A model generated the notes under the pieces. The model worked only from the letters and a program-made list of their open reading frames with translations, was not told where the DNA came from and ran no database searches. DNA of 49,474 bases, counting the filler, from Bipalium vagum (lineage: Eukaryota): assembly GCA_037834085.1 (NCBI GenBank). It is 2 parts of 2 records of this genome, joined end to end, with 100 filler letters (N's around TTAATTAATTAA, not from the genome) between each part and the next. Parts side by side here need not be neighbours in the genome. Positions count along the whole stretch, not along the records: positions 1 to 28,189 come from JBBMKC010065432.1; 1 more part is not named here. One strand, 5' to 3'. The translations under genes were made by a program, and so were the position numbers. Within the stretch, counting starts at the first letter, position 1, and the number at the start of each line of letters is the position of its first letter. Positions 1-49,474 of the stretch are shown piece after piece.

Positions 1-139
1 CGAGCTCAATAGTTAAGCCCATAGCAACCTTAGTTAAGGTCAGATACGCTAGGGGGCAGGTTTGCGCCAACAATTTTGATAATACAGACGATTCCATGTG
101 TAGTGGAACATTCTATGCACCATTAGTAATAATGAACAA

Positions 140-420
140 TCCATCGATAATGTAATTTCTGTTATTATTTGGGACCACCTTTCCACCGGCTCATCGAAAC
201 CTTTGTTCCAGAAATCTCTAGATCTGCGCAGAAAGAAATTGGTCAAGCCTTTCTCACAAGTAATAGCTTTCATTTGGTTGGGCTGCGAACGGAGAAGATA
301 CAAATCTGTTCGTCCACGATCTGGGGAAAACGCAGGTTGTTGCAGAACCCCAATCGAGCTCTTGGAGAGGGTTTTAACGCCATTTTCGGATTTCGGCTTA
401 GCGTTATCACTGAGATGAAT
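140..420 (-). mobile_element. Decayed mariner transposase C-terminal fragment
   Basis: Minus-strand translation GVLQQPAFSPDRGRTDLYLLRSQPNQ...TNFFLRRSRDFWNKGFDEPVERWSQII matches the mariner C-terminal pattern (HPPYSPDLAPSDYHLFRS...FF..K..DF...GI..L.ERW). Boundaries approximate. Confidence 0.75.
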
Positions 421-1018
421 GACTTTGGGTGATCTATCATGACTTTTCTCTTTTAAAATGTCGTTTATTCGTCCAGTAGAAACTGATAAACGAGAAATAT
501 GACCTCAAATCGGCTCTCTAGTTCAGCCGACCTCACCAGTTGAATATTTGTTCTGGGTACCCTTCAGGCAATGGTTTTCCATTACCAAAAATGAAACATC
601 TACTTAAAATGGAAAGATAAAGAATGTTCGCGTTTTAGTACCGAAGAGCTGCACACTGCAATATTGGTCTTCCCACGAAGAATTGAAATAATGTTATCCG
701 TTAAAGGAGATCAGTTTGAGAACATAATGTAGGGAAAACAGTTGTATTCCACATAATCCGTTTGTTTCTTATCATTAATAATATCATTATTTTGTCATTG
801 TTATTTCTCGTTGACTTTTCCCCTCGGATTTGATACAGTCTCAAAATAAGAAACAATGCTCTCCTTGACCCAATAATTAAAGTTATGATTTTAAAAGTAA
901 CCATCCCAATGGTCTCAGTACTCTGCCTAAACATTTCCCACAATTACAAATTGTCTTAATATTTACGAATGTCTTACGATGTCGGCATATATTGTTATTA
1001 ATACTTTTTATTAATAAT

Positions 1019-1023
1019 ATTTA

Positions 1024-1060
<37 letters not shown>
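1019..1060. repeat. (TAT)n microsatellite
   Basis: Visible trinucleotide run. Confidence 0.9.
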
Positions 1061-1063
<3 letters not shown>

Positions 1064-2502
1064 CATTATGATAATAATTATCTTTAAAACGGAATGCCAA
1101 TCAGAGTGTCCCGTAACAGAGGCCATGTCCATAGCAACTTACAGGGCTATCCAGAAGAGGATTTTGTGCGCCTTGACCCACAACGTTACTGGTTCGCTAA
1201 TTGAGAAAGGAGAAAATATAAATAAATAATAACAATCGCCTGTATTAAAACAACGTTCCTACTAAAATAAAATTATTGCCATCAAACCGAGTGTCATCAA
1301 CATTTGCACGCTTAAAATCCCATAGACCTTTCTGATAAAAGCTGAATGAAAAAAGAGTTTCTTAACCGGTATCATGGCAACGTCAAACACATACCTAATC
1401 GAATGGACTTTGAGGAAAAAATGAAATTTGTTCCCCCTGAAGGATGATGCAAAGAGGAATGTGAACCTGAACGAAAGTGAAATTAATTAAAGGACGTTAA
1501 TCAAAATTAATTAAATGTCCTCCTTATTTCACACGAGAATTAAAGATGAAAACATTCATGTTCAAACAGATATACTATTTTTAACCAGAAGTCTTTAATA
1601 ACAAGATGCAGCAATCTGATTGGTGGCGTGAATTAGTTAAGTTACATTTATTCGCGGTTTTATTTGTGGGTTTATTTTTAGTATCAGATAATGTCAAGGT
1701 CAGTGGTGGAATCACTGAAACGAAACGGGCAGCAAAATTTGATCAATAATAAAAAATTATAATCCTTCAGTTAAGGGGCGTAAAATATTTCAAAGTATCA
1801 AAAATTTCTGACACAATCGAGGAGTGAATCAACTAATGGACTAGAGGCATTCCATCAATATTCTGAGATTGTTAACAATTACACCCAAATCTCCATTTCC
1901 TTTTAATGAGTTGCTGATATAATTTTATTGTTTCTTTTCTTAATCTGTCGAGCTGATGACCAGATTTAACAACGTTAGGGTTTTAGTGCTATATAGGATA
2001 ACCTAGCATCATGACGATATTTTCTCCGCGAGTAACCACAATGCCAGAATTGATTTCTGATTTGTCTTTTGAATTAAGGTTCATAGGATAAAGTTGATGT
2101 TTGACTGATTTCTGAGTCTTATTTTGAAAACCATTCTCCGTCAAAGAATCTACACTAAAAGCTGCCAATATCTTATTTTTTGGTTGAGTAGAATTTCCCC
2201 CAGAACATTTAGAGGTGTCTGTTCTGTAAATTAACAGTTTTATTTTATATGAGACTGCTTTTCAGTATTTTGCTTAATCACAGGGTTGTCCATAGTAGTC
2301 AGAATACCAAAGGATATTTTTTTACTTACCAAATGCTTTCCGAAAATTTTCCTTTTCAATTGATAACCTCTCTCACTTTTCGAAATAAAGACCTCTGAAT
2401 TGCCAAAATTCATTTCTTTCCTTCACTTCAACGAATGAATACAGACTTTGGAAACTTACAGTCAAACCAATGACAAATTCAGTGATCTCCTTTTATGAAG
2501 TA

Positions 2503-3240
2503 TATCATCGAACTTCTATATTGGACCACCACATTTGAAAAGTGGTCTGGAACCAGAAGTTGGCACAAAGTACCAGAAACATTATTCGACGTTGACAGAT
2601 AAAAAAACCATAAAACCGTGTTTGGGTACTTATAAAGTGCCTTAGTAGAAAACATCTAAAATAAAACAACGATAGGTCCAATCAATAATGAGTGATATAT
2701 CTCACCGTTTTTGAATCAAATAATTCGTACTTTTTGTTTTATTCCATGTTCTTTTCGTAAATCCATCATGAACTTACTTTTAAAGCAATGAGACAGTTTT
2801 ACATTTTGCGACAGATACGGCTTCGTGAGTTCACCCAAACTGAAAAGATGTTAAAGCGTCAATGATATCGGGTATCTTTTCAGAATCCTCGATATATGAG
2901 TACGACTTCACCATTTTATCTTATTGAAGCAGTGCAGGTTCTCTGTCCAATATCTGATCAGTAGATTCTTTTAGATCAGCGACAGCTTCCACTTTCTTTA
3001 CCAATGATAATCTTTGACAAAACGATTTGTTCAACATGTTTTAGTGGAATCCTATGAAATTGACAATATCATCTTTTTCTTAATGCTATTGTTTCGTCAT
3101 TCTTGATTGTGAAAAATCTCAAATACCAAAATGTTATATTAAGGATTTTATTTTTATATGAAATTATCGAGAAATATGATAATAACAAATTAATGGTGCA
3201 AATGTAGAAGTTGGTCCGATTATAGAAGTGGCCCAAATCA
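2503..3240 (-). mobile_element. Decayed pogo/Tigger-like element
   Basis: Inverted-repeat pair AACTTCTATATTGGACCA (~2511) / TGGTCCGATTATAGAAGT (~3212). Minus-strand remnant MLNKSFCQRLSLVKKVEAVADLKE...PDIIDAL resembles the pogo/Tigger N-terminal HTH region. Frames are broken. Confidence 0.5.
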
Positions 3241-3277
3241 GAAAATGGCTCATAAATGAGTCATAATATGAGGTTAC

Positions 3278-6200
3278 CTACGAAGTTGAGGTTTTGAAAA
3301 TCTGTAAGCGGAAGTTCAAGATATCATATTGCTAGTAGTGTTAAAATGGTGTGTTACGACCAAGACCAAAATCTTAATGTTGAATATCGAATGAACCCAA
3401 TTTGGTTTCGATCTTTTTCAATTTTATAAATATTGAATATCGAACATTGAATATCGGCGTAATACTTCATTTTAACACTACTTACAGTTTTTTTTCATTG
3501 ACTTTTCATCTCAATTTTTTATTTTTTAATTATTATTTTTGATTTTTTTATAAATTCGAATTTTGTGAATTTCATGATTTATGATTGTAAAACATTACCC
3601 ATCAATCTATCTTTTTTTTTAAATGGATGAAAAATATTTTTGTGAAGTTTGTAAAACATATCAAACTATAACAAGAGTAAACATTTAAATACAAACATAC
3701 ATTTTAAAAATAGTACTAATAAAAATACTCTATCACTAATGAAAACATTAATCTAAGTACTAATGAAAAAATAAAAGAAAAATATCAAAATTTTTCTAAA
3801 AAACAGGGGTGATTAAAGATTTGGGGCTATTCACAATCAGCTATTCTAGATAATAAATTTTTTTAAAAAATTTACAACAGGAAAATATCCAGGAGAATTA
3901 CATTTAAAATCCTTAAACCCTATTAATAAAAAATGCTGTGCACCAATTTACCAGAACAGGATCAAATAATATTAAACTTTTAGAAAATAATAGAAAAGTT
4001 TTAGGAAATCCAATTTTTTTTCTAATTCCAAAAACTTATTCAATACCAATAAACAGAACAGAAACGATATTTTTCTAAATTTTTTTCAAATCATGATTTT
4101 AAATTTACTTGAATTGTTCTGTGAATATGGAATTGATACAACATCAAATTTATGAAAAATTAAACTTACTGTTTGTTGGTATTCTTATTGGAAATCTTGA
4201 ACGAAAAATATTATACAATCTGAAAACTTAAAAATCAATTTAACCAAGTTATCATTTAATAGAGAATTTACAATAATATTGATTGTACATGAAAATGAGT
4301 ACACAATCAATGATGCTATAAATTTTAGAACAGCAAATAAGTATCCTATTTTTGATTGATATAATATTTATAGGAACTATTTTATAGTTGATGAAGACCT
4401 TTACTGAAAATTTTTGTTAAAAGTTATAAAGGAACGGATATAATATTTAAAGGATATTTTAATTCATATTTTTATTATAATTCTGAAGGAAAATATTCAA
4501 GTAAATGTAGAGAAATCAGTGGGAATATTAATTTATGAAATTATACTTTTTTATCGTTAATTAAAAAATGATGAATTAATAGAAATAGAAATTTTTATTA
4601 AATCTTTTTGTAAAAATTTATTTTACAATTTAAAGTTCTCAAGATTTTTCAATATTTTATTATAAAAATTAAAAGATTCAACGACGTTGTCAAGGCCTTT
4701 GTTCAAAAATTTTTTAGATTATGCTATAAAAGATAATGATGAAAAACAAAACGACGTTTATGGAACATCTTCAATGTGTAAATCAGCTGTCCTATTTACC
4801 CAAAATTAGAAATTGACATATTCTCAAATCAATTATTGAGAAATTAGAAAAAATAAAAATGGAAAATTTTATGAATGAAAAAAAATGTTGAAGATTTATA
4901 AAAACATTTTGAAAAATTTAAATATACTTTTGTAGATTCTCATTTAAAATTAGAAAATATTTTTATTGGAGGACTTTTACGAATTGGAACTTCTATTATG
5001 ATAGTAATACCAACTTTTGGAACCAATTTATTAATTTATGTTCCTGCTGCAACATCAATTTTTGGACCTGTAAATTTATTTATTGGAGAAACAATTAGTA
5101 TAGGAATTACTTTTCAAAAGAAAAAGATATATCGGGAAAATGGGGCTACAATAGAATCATCATTTAATAAACTTTATATATTTCAATTAAAAGCATTAGA
5201 ACATAAAATATTATAAAATTATTACATAAAATATATGTAATGAAGAAATTGAACAAACGAAAATAATTCTTAATGAATGTAAAGAAAATATTACAAAAAT
5301 AAAATCAGGAAATATTATTAAAAATCAAAATGAAGAAATTAAAAAGGATTTAAAACGAAGTTCTCATGATGCAATAGCAGAATGCAAACGCAATTTTCTC
5401 CATGCGGGAGAAGAATTGAAATAGTTGAAAACCGATTATAATGCAATAAGCTCATACAGATCTAGCAAAGCTGTCAAGGTCTTCGACCGATCCAACACAG
5501 TAGTCAAAGCTTTTATGCGATCCCGCTGATTCGATAAATTTTAAAAAATAGATGTGAAAAAAGTACTAAGAGGCTTAGCCTACAAAAAACAAAATTCAAT
5601 TGATCTTAAAAAATGACTTGAAAATTTAAAAAATTAATAGGAACAAAAAATTAATTTGACACTAATCAATTAATTCAATAGAAAACAGAAAGAGGATTTA
5701 AGATTTAACATATTTTCATTAACCACTTACTGGTCCTCTAAGAAATTAATATAAATGATAAAGCTAATAAGAAAAATATAATAGATGGACCACATAGTGG
5801 TTGGAAGATTCACAATAGGTTTAAGTGTACAAACTACTTCACTATTTTTAACTTTTGATTTATATACTTCTTTATAAACACCAACCAATTACTGGAACAT
5901 TAATAATAAATGAAATCCGATTTTTGGTTATTAAAGAAGATTGAAAAGCATTTTTAAAATATAATAATCCAAAAGATCCTAAATCGAATGATGAAACATT
6001 TTTTGAATCAACTGAAAATTTAAAATTAATAATAGAAGGAATTTTAATCTAAATAGAGACACGATATTTAAAGTAGAAGATTTGAGTAATTATCTTCAAA
6101 TAATAAAATTATCAAAATCTAGTTTATTTATATTAAATTTCGACAAATTTTAAAATAAACATTTACATCGAATCTCAGTTAAATTACCGGATTTCCCCGA

Positions 6201-9200
6201 AAATCCGCTCCTGGGTTATTTTTGCAAAATTAACCTTGTTTAAGAAAGAAATTATTCCAAAGTATTTACATTAAAAATATAAAAATCTAATAAAAATTAA
6301 ATATAAAATTAAACAAGATTGACAAGAATATAACATTTATAAACCGAAATATTTAGCTCTTCAATTTGTAAATTTAAGAAAATAAAAAGGTGGTCATGAT
6401 AATGTTCATCATTTAATTTTAATAGATTTAAATAAGTTAAAAAAATAAAAAGCATATTCTGATTAAAATATTTTCTTTCTAAAAATGGAAGATTCTCTAC
6501 AAAAAATATCAAATCTTTTATCTCAAATATTTTCAACTTCATTTTAAAAATAGATAAAATAAATATTCTAATTATAAATGGAAACAAAACTTCCTATTGA
6601 AATGTGTAAAACGGCTGTAAATCTTAATAAAAAATGTTTCCTTGTCTTACAATCTTGTATTCAAAATGACTAAGAAAATCATGTTTTTGAAAAATTCCAT
6701 TTTTCTACTATTGAAAAATTTTTTTTTTAATTTTTTTTTGAGGAAACATGTGTTTTAACATATTCTTCCATGTATTTAAATATAAACTAATTTAAAGTAA
6801 TTATAATTATATATTTTCATCATTTTATGTATATTACAGGGGTGGCTCCAAAGATATAGACGACATCGTATATTACATTTAGAAAAGAATTTATTTGATC
6901 CCTCTGAAAAAAAAATAAACAGAAGACTAAGTAGCTATGATAAAAATAATTGTGGAAATTATTATTTCAATGAAATAAAGAATTATCTAAATTTAATTAA
7001 ATATGTCAATGGTTGTTTTAAAGCTAAAAATTTTGAAAATATTAAAACACGATATGATAAGTACAATAAAAAATACAGTATGGGAAGTGTTATAGATTTT
7101 ATAAACCAAAATATATACTTGATCAATTTAAATCTTTAATAAAATATTTGTGTGCTAAAAAAGCTGGTGGACGATAATGTTGATTATTTAATTTTAAAAA
7201 TTTCAAAAAAATAAAAAAGAATCAGTAATGAAATTATTTGAAAATGTTAAAGTTAGATTTGATCTAGATTCTGATTTAAATATTTTATTTTATTTTTCAA
7301 AGCAATGAAAGAATTTCTACAAAAAATATGAAATTTTTTATCTCAAAAATTTTCAACAACATTTTTTGTAGAAAGTTAAGAGAAACCTATAACCACTAAA
7401 TCTTGATCCAAATTTTAACTATAAGTTAGCTTTAATTTATTTTTCAACTTATAATTTTAAATATGTTTAATTTTAATGAAAAATAACAGAATAGATGTAA
7501 CTGTTACAAATTCTAAAGGAAATAAAGAATCTCGTAAGATAAAGATAACTCTAGGAACATATGAAGTTTCTGATATATCTGCATATATTTAGAATGGATT
7601 TAAAAGTATAAAAGAATTTGAACCATTAAAATCAGAAGAGTTTATGTAAAAATTAATTATAATCCAATTTCTTCAAACAGTGTAATGAAAATATCTAAAG
7701 GTTGTATTCTTTCTTTTCCAGAAAATTCAATTGGTGAATTAAAAAAAAATCTTATAAAGAAGGTTATTATGAATCAAAATTAGTAAACATTTCAAAGATA
7801 AATAAAATCATGATTGATTGAAAAATTTAGAATGAGGATTTTATAATGATAGAAGAACAAATATTATTTTTGATTTTCTTTTGAATGCTGTTCCAAGAAG
7901 ATAGAGAATCATTGATAGACCAAAATTCCCAATTTAACATCTTTTAATTACAAAAGAAAAATTTAATAAAGTTTAATGGAGAAGACATCAGTTTTACTAC
8001 TTATTTGAAGCAGACTAAACCTGCTGTCAACAAAGCTTGTTAAGCAAAAAACAATGAAAAAAAATTCTAACACTAACTAAAACATAAATTTATTGCATAA
8101 GATAAATATTAATTTATATTATTTCCGTTAAATATTATCATTTTAGGTATGCTGTACCAAAAATTGCTGTACAAATCAATAATAATTAATTGTTTGTGAA
8201 TATGTTGACCTATTCATGCTTCACTTTAGGTTGATAACCACCATACAGAATGTCTGAAATTATTTTCCAAACATTTTCTATAATATTCAAATCTGGTGAT
8301 GTTCATGGCCAATTCAGGACTTGAAAAGATTGTGTTTTCGAATATAATTGAAATCGTTTTGAAACATGGATTGGATAATTATCCGGAATCACATGACAGC
8401 CTTCATGACAATCGAGATTGATAATGGGTACATCGAAGTCTTTGAAAAGACTAATGTATTTTTCAATGTCTTTTTTTCCTTCCAATATTTTGACAGCAAG
8501 TAGACCGTTTGGCACAGTCATATCCCACACCATAATTCCTCCACCTTGATATTGACGTTTTTGACATGGAGATGTTTCCCCCTTCTTAACATACGAAAGT
8601 ATCATATATCATAAAAGTCTTTAAAATATCAATAATTATTTAATACCTGTTGTCAGTTCGTCAAGACTGAATCTTTTTTCATCAATATTTGACATCAATA
8701 TATTTTATTCCAAACAATATTCTGTCTAATCCACTGTAAAACCAAACGATTTCTTTTCAATTTATGTTTATTAGAAAGCATAATTTTCTGTGCAACCTTT
8801 TGATACGCATCTCATTCTTCAGCATCCATTTATTTAGTGGACACATCTATATTGGTTAACTGCAATACTTTGTTGCATGCAGTCTTATGATAATTATCAG
8901 TCTCTTTTTGATATAGGTCTTCTGTGGTTAAGATCATCAATCTTCCTTATATTCCTTTTTGGTTCTCGCTCTGCTTGTGAGTTTTTAATTTGTATGTTAA
9001 AATAGTTTTAATTGCATTCTTTTTCATATAAAAATCTACGATTCACTTAATGAACATTTGTATATGACAATATTTCTTAATTCCTTTGAATATATACCTA
9101 AAATTTTATTTAAAACTATAAGTAAAAATTTACTTACTGTCAGAAAAATTTTTTCCAATAATATTTTATAAAATTTAAGAAATTACATTTGTGATATATT

Positions 9201-9278
9201 ATTTAAACAAGTCTTCAAAATGTAGATATATAACAAGTTTCTAATGAGCAAACGAAAACAATAAATATTAACAAGTTT

Positions 9279-9309
<31 letters not shown>

Positions 9310-12300
9310 CTTTTATCTACCACCTTTTATCTCAGAAATTACAAGTGTCAGAAAAATAGTTTCCATCAGTATATGATATTTTTAAAAAAAGAATTATTTA
9401 TCTATGATAGTTTAATATATCTATTTCCATGTACACTGAAAATTGCGCCTAGTATTTCTTTTTCAATTAATAATAAATGATCACATGTATCTTTTTTAAA
9501 ATATTTTAATTTTACATTTGAAAATTTTAATCCTATATTTCATATTTAACCTGGAACTGAATGACAAGGAATCTCTACCTTGAATGGCAAATTGAAAATT
9601 AACAAAAAATCATGAAAAAAAATGAAAACAGTAAAAATCAAATTGGATTGACATTTGGAAAATAAAAATTAATAAAATGAAAATCAATGAAAAAATCAAT
9701 AATCAATGAAAAAATGTGATAGTAGTGTTAAAATGAAGCGTTACTCTGGTGTTCGATATTCATAAAATTAAAAAAATCAAAATCAAATTGTGTTTTTCCG
9801 ATATTCGCTATTCGACGTTGGGGTTTGTGTCTTGGTGGTAACACCCCATTTTAACACTACGATGGCTTTACCTTACAACTCTGTTACTCGTAATGTTAGT
9901 TGAAGTTGTCTTTGGTATGGAAACTAAAGCTTTTAATTCAAACGATAGCCTTACTTTGTTGGGTCGTGTGGGGACCGTACTGTGCATCTGTAGAGAAAAT
10001 ATATTAAAATTTTATTAATTTCATTATGGTCTTCACTTGGCTGTTGAGGACCATACATCGGGTAGGATGCATCTTTGAAAGAGCGTCAAATATACATTAA
10101 TAAATATCATTTTTACTGAGATGCTGAGGTCCGTAAGCTCCGAGCGGAACATCTTGAAAGAAGTGATCAATAAATAATTGTTAATTGTCTTTACTTTGGT
10201 TCTGAGGACCGTAAGGACTGTTAAAGGCATCTTTAAAGAAAATATTAAAGCGAAACATCAACTATATCTTCTGACTTGGTTGCTGAGGTCCGTAAAAGCC
10301 TTCGGAGGTTCGTCTCAGAAAAGATTAATACTCATTTCATATTTAATCTACCTTGGCCTTCTTGTTGCTGTCCTGTTTATTAAAAAAACTGAGTTAAGCT
10401 TTATAAATTTTATTAATAATTAAATTTGATTAATTCCTCGTTGAGTCTGAGCTCCGAATTGAGTTTGTAACTTTAAAATTGCTTTACTGACAACCTCTGT
10501 CATTACAACTGAGCAGCCTCTCATTACAATTATATTATTTCATTCTGTCAGCGCGTATGGGACATTCCTTATTCAAGGGTAATAGACCGTTATCCTGCTG
10601 GGCATCCGGCAAATTTCGCAAAAAACATTTACGTCGCATCTCAGTTAAATGACCGGATTTCCCCCGAAAAAAGCCCCGGGATTATTTTTGCAAATTCAAC
10701 CTTTCCAAAAATAAACTCGGTTGAAAATCAGCCCCGGTTTATTTCTGAGAATATTTCATAAAAGAATTGCTTTCAACAAATATCTCCAAATTTTTAGGTA
10801 TTTTACATTTTGATGGATTTTTTAAACCTTTAAATATAACCAATGTTTTGGAAAATGTACCAGCGAATGATATGGTTACAGCCACAGTAAATCTCGTTTT
10901 TTCATCACCTGTGGTACGAAGATCGGTATTCTGTTCTCCTTTAACAGAAATGGTGCTCCATCTCATCATATCTGCATAGGTCGCCATTTCGTCCATATTA
11001 AAAAAAATTTCTGCCTCTTTCTTTTAAAAAAATTTTTAAAATTAATTTAATCTATCAAAAAATATTGATAAAACAATTTTATCTTAAAGCGAAAAACTTT
11101 AAAAAAATAAGCCTTGGTCCTATTTTCGAGTGGGATTATTTTCGGGGAAATCCGTAAGCAAAAATATAAACGAACTTTTAAATGTAATGTAATTATTACT
11201 CCGGTAAATAAGGTAATTATAATTACATGAAAATAAAAGCATTAAAATAGGTAATTAAAACAAGTGGCGCCTAAAGGAAGTTATAATTCATTTATCTATA
11301 TCATTTAATTCGGAAATCCGACTCTGAAAATTAATACTTTTAATTTGATATCCACGACGATCAGTTGAATTGACAACGATTTATTAATTTTATCACACTA
11401 TAACACATAAAAGCAAGTTTTCTTCGATTTGATTGGTTTCTCATATTCTCAACTGTTTTTTCCTGTCTCAGCTTCGGCTTCTGTTTTTGATTTTGTAATT
11501 TTCTTTTTATTTACTCCATTATTACCAATTGATCTTCTATCACCCAATGATGTTAATGTAATATTTTCTTGTTGATATAAATAAATGTTATCGCTATCTG
11601 ATTTCATATAATTGTATTGTGTCATCCTGAAATTCCTGTGAATTTTGGCCAAGAAAATTTAAGAAAAAGTTCTAATATTTTCTTGGTCTTGCACGGTCAT
11701 CATTTTCAAAGCTGAAGTTGCCACTCTTAGATTTTTGAAAATGTCTTTTTGTTTATCTTTCACTTACAAAACTATCGCCCACGGCGAAGTAAATATTTCT
11801 GGTTGCTTCTCATGCATTATGAAGTGTTCATGAAGAATGCAAATTCAAATACGTTCAACTATGCCCTGGAACAAATAACGTCTCATTTAAATCGAACTGC
11901 CTACCTAAAGAAGAATATGGAAAAGCCAAATTGGCGCTTCAGTGTGACATATTAAAACAATTATTATCATAAAACTGATTGATTAACAAATCTTTGAAAT
12001 GATAAAGCTGAAATCCGTCATTCTCTTTGGGCCAGCCGATAATTCAATGCTCAATAATGAAACACGGAGAGAGCAATGGGAAAGTGACGACTGGACGATG
12101 AAGATTTCATAGATTATTAGGGGGTCTGGTCAGATCTCCACCTGCTCTCACATCTCAAAACATTTCTTAATAAGCTGTGACTTCAGAGGAGTTATTTCAA
12201 AAGCCTTACCCAAATCACTTTATACAGTAATAATGAAAGGTGAAGTGTATCGATCTTAAGGGATGTAATACTGAATAATAAGATTTTTTAAACATTGGCG

Positions 12301-12673
12301 TGTTGATTGTTTCAGAGGCCGTCGTCTTACCTTGATACTGGGCACCGTATGGTAAGGGTCCCTGATCTGAAGATAGAAGGCAATAAAATCGACCAAAACG
12401 CCGACGTCCTTACATTGTTGCGGAGATCCGTACTGGTAATCTGGAAACATGAAAATGAGACTGGTAATCAGATAAAACATTCAACAAACATTGATAAGCG
12501 GGCTGGTCTTGTCGGGGTTGTCGAAAAAAGAGTATTAGAAGCGAGAACCGGTTTCAAAATGAACCTACTGTTGCTTTCATTCTCGTTCGGGTTTGGGCCT
12601 GCACAAGGGGACACAATCAACGATCCACATAATTAAGATCAAAGGCAAAATCCTTCTTACGTGACAGTTCCAT
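3278..12673 (-). CDS. Micro-exon gene encoding a low-complexity YGPQ-repeat protein (3' end unresolved)
   Basis: Predicted coding exons (minus): 12673-12661 (ATG in CCATGG), 12598-12569, 12507-12490, 12440-12414, 12366-12331, 10470-10437, 10372-10352, 10313-10276, 10230-10195, 10152-10117, 10072-10037, 9987-9955, 9923-9872, 3301-3278. Probable 5'UTR exon 12785-12741. All acceptors are AG; all donors are GT except one GA (10436). The spliced frame is open: MELSRPNPNENESNNQPAYQYYQYGSPQQYQGPLPYGAQYQVTNSIRSSDSTRTATRRPRRTSEGFYGPQQPNAFNSPYGPQNQNVPLGAYGPQHLNASYPMYGPQQPNAQYGPHTTQQISIPKTTSTNITSNRVVRFSKPQLR. The repeat core varies mainly at third codon positions. The join between the 12.3-12.7 kb and 9.9-10.5 kb exon clusters is inferred from phase and composition. 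Confidence 0.75.
4900..5320 (+). pseudogene. Decayed hydrophobic/coiled-coil ORF inside the Maverick
   Basis: ORF 4998-5216: hydrophobic stretch followed by ...ESSFNKLYIFQLKALEHKI, continuing in a shifted frame as EEIEQTKIILNECKENITKIK. Resembles by eye an accessory ORF of invertebrate Mavericks; assignment is pattern-level only. Confidence 0.35.
7480..8018 (+). pseudogene. Maverick minor capsid (penton)-like gene remnant
   Basis: Broken frames read KIKITLGTYEVSDISAYI ... EGYYESKLVNISKINKIMID ... GFYNDRRTNIIFDFLLNAVP ... IIDRPKFPI ... FNGEDISFTTYLKQT*, following the motif order of Polinton minor capsid proteins. Multiple stops and frameshifts. Confidence 0.65.
8100..9372 (-). mobile_element. 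Tc1-like (DD34E) element nested in the Maverick, decayed
   Basis: ORF 8303-8605 GGGIMVW...VIPDNYPIHVSK...VLNWP, continuing past a stop as TSPDLNIIENVWKII, gives the Tc1 QDN.P.H and WP..SPDLNPIEN.W motifs. Confidence 0.8.
10653..11154 (-). mobile_element. Internally deleted pogo-family element in an intron of the micro-exon gene
   Basis: TIRs CCGGATTTCCCCCGAAAA / TTTTCGGGGAAATCCG-TA. ORF 10739-10996 (N)MDE...KGEQNTDLRTTGDEKTRFTVAVTISFAG...LVIFKG is the pogo DDE_1 signature. Confidence 0.85.
11490..11650 (-). pseudogene. Possible Maverick protein-primed DNA polymerase B C-terminal remnant
   Basis: MKSDSDNIYLYQQENITLTSLGDRRSIGNNGVN resembles the pPolB C-terminal pattern (RS..H.IY....K..LS..DDKR.I...G.T). 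Short, pattern-level match. Confidence 0.4.
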
Positions 12674-13084
12674 GGAGCCAACTGTCCCTGAACACGCTTG
12701 TCGAAGAACAGGTGCTACCTTTCCAAGCAGAGTTCCTTACCTTTGAAGATCCTTTCTCTGGCTCACTTTGCACTGCGATCGACGTCTGCATGAAAATCAC
12801 GAAAGGAAACACCTCCTACCTTCAAATCTCGTCGTTATGAGTTGACAGATTGATAATAACAAATCGATTGATCAATCGATAAATCAATTAATTTATTGAT
12901 TATATTTAATTATCCTCAAACAATNNNNNNNNNNNNNNNNNNNNNNNNNNNNNNNNNNNNNNNNNNNNNNNNNNNNNNNNNNNNNNNNNNNNNNNNNNNN
13001 NNNNNNNNNNNNNNNNNNNNNNNNNNNNNNNNNNNNNNNNNNNNNNNNNNNNNNNNNNNNNNNNNNNNNATATTAATAAAAAAA

Positions 13085-13085
13085 A

Positions 13086-13116
<31 letters not shown>

Positions 13117-13122
13117 AATAAT
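13085..13122. repeat. (AAT)n microsatellite beside an assembly gap
   Basis: Visible run after the N-gap 12925-13069. Confidence 0.85.
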
Positions 13123-14274
13123 TCATTTAATATTTATTTATAAATAAATAATTTTAATAATAACTTTCGTTTAATAATAACATTTATAGTAACATTTGTA
13201 ATTATTAGGAGGGTGCAATGATTCTGGTCTAAAGTTAAAGTAAGCAGTAGCGTTGAGCATTTTATCGCCTCTGTGTATACATGTAGCCAGGTTTATGAGA
13301 GAAAGTCATTTAACGATGGAAAATACTCCGATTGATTGCAGCGTGCCTCTTCGACGTCAATCAAACACCAGGGTGGTCAACACTCTTTAATTAATGCACC
13401 CTCTTCGTTAATGAATGAGAATTGTGCTAAAACTTTACTGTGACTGTTTCTCGAGTAACTTTACCTTTTGTTTTAAATGACCAAAAATAAATACCTGTGC
13501 TCGGCGAACTCCAAATTGATAAAATCTGAGGCGGAGTCACTGTTCAGCGGAGGACAGCGGATTCCTCAGATCAACATAAAAATATTTCCGAAATGTTACC
13601 CGGGACGCGGTAACTCATAATTATCAATCAACTAAATATGGAAAAGTTCACTTTAAACAAAAGCCAAACACAAACCACGGGCCACCCTTCGGTCTTTTCT
13701 CACCTTCAACCCTCAACCCTCAACCCTCAACGGATGTCGGAGAGCGCTCGGAAATTGGACCGCTAAAAGTATTGCCAATGATTTTTCCTTGGTGTTTTTT
13801 TCCATTAATAATCAATAAATTTATTTGGGGATTTTTAAAATTGATTAAATTATTAAAAAATAATATTTAAATTATATAAATAAAAATATATTTTGTAGCA
13901 AAAATATTTTAAAAATAATTTTTCAATTTTAATTTACATTAAAAAATATCTTAATTTTTTTAATTAATTTATTAAAATTTAAAATTATTTCAAAACTTTT
14001 TTAATTAAAAAAAAATATTTTTTTTAATTTTTAAAATTTTTTAATTTTTTTTACTTAATTAATTTTTAAAATTTTTTTTTCAGTTTTGGATTTTTATTAA
14101 ATTATATAAAAAATAAAATTTTTTAAAATTATTTAATTAAAAATATTTTTGTGAAAATAAAGAATAAAAAAAGCGCTCTAAAATCAAAAATTATAATAAA
14201 TATATTTTAATATTTTTTTAATATATTTAATATATATTTTTGAAAAAATATTAAAATATAATTTTAATAATTAT

Positions 14275-14277
14275 TAA

Positions 14278-14309
<32 letters not shown>
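14275..14309. repeat. (AAT)n microsatellite ending a ~500 bp almost pure A/T tract upstream of the PLK gene
   Basis: Visible in sequence. Confidence 0.85.
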
Positions 14310-14311
<2 letters not shown>

Positions 14312-14398
14312 TAAGTTTGCGGTCGAGGAAATTTGTTTCAGTAATATTTTTATTGGATTTATTTTTTCGCCACAGAAATACTTGGTAATATCTCCACA

Positions 14399-16321
14399 AT
14401 GTTTGCAACCCTGCCGAAGATCAGTGATCCGGACACTCATGAAAGATTTGGAGTCGGAGTGCTCCTGGGAACGGTAAGCAAGCTTTGATTTGTGCTTGGT
14501 AGGACGGTGCTGACGGTCTTGTTTTTCGATAGGGAACCTTTGCTAACTGCTACGAGCTCTTTGACAGCAACAACAAGCTCTTTGCTCTGAAGAGAGTAGC
14601 CAAACAGAAATTGTTGAAAAACCCCTTACTCCTGCGCCAGCTCAAAGATGAGATCGCCATTCACCGGACCCTGGACCACGAGAACATTGTCAAGTTCCAC
14701 AGCAATTTCGAAGACAAGTACTTCTTCTACATGATTCTGGAGATCTGCATGCAAAAGGTTTGTCATGAGGCATTGGATTTGAAAGGTTTACCATCATTTT
14801 TCCCTTCAGTCGCTGAGGGAGCTGAAGCAGTGTCGGTTCAAGATCACGGAGCCCGAGACCAGATACTTCTGCCGCCAGTTGATTTTGGCGTGCGACTACC
14901 TTCACATGAGAAGGATCATCCACCGAGACCTGAAGCTGGAGAACGTCTTTCTCAATTCCGAAATGGTCGTCAAGCTCGGAGATTTTGGACTGGCAGCTCA
15001 ACTGACGTCCGACCACGATCGACGGCGAACGTTTTGCGGAACGCCAAATTATGTCGCTCCTCATGTGCTGGCGAAGAAAAGTTACAGCTTTGAGGCCGAC
15101 ACGTGGTCGCTGGGGGTGATAGTGTAAGTTTTTTGCTTTTGATTCCGACAAAATTGACTGTCCATAGGTTCGTACTGCTCACAGGATCGTACCCCTTCGT
15201 TGCTGATTCCTTGTCGGAAATGTACAGCCAAATAAAGAAAGCGCAGTACGTTATCCCCGACGAGGTGGGTCATTCGGCTCAGGAAGTCATTCGGTCACTG
15301 CTTCAGATCACCAATATCCCCACCATGAAATCGTTGCTGGAAATGCCATTCTTCAAAGAGTACACTCCAAACGTGTTACCCACCTCAGTTTTGTCGAGTG
15401 CCCCTCGTTTTGACAGCATCCTGACCCCTGAGCCCGTTAAAATGGAAACGAGAACTTTCTACTCCGAAGCTGGTATGGCCTCCGAATATTGCTTCAGTGG
15501 TTACAAGAACGATACCGATAAGAGGAACGGTCTCACCAATGACTTGCTGGTGCAGCTTCGAAAGCTGCTGACAAATGTCGCGGTGTTGGAAGATCTGCCG
15601 TCACAAATCTCCAGACAGAAGTGGCACGAGACTGTGCAGGACCGTGCTTTGACCCCCGTGTTTTGGATCACCAAGTGGCTGGACTACTCTCTCAAGATGG
15701 GCTTTGGGTACCAACTGAACGACTCCTCGGCCGGGGTGGAGTTCCTGGACAAGTCCCGCCTGATTGTGACGACCAACGACGATAACATTCAGTACATCGA
15801 TCCGGACGGTTGCGAGGCGCTGTACACTCGCCTAAATTTCCCCAATCAACTGTTACAGAAGCTGGAGTTCCACTCCTACTTCAAAAGGTATATGTCGGAG
15901 AAGCTGCAGACAGTAAGGGTTTTCTTGGTACTAACAAACTGATTCCTGTTTTCTAAGGTCGGCAAAGACGTCAGCAACTCAGAAAAGGATTCCATGGTCC
16001 GTCTGCCATTCCTGTTATCGTGGCAGAGGAACGAGAAGGCCATCATTTTACTGTTGAACAGCGGCACGACGCAGGTGAGTGATTTCTTTTCTTGTCAGAA
16101 CAATACCATGACACAACATCCTCCTCGTTCAGATCAATTTCTTCAGTGACCACGTCAAGGTCATCTTCTGTCCCCATATGAGGTCCGTGACCATTGTTGA
16201 TGAAAAAAAGGATTTCAAAACGTACGCCTTTTCCAAGCTTTACCAAAGTGGAATGACAAGATCACTGAAGAGCCGCATCGAAAAGTGCATGGAGGTGATG
16301 GAGAACTGGGTGAAGAATTAG
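14399..16321 (+). CDS. plk: Polo-like kinase (PLK1-type: kinase domain + two polo boxes), ~554 aa, 6 coding exons
   Basis: Exons 14399-14473, 14533-14757, 14810-15123, 15168-15912, 15958-16074, 16133-16321 (1665 nt, open frame). GT-AG introns of 59, 52, 44, 45 and 58 nt. Motifs LGTGTFANC, FALK, HRDLKLEN, DFGLA, RRTFCGTPNY; polo box 1 WITKWLDYSLKMGFGYQL; polo box 2 QINFFSDHVKVI. AATAAA at ~16470. A possible acceptor (cacag, 14375) leaves room for an extra upstream exon. Confidence 0.93.
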
Positions 16322-16899
16322 GCTGAGTCCTTGTTGTTGACCTTTTCGTTTCACAAAATATATTTTCAAGTTTTAAATGTTTCCGTTCCTCACAAAATCG
16401 AAGGTGGAGAATACTTTTTATTTTTATCCAATCAGAGTTGAGTAAAATCTAATTAAAATCCCATTAATCAATAAACCTGTGCTATTAATAACTTTTCTTT
16501 AGTTTTCCTGGAAAATTATTGTTCTCCTTAGCCCTAGATTGTTTAGTCAACATTTTTGAAATGGACCTTAGAACCTATTTTCAAGGTTAAAAGGTCAGTT
16601 TTTCTTTGGAAACAAGTTAACCAGTTGACAAACAATAAGTTAAACAATCATATATTTTTAATTAAATATTCATTTTTCAATAAAGATATTCATTGCTCCT
16701 TTCTTTCATTTTTCAATTGCTTCTCCAATTTCTTTATATCAGCCACGACGTCTTCCTTCTTCAATCTTAACCTTCTTGTTTATTAGGTTTCTTTAGATCT
16801 TTCTGTCTTTTGAATAAAGTTTCTTTAAAAATTTTCCCTTCATTACATAGTCTGTATATACCATCTTGAGGGTGAAGAATTATTATTCATTTTCAAAAA

Positions 16900-17275
16900 G
16901 GTTATTGTTTGTTTTTTGATTTATTTAAACAAATCTATTAAAAATGAGTTTTCTGTAACTCATTTTCATAAACCTTTCTAAATCTATAATATCAAGAACT
17001 ATTGGATTTGTATTCTTTTAATATTATTTTATTTCATAATAAAATCGATTAATAAGTATTTCATCTGTCCATTTTATATTTAAAGATTCTTACCCGATCA
17101 CCAAAATGATATTTATGTTTAGAGATTAGAGAATAATTTTCATCTTTTACAAACTTTTATTTCTCTGGTTCGGCCAAAGCCTTTGACAATTTTGTTGGAT
17201 CTTTAAATGCTTCTTCAGGAGTAATTCCAAGTGATGAATGTGATAGACTATTAAAAATATTTATTAAATTTGGTA
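16900..17275 (-). pseudogene. Maverick retroviral-like integrase C-terminal remnant
   Basis: Minus strand reads FNSLSHSSLGITPEEA ... GDRVRIFKYK ... WTDEIL, matching the Polinton integrase pattern (YN...HSS...TP; GD.VRI; WT.EIF). Confidence 0.65.
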
Positions 17276-17689
17276 ATAAGTTCAACCATTTTCTGTTACT
17301 TTGTTCCGTTTGTAAAGACGACGGTACAAAATGACTTTAAAAACAAATCCTGTCATGAAAAGAGGTCAATTGATGTTACGTGGACGCGTAGAAAACTTGC
17401 TTATGTGTCGACCAAAGCGTCTGTTGATCAAAATCAACAACCCCGATCATCCAAACAGATTATGGTTCCTTCTCATGAAAAGAATCTCATTCAAGATCAA
17501 AACTTTCAAGAATGATTAATGATCTTCTCAAGTTCCGGCTGTTATGGACGCCAAATTTCCATAATCTGTAATGGCCATTATTGTTGTGAATAATAAAAGC
17601 CATTTATGAAACCGAAAACCAAAGTACAGTCATTCAATACAACTTCACCATCGCTTGGAACCAAGTAAGACTCTAGCTACAAAACAGAT

Positions 17690-18096
17690 TTATGGAGGAA
17701 AAGAAACTTGGAAAGAATAACGATCGGTTTATGCACAAATGACAGTGGAACAGAAAAGTCCTTTATAACTTCTAATTGGAAAGTTCGCTAAAGCAAGATG
17801 TTTTAAAAGTTTAAATCTTAATAATTGAGGAATAATACATGCACATGAATATCATCATAATAAAAGGGCTTAGGAGGCGAGCTCACTATTTACAGAGAGG
17901 ATTTCGGCCGTTGAACATATGATATTTTTACAATCTCCCAAACGACAAATTTTAATGATAATGGATAATGCGACCTGTCATACATCTGATGGTTTGTGTC
18001 TTAAATGTATTAAAATTCTCTCTTCGAGTACAAACCCAATGACATCAATAATAAAAATAAAAATAATAATAATAAAAATAATAATAATAAAAATAA

Positions 18097-18127
<31 letters not shown>

Positions 18128-18290
18128 ACATTCGCTAAATTTAACTATAGATTTTTTCTGTCATATTTTTGTTAGATAACTTAAATTGATCGATGCCAAA
18201 GTCAGAAAAGTTTACTTTATTTTATTACAAGACCTTGGAATGAAGTGATCTCGTTGACGATTTATAATTGTGGGCTGCATTGTAACCAAC
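17690..18290 (+). mobile_element. Decayed Tigger/pogo transposase fragment interrupted by an AAT-rich repeat
   Basis: GGKETWKRITIGLCTNDSGTEK and ILMIMDNATCH match Tigger DDE_1 motifs. An imperfect (ATA)n/(ATAATAATAAAA)n run lies at ~18048-18128. Confidence 0.75.
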
Positions 18291-18479
18291 TATTGCACCC
18301 AGTAATCAATCACTGAATAATGAAGACCTTATATCTGAAATGAACAATGATACAAATAGAATGCATATCAACTAACGTTGAAAATAAAGAGGATGATCGT
18401 GAGAATATCATAATAAATGAAAAACAAATGAATTAGAACACGAAGAAAATTTTTTTTTCTCAATATCAATTTTTTGAGC

Positions 18480-18600
18480 CTCTTTTAATTTTGGAACAGC
18501 TGCTGATATCAACCTAGCAACTTCACCAGCTGCTACTAATACTGCAAATATTTCTCCAAGAATTGCAATCAATAGAAGAACTCCTCTAGATTTTTGTTCT
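18480..18600 (-). pseudogene. Possible Maverick virion-core protein remnant
   Basis: Minus strand RGVLLLIAILGEIFAVLVAAGEVARLISAAVPK resembles the GGFLPLI...GALAGG...A hydrophobic motif of Polinton core proteins, and it lies between two Maverick integrase remnants. Confidence 0.4.
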
Positions 18601-20019
18601 TTGATTTAGTTAATTATTTTGTTTGATAAATACTATTTTTCCCCATTAAAGATTATATATTTTGGTCTTAAGCAATAAACAACTTTATCTGATGAAGCAA
18701 ATAAAATTCAACCTCCAATTAGATAAAACAAAAATAAATTTAATTATTTCTCACGATGTAATAAATGAAAAAAATCAACATATTATGGAAATATATTTTA
18801 TTAGATGGAGACATAATAAATGTTTTTTCACACAATTTTTTAAGAAAATCATTTTTGACATACCTTTAAGAAGTATAGGAAATAATGAAAATGCTTTAAT
18901 TTTATTTAAACTTTCAAAGTCAGATAGAGATCAGATAAATTCTAAAATGTTAGAACCTTTTATGCACAAAGATGAATTTGATTATTTTTAACCACTTTCA
19001 TATGATTGAAAAATATAATTATCTCTTTATTAATTCACAAGAAGAATGTAAAAAACTTTTCAAATTTTTTCACATTAGCTGATATAGTATAGAACTCGAA
19101 ATGACAGGCTTGGATTTAAATATAAGGCCTTGATCATGTAGTAAATTTGGATATTACTCCACAATTATATCAACGAATTCTGCAAATTTGTACCTTGAGT
19201 TAAAATCAGGTAGAAGTGAAAGTTGTCGTTAGAATGGCAACCTGGATGAATTAATCCATCTAAGGAAATAAAGCAGCATCATTTAGATTACTTCGTGCGA
19301 ATACTGGGACTGTCAAAACTCATGCTTTTAAAGGCACCATTTTAAAAATATTTGGTGTCCTAACACCGAAAAGTAGGTTTACCTGTTACAGACAAAGGGT
19401 TTTCTAATATGTTTCCTATTTCCAACAAGTGCAACGTATGAATTTATGGATTTATTTTATGTCCCATCTATATATTTGACGAATTAAATATATCGTCCGA
19501 TGTACGTAGACATTGGTAGCCATGGACTGATGCCAACCATCAAAGTGTAAAAGCAGTTTTGTGGGACATTAAATGATATTCAAGAAATGTGTGCATAATT
19601 AGAAGAAACAAGAAAAAAAATAAAAAAAAACAAAACATGCAATGTAATAAAAGTAAAATATTTGAAATGAAAAAAAATAAAAAAGGAAAACAAATAGAAT
19701 CATTAAAATGAAAAAGAAGGAAAATAACAGCGGATATAAAAAGGTGAAGACGACAGTTTAATGTTTTAATTGAATAAATATTTTTATCATTTTATTTTTC
19801 GGTTTGTTATTTTATTTAAATCTACAGCCGTATTGTGTGTTACAAAATTTTAAATTGAAAAAAAATTACTGCCATTTTCATTTTTTAATGATTTTTGATC
19901 ACAAAATTGGCAGTATTTTGTTTCCATTTGTACTAATCATTGAAGCTTGAAAAATAAAATATTTAATTACCTTGAAAAAATTAAAAAATAATAATTAAGA
20001 AAACATTAAAATTAACATC

Positions 20020-20600
20020 ATGTCTGATTTCTGTAACCCATTTTCATAAAAATTTAACACTTACTTCTTTTCCATTTAAATCAATAATTCAATAACCAAT
20101 TGGATTTGTAAAATAAATTTCATTTATAAGAAATATTCCATTTGTCCATTTTGGTGTATATCCTTTTCCAAATTTTTGTTATATTTAAAAATTCTGGATT
20201 TCTTTTATAAAAAGCATTAAAAGACTTAAGTAAAATTCTCTTGGATATTTTCCTGTCTTGAATTTATTTAGGAATCTGTTGTTCGTAATTGTTGACTGTA
20301 AGGCACTGCCAACTTTGTTGGCAAATTGTTGAATATAACCGCCTTTTCTTTTTAAAAAAATTGAAAGTTTTTCTTGGATATTGATTGATTTATTTGTTAT
20401 TTTTCATTCATACTTTCTTTCGTACTTTTCATACTTTAAATGTATATTTTAGAGTGTTTTTCATTTTTTTATTGTTTTGAAATATATTTATTACCAAAAT
20501 CACAAAAGTAAGTTTCTCTGATTACCATTATTTATTAAAATCTAAGTTTAAAAATTTTCTTAAATCCTTTTTTTTTAATAATTTTATTACTTTAATTTGA
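20020..20600 (-). pseudogene. Second Maverick integrase remnant
   Basis: Minus strand KFGKGYTPKWTNGIFLINE...TNPIGY.IIDLNGKEVS.KFYENGLQK matches the Polinton integrase C-terminus (F.KGYTPNWT.EIF...TNP..Y...D..GE...FYE.ELQK). Confidence 0.75.
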
Positions 20601-22791
20601 TAAATTTAAATATTTCTATCCTTAAATTTTCATTTATGACAGAGCAATTAAAAATAATTATGTTATTCAGATTTTCACGCTGCTGTTTCATTTTATGATT
20701 ATATTCCTCCAAAAAATAAATTATTTATTATTTATTTTTTAACTGAAATTGAGTAAAAATATTAATTATTTTTCTGTATAAGTTGTTTTTCATTTCTTAA
20801 GAAAAAATCTAATTTTTTGATTTTATTATTTGTTAATTTTTTCAATATTTTTTTATATTTTTTATTTTTAAGTGGATAAAGGTTATGAAAAAAATGTTTA
20901 ATTTTTTATTCTTACACCAAATGTATTCCATTTTTGCACACACTTTTGTTACAAAAAACAGGCCCTGAATTTTGCGAAAAAAATATCTTATGCATTTCAA
21001 ATATTGGATCAAATTTTATATTTTTTTCTTATATTTAATACATTTTTATTTTTACCACATTTTATATTTTGGTATAGTTATTTTGTAGTGCCAAATATAT
21101 TTTTAGAGAGTCTGTTTTTTTCATTAAAAAGCTGAGTACAAATTGGGTACACTGTGTATTCTTAGTCAGAAAACGGAAAATGAATAAATCCAGACAACGC
21201 TGGCGAGGTCTTGGAAGCATAAGAGGAAAGAATATCCGAAGATAAAACTGTAACCTCATAAGTATTTGTTTAAGAATTTTGAATTAGAAAAAATCTCTTT
21301 TTGAATTGCCACCGAGAAATTAAACGTAGAGAACATGTTTCGAAAGGGTTTAAGACATGTTCGAAATCAGAACCGATTCCTGAAACCAACCATACTAAAG
21401 GTTATCCAACTGCAATCATTCAGAGCTGAAGGTATCAAGACAGGAGACAAGTGCACTACGTGCCGGATTGAATAAGTTATATTCTTATCTATGTTAATAA
21501 TATTATCTTATTAAAACAGGCCTAATCATGAACCGGGCCCACCGAAATGTGGATAACAAATAAAGTAATCTTTCAGAAAAAAACTGATAACAAAAAACGA
21601 CACTGCAGCTTTACTCACGTCCTGGGTCTAAGCTGGTGTGGGCTTTACCCAAGAACGCAATTTCAAAGTGACCACTGGAGCTTCAAATGGGGTCGAGGGG
21701 TCACTCCACATAAGATTTAAGAAAAGTAACCATTAATCAAGGCAACATACATGTGACTGTAAGCTATGGAGACAGGAATGTACACACATAATTATTTGCT
21801 GTGCTGACCCATGTGTACGTTAGTCTCAAGTTTCTTCATTAGTATCGAGTAAGATGAGCTCCTGGTTTGGTGTGTCGATGTCAATTTTTTGGATGAATGA
21901 GATTATTCTGAGACTAAGTACTCCATGGATAACCAACTGGCATACTGAATGGTAGGCCGCGCAGAATAAGATAAGTCCTGTCAAATAAAGCATACCAAGT
22001 TTACAATTACATAGGAAATGCCGTTAAGAAACATGATTGTCATCTGCAATTACTTAACCAATCAAAGTCTCTATTGTCCAATCTCCAGCCAACTGAGAAC
22101 ACATGTCTGATCAGAGTGGAATGTGACAAGAAGTACTTCTCAAGTCTGTCGACCTAACATTTAATCTTGGAGTGACGCAGTACGCATCAATGGCATATAT
22201 TGTTCACAATTAAATAAAACCCATGTAGAAATAGGGAATGACAGGGACCTTTGAACTTACGAACTACTTCTTTCGACTTTGTAAACTTCGGAAATAGCGG
22301 TAATTGACTGGACGAGTAGAGACTTTTCCAAGAGAGACACAAACGTAAAATGTGTGAGACCATTTTTAGAACGTCGCTCTGAACATTGAACCTAGCAAGG
22401 CACAAATGTCAGGATGCCCGGATACAGCCCTGAAACCTGACACACAAAATGGAGTTTGAACATGTAACTTTGAACATAGTCACAATTGTTGAAAAGGGTC
22501 ACATGCGACCACCATTAAGAATAAGCCGACCAGGAACACTTTGTTTCAAAATCGTTGCCGAACACATATTTATATATAATAACGAAAATATTATTGATTT
22601 TTTATATAAAAAAAAGTTTGTCTCAGATGGTCGTAATTGATTTTCCTTTGGCGATTAAATCACGGTCTCGGCAAGAGACAGGAGACAAGGTTACATGAAC
22701 GTCAACAGTCTCATTTGTTAATTTGGAAAAAAATTATCATTTTTATGGAAAATAAAAAATCCGTCCATCAGCGCAGACTGCAGACCAATGG

Positions 22792-25781
22792 TTATCCTTG
22801 CATCTGTTGAACGAAGCCCTCAATGACATTCTTCAGTCCAATTGCAGTGGGTCGGTCGTCTGGGATTGGTTTGAGACACATGGCGATAACATCTCCCACG
22901 ACAGTATGGCACTCACTTGGAAACTCATAATCAATGCACATCTCGTGTCGAAGTATATTTTTAATTCTGGAGGTGCTTTTCCCGTTAAAAGGAGGCTCGC
23001 CTGAAAGGAAAACGAGCAAAATATCATCTACCCAAAGACATGTGAATAGTGACATGAATCGATCAAGAAAACTACCACCGGGAACGTACCTGTGACCATT
23101 TCGATCAAAGTTGCTCCAAAAGACCAAGTATCGGCTTTATTTCCATATTTCTCCTTCCGCAAAACTTCCGGTGCCGCCCAATTGATGCATTCGCTTTTGG
23201 AGCCTTTCTCCCCTACGAGACACTTGTTTTTGTCGTACAAATATTTCGAAAACTCGAAATCGGTCAGCTTGGCATTGTCATTGGCATCTAGTAGAATGTT
23301 GGAACCTGAAAGAGAAGACAGGCGCATGTTGAAACCAAGTAAAAATCTCAAAGTACAAGACACGAGCTTTGTGTACAAAATCAATAGACGACTACTGCGA
23401 CACGGAGCCAACAAAGTAAATGCACGAAATTCCGAAATGCAGTTTGCGTGGTGCACGAACGAATTTAAGATCACTGAAGCAATTTAAACAAGCAATTATT
23501 TGAAATTCGTTTTGAAGGTCATTGAGAAAGATATTTTGCCTCATCGAGTGAGGACCGTGTCTGGACGACAGCTTGAACTCGACAGATGACGTTTTGAAGC
23601 AGTATTTGAATGAAGATGTCAAATCTTTTCCCCTTTACCAGCAATACAACGATGGCAAACCTGCTTGCTTGACTAAGAGAAGCTGGTAGACCATCGATTT
23701 TAAGCAATGAACAGCTTAGTTAATTGATGACAAGGAAGCGCGTGAAAAAATCGGACGAGCCAATCGATTTCTTGGTGGTAAATGTCAGACTTCTAAAGAA
23801 ACCGTGCGTCAAATATTGTGAAAATGTGCAGTAAATCATCACAAAAGAGTTCAAGATTAAAGGGTACAGCGATGAGCAATCGGATTTGATGCCGGAAAAC
23901 TGATGGTGCTTTCGAAGAGATTCCTTACTTCGGAGGTTAAGATTATTTGGGAAGATGGAAAATATTTCACTTTTGCCTGGAGTAATGCTTCATAACATAA
24001 AGTATATCGTGCTGATGACAATGAAAGCGTTCCATTTCTGAAAAGGGGTGTTTCAGTGGTACATACAAGAATAGAGCAGCTTATAATTAGAGACGCCTTA
24101 GGGATTTGAAAAAGATTGTTCCACATTGTCGAAAAGTAAAGAGGCTAAAACTATTTTCCGGGCTGCCTTTACAAGGCACCATGAGTCAAATGAAACATTA
24201 CAAAGAGATGGTTCGACGATATTAACATCCCATTTGTACAAGGAGCAGTGGGTCCCTCAAACATTCCCAAGGCTCATCCATTGGAGACTTTTTACCTCGA
24301 TCGTGTACATATTAAGGGCTGGGAAGCCACAGTCCACAACCACCTCACAACGAAAATTCGAGAAATCGATATGGAGATTGTCAAAACGATGATTCCCGGC
24401 GTGAAAAGAAGATTCGTAAAATCAAAGAAGAAAATAACAATATTATCTTGAGACATGTTAGAATAGGGTCCCTTCGTTTTTGATCATTCACTTCATTGGC
24501 AAACCCTAAACGGTTTCTGATAATCAATATTTCACAATGATAAATAATTAAAAATATTGGATCAATAACAAAAATTCTGGCTCGATTTAAAAAATAAAAC
24601 AACTTTATTCATTGGTCACATGATGATCATTCCTCTCTACAAGTGGTTTCCAACTTTCTACAAGCGGTTCGAACCCATATTGATAGAAATCTCCTGATTT
24701 TCCTGGGAAGAAGACCATAAAATAGACCATTCGACAGCTTCACCAGAATGGAACGTCTTACAACTCGAAACACAGTGCAGAGACAGGAAAAACGAATATC
24801 ACAGGTCAATTGTTCTTTTCACATTATCGTTCCAGTCTCAAAGTCCTCCTCACTGACGTATTTTCATATGGCAGAAAATTCGGCCGATGGATATTTGAAG
24901 AAAGACAAGAAAGTTTGTGTGGCGATGTTTCTGGAGATTCACGAAAGTCCTGTATGACCAGACCTGGTTCAATGGTAATTCTGGTGGGTTTTCCTGTCCT
25001 GTGGAAACAGAAAACAGATCCTGTTCACAAACGTATGGGTAAATGCTAATGATGACTTGTCCATTGATGGTGTTGTATGTCGTTCAGCTTTCCATTTCTG
25101 TCGACCCATTGACACAAACTTTGTGAGGTCGGACATTCTATCATTAAACCTCTCTCTCTCTCTCTTTTCAACTGTCAACATTCTGCACTACAGATTGTTT
25201 TTATAGAGAAAGGGGGGGGGGGGAGCGGGCGTTAACAAAAAATTAAAAACGTAGCAAAGAGATAAAAAACGAAGTCGTACACTTCATGTTGCGGAAAATT
25301 ATTTTCAGCTCGTGTAAATAGTCCAGCGCCTCCAAAATTGGAATGGAATAGCCGAAGATCTTGTCGACGTTTCTCACTGGGAGATGACTGCTTAGAGAGC
25401 CCTGAAAAATAGAGAAAGAGATGATCGGAAAATGAGAGATAAAATAAAAAAAGAAAGCAATAGGTTCCAGGACGGACAAAACTCCGACCTGTCCCCACAA
25501 CCGCTGCGTCACTCACCCTTTCCATGTATTGGAGGCCGATGTAGAAATAGGTATTCATAAACATTGCATTGTAATGTACGAATTGGGGCTTCTTCTCCGA
25601 ATGGATTTTGAAGAGCGTGACGATGTCGTACTTCAGAAATTTTAAATCGGTCTTATCGTTGTCCAAAATGTACTCCTTGAGGACGATATCTTCAATCTCT
25701 GTACCTTTGCGAAGAGTTCCCTTTAAAATCTTGGCAAAGCGACCCGCGTGAATCTTTTCACCAATCTGGATGTGATCCGAA
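22792..25781 (-). CDS. STE/MAP3K-like protein kinase-fold protein, predicted pseudokinase (5' start not found)
   Basis: Exons 25781-25517, 25401-25281, 23305-23090, 23000-22792. GT-AG introns of 115, 1975 and 89 nt. Open spliced frame of ~269 aa: IHAGRFAKILKG...IVLKEY...LQYMERGSL...LDYLHELKIIFRNMKCSNILLDANDNAKLTDFEFSK...[37 protein letters not shown]...PDDRPTA. The first exon begins in phase 2, so an upstream exon is required. Confidence 0.85.
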
Positions 25782-26099
25782 CTGGGAAAGCCAAAATAAA
25801 CAATAATGAAATAAAAATAACACGATCGATCAATATGAGGATAAGAACTTGTTTTAGAAAAATAATCGATTTCATCTCGGTGTACCTCACAAAGTTATTT
25901 CACACGTTTGGGCATGTTCGAAATATTAATTTTCGTGGACCGGACCTGATCAATTATTTAATAAATGCTCGTTGGGAGTGAATTACCAGGAAACATACCA
26001 TGTTAGCGACAAACAACGTTCCTTGTTCCTTTGTTTCATATTGTATATTACGCTCTTCAAGGTTATCATAATTCGCTTTGTTTTAATTAATTCGATAAA

Positions 26100-26690
26100 C
26101 ATGGAAAATTTTAAAAATCGATGAGGCTCGTTTGAGACATTGTATGATGTTTTTGTTCCATCAAGGGAAACCCATCGTTCCGGAAGGCCAACTAAGCCGG
26201 AAGTTGACTTACGGATGTCTTTGGTACGGGTGTGACCTCAAACCATATCAAACAAGATTTGTCAGTGAACTTAGAAAATTGGCAGGGTAAATAAGCAGGG
26301 AAAGAGGGTCGGAAAGAGGTTGTGTTCGTTTGGACTACATTTGATCATTTATTATATTTATTGTGATCAATTGGGCCGGTTACATCAAAAATTGATGCTC
26401 AAACGCCCGGCGTTCGTAAATGGAAAGGGGTAATTTACTGCAGGAAAATGCAAGACCTCACTCCACAAGAATGACCCGAGAGAAGATCAGAAAGCTGATA
26501 TGTGATGTTCTATTGCATCCTCCAGATTCACCTGACATGGATCTGTCAAATTATCAACTCTGTTCTCTGGAACAAGGAGAGTTAAGTTTTCAAAAATAGA
26601 ATTCCAAGGAAAGCGATAATTGATGTCAATGGTGGATATATAATTGATTAGCCTACCGTTTGGAACAATAAAATTGATGTTTTAAAGAAT
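26100..26690 (+). mobile_element. Decayed, internally deleted mariner
   Basis: EARLRHCMMFLFHQGK (N-terminus) and QENARPHSTRMTREKIRKLICDVLLHPPDSPDMDLSNYQL (DNARPH / HPPYSPDL motifs). Confidence 0.85.
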
Positions 26691-26739
26691 GTCTTAAATA
26701 ATTGATAAGTTTCCGATCCCCCTGGTGAAATATAAAAGA

Positions 26740-27580
26740 TGTTTTGTACAAAGAGAAAATATTATAAAACATGCTGATCACTTTGCCTAACATTGGTTGC
26801 CATCTACCCGGTAATCCTTATTCTTTCCGCAAAGAAGGTTACTGAAACTCGCTGTACAAGAATCATGTGGCAAACTGTTGATGTAATGCTAGACTGCACT
26901 TTGGGCGCGGTAAATGATCCCACACATTTTTTGACAAATGACCAAAGAGATGTGCCGACGACTTGAAACAGCACCATTATGATTTACTAATTCTGGACGC
27001 TTCTACGGCAAACAATATTTTAATTTCGATTGTGTACACTGGCATAACTTTTTCTGTTAGGTGGTACGAGCTCAAGTAGTTAATGTGCCACCATACGGAG
27101 AGAACAGTCTTTTTTTTACTGCAAATCAGCTTATAATACTGTTTGAGAAATTTCAACGAATCTTAAGTCACGATCGTATGCGTTTGAGGCTTAATTATTG
27201 TCAGCAATAAAATTTTCAATACCGGTTATCAGGTTTTCCAAAAATCGATTGTTTTGATTACATCCACGAACTTCCTATACATTTGGATTTGTCGATCTAA
27301 GCGAATTTCCCTCAGTTCCTTTGAAACGAAAAAGTGAAGATTTCGAATTAGCCAAGACTTTTCAAGAGATCATCATCAGTTGTTCGGAATGATTTCAACC
27401 ACTATCCTCTATGTTACTCTATACTGAAATAAGAAGTGTCCTTTATCGCTTGCTGCAGTTAATTCCATTCAGACCTTCTATAAAACAAAGAAATCTTTCC
27501 TAAAACATTCTGAAATCGGAAGACGTGAAACGTTCGTAAGATGAACACTTTTGGTCATTTTCCATTTTAATTTTGAATTC
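26740..27580 (-). mobile_element. Decayed mariner, convergent with the preceding copy
   Basis: Minus-strand fragments TVLSVWWH, RPELVNHNGAV, WDHLPRP, FFAE and LPGRWQ follow mariner motif order with many frameshifts. Confidence 0.7.
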
Positions 27581-27729
27581 ATATCAGAAATTTTATTAAT
27601 GATTATAACGGTAATCGATATTTCTTCAAATTAATCAAACTGTAATTTATGAATGTGCAGTGATCAATAATGAAATAATGATCACTTTTAATTATATTGG
27701 GTTTTTTATAGTCATATATTAGACTGTAC

Positions 27730-28022
27730 ACCCTACCCTTGCAGAGGTTGGACGAATCGAAACAACTCGACGAATGCATTAACAAAATAATTATTCATTA
27801 TGATTTGTTGAAAGCCGGTGTTAACGTTAACACAATGTTTCACATTACAACCAAGCAGCTGACGTTAGTGAACCAAGGTCATCCTTTGCTTATGGACGGT
27901 AATGCTGGGCTGCATATCTCAAAAATAACGCTCCAAAAATCAGAAAATTTTCCACGAAAACCCCTTCAACAACCAACGAGATGATGTTGTAGATGCAAAT
28001 GGTGATTATTTTGATTAAATAA
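27730..28022 (+). mobile_element. Mariner fragment
   Basis: IIHYDLLKAGVNVNT...LVNQGHPLLMDGNAGLHISKITLQK and terminal DVVDANGDYFD* match mariner motifs. Confidence 0.7.
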
Positions 28023-28116
28023 AAGCTTTGTGACCTTATCGCTTTTGACTGGTGATATAAACAAGCGACATTACCTTTCCGTCAACCAATTATTTATTAA
28101 AATTATGTTCGATTTA

Positions 28117-28118
<2 letters not shown>

Positions 28119-28189
<71 letters not shown>

Positions 28190-28289
28190 NNNNNNNNNNN
28201 NNNNNNNNNNNNNNNNNNNNNNNNNNNNNNNNNTTAATTAATTAANNNNNNNNNNNNNNNNNNNNNNNNNNNNNNNNNNNNNNNNNNNN

Positions 28290-28362
<73 letters not shown>
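28119..28362. repeat. Inverted (TTA)n / (TAA)n microsatellite pair around two 44-N gaps
   Basis: (TTA)n to 28189, N 28190-28233, TTAATTAATTAA 28234-28245, N 28246-28289, (TAA)n 28290-28362. Confidence 0.9.
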
Positions 28363-28365
28363 TAG

Positions 28366-31300
28366 TTATTGAATGTGGCCAGCAAATTTATTGGGATTTT
28401 CAATCTTGTTTTACTTATGTTGCTCCTCGGTCATTGGAATGCTTGCTTGCAGTTCTTGATCCCAATGCTCAGAGACTACCCTTCAGATAGTTGGGTGATC
28501 AAATGTAAATTGAAAGTGAGTTGACCAAGTCCGATTTATTTGGTAAATATTAATTAATGATTTATTCAATAAAATTGTGATTATGTCGATGAAAATCAAT
28601 GGAAACATACCCAGTTTCCTTGAATTATTATCACGTAATTATTCGATAACAGTTTCATGGGCCCAAACCACGGGTTTTCTAGCCAAATAATCATACAGTT
28701 ATAATCAAGAAGTTTGTGGCATTGGGAACATTGTATAAAATTTTGAAGATTATCATTTGAAACCTCTCTCGATCTCATCAAGCAACTTTCTGTGATGTTC
28801 ATTTGGATGGTCTGAGGTTATGTTATTGGAAAGGGTTTCTTGACATTTCATACATTGAGAAAAATCATCTCTCATTGGTGATCACAAATAATATATAAAT
28901 AAAAAGAGACAGTATTCTTCTAATTATTCGAAAGGTAAATTATGGTTACGCTTCGGATAATCGGAAAGACAAGTACAAGATGTACGACCTAAATTCATTT
29001 GAACAAAAAAAAATTATTATAACACGTTCTTCACTCTATCCTACAATACTTTCAATAGTAGTCGTTCTCCGTCATTGAAAACGCCATGTCGATGAACAAA
29101 GCTGCTGAGGTCAGCAATTCATTCATTCGCTGTTGCTGGTGAAATATCTTCTGAATGTTGTGCATGGACAAAATCGAAATTTGCATCTGCATTAGTAACA
29201 TTGTTTGCCTCTAAAGTGATCTGAAATCTCAATGTCATTAAGACTAAATGTTCATCTTTCTCTTCAACATTTCAAAAATCTATTTCCGATGGTTTTATTT
29301 ATTTTTTTAAAATCTAAGCAGAATTTCTAATTGTTACGTCTCTCTTTTAATTAGTTTATTTATTTATTTTTAAGAATTTTATTTATATTATTTTTATTTG
29401 TATTTATTAACAAATTAAAACAAAAAAAACAAACGAAAACAGCAAAAAAATCACAAAAAATTATTTTGTTTTAATGACAAACCACTTTATTGATCTTTTT
29501 AATATTTATTGATTGGGATGATCTGAGTGAAAAAGATTTCGAATTTTTGTTAATATGATCCTGATTTAGACTAAATTTTATCTAGGACGCTTACTGGTTT
29601 GACCAATATACCTGGGCACTGTTCAAAGCCATGTCACATATGTTGAGTATTGGTTATGGTCGCTATCCTCCCACAAGTATTTGCGAGGCTTGGATCACCA
29701 TTGTCAGCATGATGACAGGAGCCACTTGCTACGCTTTGTTTGTCGGTCACGCTGCAGCTCTGATTCAGTCCTTTGATACTTCCAAACGACTCTATAGAGA
29801 AAAGGTTGGTCGGCAATTAGAATTAGTATAAATAAANNNNNNNNNNNNNNNNNNNNNNNNNNNNNNNNNNNNNNNNNNNNNNNNNNNNNNNNNNNNNNNN
29901 NNNNNNNNNNNNNNNNNNNNNNNNNNNNNNNNNNNNNNNNNNNNNNNNNNNNNNNNNNNNNNNNNNNNNNNNNNNNNNNNNNNNNNNNNNNNNNNNNNNN
30001 NNNNNAAAAGAATTATATTAAAAATTATTATTAATTATTAAATATTAGAATTAAAAAATAAAAATATTAATTAAAATTGAATGAAAAACTTTAAATTAAA
30101 TCAATAACAGAACCAAATTATTTATAAAATTAAACGAGTCGTTTCCATAATTAATTAAATTACAAAATTTTTTCAAAAATGTTTGATCAAGGTAGTGCAG
30201 TCCTTTTAAAAAGTCTGTTCACCTCCTTTATCAAGTGTAACTTTTAATGGAAATGAATACAGGTTTTTTTCACTTCAATTTAAACTATTTAATGAATTGT
30301 CTAAAAGAAATCTTGGTGATGCTTGTTACCTTTGGATAACACTAGAATTCACAAAACAGTAAAAGTTCGAGATTTTGTGAAAAATTCAGGGCATAAGTTA
30401 ATTTTTTAACTCCTTCTTCCCCAATGATTGATCCAATTAAAAAGGTATTCTCAAAGGTAAAGTAGACTGCACGACATATTTTAGTCGAACATACAATAAA
30501 GGAGACCTTAAGGGATGTAATAAAAATATCAAGTAAAATAGTAACTGAAATGGATTGTAAAAAATATTACATGAATGTGAACAGAAAATGACCATCAACT
30601 GCTCCGGAAAACCGCCTATAATGTGCACTATGTCTAATGCAGTGTAATGTTTTATTATTATATTATGATAATACTTTTTCTGTTTTTATTTAACAGTTTA
30701 GAAAAAGATTATTTTGAAATGTAAATTAATAGTTTAAATTGAAATGTAAAAAGTTTAAATTAAAGTGAAAAACCAGTAAGTTCAGATCTTAAGCGCTTAA
30801 ACAAGCGGTCGCGTGCATATTTTCATATAAACTTCACAAAGTATCCCGTATTTTTCTTCGGTACTTTTTTCATAATAAAATAATGAATAAAAATCACCCC
30901 CAAACGATCCTTATCTGGGATAAATGTTGACATGTTTAGATCTAAAAAATCTGAATATATTAATATCTAATGAAAATTTACTCTAATAAATAACGATTAT
31001 TATATTAAAATGGATTAAATTTGATTTCAAAATTATATTAAGATTTGTGTCAATGAATCGATTTTTTATAAAATAATAAATATTACTTGTGTATACATAA
31101 TAAAAACTGAAGATTCAACAGTCTTTAAAGGTATATTCGAATTTTTCCATTTTATGGAAAACATTACTTCGTAGGCTGCTGAGAAAGTTTGTGGAATCTA
31201 ATACTTGAAAAAGACAAATTAAGCCAATATATATACTACTGGGGTTATCGATTGAAAAAATGGATTCCAGAAACATTCCCACTTGATAAGAATCTTGAAA

Positions 31301-34300
31301 TTTCAATCCTGTTTTTACTATTATCCTTATTATTATTACTATTACTCTTATTATTTGTTTTATTATTATTATTATTATTTATAATAATTTTTTAATAGTA
31401 ATATTAATTTATTATAATATTATGTTTTATATGTAATATTAAATAAAGTAAAACGAAATGAAAAAATAAATAAAACATTCCCAACGATTTAATTTTCTCT
31501 AAAGTCCAAATTCAATAGATTTAAATTGAAAAATAAGACCAGAAAATAAGGACAAGGGGAGAGACCTTGTTGGGTACGCTGAACGTTATTGTACATTTGA
31601 TTTTAATATAATGTTTTCAAATAATCCTTTTGTCTCACCTTCATTATTTCTTCCTTTTCCTTTAATTATTTATTGGTGAAAATAAAGATAATTACTCCAC
31701 CTCCTTTCGTGACTGAAAACAGAAGTCAGGAGAAATCTGTGAAATGAGTTTGATTTTTTCATATGAAAGAGAATATTTCCACGGAAAAATCTGCCACCAG
31801 ATCCCTCTTTTTGAGATTCAAATTGATAATTCAACTGAACACTTAGCACCCCTGCCCTTCGAGCTTCGCAAAGACATTCGGACAGATCCTTAATTACCCA
31901 CAACCTATTTCCAGCCCAATTTTGCCCCACTTTGCAAAGATAATGGGCATAAAGCCGCATATCGCATTTAATTAATATCAATTATGTTAATTATTTTCAT
32001 TTCATTACGACTCCTTTGGAAAAGAATTCAGATTTCTCAGTCTCCGCAGGAATTGTTTTCGAATAAAAGTAAAAATCGACGAAAATAAAAAAAATTAGTA
32101 AAAATCTTTCGTCACGTAACCTGACACTTTGACGCTAATTGGGAATGGTGGTCTTTTCTTTCTAATTTCTCTTTTAAATTAATTATTATCATTATTATTA
32201 TTTTATTTCTTTATAATAAACACCTCCATTTCATTTTGAATCTGGCAATCGCAGATCTTTACAACAAAATGCTTCTTGGTGTGCTGATGATAAGGAAATA
32301 ATAAAAAATATTATTATTATTATTATTATTATTTATAATTACTATTACTATTATTAATATTGTGCCATGGTGGAGAAATGCATACATAAATATGTTCAGT
32401 TGATTTGAAAATGAAAATCTGTTGGTGCTAGGTCTAATAAGTATGGAACATTATCAAGTGTTTCATACTCAAAGTTATACAAACTGGGAATTAATTCAGG
32501 TTTCTTTCTTCAATAATTTATTGATGTTAAAAATCGGACATTGTATTTGAGATTAAATAATTACATTGGATTATTTAAACAAACAGATTATTGGATTCCG
32601 ATAAAATTTCACAGATGAATTGAGCACGTTTTTAGTAGATTCAGATATAAAATTGTTTAATGTACATCAAAGGTTCTCGAGTAATGTTTGGTATATTTGC
32701 TGAGTGTTTTCATGGAGAAAGATTTCTTTCCGATTGATCAACGCTGATTGTTGATGTTGAAATTTTTTGTGCTTTTCAACTATTTCTCGTAAATACTTCT
32801 AGGCAGAAATGGTCTCAGTAAAATTAAGAAATTTCAGGTCATTGAAATTGGTGGTACCACAAAATATCCATCATAATGTTTTTGTGTGCCACGATAGACT
32901 TATAAATTGTGGAGGTTATTTATCACGCTCCACTTATTGAGTAGGTAATCGTCGGTTATCATTTAATACCCATTTCTCATTTTCGATAATTGTTGTCAAA
33001 TGAAAATCATCAACTTCTGATCTCCTCGACACTTCTCATTTTCGAGTCTGATATTTTTGCCCGAAAGTTTTCAAAACATTTACCTGCTGTACTTTATGAA
33101 GTTGTTGGACCATCGCATATTGCGATTGTGTTTCTTTATTTTTTCAAGGCTTTTCGAAGAGGTTTGAATTCATGTAACAGAATGATCCAAATTTCTGATT
33201 TCGAAAACTTTTAACATTGTTTACAAATAAATTAATGCGTTTAAACAATCATCAATAAGGTTGCTATGGGGAAATTTATATATAGTAACTAATCTGAAAG
33301 GATTTTAACAAAACCAAGATAAACCAAGCAATTTGAAAACGCCTATTAATTTTATATCAACCTGATAATATCCAAACTTCATGAATTTTGATGAAATAAA
33401 TATTATGAATAAAATTTCATGAATAAAATATGTACTTCTATGAGTATGTTTTTCAATATATATCTCAATTGAGATGATTATATCAAACTATCGCATCTCT
33501 TTTGTTCTCAATGTCTCATTCAACTGTAATATTTTCAGTTCAAGCAAGTCGAAGAATATATGGCGTACAGGAAACTTCCTCGGGGTTTGAGACACCGAAT
33601 CGCCAACTACTACGAGCATCGCTACCAGGGGAAAATGTTTAACGAGTTGGACATCCTCAGTGAATTATCAGAATGTCTCAGAGAGGTATTTTTCATGTCA
33701 TTCGATTTCTCAATTTCTTTGAGATAATGGTCTTTTTGACATTTCACCCGTTTCTCATGTCAAAATTAACGAAAATCGTATAAACAATTTCCTAATTCCA
33801 AACTCTTTTTATCAGCAAATCATCAATTACAACTGTCGAGCTCTGGTGGCTGCCGTTCCATTTTTCACATATGCGGACCAAAATTTCGTTTCAGAGGTAG
33901 TTGTCAAACTGCAGTACGAGGTCTTCCAACCCGGAGATCTGATCATTAAAGAAGGCAATTTGGGAACTCGGATGTATTTTATTCAAGAAGGTATTGTAGA
34001 CATCATAACCAAGGAAGGAGAGGTTGCAACAAGTCTTTCAGATGGTTCGTATTTTGGAGGTAAAGGCTTCATTGAAGAACATGTTTTTTTTATTTTTAAA
34101 AAATTATTTTCTATATTTTTTATCAAAGTTTTTTATCTTTTTCATGGTAATAATATTTTTTAATTAATTATGTTTATTTCCTTATTTTATTTTCATTATT
34201 ATTATATTTTTCGAGGTCCAAAACAGTTTTAAATTATTAATAATTTCATTTGAAGAATACTCAAAGTGTGAGAAAGATAAAACTATGATTATTTATTCTA

Positions 34301-37300
34301 TTCATTTTTCTTTTAAATCATTTAAATATTAAACTTACCTCTATCATAAGACCTAGCTTTGATTTTGTCATTATAATAAAAACATTTATTATAAGACCCG
34401 ATAGGAAAGATTTAATTTATTAGTATGAATAATAATAAAACTTAAATTTCGTTTAAAAAAGGTAATTGATTAACAATCATCATATAATTCTATAAAATGA
34501 TCATTCATGAAATCGATAAGTTTTAATTGTACATGTTCTGCTTCTGCATCAACACAATCTTCATATGTTAATCAGAAATTTCTATTAATAGAATATTCTA
34601 AATGAAATGAAGGAAATAAACTAATTTGGAAATTATTGAAATATTTACACAAATAAATACAGCCAATTAGGAGGTGTGGCTTGTAACGGAAAACAGAGTA
34701 AATTATAAAAGCAATGTTACCAAGTAAAATAAAACTTTCGGGAAAAATTAACATAATTTAATTTAAATAAACAACAGATGATCCTGAAAAACTCAGGCAC
34801 CTGAATTATACTTTAACAAAAATTAGTAATCTTAAAAAACTTTCATCGATTCAAAAATCTTGAATACTCACACTTATATACATTGTTTTGATGTATTTTG
34901 ATGCTTTTCCATTGGATTTTTTTCATTAAATTGTCATAAAGAAGATGATAAGCAGTACGTGTACAAAAACTAATTATTAATTTAAAAGAAATTGTAAAGC
35001 GCGGAACATGAATGCCATCAATTGTGATGGGGAGACTTTGATATATGAAAAGCTGTTGAGAACCGATGAAAGCGTTAATTCTGATCGTTGGGGAAACAAA
35101 TAATTTGAAATGGTCGAAAGATACAGGCAAGTAATTTTATTTCATGTCATCGCGCCGATAACTCACTTAAAACGAATTAAAGACAAGCCAATGAGGCGAA
35201 ATATCAAGACCTAGCAACTGAATTTGGAATTCTGACCCGATCAACCTTTTCCATATAGACATTTAATCTCGGGTATCTTGAGTCGTGAGACTCCAAAAAC
35301 GGCGAAATTATCAAAACACTAGGTCTTAAAGAAGAAAAAATAGATATGATAGCAACGGTCCTTTTAGCATCTGTGATTACCCAGAGCTACCATATATATA
35401 TTTCATATGAATTACGCAACTATTCCTTATATTCATAAAAGATTGGTTCTTCTTTTATGCCTTAATCTTCCGATTGATAACATGCTCACTTACCAGAAGA
35501 TATGTCAAGACTTATTCCCCTTAAAATTTTTAATTACAAATTCCAAGGACTTTTTGCGCACCCTATAAAAAAGGAACAATGTTCTTTGAAAGGTTAGCTT
35601 CAAGACAAAAAAAATCTATCCAGATGACATCAACAATTTCCATAAAAGGACAGAACAAATGCACAATTACATTTGAGATCCTTTCTTTAAATAAATAAAG
35701 TATTTTTTATGTTTCTCTTGAAAGAGTCGTGTCACAAATTTTGGTCTTATTAACCGGTACATCAAATTAATATTTAAACAAACAAAGTAGGTAAAACATC
35801 AAAAGAAAAGAAAGAAATTCTCGGTTGACATTAATGGGCTGAAAAATTAAAAGAAAATAATAAAGTCGGACCTTGACACATGAAGCCTCCACCGACGTCG
35901 TCTCAACCCCGACAACGTTTTCATGTTACAATTATCAATGAGATTCCGTCGTTTCTCAAAATAAGCCTTCTGTCGCCAGGATTTATTAATTCTTAATTAA
36001 TTAAGGAAATTTATTTCAAATTTATTTGCCCCCGAGGATTAGTACTATATTGGATTGAAATCAACATAAAGATCGTGATTTGACTTCGGTGAAATGTGGT
36101 CTTCAGAAATTACCTCCTTGGGCAAAGTAGCTGCGATTCCCAAGGAAGTCTTCTGTACTGCTGGTCTGGAGCGTTGTTTACGACTCTCCGCGCTCATCGG
36201 CCAGCCGAAGTGGAATATTAAACAAAGAGAAAATGGGGAGAAATTCATTTAATTACTCTTGTCGCGATTCCTAATTAATTAAAAAGGCGAGATGCAATTT
36301 TCTGCTAATAGAAACTTTATTTGCAAAGTTAATTTTACGTTTTCCTGAATATTATTAAATATTAAAACATTTCCTGTTCTGACTGTACAGAATCCTTACC
36401 CTGCTTGCAGCAGAATGAAAGGTTCAGTGGGATGAGGAATAATTACTTTTCGTATCTTGTCCATGTCTCACTTCAAATTATTTTTTTTATTTAATTTTAT
36501 TATGAAATAATTATTAATTTATCATTTAAGATTTTATTATTATTTCTTTTTGTTTTTGTTTTTCTATTTATTTATTTTGTTTTTTTATATTAAAAATATT
36601 TTTGAAAAAGAAAAATTATAACTTCTCTAATTAATTTATAAGCTAAAAAAATATCTATATATTATTATTATCAATATTAATATTATTATTATTAATATTA
36701 TTATTATTATTACCATTATAAAAAAAATATAAAAATATCTTTTATTTATATTTATATTTAAATAATTAAAATTAAAATGAATATGCGATTAAAGGCATTT
36801 GAAATCGTATTCTTTATTATTATCTCTTTAAAATTATTTTCGATATATTAATTACGATCCTTACTTAGAGATTTTGCACATATCCCACCAATCCGTTAAA
36901 TAAACACGTTAATCGAAAACGTTTATTAATCGCACTATAGTCCAGGGTCGTCTAGATAAGTCCGGAACATTTTCAAAGTTATATTAAAAGAAGATTATTT
37001 GAGAGATCACTATAATTATTTTGTTTAAGTAAGCTTATTTATCAATAAAATAGATTGATCAAATTCAATTATTTAATATTAATCATGGATTCAAAATATG
37101 AACGAAGAACAACAGTGTTGGAATCACTCCTAGTCGGAAAAAATTCAAAAGAAATAATTGAATGATTTGGTTGCAACAAGATTAAAGTTTATGGACTGGC
37201 TGAAAGGTATAACAAAATAAAGGACACAAAAATATTTAATGCCGAAAAATGTCACAATAAAGGTTCTGGCCACATACAAATCCTGGCTAATTTGAAAATT

Positions 37301-39125
37301 CATATCGATGAAGATGTAATCGAAAAGTGAGCATTCCAGCAAAGGAATTGTGGAGGTAAATAATGACTTATTTTGAAAAATTTTTGTGTTTGGAAGGTGA
37401 CATCTGTTGACAGAAAAAGATGAAATCAACAAAACATGAAATCATCACCTTTGGTGAATGGTTTCACACAAGAAAACTTTGGTTTCTTCAAATTTTCCTC
37501 ATTTATTCATAACAAAAATTTAATTGTCAAAATGACAGGTGGATTTGCCAACATGTTTCTGAAGTTCTAACTTCCATGGGTTTTAAATTCTCAATTTCAA
37601 TAATGACGCTAGGTATGGTAGGCAGTGAATGTCAGATAACGCCATCTCATTTTTTTCCACTTGGTCTCAAAGTTGGTTCTAACATTTATATTTGGGTTTT
37701 TGATACTATTGTGAAACCAGGGATGGACGAAAGAGCTGGTATGAGAAAATATATTTTTCAACAAGACTCTGCCCTGCTTATAAAGCTAGGAAAAGATAAG
37801 CATATATTTGCGGAAATCTGTCCTACTATTATTATCTGATTTATGATCACGGTCAAATTATTATTTTATGGACTCTCCAAATCAGTCCCAGATTTTTTCC
37901 ATTGCTTAAAGCCCCTAATATGCTCCCATCCCCTTTAACGTTGAACATCACTAAAGTTTTCCAGATCCAAAGAAGCAATTAGTAAAATTCACATAACAAT
38001 AATAACAGAGAAAGGTAAAAGTAACAAGAATCATTTCCTTAAGATGTATTCTGCATGTTGGTTCCTTGAGGCTTATAAAATAAACAGTTTGGAGTTTATT
38101 AGAATAGTCCGTTAATTTTAGACTTTCTAAACAACTTTTAATATTTATTTTGACAAATAGATACATTAAAATCAATCAAAGCATTTTCAAATGTCAAAAT
38201 GACTTTCTCCCACAAATTCGGCAACAGTTATTTCGCGACGATAAAATGGTTCTTCTTTAGAATGAATTCAATTGGACACTCAATTATGAACATCTTCGTA
38301 CGAATCAAATTGAATACCTTACAGAGAATATTCCATTGACACCAATAAATCAAAATCTGTTTGAGCCATTTCTGGAGAGTACATGTCGGAAATTTAATTT
38401 TGACCTATTCATTTATTGCACCTTCTAAAAGTGTTTATTTAAACAAATAACATTTCTAAACCGATTTTCAATTAAAAAATTATCATTTTAAATAGTTTCT
38501 TTCATTTTGTCCTCTTTCAGAGATCTGTCTACTGACAAATGCCAGAAGGGTCGCTAGTGTCAGAGCTGAAACCTACTGCAATGTTTATTCACTGGATCGG
38601 GACAGTTTTCTTTCGGTTTTGGAAAATTATCCCTTGATGAGAAGAACAATGGAAAGTGTGGCAGCGGAGAGGTTGATTAAAATAGGACAAAACCCTTTAC
38701 TGGTCAGCACACGCAAAGATCTCACGGAAGATCTGAAATTAGTCAAGGAAATTGTTAATGAAGTTTGATCTTACTTTACTTATTAAATCATTTTTTGTAT
38801 TTTTTGAGTGACTAGCTCTCGATATGTTGCACCTTTATTTCTCAAGTAGCTTACCTTTTTCTGATATGTTTAGAGTTCACCGGTCAGCAGTGACGAAGAA
38901 TCGTACTCGGTGGATAATGGACGCAGGAAGTCCGTCATTCAAATCGGTCTGGAAAAATTCAACAATATTCGCAGCAAAGCTGCAGCCGGAATTGCGAAAC
39001 GGAAACTGTCCAGAGAAATTTTCCGGAAACAAAGCTCTCCTGGGGCTTTATCAACCAGTGAATATTCAAAGCTCGAAGGAATCAGAGAAATTCACGAGAT
39101 TCAAGAAACGGACAAGGAGCTATGA
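28366..39125 (+). CDS. HCN: Hyperpolarization-activated cyclic nucleotide-gated (HCN/Ih) channel, S5 to C-terminus (5' partial, ~417 aa)
   Basis: Exons 28366-28515 (S5: [25 protein letters not shown]), 29586-29804 (pore/S6: [19 protein letters not shown]...[11 protein letters not shown]), 33539-33685 (C-linker: [13 protein letters not shown]...[11 protein letters not shown]), 33816-34059 (CNBD: [11 protein letters not shown]...DGSYFG), 38521-38762 ([20 protein letters not shown]...ERL), 38874-39125 (tail, TGA). All GT-AG with consistent phases. Confidence 0.95.
30170..30640 (+). mobile_element. IS630/Tc1-like (DD34E) transposase remnant in an HCN intron
   Basis: [42 protein letters not shown] matches MDNARIH...FLPPYSP.LNPIE.VFSK.K. 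Confidence 0.7.
32390..33220 (-). mobile_element. Decayed mariner in an HCN intron
   Basis: Minus strand [12 protein letters not shown] ... [16 protein letters not shown] ... LINRKESFLHEN ... [20 protein letters not shown]. Confidence 0.8.
34860..35700 (+). mobile_element. Heavily decayed mariner-like remnant
   Basis: Only scattered mariner-like fragments (e.g. GDFDI). Weak. Confidence 0.3.
37040..37860 (+). mobile_element. Decayed maT/DD37D-like Tc1-mariner element in an HCN intron
   Basis: [19 protein letters not shown] start; [30 protein letters not shown]...[21 protein letters not shown] matches the maT-type VM.LG.V.S.G..MP..FF..G.KV...Y...W......YVFQQD.AP pattern. Confidence 0.75.
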
Positions 39126-40079
39126 AGAAAACTCTCATTCTGTAGATAATGTTAAACTCTTGGTTTATCTATCAAAAATTGATCACTGTGATACTTGTTG
39201 GGCGTGCATATATTTCATTCTCACAAATCCTAATATAAATTTTTCATTATTTATTTATTTACCTTGCATAAAGATAAGTATATTTTCAAGCTCTGAACAC
39301 GTTAAGTTTGAATTTGACTGAACAACTTCCTTAATATCATCGTTGCTAATGATCATTGATCTCCTGTTTATCAAGCTTTAATCTGCCGAAGAAAATCTTT
39401 TGCCCAACATCTGTGACGTTTGAAACTCAGGGTGTGGTCAGCGAACGCAATGCATATTTTTGGGACCTCCTCCATAGTTTCGGAGCTCAGTTTAAATTCG
39501 TATAATTAGCAATCGTGAATTAAGGATTTGTTGGTGTTCATTTGAAATATGATTTTGAAAAATATATCTAACGTTTTATTGATTAAAATAAAGATGGATT
39601 AATACTAAATCATAAAAACATACAAAGATCATCTATAATACCAACAACTTCAACAATATTCGTAGAAATCTGTTTATAAAAATAAGCAAGCACTATTTTG
39701 CCTATGTGATAGCTTCAGGTAGAGCTGCTTAGTCCAACGAATTTTGAGACCTTCCGTTTTCAATACCTATCCCTGGGGAGTATTGAATCAGTATTATCTC
39801 CCCCCAATGGGTTATTTCATCAATCCTCCTGATTATTCGGTCGCCTAGCAAAATAATTCGATTGCTTTAGATCTTCTTTTCAAAATGTTTCCTATAGATT
39901 TACTATCTTCTCACAAGAGATTTATTTGAACATCATGTTTTCAAAGAATTTTTGTCATTCTTGTAAAGTTTTCAAGTCTTACAATGCTTTATAATTTTCA
40001 CTTAAAATATATCAAATGGGTTGAAATTTCATTTACCGGTTGTATTTTTAGATTTTTATAATTATAAAAATCCTTAGTT

Positions 40080-40360
40080 TGACTCAGACTCTTTGCAAAA
40101 TCTTGCAAATGACAGTTTATGGCGTCACATTGTTATTACAGATGAAAATGGATCTATTCAATTAATTCAAGAGTATTACATGACCAACCTACTGAATCAA
40201 ATATACAAAAGAATCTGTTTGGAGAAAAGGTAATGATCAATGTTTAGTGGAATTATGAAGGTGTAATTCATTTTGAGTGTGTACTACATAGTCGTCCTGT
40301 GAAAACTGAGCTTAACTGTGATAGGCTTGACAGAGTTGACGAAATTCTAGACATGAAAAT
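40080..40360 (+). mobile_element. Mariner catalytic-domain fragment
   Basis: IVITDENG ... FGEKVMINV*WNYEGVIHFECV ... ELNCDRLDRV match ITGDEKW / KVML.VWWN.EGVIHFE / LY..QL.R. Confidence 0.75.
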
Positions 40361-40419
40361 GCAAAGACACACGTTACAATCAAAAATAATTATTATTAGT
40401 ATCTATTAGTTTAAATATA

Positions 40420-41470
40420 CAGCCAAATGGACAGGTTCGTATAGCGTGAAAATGTTCCTTATAATTGGATGCCCTTAACAACGGGGGTTTTTAAAGTTAT
40501 TTAATAGTCATTATTATTTGAAATAAAAGACATGGAAGTAACATTCCAAATGTAATATTTTGTTTAAAGTAATTCAATCAATGTTCTTTGTTTCAGCGTC
40601 GGCTGCAAAGTAATTCTGATTTTTTCTTCAACCTTCATAATATTGCTTAGGAGATTTTCATCAGCTGATGCATTATTTGAACGAAAATATCTCCTAATAG
40701 TATGAAGACAATCAACAATTTACTTTTTACTTTGAATATGCACTAGTTTATTGACAGGTTCCTTTTCATCTAAAGAAAAATTATTCGTTGATTTAAGAAT
40801 TCCAACAATCTCTTCCATATTCAGCTCCGCCCAAATGTCAATATTATCATCAAGGAACCATATGCATCGGCTGATAACGGAGATTCCAATATCAGTTTTT
40901 TCACCAGATAAAAACTTTAATTTCAGATTATGTCGCTTTTTAAATCGGTGAAGCCAACCGTTGGATGCCTTTAACTTTTCAGTACCCCGCTCAGTCACAT
41001 TTAGATTTTACGATGAACATTGATTAATTTAACTGCAGATATTTTTCTAATTCTTCATATTTAGGCTTCCTGGCTCTTTTATTGGAATCCATTTGATCTG
41101 AATTTGTTGTTGGCTCACTTTTAGAAAGCTTTAAAACAGTTTTATATTTGACTGCTTTACCAAAAATATTTGAAAAATGTTTTTCTACCTCTTTCGAATT
41201 GGCTTACGTGTGCTGTTGTAGATGTTGACGAATTTTAGATTTTTCTTGGTTATTTAATGCGATTCGTTTATTAATTTTATTATTATTAATTATTGTTGTT
41301 ATGGTTTACTATTATTTAAGCAATTTTGAACAAAAATAAAGGTTTCATAAATTTATTGCCTTTCATATCGGGGAAGTACGATGTTTTTCTATATAAAAAT
41401 TGGTCCCCAAAAATTTGGCATTAAAGCGTCCCTTATAACGGGGTTTTCCTTATAATTAAAAATTCCTGTG
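40420..41470 (-). mobile_element. Internally deleted Tigger-like (pogo) element
   Basis: ORF 40720-40998 KASNGWLHRFKKRHNLK...SGE is the CENP-B/Tigger HTH motif. CCTTATAA(C/T) subterminal repeats occur at both ends. Confidence 0.8.
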
Positions 41471-42337
41471 GTTTGGTTACACTGCTTATATAAAAAAAGT
41501 CAATATCTCAACCTAAAAAATCACTTAAGTTCTTTTATTGAATTTTTTTTATTAATAATTCGAATATTTCTTTATCTTCTTTTATTTTAATAATTATTTA
41601 CAAATTTTCCAGATTTATATTTTATACTATATAAATTATTCTGTAAATTAATTAATTATATTTATAATTAGTAATAATATAAAATGGTTTTAAAAATTAT
41701 GCTTTTGCATCTTTTTTAGTTAATCTTTCTTTTTTGTAATATTTTATTATCTATATATATTTTAAATTAAAAATTTTTTTAATTATATATCATTTTTATA
41801 ATAATATTTAAACTTATTAATTAAAAATTTTATTTAATAATTCTTTTGTTGAATTTTTATTGGTGCTTTTTATTCTTTTATTTGTTTATTTTTACATTAA
41901 CATTTTATTTTTTTGTAATTTATTTGATACATAATAAGACATATATAAAATGTTATTTTCTTTTTAAAATATAATAAAATAATATATTAAATGAACATTC
42001 ATGAATAAAATAAATTGAGAATAAAAGTGAAGGAAAATTTTTTAAAAATTTTAAAAATAATAATAAGGAAAATTTGATGATGAAAAATATTTTTAAAAAG
42101 AAAAATTAAGAAAATGATAATTAAAAAAGGTATGAAAAATAAAACAAGAAACTTAAAATGGAAAATATCATTTTATTTATTTATTAAAATAATTTCTCTT
42201 GTATATTTCGTGATTGTGGAAGCCTTTTCTTCCCAAGATAGAAATAGGAAAAAATATATAAAATGAGTAAATTATTAATTAAAAATCATTTGGCACCGAT
42301 CACGTTTTATTAATTTAATAAAGAAAAGATTATTTTG

Positions 42338-45300
42338 TCACTTTATTTCTATGAATTCAGAACGGGGGTTGGGATCATAGTTCGGGTAATAGTGGTTATC
42401 ACACATCGGGCTCTTTTGTGTCAGGATGTTCACTGGAATCTGTATTGAACCAGTTCAATAATTAACCAGATCAAAATAAATATTAAAATATCAATAAAAT
42501 TTTACATAGGATGGTATGGAACATCGACTTGTTTGTTGAGTCAAAAAGTTAGGTTCTCTCTGTGGACAGCCATATGTCATCTGGTGGCAAGGGTTCTGGA
42601 AACTGGTATTGCTATTGTTCCTGTTGTATTCACGGGCAAAATTTGGCCTTATCATTTCACTTGTGAGAAAGTTCAGTTGTAGGGACTGGTTAATTTGAGC
42701 AGTTTGATACTTTTCAAATCCTTGAATCCCGGAGTGGTATGGAATGGAAAGGCCTTTTTCGGGAAGGGAAGGGTTCTCAGGAAAATAAGGCAATGTGTGA
42801 GGGCCCTGAAAGTACCAAAATAAAATAATAAAAATAAATAAATAAATAAAATAATAATACTAATAATATTAATAATAATTTTATGTATACATAACTAAAG
42901 GTTATTGTACGATATTGATAATTTCACTTTTATACTTAAATAACAAAACAGTAATAATAATTCATTCTTATATTGTATCGTAATTTTTCGTGATTTATAT
43001 ATTATATTTAAATATAATCAATTATAAAAAAATCAATCGATAATGTAATTTCAGTGATTATTAATGATCTTCATCTGTCTGTACAACTGTTTGTAGTAAC
43101 CTTAATTCTAGAAATCACAAGATTTAATCAGAAAGAAATTAATCAAATAAATTTTGATTTATGCCTCCTTCTGAAAAGTAAGCCTCGCATTTCGTTAGAC
43201 AGTAAAGATAGAAATCTCTTGTCACAAGGTCTGGGAAATACAGAAGATGTTGAAGAACCTCCGAATCGAAGTCTTGGATGGTGGTTTTTACGATATTTGC
43301 TGTGAGTGGTATTGCATTAGCATGGAGAAGAAAGACTTGTCGACATGTCTGGTTTCCTGTACTATTTTCCAGTGAATGAGATTGATTCAATTCCACCAAG
43401 ACAGAAATCATTATTATCTTGAAATGCAAAACCTTCTTAATTCTGGATATTGCTGTTTAAGCAGTAGCCAACCATTACTATCTGTGGTTCAGTTTTGTAT
43501 AAAAACGCCATTTTTCATATCCCATGATGACTCAATGACAAAACTGTTTCTTGTTGCCGCATGTTGCTCGGTGTCTGGTAAATTTTTGAGCTGAAATTTT
43601 TAAACCATTCTCTTTTACTTTTCGTTCATCTACTTTGGCACACAAGCACCCTGATTTTAACCGTTCTCATTTGATTTTAGGTTGAGGAAGGCTTTCATTG
43701 GATTAATATTCAACCTATGAGATAAATCTCTGCATCTTCCAAGACCGTCCTTTATCATGAGTGTGATCAATTAATTATCATGGAAATTGAATGGTCAACC
43801 AGTGTGTAGAGTGTCTTGAAGGTTGAATGTGCTATTTTCAAATTTCTTGTTCCTGAAACAGTCCAGGTGGAAAGATGATTTCTGTTCCAAGGACAGCTAG
43901 AGCAACCTTCAGATCTCGATTAAAATGAAACAGAAATGAGTGGCGCAAATGGTGCCTTTGATCAACTTAGTGGTGCATTTCAAAGCTGTCAATTTTAAAT
44001 AAAATGAAAGGAAAAAGGAGACCAGGAAAAGGTCACTCAAATAAATGAGGTATCAATTAGATATTATTCAGTAAAACAAAACAATAAATAATAAGTCACG
44101 CAAAATTATGTTACATCGTCCTACTTAATTCGAGCAATCATGATCAGATCATCTCGTTGGTATTCTTAGATCTGTCAAGAGAATGATTTTAAGATAAAAA
44201 AGAATAACATAAAATAACAGCTCGACATTTATTTGAGAGCCTGTATAGTCCGAGAATGTCCAGAGATGCTCATTACGATGTATGGCTTTGGCCAAAGGAG
44301 ACCGTCTCATTAAAGCATGTTTTTCTGAAATAATTGAGCTGGTAGGGGCAACATAATTACAATTTTTACTGAAGACCCGGAGTTTCCAAAAGAGTTGTAA
44401 TTGCTCTACGGTATTCGTTTGTAGGAAGTCATTATCGGAGAGATTAGTGGTAAAATGTTTCAAGCTCCGGTTGTTGTTCTGAGAACCAGATCTCCCTAAA
44501 TTGTATTTGCCTGCCTTTCATCAGCCCAGCTTCATTTATCTTGAAGCGCTTCAGCTGCCTAGCTATGACCGAGTGCATCTTTCCTCCAACCCGAAGATGA
44601 TGATGAGATTTAATGAAATGGGCGAATAAGTATTGTTGAAATGAGAAATACGGTAAATATTTTATTTTCACGTCAAAAAGACTTTTCGGGCCTTTTCCCC
44701 TTATTTTCGTTGTAATTTAATATTTGGGATGTTTCAGCTGAGACTGGGCAATGGAATTATCTTTGGCAAAATAACTTCGCCCTCAGGCTCACTTTCGTTT
44801 TGGCAGAAATTTAAAAATTGTCAAAATATATTTCAATTTATAATTTTATATTTCGTTTTTGTGAGTCTTTTAAAATATTGGTTTATTNNNNNNNNNNNNN
44901 NNNNNNNNNNNNNNNNNNNNNNNNNNNNNNNNNNNNNNNNNNNNNNNNNNNNNNNNNNNNNNNNNNNNNNNNNNNNNNNNNNNNNNNNNNNNNNNNNNNN
45001 NNNNNNNNNNNNNNNNNNNNNNNNNNNNNNNNNNNNNNNNNNNNNNNNNNNNNNNNNNNNNNNNNNNNNNNNNNNNNNNNNNNNNNNNNNNNNNATTATT
45101 TTAGTGTATCTTAAAAATATATTATATTATTATTATTCCTTAATAAATAAATAATTTTCAGTTCGTTTTTATTTGAATATGACAAATAACAGTTCCAAAA
45201 AATTAATGAAAACTGATTAATTTTTCCCATTTAGAATTTTTATTTATTTTTCGTATTTTATGAAGAAAAAAAACTAACGAGGTAATTCATTTTTCTAATA

Positions 45301-47364
45301 TTTCTTATTTGTTAATTAATAGTATTAAGTAAATAAATAAAATATTATTTGTTATATGTAAATTAATTATATTTACAAGGTGCTTATATAAAGCAAGTAT
45401 TCGATATTGGAGCTCAACCAATCATGCAGTATTATGTTCAAAAAGTAAGATGACTGTGGAAATAAAACACGTAATATTCATTTAATCATCAAAATTTATT
45501 TTTTCTTCTTCAAAGTACTCTCCTTCCGTCGCGATACACATGCGACAACATTTAATACAATTCATACTTTCAATTATTGTTTTATAGATTCAACCGAATT
45601 AAATCTGGTTCCTGGAATTAGTTTTTTAAATCTATTGAACAGAAAAAATTAGCAAGGTGACATCTGGAGAATATGGTGCATGCAAAATAGCATTTAATTA
45701 ATTTTTGGGTAAAAACTCACGGATAATAATTACATTATGAGAAGAGGCGTTGTGATGGTGTAAAAGGTCACCTTACCATTTGAACATTTCAGTATATCAT
45801 AAGCAAACATAAATTGACATTTTTTCTACGAAAAATAATTTCCTAAATCTAGTGTGAGTGTTTAATTGTTTTAGCAAGTCAATATTATCGATTTTAATTG
45901 CGGTAAATTCAAATTTTAATAATATTCTTCATTGAAGAAAAAGTGAAAAATATTTTACTGATATCAGAGATGGTATCAGTTTCATTAGTCAAACGGCATA
46001 TAGATCACTTGAAATAGAAAACGATACCTACAGCGGTGATTATCAAGAAATTACTTGCAAAATTCAAAGAGACTAGGAGTGTTTATGATATTTAGAAATC
46101 TGGAAGACCGCAAATTGAAGATGAAAATATATGCGAAATAAGTCAGGGCTATGAAAAACACATGGGATATCTGAAGACACAGGTAAATAGAAGAAAACCA
46201 AAAGATATCCAAGACCTGAAAGACTTTATTCAAGAGAAAGCAGCCACATTATCACCAGAAATGAGTCAAAATGTTATAAATGACGTTTATAATCCCTGAC
46301 ATACGTGTACTTGAGTAAATGGTCATTCTGCGGAAAATTTTTAAATTCTAATAAATAAATGTTACCGTGCCAAAAACTTCCAGTCTTCTGCTGAATATAT
46401 TTTATGGTATCACATTTTTTAAATCAGACACAACTTTACACACACCATTTATAATTATATATATTTTAGAGTGTCCCAAAAGTTCGCGATCACTTTTTGA
46501 AATTTTATTATTTAAAGGTAAATTGTTTAAATAGCCTAACAACTTAAATATATTTACTGTTATTTTAAAAGACACGATAACAAGTAATATGTGTTCGAAA
46601 TAAAAAATATTGAACTAATAGTTTTTTCTTTGTATTGCAGAATAATAAGTTTATAAAACCTATACTGTTCGTTTCTTTTTACTCAATTATTGGAAAAAAG
46701 GATTCAGTGTCAAATCTTCTGTAGTTGAAATATATGCATATCATATATATTACAATAATGTGATAAATCAATAAATTACATGTAAGATTTTTGGCAAAGG
46801 TATTGTGAGTTTCTGACCGAAATAATCTGTATCTTGAATATCGCTTTTGGAAACGATTTTCTGGGAATTTTGTGTTTGAGAATGATCAAGGTTGTGAAAG
46901 AAATGATCATTAAAAGATGCTAATGTATCGGGTTTATTTGTGCTTATGATCGGAGCTTTTGAACCGCAAAGCACGGATAAAGAGTTGCTCATGAGAGATG
47001 TCTCTTGAGCTCTGAAGCATACCTCGTAATTAGCTGGGACGCTGCTTGGTACTCCTGATGGGAAATATTGGTTAAGGTTTTTTGACTTGTCTGCCATGGT
47101 CTGATTAGAACAACGAATGGTATTATTATTGAAACCTGGTGGTAGCATATTTATTGTCACCGGTGTCATTCTTTGAGAGTGGCATCCAAAGTTTTTGGCG
47201 GAATTTAAATCAGATGCATTTAGTATCCCTTCATTGCCTCTGAACCATTCTTTTTTTCTCCATTTGGCTCTTCGATTTTGAAACCATACTTGCACCCTTG
47301 CCTCTGACAACCCAGTTCTGAATGCAAGCTGTTCTCGAGCATATACATCTGGATAATGAGTTTT
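42338..47364 (-). CDS. Paired-type (Q50) homeobox protein, Alx/Cart-like (5' partial, ~328 aa in window)
   Basis: Exon 47364-46780 starts after tttag with [39 protein letters not shown]; [14 protein letters not shown] is the Alx-family sequence. A phase-0 donor CAT|GTAATT can join phase-0 exons 42805-42506 and 42439-42338 (TGA). Alternatively the gene ends at the in-frame stop at 46768. Homeodomain helix 1 was not found in the window. Confidence 0.85.
45380..46030 (-). mobile_element. Decayed mariner in the homeobox-gene intron
   Basis: Minus strand PYSPDVT and [13 protein letters not shown] (mariner C-terminus RW.KCI...GEYFE). Confidence 0.7.
46090..46345 (+). mobile_element. Tc1/mariner-superfamily C-terminal fragment
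   Basis: [41 protein letters not shown]...NGH matches WGYLK..VY..KP.T...LK..I...I..I...M...V...F...C...NGGH. Confidence 0.65.
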
Positions 47365-49189
47365 CTAAAGAATTTAGAAACTTTAGTTATTTGTTTTTAC
47401 TTTAAATTTTATCATGAAAAATTAAGTCAGGATTATTTCTCTGATAACAATTTTTTATAATATCTTAGACTGTTGCTTTTTTGTTAATATATTATAATAG
47501 TATTTTTAATAATAGTATTAGTAATAAATAAAATATTACATATTATTTATATTAATGGTAGCGAAATTCTCATTATTTTTTATCAACTTTATGACTTATA
47601 AAACAAAAGTATTATTAAAATATTTGTTTAAATAATTCAAATAATCATATGACAATTTGTAATGCAAATCGATAAAATTCAAATTTATCATTGCCTGATA
47701 TTTACGGTTTAGTTCATGTATAACGGCAAATAATGTCCAGGGATTGATTTTTGAAATGAGTAAAAAAATATGAGAATTGATTTAGTAACTTTCAAAGCAG
47801 TGATTTTTATTATCTCAAAAAACCAAGACCTGCAGATGTTAAGATTTTGTCACTAAGAAACTTCATGAGTTTTTGGATGATGATGATGATGATGGTGTGA
47901 ATGTGACGGTGAGAATAAAATAATAAACAGTAAATTACTTCAAATGATGGATATGATTATCATTGACATGGGAAAGTTTTATATGTTTGGCTCAGTTCTG
48001 CTTAAGAATTTTTTCCAAATATTATGGGTTTTGATAATCTTCCTGACCGGACACTTTTGTATAATTGTATTGATTTCTTTTTTTTAAGACAATAAAGATA
48101 ACAAATTCAAGACTATTAATTTTTTACATCATTAGTTAATTGACAGAAAAAGACTGCGCAACTTCAGCGATAGAGAAAGAAGTTTCTTGTGGTAGATCTC
48201 AAATGAACTAATTATCAAAACCCATTGAATAATTATTTATATGTAGACTGATAAAAAAAATAGCATGTACTGAGAAATACCATACTTCTTTCTTCTATGA
48301 TCTGGTAGGACTCAATTGAATTCTTTATTCAGACCTTTAAAGGACCAAACAATGTGACATTGATCAAATACGAAGCTATAGAGAAGCTACACCGAAAAAA
48401 ATGTAAAGTAAGGAATGAAGATTAACCATTCGTCCTACACGAAGGAGATAAGCCTAACGTTGCTTCATCCTCCGAAACAAAACTACAACAGTCGGAATAA
48501 CACCCAGGGTAGTCCCTTGATCTTTCATCCAATTATTATGCCTCCTGTGATTCCAAAACATTCTTGCAAATTAAAAAAGCAATTTAGCACAATTTTTGAT
48601 TGATTCTTTCTTTGACTTGAACTAGAAATAATATTTTCAAAAGGGGATCCATTCTTTATATGAAAATTACCACATCCAAGCTTTGCAAACTTTCACTAAT
48701 TTATCGGTTAACTAATATATATTATTATTATAAATCTATGAATTATCTCTCAAGCGTGACGCCGTTTCACTGATCATTCGACAAAGCTTATTTACCAGTA
48801 ACAAGAATCTGTGGTTCCTCTTCATCTTCTTCATCCTGGTCTGAACCCAGGTCAAGGGGACCGAACAGTCAGTTTTGAAATGAAAAGTCGTATCAACATC
48901 AAAAGATCAAAGATGATGGCTCTCAAGCTTAGCGAGCATGAAAAGGTCGAAAATCTGAGGATCAAAAGATTAACGAAAGGGACCTCGTGTTTTTATTATT
49001 AATAAATATAATTTTCTTCACATCAGCGAGATCTTGTTTATGTTCTTCAATTAAAGTGTTCATGAAAATGATACAGTAACATTTTGTTATAAAATAAATA
49101 AAACTTTGTGGATTTGTAAATTATCACGTAATTTTATATTTATCTCATTCGTTGAAAACTGTTATTATTTTCCAATTTTTATTATTTTA

Positions 49190-49379
49190 AATTATTGCCT
49201 ATTTAATCCAATTATTTTATAATATTATTTATTATTATAATTATTTTTTATTTATTATTATAATTATTTTTTATTTATTATTTATAATTATAAGTATTAT
49301 TTATTTATATTTTTTTTAATATTATTTATTATTATTATTTATCCTTATAATTATTATTTATTTTTATTTTTTATTAATA

Positions 49380-49412
<33 letters not shown>

Positions 49413-49474
49413 TTTTATTTTTTATTTTGATTAATATTAATATTAATTAAAATCATTGTATATGATAAAATAAA
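49190..49474. repeat. Degenerate (TTA)n / AT-only low-complexity tract
   Basis: Visible in sequence, with a pure (TTA)n run at ~49383-49411. Confidence 0.85.

Follow-up and report, generated by a model that had tools for sequence, protein, structure and literature searches.

In the window (the whole 49,474-nt stretch of Bipalium vagum DNA analyzed here, filler included), the minus strand carries a host gene model of 17 exons and 270 codons, interrupted between its 52-nt and 24-nt exons by a gap-free element of 6,528 bp (no N inside). The model is free of stop codons across the insertion. An assembly-gap artifact was ruled out, as the first N does not occur before position 12925. The features of the locus are given in Table 1.

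Table 1. Host gene features, element borders, and element interior, in order of position
Feature	Positions	Strand	Remarks
Three host exons opening a Bax inhibitor-1 (TMBIM/Lifeguard) membrane domain	1143-1466	-	PF01027
Candidate host exon, 221 nt	2003-2223	-	Phase 2 to 1; without family match; least certain piece of the model
Micro-exon, 24 nt (FSKPQLR)	3278-3301	-	Phase 2-2, in frame; strong acceptor, weak donor
Host intron, 3' part	3302-3333	-	TSD and a further 26 nt with CAG at the end
TSD, left copy	3328-3333		6 bp
Maverick/Polinton-type relic	3334-9861		GC content 23%; no frame open beyond 110 codons
Left TIR core	3334-3482	+	Terminal 15-mer (3334-3348) at one border, inverted copy (3468-3482) at the other; folds as hairpin
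Decayed coding stretch	3702-4090	+	Related to second relic at 20041-20440 (minus strand)
Broken ORF	4464-4773	+	Homolog in independent contig L001 (tblastn, E 2e-6)
Broken ORF, hydrophobic glycine-rich core	4832-5304	+	L001 homolog, 54% identity (E 4e-25 and 4e-8)
Small DNA-transposon end fragment	6141-6251	+	Second copy at 10607-10715; 81% over 97 nt (E 6e-20)
Internal duplicate of 7091-7419	6329-6578	+	Score 187; 0/200 controls
Putative minor capsid (penton) remnant	7306-8015	+	Several stops and frameshifts; three-frame view
Nested Tc1/mariner transposase remnant (DDE_3)	8252-8596	-	Pfam PF13358, E 1e-10
Right TIR core	9721-9861	-	Same inner inverted 15-mer at 9721-9735
TSD, right copy	9862-9867		5/6 identical to left copy; intron positions +5 to +10
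Host intron, 5' part	9862-9871	-	GT donor at 9871, then TSD
Host exon, 52 nt	9872-9923	-	Phase 1 to 2; weak acceptor after 31-nt intron, strong donor
Start codon and 11 micro-exons	9955-12673	-	Exon sizes 13-36 nt; end phase 1 throughout

The micro-exon block, which contains an intron of 1,958 nt (12330 to 10373), encodes 104 residues with YGPQ-type repeats. In the exon model, on which this arrangement depends, the P/G/Q/Y-rich tail precedes a KSIR..FIRK signature, and the last three exons match positions 2 to 58 of PF01027 (E value of 2e-4) with 21.6 bits, below the curated cutoff of 34.1. A P/G/Q/Y-rich N-terminal tail, the same signature, and a BI-1-like domain are described for GRINA/TMBIM3/Lifeguard-1 (PMC6719933). 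In that source, the four residues account for two thirds of the GRINA tail, compared with 61% of residues 1 to 104 here; two exons encode the tail in human, whereas here it is spread over a chain of 13- to 36-nt micro-exons. Of the membrane domain, the window yielded just the beginning; the remainder of Bax1-I past the first helices was not found in it, and a word-index search with the correctly framed host protein scored none of 65 candidates. Because several strong splice-like sites occur in 2512 to 3229, the model may have additional exons between 3277 and 2224. The same segment makes a weak candidate for a pogo-like relic (equaled by 14 of 500 controls, no Pfam match).

The element starts with AGTAGT and ends with ACTACG, its final base deviating from the expected T; the inner copies of the (AGT)2//(ACT)2 motif are flawless. 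Its terminal inverted repeats (TIRs) extend for about 205 bp and align over 218 columns (3335 to 3539 with 9860 to 9659) at 72.5% identity (E value of 2e-25), and the pairing of the two ends gives a local score of 225, compared with a maximum of 125 among 278 control segments. Within each TIR, the terminal 15-mer recurs internally in inverted orientation, a feature for which no description was found in the Maverick literature searched. The two cores delimited in this way are identical in 113 of 133 aligned columns, with four gaps, and the resemblance of the left one to the opposite end continues to about 3540. Folding is strong for the left core (z = -6.0; none of 200 shuffles as good) and weaker for the right one (z = -2.1; 4 of 200). 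Hairpin ends occur in invertebrate Mavericks. No further hairpin copy was found in the window outside the element ends, and a search of the genome contig collection for the hairpin-TIR pattern gave no matches. The four terminal 15-mers are conserved at 59 of 60 positions; with 1 mismatch in 30, they differ from the remaining TIR, with 19 in 103 (Fisher p = 0.044). As for the target site duplication (TSD), 312 of the 48,834 hexamers in the window match the left copy at five or more of six bases, and a table of fossil Mavericks (PMC8097293) includes one whose TSD copies differ at one of six bases. Together, end motif, TIRs, and TSD bear out the element ends at 3334 and 9861 given in the original prediction.

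Excision of the element and one TSD copy leaves the predicted 36-nt intron, which begins with GT, ends with CAG, and has strong splice sites. The insertion enlarged it to 6,570 nt, the roughly 180-fold growth originally estimated, and raised the length ratio between intron and mean exon from about 0.95 to about 173. The insertion had been placed 4 nt from the splice donor; this is true of the duplicated target, whereas the first base of the element proper falls at intron position +11, leaving the donor hexamer unaltered. The intron had also been assigned to the size class of its neighbors, to which it does belong (16 of the 24 modeled introns in the window measure 31 to 66 nt, and 7 exceed 250 nt), but it stands near the bottom of that class. 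An intron of about 2 kb in a minus-strand kinase was omitted from this list because its donor is ambiguous.

Splice sites were scored with matrices trained on 22 other modeled introns. Of the 4,297 GT sites in the window, 27 score at least as high as donor 9871; the corresponding count for acceptor 3302 is 14 of 4,421 AG sites, which places both within the best 1.3%; judged by these scores, the predicted GT donor and YAG acceptor are of typical U2-type strength. When junctions were drawn at random, a comparable donor lay nearby in 68 of 19,683 cases and a comparable acceptor in 121 of 19,460 (161 of 19,683 and 201 of 19,460, respectively, when training was restricted to eight introns of two other genes). 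The bare pattern of a YAG, a stop-free exon of 3n nt, and a GT is common, occurring at 3,896 of 19,460 random junctions; thus, the evidential weight rests on splice-site strength. The 24-nt exon proposed in the original prediction is in frame and has a strong acceptor, but the GT donor that follows it at 3277 has a weak score, which 1,356 of 4,297 sites reach or exceed and which lies below those of all 22 training donors. Acceptor 9924 and donor 2002 are weak as well.

We consider it reasonably probable that the account as a whole is correct, namely, that a GRINA/Lifeguard-type gene received a Maverick-derived element in one of its introns, 36 nt long, and is still being spliced. Judging from the open model, which spans the insertion and links the P/G/Q/Y-rich head to the Bax1-I domain, the insertion was most likely tolerated, and the gene is probably still functional, removing the element by splicing. 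Following what is known of the family, a Maverick/Polinton-derived element would have integrated through a 6-bp staggered cut. The anatomy shows that the duplicated target preserved the donor hexamer and the terminal 32 nt of the intron, so that both splice sites survived. As its sequence also shows, the element has shed most of its genes, gained the Tc1 remnant along with other fragments, and undergone decay. Host transcription most likely continues through it, with removal occurring either cotranscriptionally or by exon definition, as the other kilobase introns of the gene would require.

Several observations bear on such removal. The element ORFs are antisense to the host gene, and the host-sense strand of the element holds neither an acceptor matching the strength of 3302 nor a strong phase-2 cryptic exon. 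The host gene model contains introns of 1,054 and 536 nt besides that of 1,958 nt. The window also includes, in a neighboring HCN gene, a gap-free intron of 4,461 nt whose donor hexamer is identical to that at 9871. Given host introns of about 1 and 2 kb and the 4.5-kb HCN intron, long-intron splicing looks routine in this genome region, and no special splicing switch is required. In Drosophila, long, exon-defined introns are spliced rapidly and accurately (PMC5762160). The enlarged intron does pass the transition from intron to exon definition at about 250 nt, a threshold described for human and fly (PMC9225289, PMC5762160); since long introns may also be defined cotranscriptionally, as argued in PMC8624252, length alone is no proof of a switch.

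The choice originally offered between exon definition and truncation was therefore incomplete and overstated, a third outcome being frame-neutral skipping of the 24-nt exon. Its omission keeps the frame, introduces no stop, and removes eight residues. With introns of 6,570 and 1,054 nt now on its two sides and a donor of low strength, this exon would be expected to be included in some transcripts (9872 to 3301) and skipped in others (9872 to 2223). Both isoforms would yield full-length protein, with an eight-residue difference in the cytosolic tail, and the output of the downstream exons may be reduced. In C. elegans, large intronic Polinton remnants accompany reduced downstream expression (PMC11414722).

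An alternative is truncation or fission of the gene, in which the micro-exon transcripts would end within the element, or be spliced to 3301 and run into a stop one codon beyond the weak donor, with use of an AATAAA at 3152, while the membrane half would be weakly expressed or use a start of its own. A retained intron does run immediately into a stop, and read-through of the 24-nt exon, whose donor is inferior to every training donor, ends one codon on (FSKPQLRR, then stop). In eri-6/7 of C. elegans, expression data indicate a rise for the upstream exons and a fall for the downstream ones (PMC11414722). The element also carries 17 copies of AATAAA, but at 2.6 per kb they are about as dense as in other long introns, the HCN intron having 3.1 per kb. 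Moreover, the exons downstream have remained intact and continue the phase of the upstream block, and the joined halves reproduce the GRINA layout known from PMC6719933. Neutral decay at 7.5% substitutions, the rate implied by the TIR cores, left the four downstream exons intact in 35 of 5,000 and 11 of 3,000 simulated runs and all 17 exons in none of 3,000, in a test that is partly circular because the exon model was chosen for its open frame. Since the terminal 15-mers are better conserved than the other parts of the TIRs, TIR divergence may overstate the age of the insertion; at 2.8%, the four downstream exons remain intact in 400 of 3,000 runs (the three on the Bax1-I side in 1,015 of 3,000), and at 1%, the four do so in 1,479 of 3,000. 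On account of the intact downstream Bax1-I exons, we lean against truncation and regard it as unlikely.

It is also possible, if decidedly doubtful, that the main mRNA joins the last YGPQ micro-exon (9955) directly to 1466, both ends being in phase 1. In this case, the intron holding the element would measure 8.5 kb, and the 36-nt intron would, together with the 52-, 24-, and 221-nt exons, represent a minor or abandoned isoform. Such a model is likewise free of stops (171 codons), has a more compact head, and is consistent with the weak scores of acceptor 9924 and donors 3277 and 2002 and with a 221-nt exon without family match. However, few sites in the window are as strong as donor 9871 and acceptor 3302, the three exons concerned return the phase exactly, and the 221-nt exon is open over 73 codons in AT-rich DNA.

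Turning to the nature of the element, we used as hallmarks of Mavericks/Polintons a TSD of 5 to 8 bp (typically 6), TIRs of 100 to 1,500 bp, and (AGT)2//(ACT)2 or (AG)3//(CT)3 ends. Except for the last base at the right, the element has all three, and it shares end motif, TIRs, and 6-bp TSD with fossil (AGT)2//(ACT)2 Mavericks (PMC8097293), a source according to which 96% of vertebrate Maverick loci are degraded. Full Mavericks measure 13 to 25 kb, whereas the element has 6.5 kb, nested fragments included, and no confirmed core gene. Searches against Pfam, PDB, PHROGs, NCBIfam, protein sets, and Atlas, as well as fold searches, named no Maverick protein in it. Pfam gave no Maverick-gene match in 12 six-frame read-throughs spanning the element, in which heavy decay could mask a remnant, and none for major capsid, packaging ATPase, or maturation protease; no polymerase was detected in the element, and its two longest plus-strand ORFs gave Atlas leads only below 0.9 or none. 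Length and gene content rule out an intact, autonomous Maverick. The Maverick/Polinton label of the original prediction thus holds for the ends and the TSD, but the element is a gene-dead, deleted Maverick-type fossil, at most a deletion derivative and no intact member.

In the interior, the stretch at 3702 to 4090 and the relic at 20041 to 20440 align with a DNA score of 145, which none of 400 controls equaled. We take the latter to resemble the C terminus of the retroviral-like integrase of Mavericks; neither had a match in Pfam or phage records. By its motifs, the stretch at 7306 to 8015 is a putative minor capsid (single jelly-roll penton). In its 3' half, segment 7747 to 7952 matches L001 (E value of 4e-9), while the whole stretch had no match in any library searched, and HMMER with one frame of it found none at an E value of 0.001 among 1.84 billion representatives. 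A single-sequence model of the L001 half-capsid is all-beta at low confidence (pLDDT of only 39.5), and fold searches with it gave no significant match. The termini of the nested Tc1 remnant were not located (127 of 500 controls equally good in the ends test). Three element ORFs occur in the same order in L001. That the insert instead consists of two hairpin MITEs of about 145 bp, or of a composite non-Maverick element, flanking captured DNA is very improbable: although both ends are delimited by inverted 15-mers and fold as hairpins, and although no tool named a Maverick gene and polymerase, ATPase, protease, and major capsid all went undetected, the common 6-bp duplication lies only at the outer ends, the end similarity extends beyond the hairpins, AGTAGT//ACTACT with a 6-bp TSD is the commonest vertebrate Maverick motif (PMC8097293), the order of the three internal ORFs is conserved in L001, and no additional hairpin copy was found in the window.

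Fossil Mavericks, intragenic Polinton remnants, and length-dependent splice-site pairing have already been described, and the present case is neat yet fairly ordinary; it is illustrative rather than surprising, unless RNA ties a splicing change to the insertion. It shows a route from introns of 31 to 66 nt to kilobase introns, namely, one integration that spares both splice sites. With the empty and filled alleles base-exact, it also provides a ready test of how a micro-exon responds to 180-fold growth of a flanking intron. Tentatively, and with rather little confidence, we propose that the 24-nt micro-exon was turned from constitutive and intron-defined into alternative by insertions on both sides and that the conserved 15-mers were the minimal cis signal for mobilization in trans of a gene-dead Maverick. 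If true, this would represent a dated birth of alternative splicing with an empty allele that can be reconstructed to the base. In eri-6/7, too, a large Polinton remnant lies between host coding exons and is termed an intronic insertion (PMC11414722). Other strains described there have inversions rescued by trans-splicing, whereas no inversion was seen here; compared with eri-6/7, the present element is more decayed, and its empty intron is exactly reconstructable.

Removal of the element (3334-9861; 6,528 bp, free of gaps) together with one copy of its target-site duplication (TSD) restores, on the minus strand, a 36-nt GT-CAG intron followed directly by a 24-nt phase 2-2 exon (3301-3278), as the original prediction had it. 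This loose intron/exon pattern is frequent, arising at 3,896 of 19,460 random junctions, but the strength of the splice sites is rare: 27 of 4,297 GT sites do as well as the donor at 9871 and 14 of 4,421 AG sites as well as the acceptor at 3302, and random junctions yielded a donor as strong in 68 of 19,683 draws and an acceptor as strong in 121 of 19,460. With only two other genes as training, instead of 22 other modelled introns, these counts were 161/19,683 and 201/19,460. Because the chance co-occurrence of such a strong donor and acceptor is unlikely, an ancestral 36-nt intron at the insertion site is well supported. The TSD hexamers agree at five of six positions, and 312 of 48,834 window hexamers would match as well. 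The proposed distance of 4 nt from the splice donor holds for the duplicated target (intron positions +5 to +10), whereas the element itself starts at +11. Likewise, the 24-nt exon does have its own GT donor (3277), but this donor scores under all 22 training donors.

The element begins with AGTAGT and ends with ACTACG, and its ends form inverted repeats (72.5% identity over 218 columns, E 2e-25; local score of 225 versus at most 125 among 278 control segments). At both ends the terminal 15-mer recurs farther in, in inverted orientation (3468-3482 and 9721-9735), and thus the outer 149 bp and 141 bp fold as hairpins, matched by 0/200 and 4/200 shuffles, respectively. Only 1 of the 60 positions in the four 15-mers is mismatched; in the cores of the terminal inverted repeats (TIRs), 113 of 133 aligned columns agree and 4 gaps occur. 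Maverick features published in parts of PMC8097293 and PMC10748475 agree with the end motif, the TSD, and the length of the TIRs. The element's own length and gene content are unlike those of an intact Maverick. The element behaves as a Maverick insertion and is very probably a deletion derivative, its family membership by genes being putative; a non-Maverick composite is a rival reading. It is a fossil, and a degraded state is usual for vertebrate Mavericks (96% of loci, according to a section of PMC8097293). Fossil Maverick-type insertions of this kind are already known, and the present one adds to them; what makes it useful is that the empty allele is defined exactly and that the fate of a micro-exon neutral to the frame can be tested. 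Among the papers listed by searches of an open-access library, none was on a Polinton with a reconstructable micro-intron or on hairpins within Maverick TIRs, and the available portions of PMC9683012 and PMC8504770 mention no micro-intron that harbours a Maverick.

No stop-free frame inside the element exceeds 110 codons, and in 12 read-throughs Pfam recognised a single domain, DDE_3, in the remnant of a Tc1/mariner element nested at ~8252-8596 (E 1e-10). The interior also contains a duplication (6329-6578/7091-7419) and a transposon-end fragment that recurs at 10607-10715. A scan of the genome_contigs collection with the element ORF at 4902-5213 returned 193 pattern-matching stretches, of which one was confirmed, a 2,449-bp contig (L001) filed in a bacterial MAG. 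It matches the element collinearly at 4464-4773 (E 2e-6), 4832-5304 (E 4e-25), and 7747-7952 (E 4e-9), while the best match of the reversed window had an E value of 0.095. Because they are matched in the same order and above this control, the three stretches are, judged by homology, genuine genes of one family; they run antisense to the host gene. L001 carries three Maverick-like ORF remnants (600-2318; 45% GC) without the terminal motif and is probably eukaryotic mobile-element DNA mis-binned into the MAG. By its motifs, 7306-8015 is a putative Maverick minor capsid gene, and 3702-4090 is presumably an integrase C terminus, given its homology to the relic at 20041-20440 (score of 145, reached by 0/400 controls); no search tool confirmed either name.

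The host gene, modelled as 17 minus-strand exons (12673 to 1143; 270 codons, no stop), was selected for its open frame. Residues 1 to 104 (61% P/G/Q/Y) are encoded by eleven exons of 13 to 36 nt. In the final exons, Pfam detects the beginning of the Bax1-I domain at an E value of 2e-4, under the curated cut-off, and the remainder of that domain was not found within the window. The predicted protein has the same layout and KSIR..FIRK signature as GRINA/Lifeguard-1 as described in part of PMC6719933.

Both splice sites of the host intron were kept after insertion. On the host-sense strand, the element offers no acceptor matching 3302 in strength and no strong phase-2 cryptic exon, and its 17 AATAAA sites (2.6 per kb) are similar in density to those of other long introns. 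The original prediction of either exon definition or truncation is only partly supported. Most likely, host transcription would run through the relic, which would be spliced out, and the 24-nt exon, now between two long introns and with a weak donor, would in part be skipped, which preserves the frame. Truncation is a rival, in that read-through of this exon reaches a stop one codon beyond its donor, with an AATAAA at 3152; another is that 9955 is joined directly to 1466, a bypass whose product is likewise stop-free. In neutral-decay runs at the TIR-core age, the four downstream exons stayed intact in 35/5,000 and 11/3,000 runs and all 17 exons in 0/3,000, for a host model that had been chosen for its open frame. 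A younger insertion is possible because the terminal motifs are better conserved than the rest of the TIR (Fisher p 0.044), and the four exons then survived in 400/3,000 runs (2.8% decay) or 1,479/3,000 (1%). For an insertion of the age implied by the TIR cores, the simulations support continued selection on the host gene; for a young one, they lend it no support.

In Caenorhabditis elegans eri-6/7, a Polinton remnant also lies inside a gene, and exon levels there are raised upstream of it and lowered downstream (PMC11414722, in part). Long exon-defined introns of the fly are spliced fast (a portion of PMC5762160), and co-transcriptional definition of long introns may also occur (a case in sections of the review PMC8624252). 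The HCN channel, homeodomain, and Polo-like kinase sequences of the window point to an animal, perhaps a flatworm by the HCN sequence. Tiny introns and kilobase introns already occur side by side in the genome where the fossil Maverick-type insertion made one intron larger: 16 of the 24 introns modelled in the window measure 31 to 66 nt and 7 exceed 250 nt, and long introns of the host gene measure 1,958, 1,054, and 536 nt.

Other features of the window and of the host gene
Feature	Position	Strand	Remarks
Dispersed repeat family	135-385, 24654-24721, 43028-43298		Copies 60-71% alike; probably another old transposon
Host intron, modelled (1,054 nt)	2224-3277	minus	Weak inverted repeats 2512-2528/3212-3229, several sequences resembling strong splice sites; relic of a transposon or else exons missing from the model
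Micro-exon chain of host gene	9955-12673	minus	Eleven micro-exons, ten phase 1-1 and 18-36 nt, many with one YGPQ-type repeat each; suggests a Lifeguard-type tail that grew by duplication of single exons
Small DNA-transposon relic, host 1,958-nt intron	10607-11154		Inverted ends of 23 bp (10654-10676/11132-11154; 3/500 controls as good); 94-codon ORF, presumably a pogo-type DDE piece
Weak Pfam match, same host intron	11000-11900	minus	Mos1 transposase HTH, E 0.006; suggests a mariner remnant
Polo-like kinase gene	14533-16326	plus	~50% GC (window, 30%); four introns of 44-58 nt; open ~530 codons, counted from frame beginning after kinase start
Decayed stretch	17073-17327	minus	Presumed likeness to Maverick integrase C-terminal parts; no Pfam, PDB, or plasmid match
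Decayed stretch, homologous to element	20041-20440	minus	Same presumed likeness; no Pfam or phage match
Protein kinase gene	22792-25894	minus	One ~2 kb intron, donor ambiguous
HCN channel gene	28381-38762	plus	Introns of 1,070, 3,734 (holds a gap), 130, and 4,461 nt (gap-free, donor hexamer identical to that at 9871); long-intron control
Homeodomain-bearing ORF	46768-47364	minus	Pfam E 3e-15

Follow-up and report, generated by a model that had tools for sequence, protein, structure and literature searches.

The window analysed here, a stretch of 49,474 nt from the genome of Bipalium vagum (assembly GCA_037834085.1), carries on its minus strand a chain of very short exons and, downstream of it, three exons with the signature of the Lifeguard/TMBIM membrane proteins. 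An intact Polo-like kinase gene with five introns of 44-59 nt lies on the plus strand at 14399-16320, divergent from the Lifeguard gene. The 3' part of an HCN channel gene is also found on the plus strand (28369-39125), with introns of 111-4461 nt; one of its exons, encoding 81 residues, has its best matches, at 90-91%, in flukes, Macrostomum and the monogenean Cichlidogyrus, which marks the host as a flatworm; none of the 120 matches listed, of 991, is identical to it. On the minus strand, a protein kinase gene is located at 25777-22795. It has FRN at the catalytic-loop position and DFE in place of DFG, and may by these motifs be a pseudokinase. The minus strand also holds the last exon of a homeobox gene at 47364-46771 (Pfam Homeodomain, E 3e-15), paired-like by eye. 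Transposon debris is represented by a DDE_3 fragment (8608-8306, E 0.022), a Tc5-type HTH (41007-40723, E 1e-7), a fragment that looks pogo-like by eye, without Pfam support (11023-10742), and a 97-nt repeat whose two copies at 6141-6237 and 10607-10703 are 81% identical.

The array and the mini-exon chain

The initial annotation had described a tandem repeat with one unit per exon. All five minus-strand units and their five 12-nt cores were recovered where they had been placed, at 10313-10276, 10230-10195, 10152-10117, 10072-10037 and 9987-9955. In array order, the units measure 38 (with the boundary as first drawn), 36, 36, 36 and 33 nt, and successive cores are spaced by 81, 78, 80 and 76 nt. 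The introns in between, all GT..AG, measure 45, 42, 44 and 49 nt, within the claimed range of 42-49 nt. Likewise, four of the five units start with AG|AT, all five end with A|GT, and AAT is the codon at each of the four internal junctions. The codon pattern YGP(Q/H) occurs five times on the two strands of the window, every time inside the array. In 60 dinucleotide shuffles of the window, it occurred 0.17 times on average and at most twice, and none of 5000 shuffles of the 359-nt array region contained at least two matches.

The repeat as first claimed was real but incomplete, five upstream mini-exons and the host gene having been missed. The array makes up the 3' half of a run of ten consecutive phase 1-1 mini-exons of 18-36 nt (12598-9955, minus strand), all of them divisible by three. 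In the 14-exon model, exons 2-12 are all phase 1-1, and its 171 codons contain no stop. The mini-exons were ranked among 7542 symmetric candidate segments (AG..GT, 9-90 nt, stop-free), collected on both strands and in three phases and scored on the composition of 19 named Lifeguard tails. The upstream part of the model reads as follows:

12661..12673, minus strand: candidate first coding exon, 13 nt, with an ATG at 12673 and a phase 1 end
12569..12598, minus strand: mini-exon 2, 30 nt, phase 1-1, rich in N, P and E, weakest in composition (rank 141 of 7542)
12490..12507, minus strand: mini-exon 3, 18 nt, phase 1-1, rank 13 of 7542, with a weak AAG acceptor (-3.4)
12414..12440, minus strand: mini-exon 4, 27 nt, phase 1-1, a YG-type motif variant, rank 5 of 7542
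12331..12366, minus strand: mini-exon 5, 36 nt, phase 1-1, a YGxQ variant, rank 2 of 7542
10373..12330, minus strand: intron of 1958 nt with transposon-like debris and strong splice sites (9.9 and 7.8)
10352..10372, minus strand: mini-exon 6, 21 nt, phase 1-1, a Q-rich spacer, rank 19 of 7542
10276..10299, minus strand: array unit 1 (exon 7), 24 nt counted from the AAG acceptor at 10302-10300
10195..10230, minus strand: array unit 2 (exon 8), 36 nt, phase 1-1, YGPQ core
10117..10152, minus strand: array unit 3 (exon 9), 36 nt, phase 1-1, YGPQ core
10037..10072, minus strand: array unit 4 (exon 10), 36 nt, phase 1-1, YGPQ core, rank 1 of 7542
9955..9987, minus strand: array unit 5 (exon 11), 33 nt, phase 1-1, YGPH core

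Nine of the ten mini-exons are thus placed within the top 30 candidates by tail composition. An in-frame ATG at 12450 provides an alternative start. Mini-exon 5 is a probable older relative of the array units, and the DNA profile of the array matches it weakly (E 4.2). The 1958-nt intron contains no tail-like exon candidate, the best one inside it ranking 350 of 7542.

Unit 1 as first drawn (10313-10276) is a real repeat but, at 38 nt, it does not share the phase of the other four. Using an acceptor 14 nt further downstream restores the phase and leaves a unit of 24 nt, from 10299, after an intron of 52 nt. The scores of the two candidate acceptors are similar (0.1 and -0.8). By the DNA profile, 10313 seems to be close to the site that corresponds to the acceptors of the other units. 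A one-base assembly error in the run of four T at 10297-10294 would equally vindicate the 10313 boundary.

The splice sites of the array are weak (donors 1.0-4.0, acceptors -2.6 to 7.1) when scored with a matrix from only 15 introns, taken from the Polo kinase, HCN and second kinase genes together with two Lifeguard membrane-domain introns. The lengths of these controls start at 44, 45, 52 and 53 nt and extend to 4461 nt, so the array introns can be considered ordinary minimal introns, comparable to those of the Polo kinase gene. The joined Polo and HCN control frames have no stops. Reading TAA as glutamine would give the array a sixth unit at 9909, which had been considered by eye; it was dropped because the host is a flatworm and the standard code fits the controls, four joined control coding sequences being stop-free under it. 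A crude ab initio exon chaining over-predicted and missed the full model, and its codon score did not set the true membrane exons (0.02 bits per codon) apart from the doubtful LSm-like frames discussed below (-0.02 to -0.09). It was therefore used for boundaries alone, and it agrees with those of mini-exon 2 and with 10299 for unit 1.

The Lifeguard exons and the putative long intron

Downstream of the array, the following features complete the model:

1467..9954, minus strand: putative phase-1 intron of 8488 nt (donor 8.2, acceptor 14.0)
1395..1466, minus strand: exon 12, 72 nt, phase 1-1, a linker and the start of the Lifeguard signature
1263..1341, minus strand: exon 13, 79 nt, the FIRKV motif and membrane helix 1 of Bax1-I
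1143..1196, minus strand: exon 14, 54 nt, a loop and the start of the second helix

The Lifeguard/TMBIM signature (SIR..FIRKV type) is present before and within the first helix, and exon 12 aligns to the region directly before this helix in named Lifeguard proteins. A custom HMM from 23 named Lifeguard proteins was run on 2677 six-frame peptides of the window. Exons 13 and 14 are the top two of these peptides (E 6e-8 and 0.026), followed by one with an E of 2.0. Spliced together, exons 12-14 (67 residues) reach E 6e-23 against the HMM, with 54% identity over 54 residues to the best named Lifeguard protein. Against Pfam, exon 13 alone matches positions 3-25 of PF01027 (E 0.0052), the sole family at E<=10, and its score misses the whole-domain cut-off because of the short length (25 residues); exons 12 and 14 have no Pfam match singly. 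For the exon 13 region, a representative protein library gave one Bax1-I fragment (E 5e-4), and the leads in the Atlas all scored below 0.9, a Bax1-I cluster ranking 13th among them. A homologue search with a 40-residue stretch ending in exon 13 returned one candidate and no match; nothing was found in the PDB with exon 13, and no protein in the databases searched was a close match to it. In a tree of 54 columns and 21 rows, the sequence of the window forms a long unsupported branch, which assigns it to no named subfamily. Lifeguard proteins have six to seven membrane segments and a C-terminal SPE[ED]Y pore motif (PMC5451544). No further Lifeguard exon was found among the 2677 peptides, and the window holds helix 1 and the start of helix 2.

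Exon 12 needs an upstream phase-1 donor because it starts in phase 1 and no in-frame ATG precedes the first helix. Within 520 nt upstream, its only ATG-led feeder has a donor score of 0.6. After unit 5, all 11 local acceptors score below 0, and the acceptor of exon 12, at 1467, is the highest-scoring acceptor of the model. Between the array and exon 12 (1467-9954), the best minus-strand phase-1 candidate ranks 158 by tail composition. The HCN and kinase genes of the window hold introns of 1.1-4.5 kb; an intron of 8488 nt would be about twice as long as the longest control (4461 nt). The predicted tail, which depends on this long join, has 128 residues, 52% of them P, G, Q or Y, and it is hydrophilic (maximum 11-residue hydropathy 0.15). 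The tails of 17 named Lifeguard proteins have 68-128 residues and 37-74% of P, G, Q and Y. None of these 17 contains the YGP motif, and PPPY, present in all six named fluke Lifeguard tails, is absent from this model. A likeness in low-complexity tail composition is not homology.

Most of the 8488-nt interval is occupied by a 6.1-kb segment with 23% GC. It is flanked by two arms in inverted orientation, at 9860-9659 and 3335-3539, which share 72% identity across 218 nt; inside each arm, the terminal 14-15 nt recur in inverted form. The segment is probably a decayed mobile element. The arm termini resemble Polinton/Maverick ends; a small non-autonomous element present in two copies could also account for the arms. 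Searches with the open reading frames between the arms gave nothing meaningful in Pfam, in PHROGs (12 pieces, best E 0.007) or in the Atlas. Two pieces on the minus strand, at 2655-2482 and 2065-1992, resemble by eye the two halves of an Sm-fold (LSm1-like) protein; a 5-nt direct repeat bounds the stretch of about 420 nt between them. The second piece (stretch ~2057-2007) weakly matches LSm1 in the PDB (phmmer, E 0.78) and nothing in Pfam, and the first has no database match. An intact LSm1-like gene inside the 8488-nt intron would count against the join, and the two pieces are possibly an interrupted pseudogene inside it.

The mini-exon chain might instead be a separate small low-complexity gene resembling a micro-exon gene, or a tail-only isoform, ending at a terminal exon at 9909-9896. 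A 45-nt intron ending AAG|AC after unit 5 fits the array pattern and leads to a stop three codons later, and the membrane exons are 8.5 kb off, with the possible LSm1-like remnant in between. However, the acceptor of this terminal exon scores -7.0, no AATAAA lies within 600 nt (ATTAAA occurs only from 9531 on), and the low hydropathy of the chain leaves no hydrophobic signal-peptide stretch. The Lifeguard exons would, in addition, remain without a plausible N-terminus. We consider this explanation improbable. A reading of the chain in phase 0, from an ATG at 12791, seems more improbable still: it puts the variable core columns at second codon positions, which changes amino acids, and it stops at the last codon of exon 12, before the membrane domain, although it is open through the ten mini-exons and was preferred by the crude ab initio search. 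If translated, this frame would be an overlapping upstream open reading frame. Given the exons with their phases and open frame, the Lifeguard identity downstream and the tail-like composition, all of which are observed, the array very likely corresponds to exons 7-11 of a flatworm long-tailed (GRINA/LFG1-like) Lifeguard/TMBIM gene, ten mini-exons of which encode an N-terminal tail of about 128 residues. In this gene model we infer the join of unit 5 to exon 12 over 8.5 kb. The tail is probably disordered and cytosolic.

Selection on the core and origin of the units

Differences between the units had been said to fall at third positions and to reflect constraint on the protein. This is borne out for the four-codon core, where all four third-position columns vary and none of the eight others do (p = 0.002). 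The core has a pS of 0.51, a pN of 0.05 and a pN/pS of 0.09, calculated from 10 non-independent pairs and on a core picked for its similarity. Neither claim extends to the whole unit. The non-core codons of units 2-4 show pS 0.78, pN 0.63 and pN/pS 0.80, near saturation; their pairwise differences are distributed over codon positions 1, 2 and 3 as 13, 13 and 16, and the whole exons are identical at 18-21 of 36 nt. The reading frame is fixed independently by the phase continuity with the Lifeguard exons, and reading the core in the other two frames gives amino-acid changes. Selection keeps a short motif inside a drifting spacer.

Growth of the repeat by duplication of exon and intron together had also been proposed, and the exons and splice sites speak for it. 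Units 2-4 have identical lengths of 36 nt and an identical motif offset. AAG acceptors and an A at donor +5 are each found in three of four array introns and in one of 15 controls (p = 0.016 in both cases, for features chosen post hoc). Furthermore, a DNA profile made from units 2-5 and their introns retrieves unit 1 and part of its upstream intron (E 9e-4). The intron bodies, on the other hand, are no more similar to each other than controls (mean z 1.68 for 6 pairs, against 1.24 with an SD of 1.11 for 21 pairs). Equal length, motif offset, the A|AT junction and the oddities of the splice sites indicate that the units descend from one ancestral exon together with its intron, and exon+intron duplication, at an old date, is likely the best reading of these sequences. 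One 36-nt exon with a short intron would have been duplicated in tandem, repeatedly, which may have been tolerated because each unit is frame-neutral. Afterwards, intron bodies and spacer codons would have drifted to saturation, and selection would have retained the YGP(Q) core.

Two other origins can be weighed against this one. The peptide repeat may have arisen within one exon, with introns gained later at equivalent positions, as could be suspected from the dissimilar intron bodies and from the human GRINA tail, which sits on two exons (PMC6719933). Such a history has little probability: three exons are exactly 36 nt long with the same motif offset, all junctions are phase 1 with A|AT, and non-consensus splice features are common to the array, within which the profile finds unit 1. 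The regular period of 76-81 nt would also be expected of a non-coding satellite, or of a gene-conversion tract, that imitates codons. This is hardly credible here, as Tandem Repeats Finder reported no array of this period, no further copy was found in the window, and the exons (44-56% GC) differ from the array introns (20-27%). The high core pS argues against conversion, which would even out third positions too. Duplication of exon and intron remains our preferred reading for the origin of the units.

Comparison with known systems and possible function

The gene resembles long-tailed Lifeguards (GRINA/TMBIM3/LFG1, insect Lifeguard 1-like and fluke FAIM2-like proteins) in its signature and first helix, as well as in its long hydrophilic N-terminal tail, rich in P, G, Q and Y and matching in length and composition (PMC6719933). 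It differs from them in its units, which are YGP(Q) here and YP or PPxY there, and from human GRINA in the distribution of the tail over eleven coding exons instead of two (PMC6719933). The C-terminal tail of synaptophysin has a repeated YG(P/Q)QG motif; a literature search on the motif gave no match. This near-identical motif also lies in a cytosolic tail, but the fold is different and the terminus opposite, which leaves an analogy only. Identities with SS18/QPGY-domain proteins and with synaptophysin had been considered by eye and were dropped upon finding the downstream Lifeguard exons; in the stop-to-stop frames of 12640-14400 (including a 145-nt N gap), no obvious four-helix membrane domain was seen by eye.

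The layout is also reminiscent of the micro-exon genes (MEGs) of Schistosoma and tapeworms, with tandem symmetric exons of at most 36 nt that are divisible by three (PMC4699917, PMC5825161, PMC7653826). Compared to the strict criteria of PMC4699917 and PMC5825161, ten consecutive exons here, of 18-36 nt, fall within the 6-36 nt range and are symmetric and divisible by three, but the coding fraction and the signal peptide set the gene apart. Mini-exons make up 297 of an estimated 1029 nt (29%), against about 80% in schistosome MEGs, and the first 110 residues contain no hydrophobic stretch by hydropathy. Schistosome MEGs also yield protein variants through exon skipping. Unlike the schistosome products, which are secreted or lie at the surface, this one seems to lack a signal peptide and would be the cytosolic tail of a conserved membrane protein; its conserved motif also contrasts with the rapid diversification of MEGs. 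An operational rule asks for at least seven exons and a run of at least four exons below 70 nt and divisible by three (PMC7653826); the model has 14 exons and a run of ten. Under a further condition of this rule, 11 of the 14 exons in the window qualify, and the exons for the last ~170 residues lie outside the window. As a whole, the operational rule probably applies. Human disordered regions built from tandem symmetric exons (PMC3632108) share duplication, low complexity and short motifs with the array, which differs from the human survey in that exons and introns are both near minimal size.

Lifeguard membrane domains form channels of internal membranes that handle calcium and are related to cell death; their N-terminus lies in the cytosol (PMC5451544). 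By analogy with the family, the domain encoded here may act as a Golgi, ER or endolysosomal calcium-leak channel and a regulator of cell death. In human GRINA, two-thirds of the tail is P, G, Q and Y and it is predicted to be disordered; YP repeats that bind ALG-2 are also predicted in that study (PMC6719933). The flatworm tail could be a multivalent ligand, with tyrosine motifs in series that each have a low affinity for trafficking or calcium-sensing partners, and the YGPQ units may serve as repeated low-affinity docking or self-association motifs. Single-unit skipping is conceivable because the splice sites are weak and the phases symmetric, and it would alter the number of motifs. Planarians have regulated microexons (PMC4978528). 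That a conserved housekeeping channel has gained a module resembling a micro-exon gene, in which each YGPQ unit is a skippable cassette and combinatorial splicing sets the valency of the tail, perhaps with a tail-only isoform ending at 9896, is a speculative and rather doubtful proposal.

Both the protein family and the evolutionary process are known. The locus illustrates how tandem duplication of symmetric exons can build a disordered tail, with selection acting on a four-residue motif only. The micro-exon-gene-like layout of a Lifeguard tail appears to be new, as a modest variant. No report of a Lifeguard tail on micro-exons was found in the literature searched, a scope to which the tapeworm micro-exon-gene listing does not belong; in the excerpts of PMC4699917, mentions of micro-exons and of lifeguard are unconnected. 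If the cassette proposal is true, the gene would provide a tractable example of the flatworm micro-exon-gene architecture starting inside an ordinary gene. At face value it is a useful annotation case: the 5' third of a known gene is divided among ten exons of 18-36 nt, and gene finders would overlook or shorten it. Regulated skipping of the units would raise its importance, since it would connect an ordinary conserved gene with the micro-exon genes of parasitic flatworms and offer a one-exon-one-motif system for testing the binding of Lifeguard tails.

What the first reader, a model, noticed from the sequence alone, without database searches (positions are those of the whole stretch)
9872..12785. 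Hidden micro-exon gene: a chain of 18-52 nt exons, mostly symmetric phase-1 cassettes, encoding a modular YGPQ-repeat protein
Seen: on the minus strand, short GC-richer islands are bounded by AG acceptors and GT donors. Eight internal exons (30, 18, 27, 36, 36, 36, 36, 33 nt) are multiples of 3 and all phase 1-1, and the whole chain splices into one stop-free frame that the ORF track cannot see. The product is Q/Y/G/P/N-rich with no signal peptide or recognisable domain. Established: genes built from strings of symmetric micro-exons (schistosome MEGs) generate protein variants by exon skipping, and Tyr-Gly-Pro-Gln repeats occur in disordered or condensate-forming regions such as the synaptophysin tail. 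Inference: this is a lineage-specific, probably intracellular, combinatorially spliced low-complexity protein whose tyrosine-repeat number can be tuned by exon skipping. It is likely unannotated because gene finders miss such exons.
Basis: partly seen in the sequence, partly recalled or inferred. Interest (0 to 1): 0.9.

Follow-up and report, generated by a model that had tools for sequence, protein, structure and literature searches.

The report
Micro-exon tail of a Lifeguard gene
The chain of tiny exons is real, but it is most likely the disordered, tyrosine-rich front end of an ordinary Lifeguard/GRINA-type membrane protein whose membrane-spanning exons lie 8.5 kb downstream, and not a new stand-alone gene.

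Summary
On the minus strand, 11 exons of 13-36 nt (12673-9955) have AG/GT borders. Every internal exon is a multiple of 3 and phase 1-1, and the chain reads as one open frame from an ATG. Five units are diverged tandem copies of an exon-plus-intron cassette encoding N-x5-YGPQ-xx. In the YGPQ core, all 4 variable sites are third codon positions, which points to selection on the protein.

Downstream on the same strand lie three exons of a Lifeguard (TMBIM/Bax1-I) gene: 1466-1395, 1341-1263 and 1196-1143. They read ...NFIFSSKSIRL-A-FIRKVYGILSVQ... The first has no ATG and a phase-1 acceptor, so it needs upstream phase-1 coding exons, and the micro-exon chain is the only credible supplier. The 8.5 kb between them is mostly transposon debris. 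The micro-exon peptide is 61% P/G/Q/Y, like the cytosolic N-terminal tail of human GRINA.

No RNA data exist for this organism, so the splicing, the link to the Lifeguard exons and any exon skipping are inferred. The gene runs off the contig end, and its 3' half may be damaged. Interest is moderate.

The parts
12661..12785 (-). 5' exon(s) with the start codon. The ATG is at 12673-12671 and the coding part is 12673-12661 (13 nt), with donor gtaaga and phase 1 out.
   Evidence: There is no ATG upstream in these exons, and an in-frame TAA lies upstream if the exon is unspliced.
12569..12598 (-). Micro-exon, 30 nt, phase 1-1 (PNPNENESN).
12490..12507 (-). Micro-exon, 18 nt, phase 1-1 (QPAYQ). It has the weakest splice sites of the chain (acceptor gacaag, donor gtttgt).
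12414..12440 (-). Micro-exon, 27 nt, phase 1-1 (YQYGSPQQ).
12331..12366 (-). Micro-exon, 36 nt, phase 1-1 (QGPLPYGAQYQ).
10373..12330 (-). Intron of 1958 nt. It holds a small DNA transposon with 23-nt terminal inverted repeats (10654-11154) and high-copy repeats.
   Evidence: inverted repeat I1. (depth up to 3092 at 11931-12041).
10352..10372 (-). Micro-exon, 21 nt, phase 1-1 (QQQEGQ).
10276..10313 (-). First cassette of the tandem array. From the homologous acceptor (10313) it is 38 nt, with a 2-nt insertion that breaks the frame. From the inner acceptor (10299) it is 24 nt and in frame (FYGPQQP).
10195..10230 (-). Cassette exon, 36 nt, phase 1-1 (AFNSPYGPQNQ).
10117..10152 (-). Cassette exon, 36 nt, phase 1-1 (VPLGAYGPQHL).
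10037..10072 (-). Cassette exon, 36 nt, phase 1-1 (ASYPMYGPQQP).
9955..9987 (-). Cassette exon, 33 nt, phase 1-1 (AQYGPHTTQQ), with a strong donor gtaagg.
9872..9923 (-). From the homologous acceptor at 9910 it reads NNFN-stop. From 9923 it stays open but leaves phase 2. It is probably skipped, or it is an alternative terminal exon.
   Evidence: The preceding intron would be only 31 nt, against 42-62 nt for the other short introns.
1467..9954 (-). Inferred intron of 8.5 kb, mostly repeats. Inverted ~200-nt copies at 3335-3539 and 9659-9860 bound a nest of high-copy repeats. A DDE_3-like transposase fragment lies at 8303-8605 and another repeat at 2511-3200.
1395..1466 (-). Juxtamembrane exon of the Lifeguard gene, 72 nt, phase 1-1, with no ATG. 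It reads SHSSLHHPSGGTNFIFSSKSIRL followed by the split codon G|CT. An alternative acceptor at 1436 gives 42 nt, also phase 1.
   Evidence: Paralogue L015 has the same ...SIRL G|gt phase-1 intron.
1263..1341 (-). Lifeguard TM1 exon, 79 nt, phase 1 in and phase 2 out: (A)FIRKVYGILSVQMLMTLGLMAIILF(Y).
   Evidence: Pfam Bax1-I PF01027 positions 2-25, E 0.0066. Paralogue L014 has a 79-nt exon with the same phases, and L013/L015 is 53% identical.
1143..1196 (-). Next Lifeguard exon, 54 nt, phase 2-2: (Y)EPVTLWVKAHKILFWIAL.
   Evidence: AG/GT borders and frame continuity were read directly. The resemblance to the TM1-TM2 loop of the family is from memory.
838..1013 (-). Uncertain continuation. A possible exon at 1013-968 reads (L)INNNICRHRKTF, but no clean TM3 follows. 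A high-copy repeat starts at about 837 and the contig ends at position 1 inside a mariner-like fragment.
   Evidence: (562-837 is a repeat; no Pfam hit).

Best explanation
The micro-exon chain is the 5' coding part of a Lifeguard/GRINA-type TMBIM gene (Bax inhibitor-1-like, a family of multi-pass membrane proteins). Eleven tiny phase-1 exons encode about 104 residues of a hydrophilic N-terminal tail that is 61% P/G/Q/Y and predicted to be disordered and cytosolic. The tail continues through a 72-nt juxtamembrane exon (…NFIFSSKSIRL) into the first membrane-spanning exons (AFIRKVYGILSVQ…).

The tail was lengthened by tandem duplication of an ~80-nt exon-plus-intron cassette encoding N-x5-YGPQ-xx. 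Cassettes E7-E10 end in A and cassettes E8-E11 start with AT. Any join among them therefore keeps the frame and recreates an Asn codon, so units could be added, lost or skipped without harm.

Shown: the exon anatomy, the phases, the cassette homology, third-position-only variation in the YGPQ core, and the Lifeguard identity of the downstream exons.

Inferred: that the two parts are spliced together across the 8.5-kb transposon-filled intron, that the tail is cytosolic and serves as a docking region as proposed for GRINA, and that the gene is still functional.
For: (1) The exon chain and its frame are confirmed.
(2) The sequence looks coding. The motif is enriched 5 against 0.11 expected, the cassettes align, and all 4 variable core sites are third codon positions.
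(3) Downstream on the same strand, 1341-1263 hits Pfam Bax1-I positions 2-25. It has the same 79-nt length and phases as paralogue L014.
(4) Exon 1466-1395 ends ...KSIRL with a phase-1 donor at the same codon as paralogue L015. L015's exon carries the ATG. Ours has none, has no in-frame ATG back to the preceding stop, and has a phase-1 acceptor. It must therefore receive a phase-1 coding exon from upstream.
(5) Scans of 9960-1380 found no other credible phase 1-1 exon. They found only AT-rich chance-like ATG exons.
(6) The 8.5 kb between the parts is largely repeats bounded by inverted copies, so the ancestral intron was about 1-2 kb.
[quoted passage not shown] Here P/G/Q/Y is 61% and the junction reads SKSIRLAFIRK.
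(8) There is no signal peptide or hydrophobic segment in the tail.
Against: - There is no transcript evidence. The only public run is DNA.
- No homologue could be retrieved for any piece.
- Phase agreement alone has a 1 in 3 chance.
- A short AT-rich first exon (for example 1559-1535, MNVFIFNS) could give a short-tailed Lifeguard protein independent of the chain.
- The decayed sixth cassette offers a stop codon that could end a stand-alone protein.
- Only about 45 of the 207 Bax1-I profile positions are seen. The sequence after 1143 does not read as a clean TM2/TM3, and a repeat starts at 837. The gene may be disrupted, or its remainder may lie on another contig.
Confidence: 0.6

Rival explanations
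1. It is a stand-alone small gene. The chain ends in the decayed sixth cassette (…TTQQNNFN-stop from acceptor 9910, or …ISIPKTTSTNITSNRVVR-stop by read-through of 9923-9869). That gives a soluble Y/G/P/Q-rich protein of about 110-125 residues. The Lifeguard gene downstream has its own short first exon.
For: - The intron 9954-9910 would be 45 nt, typical of this array, and its acceptor (ccaaag) resembles the other cassette acceptors.
- Candidate ATG exons with phase-1 donors exist upstream of 1466.
- The paralogue L015 is a short-tailed Lifeguard gene.
Against: - The candidate first exons near the Lifeguard part are AT-rich (24-32% GC) and look like chance.
- There is no AATAAA within about 370 nt after the putative stop.
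- The sequence just beyond (9659-9860) is one arm of a repeat.
- It would be a coincidence for a P/G/Q/Y-rich coding array to sit directly upstream, on the same strand and in the same phase, of a family whose hallmark is such a tail.
Confidence: 0.22
2. It is a decaying or already dead Lifeguard gene copy. The tail exons are still open, but the gene has been inactivated by transposon insertion in its membrane part, so the array is a relic and not a working tuning device.
For: - Both edge cassettes are degenerate, one by a 2-nt insertion and one by a stop.
- After 1143 the reading (L)INNNICRHRKTF… lacks a proper hydrophobic TM2 end and TM3, and has no Pfam hit.
- A high-copy repeat starts at 837 and a mariner-like fragment fills 52-504.
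- Several other Lifeguard paralogues exist in the genome.
Against: - Eleven consecutive tiny exons keep their splice sites and frame.
- The third-position-only variation shows selection, at least until recently.
- The missing exons may simply lie beyond the contig end in this very fragmented assembly of 272,664 contigs.
Confidence: 0.13
3. There is no gene on the minus strand. The GC-richer islands belong to the 109-codon plus-strand ORF at 12307-12636, or they are chance AG/GT patterns.
For: An open plus-strand frame of 109 codons overlaps the 5' cluster.
Against: - That ORF has no Pfam domain and no homologue.
- It cannot explain the 9.9-10.4 kb array, the motif enrichment, the conserved splice-site positions or the codon-position pattern.
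Confidence: 0.03

Closest known systems
GRINA / TMBIM3 / Lifeguard 1 and the other long-tailed Lifeguard proteins (TMBIM1, FAIM2)
   Same: Both have a cytosolic N-terminal tail dominated by Pro, Gly, Gln and Tyr with regularly spaced tyrosines. In both, a juxtamembrane K-S-I-R-x-A-F-I-R-K motif follows, then the Bax1-I membrane domain. In both, the tail is encoded by its own exons, separate from the membrane part (PMC6719933).
   Different: Here the tail is cut into at least 11 symmetric exons of 13-36 nt made by tandem cassette duplication. Human GRINA uses two coding exons for its N-terminal region. Gln and Asn are more frequent here, and Pro less. Only the first ~45 profile positions of the membrane domain are in the contig, and subfamily assignment was not possible.
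Schistosome micro-exon genes (MEGs)
   Same: Both have tandem strings of symmetric exons whose lengths are multiples of three (6-36 nt in MEGs), flanked by conventional exons. Such an arrangement permits variation by exon skipping (described in PMC4699917).
   Different: MEG products are secreted proteins with signal peptides and no conserved domain. This product has no signal peptide and appears to be the tail of a conserved intracellular membrane protein. Alternative splicing is unproven here, and there is no sequence relation.
Divergent Lifeguard genes SmDLFG1/2 of Schistosoma mansoni
   Same: These are Lifeguard-family genes that gene predictions missed and that were recognised only from transcripts (PMC4699917). 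They are a precedent for hidden Lifeguard genes.
   Different: The similarity is only in circumstance. No sequence comparison was possible, and those genes were found because RNA-seq existed.
Tropoelastin-type cassette genes (from my own knowledge, not tested here)
   Same: A low-complexity, repetitive protein region is encoded by many small exons that all split codons in the same phase, so exons can be skipped in frame.
   Different: The protein is unrelated, it is extracellular, and the exons are larger.
Synaptophysin-type Y-G-P-Q C-terminal repeats
   Same: Both are Tyr-Gly-Pro-Gln-rich cytosolic low-complexity tails on a multi-pass membrane protein.
   Different: That tail is C-terminal and sits on a MARVEL-domain protein. 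No MARVEL exon is present here. The adjacent domain is Bax1-I.

Membership tests
Lifeguard / TMBIM (Pfam Bax1-I, PF01027) | Match to the Bax1-I profile over the whole seven-helix domain, at or above the curated cut-off | tested here: inconclusive
   Only profile positions 2-25 match (16.7 bits against a cut-off of 34.1, E 0.0066). The own-genome scan with PF01027 did not list this contig. The rest of the domain lies off the contig or is damaged.
Lifeguard / TMBIM (Pfam Bax1-I, PF01027) | Family signature at the tail-to-TM1 junction (…SIRxxF[IL]RKVY…) | tested here: met
   The spliced reading is KSIRL-A-FIRKVYGILSVQ. Compare human GRINA DKSIRQAFIRK (PMC6719933) and own-genome paralogue L015 SIRLGFLRKVYGILSVQ.
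Lifeguard / TMBIM (Pfam Bax1-I, PF01027) | Exon-intron positions shared with paralogues of the same genome | tested here: met
   The phase-1 intron after SIRL is shared with L015. The 79-nt TM1 exon, phase 1 in and phase 2 out, is shared with L014.
GRINA-like long-tailed Lifeguard subgroup | Long cytosolic N-terminal region dominated by P, G, Q and Y, physically joined to the membrane domain | tested here: inconclusive
   The composition criterion is met: 61% P/G/Q/Y over 104 residues with no hydrophobic segment. The join rests on strand, order, phase and the lack of an ATG in exon 1466-1395. No transcript is available.
Schistosome-type micro-exon genes (MEGs) | Most of the coding sequence in symmetric micro-exons of 36 nt or less, in multiples of 3 | tested here: met
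   This holds for the tail: ten internal exons of 18-36 nt, all phase 1-1. It does not hold for the membrane part (72, 79 and 54 nt).
Schistosome-type micro-exon genes (MEGs) | Signal peptide and secreted product without a conserved domain | tested here: not met
   The N-terminus MELSRPNPNENES is hydrophilic, with maximum 19-residue hydropathy of -0.19. Bax1-I exons lie downstream.
Schistosome-type micro-exon genes (MEGs) | Protein variants produced by exon skipping | not testable with these tools
   No RNA run for this organism.
Synaptophysin/MARVEL proteins with a YGPQ tail | MARVEL four-helix domain next to the repeat | tested here: not met
   No MARVEL hit was found in any piece scanned. 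The neighbouring domain is Bax1-I.

The most novel reading that the evidence does not exclude
The cassette array is a working length-tuning device. Exon skipping among the interchangeable phase-1 cassettes (each join recreates Asn) would produce Lifeguard isoforms with different numbers of YGPQ tyrosine motifs in the cytosolic tail. A truncated soluble tail-only isoform could end in the sixth cassette. This would be a MEG-like combinatorial mechanism in a conserved intracellular membrane protein.
Probability: 0.15. Interest if true: 0.6.

Novelty: new variant of a known kind. Interest (0 to 1): 0.35.

Why it matters
If the join is confirmed, this shows how a disordered protein tail can grow by tandem duplication of a complete exon-plus-intron cassette. 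It also shows how such genes escape ORF-based and many model-based gene finders: the Lifeguard membrane exons would be annotated as a 5'-truncated gene and the tail would be missed. It gives a concrete, cheap RT-PCR test of whether symmetric micro-exon cassettes are used for isoform tuning outside the secreted schistosome MEGs. It does not reveal a new kind of protein. The family and the composition of its tail are known.

Tried and rejected
- RNA evidence: the look-up of sequencing runs returned a single DNA-like run. Laying it only confirmed the DNA sequence.
- Homology searches by reference all came back blank:
  - The TM1 exon piece against 1.8 billion representatives gave 0 hits. At 33 residues it is too short for that database size.
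  - A paralogue piece searched with a region restriction gave nothing.
  - The antisense ORF gave nothing.
  - The neighbouring polo-kinase exon, tried in the hope of reaching syntenic loci in relatives, gave nothing.
- Search with the joined (spliced) peptide was left out. Single micro-exons of 6-12 residues are too short to search.
- Direct join 9955 to 1341 was my first model. I dropped it when the 72-nt exon 1466-1395 was found.
- I first read window 943-830 as TM3-TM4 of the Lifeguard domain. I dropped that because 562-837 is a high-copy repeat and Pfam sees nothing there.
- Paralogue contigs (L001-L017) were inspected for similar cassette arrays or tail exons. None were found, and the array is unique in the genome.
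- A tblastn of paralogue pieces against the window gave only low-complexity noise.
- Tandem Repeats Finder does not see the array because the cassettes are too diverged.
- Rfam found nothing in the window.
- The organism could not be identified with the tools at hand.
Full report
**Setting.** The piece (window 1-28189) is one whole contig, C65432, of a very fragmented 440-Mb assembly with 272,664 contigs. It is AT-rich, 20-40% GC per kb, and comes from a eukaryote with very short introns. The organism could not be identified. Other genes in the piece are a polo-like kinase on the plus strand (kinase and POLO-box hits at 14.6-15.9 kb) and a protein kinase on the minus strand at 22.8-23.5 kb. 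Rfam finds nothing.

**Check of the observation.** The start exon has its ATG at 12673, ends at 12661 and leaves phase 1. It is followed by exons of 30, 18, 27 and 36 nt at 12598-12331, and then by exons of 21, 24, 36, 36, 36 and 33 nt at 10372-9955. Each is bounded by AG and GT, and each is a multiple of three entered and left in phase 1. Short introns are 42-62 nt, and one intron of 1958 nt separates the two clusters.

The translation of the chain, with the junction codon to the next exon, is MELSRPNPNENESNNQPAYQYYQYGSPQQYQGPLPYGAQYQGQQQEGQGFYGPQQPNAFNSPYGPQNQNVPLGAYGPQHLNASYPMYGPQQPNAQYGPHTTQQS. Of these 104 residues, 61% are P, G, Q or Y and a further 11% are N. No window of 19 residues in the first 110 is hydrophobic (maximum -0.19), so there is no signal peptide or membrane segment.

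**Is it more than chance?** Four results say it is.
- The DNA motif for Y-G-P-Q/H (TAYGGNCCNCA) occurs five times in the window, all on the minus strand between 9969 and 10294, against 0.11 expected.
- The five units starting at 10313, 10230, 10152, 10072 and 9987, and more distantly those at 12366 and 12440, align as copies of one exon-plus-intron cassette: AG|AT…TACGGNCCTCAG…CAA|GTAAG (alignment A1).
- Across the five units, the 12-nt YGPQ core varies at all four third codon positions and at none of the eight first or second positions. For four variable sites placed at random the chance is 1 in 495. This is the signature of selection on the encoded peptide in exactly the predicted frame.
- An independent Logan assembly of the only public run that holds this DNA covers 9600-12924 at single-copy depth (about 17-30) with no differences in the exons. 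The 2-nt insertion noted below is therefore not an assembly error.

The array is unique in the genome.

**Corrections to the chain.**
- The cassette at 10313 has a 2-nt insertion relative to its sisters. From its homologous acceptor it is 38 nt and breaks the frame. Only the inner, weaker acceptor at 10299 (24 nt) keeps it.
This stretch is a decayed sixth cassette. Its homologous acceptor at 9910 gives an intron of 45 nt but reads NNFN-stop.
- The split of the 5' exon into 12785-12741 and 12718-12661 would need a 22-nt intron, so it is more likely one exon. Either way, the ATG at 12673 is the first in-frame start.

**What lies downstream.** The decisive lead came from the minus strand near the contig end. 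The ORF piece 1265-1390 reads …FIRKVYGILSVQMLMTLGLMAIILF and hits Pfam Bax1-I (PF01027) at profile positions 2-25 (E 0.0066). This is the start of the membrane domain of the Lifeguard/TMBIM family.

Splice sites define three exons here:
- 1341-1263 is 79 nt, entered in phase 1 and left in phase 2.
- 1196-1143 is 54 nt and reads (Y)EPVTLWVKAHKILFWIAL.
- 1466-1395 is 72 nt and lies just upstream. A search for phase-1 donors preceded by [ILVM]-R-x found it. It reads SHSSLHHPSGGTNFIFSSKSIRL, and its final G joins CT of the next exon.

The spliced junction is therefore …FSSKSIRL-A-FIRKVYGILSVQ…. Human GRINA has DKSIRQAFIRK at the same place (PMC6719933).

Two paralogues in the same genome share these intron positions:
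- L015 (contig C80128) has …SIRL G|gt…ag|GA TTT TTG AGG AAA, the same phase-1 intron.
- L014 (contig C151366) has a 79-nt TM1 exon with the same phases.

**The link between the two parts.** In L015 the exon ending in SIRL carries the start codon. The equivalent exon here, 1466-1395, has no ATG, has no in-frame ATG back to the preceding stop, and has a phase-1 acceptor. It must therefore be preceded by coding exons that end in phase 1.
- A scan of 9960-1380 for phase 1-1 exons with reasonable acceptors, donors and GC found only this exon and one hit inside a repeat.
- A scan for ATG-initiated exons with phase-1 donors near the Lifeguard part found only AT-rich, chance-like candidates, for example 1559-1535 MNVFIFNS at 24% GC.
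- The micro-exon chain supplies an ATG, eleven phase-1 donors, and a peptide with the composition typical of the long N-terminal tails of this family. [quoted passage not shown]
- The 8.5 kb between 9955 and 1466 is not a barrier. Windows 3335-3539 and 9659-9860 are inverted copies of each other and bound a nest of high-copy repeats. Window 2511-3200 is another repeat family, and a DDE_3-like transposase fragment lies at 8303-8605. Without these insertions the intron would be 1-2 kb, like the 1958-nt intron inside the chain. That intron itself holds a small transposon with 23-nt terminal inverted repeats at 10654-11154.

**Mechanism proposed.** The gene encodes a Lifeguard/GRINA-type multi-pass membrane protein. 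Its cytosolic N-terminal tail is a low-complexity, tyrosine-studded region of about 128 residues. The tail grew by tandem duplication of an ~80-nt cassette of a 36-nt exon plus a ~44-nt intron. Cassettes E7-E10 end in A and cassettes E8-E11 begin with AT, so every join, including any join created by skipping, recreates an Asn codon and keeps the frame. This makes gain, loss and skipping of units neutral to the reading frame. The degenerate cassettes at both edges of the array (10313 and 9909) fit ongoing birth and death of units. That the tail serves as a docking region for SH3-type or similar partners is taken from what has been proposed for GRINA. It is inference, not a result obtained here.

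**What is not shown.** There is no transcript evidence of any kind. The only run found is DNA. No homologue of any piece could be retrieved. The splicing of the micro-exons, the join to the Lifeguard exons and any alternative splicing are therefore inferred from sequence anatomy.

The 3' half of the gene is also unresolved. After 1143 a possible exon reads (L)INNNICRHRKTF, which resembles the TM2-loop region of paralogue L017 (…IIIIGCFTQPRRTFPLN). No clean TM3 follows. A high-copy repeat starts at 837, and the contig ends in a mariner-like fragment at 52-504 that has no Pfam hit; the mariner reading rests on a resemblance recalled from memory. Either the remaining exons lie on another contig or the gene has been damaged.

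**Rivals.**
- A stand-alone small Y/G/P/Q protein ending in the sixth cassette remains possible (about 0.2).
- A relic of a dying Lifeguard copy is possible (about 0.13).
- The antisense 109-codon ORF at 12307-12636 has no domain and no homologues, and it cannot explain the array.

**Comparison with known things.**
- As a protein, this is a new member of the Lifeguard family with a GRINA-like tail.
- As a gene structure, it resembles schistosome micro-exon genes in its symmetric exons of 36 nt or less. It fails their defining features of a signal peptide and a secreted, domain-less product.
- It also recalls cassette-exon genes such as tropoelastin (my own knowledge, not tested).
- I know of no description of a Lifeguard tail built from such cassettes. 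Two literature searches found none, but that is weak evidence of novelty.

**Verdict.** Novelty is a new variant of a known kind, and interest is moderate (0.35).

Noticed in passing
window 14611-15942 (+): A polo-like kinase gene, with a protein kinase piece and a POLO box (E 5e-10). It lies head-to-head with the micro-exon gene across the N gap at 12925-13069, so the two may share a promoter region.
   Followed up: partly
window 22792-23474 (-): Two overlapping ORF pieces of a protein kinase domain (PK_Tyr_Ser-Thr / Pkinase, E 5e-17), which are exons of another gene.
   Followed up: no
window 10654-11154: A small DNA transposon inside the 1958-nt intron. It has 23-nt terminal inverted repeats (83% complementary) around an 85-codon ORF remnant at 10742-10996 with no clear Pfam match. 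Logan depth there is 3-8 times single copy.
   Followed up: partly
window 3335-3539 and 9659-9860: Inverted copies of ~200 nt (72% identical) bound a 6.5-kb nest of high-copy repeats (thousands of candidate matches in the genome). This is either one large element with long terminal inverted repeats or two copies of one element.
   Followed up: partly
window 52-504 (-) and 8303-8605 (-): Tc1/mariner-type transposase fragments. The first fills the contig end and probably caused the assembly break. It has no Pfam hit and was read as mariner-like only from a resemblance recalled from memory. The second has a weak DDE_3 hit (E 0.022).
   Followed up: partly
window 11931-12041: A very high-copy short repeat inside the intron, with summed Logan contig depth about 3092 against about 17-27 nearby.
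   Followed up: no
L001 (C188906), L004/L005 (C254581), L006 (C200540): Two or three closely similar copies of Bax inhibitor-1 (TMBIM6) sit on separate contigs. For example, KEVQKHLKDVYSTLAIGIIAAAVGAYLH is matched by …TLALGIIAAAVGAYLH. They may be haplotigs, recent duplicates or mixed genomes. There are also a GHITM/TMBIM5 gene (L002) and at least four other Lifeguard-type C-terminal exons (L003, L007, L008, L010).
   Followed up: partly
window 12307-12636 (+): A 109-codon open frame antisense to the 5' micro-exon cluster, with no Pfam domain and no homologue. It is probably a by-product of the GC-richer coding sequence on the other strand.
   Followed up: yes
window 1010-1100: An (AAT)n-type microsatellite with 10% GC, inside the intron after exon 1196-1143. 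Similar runs sit in introns of the paralogues (L015 end, L017).
   Followed up: no
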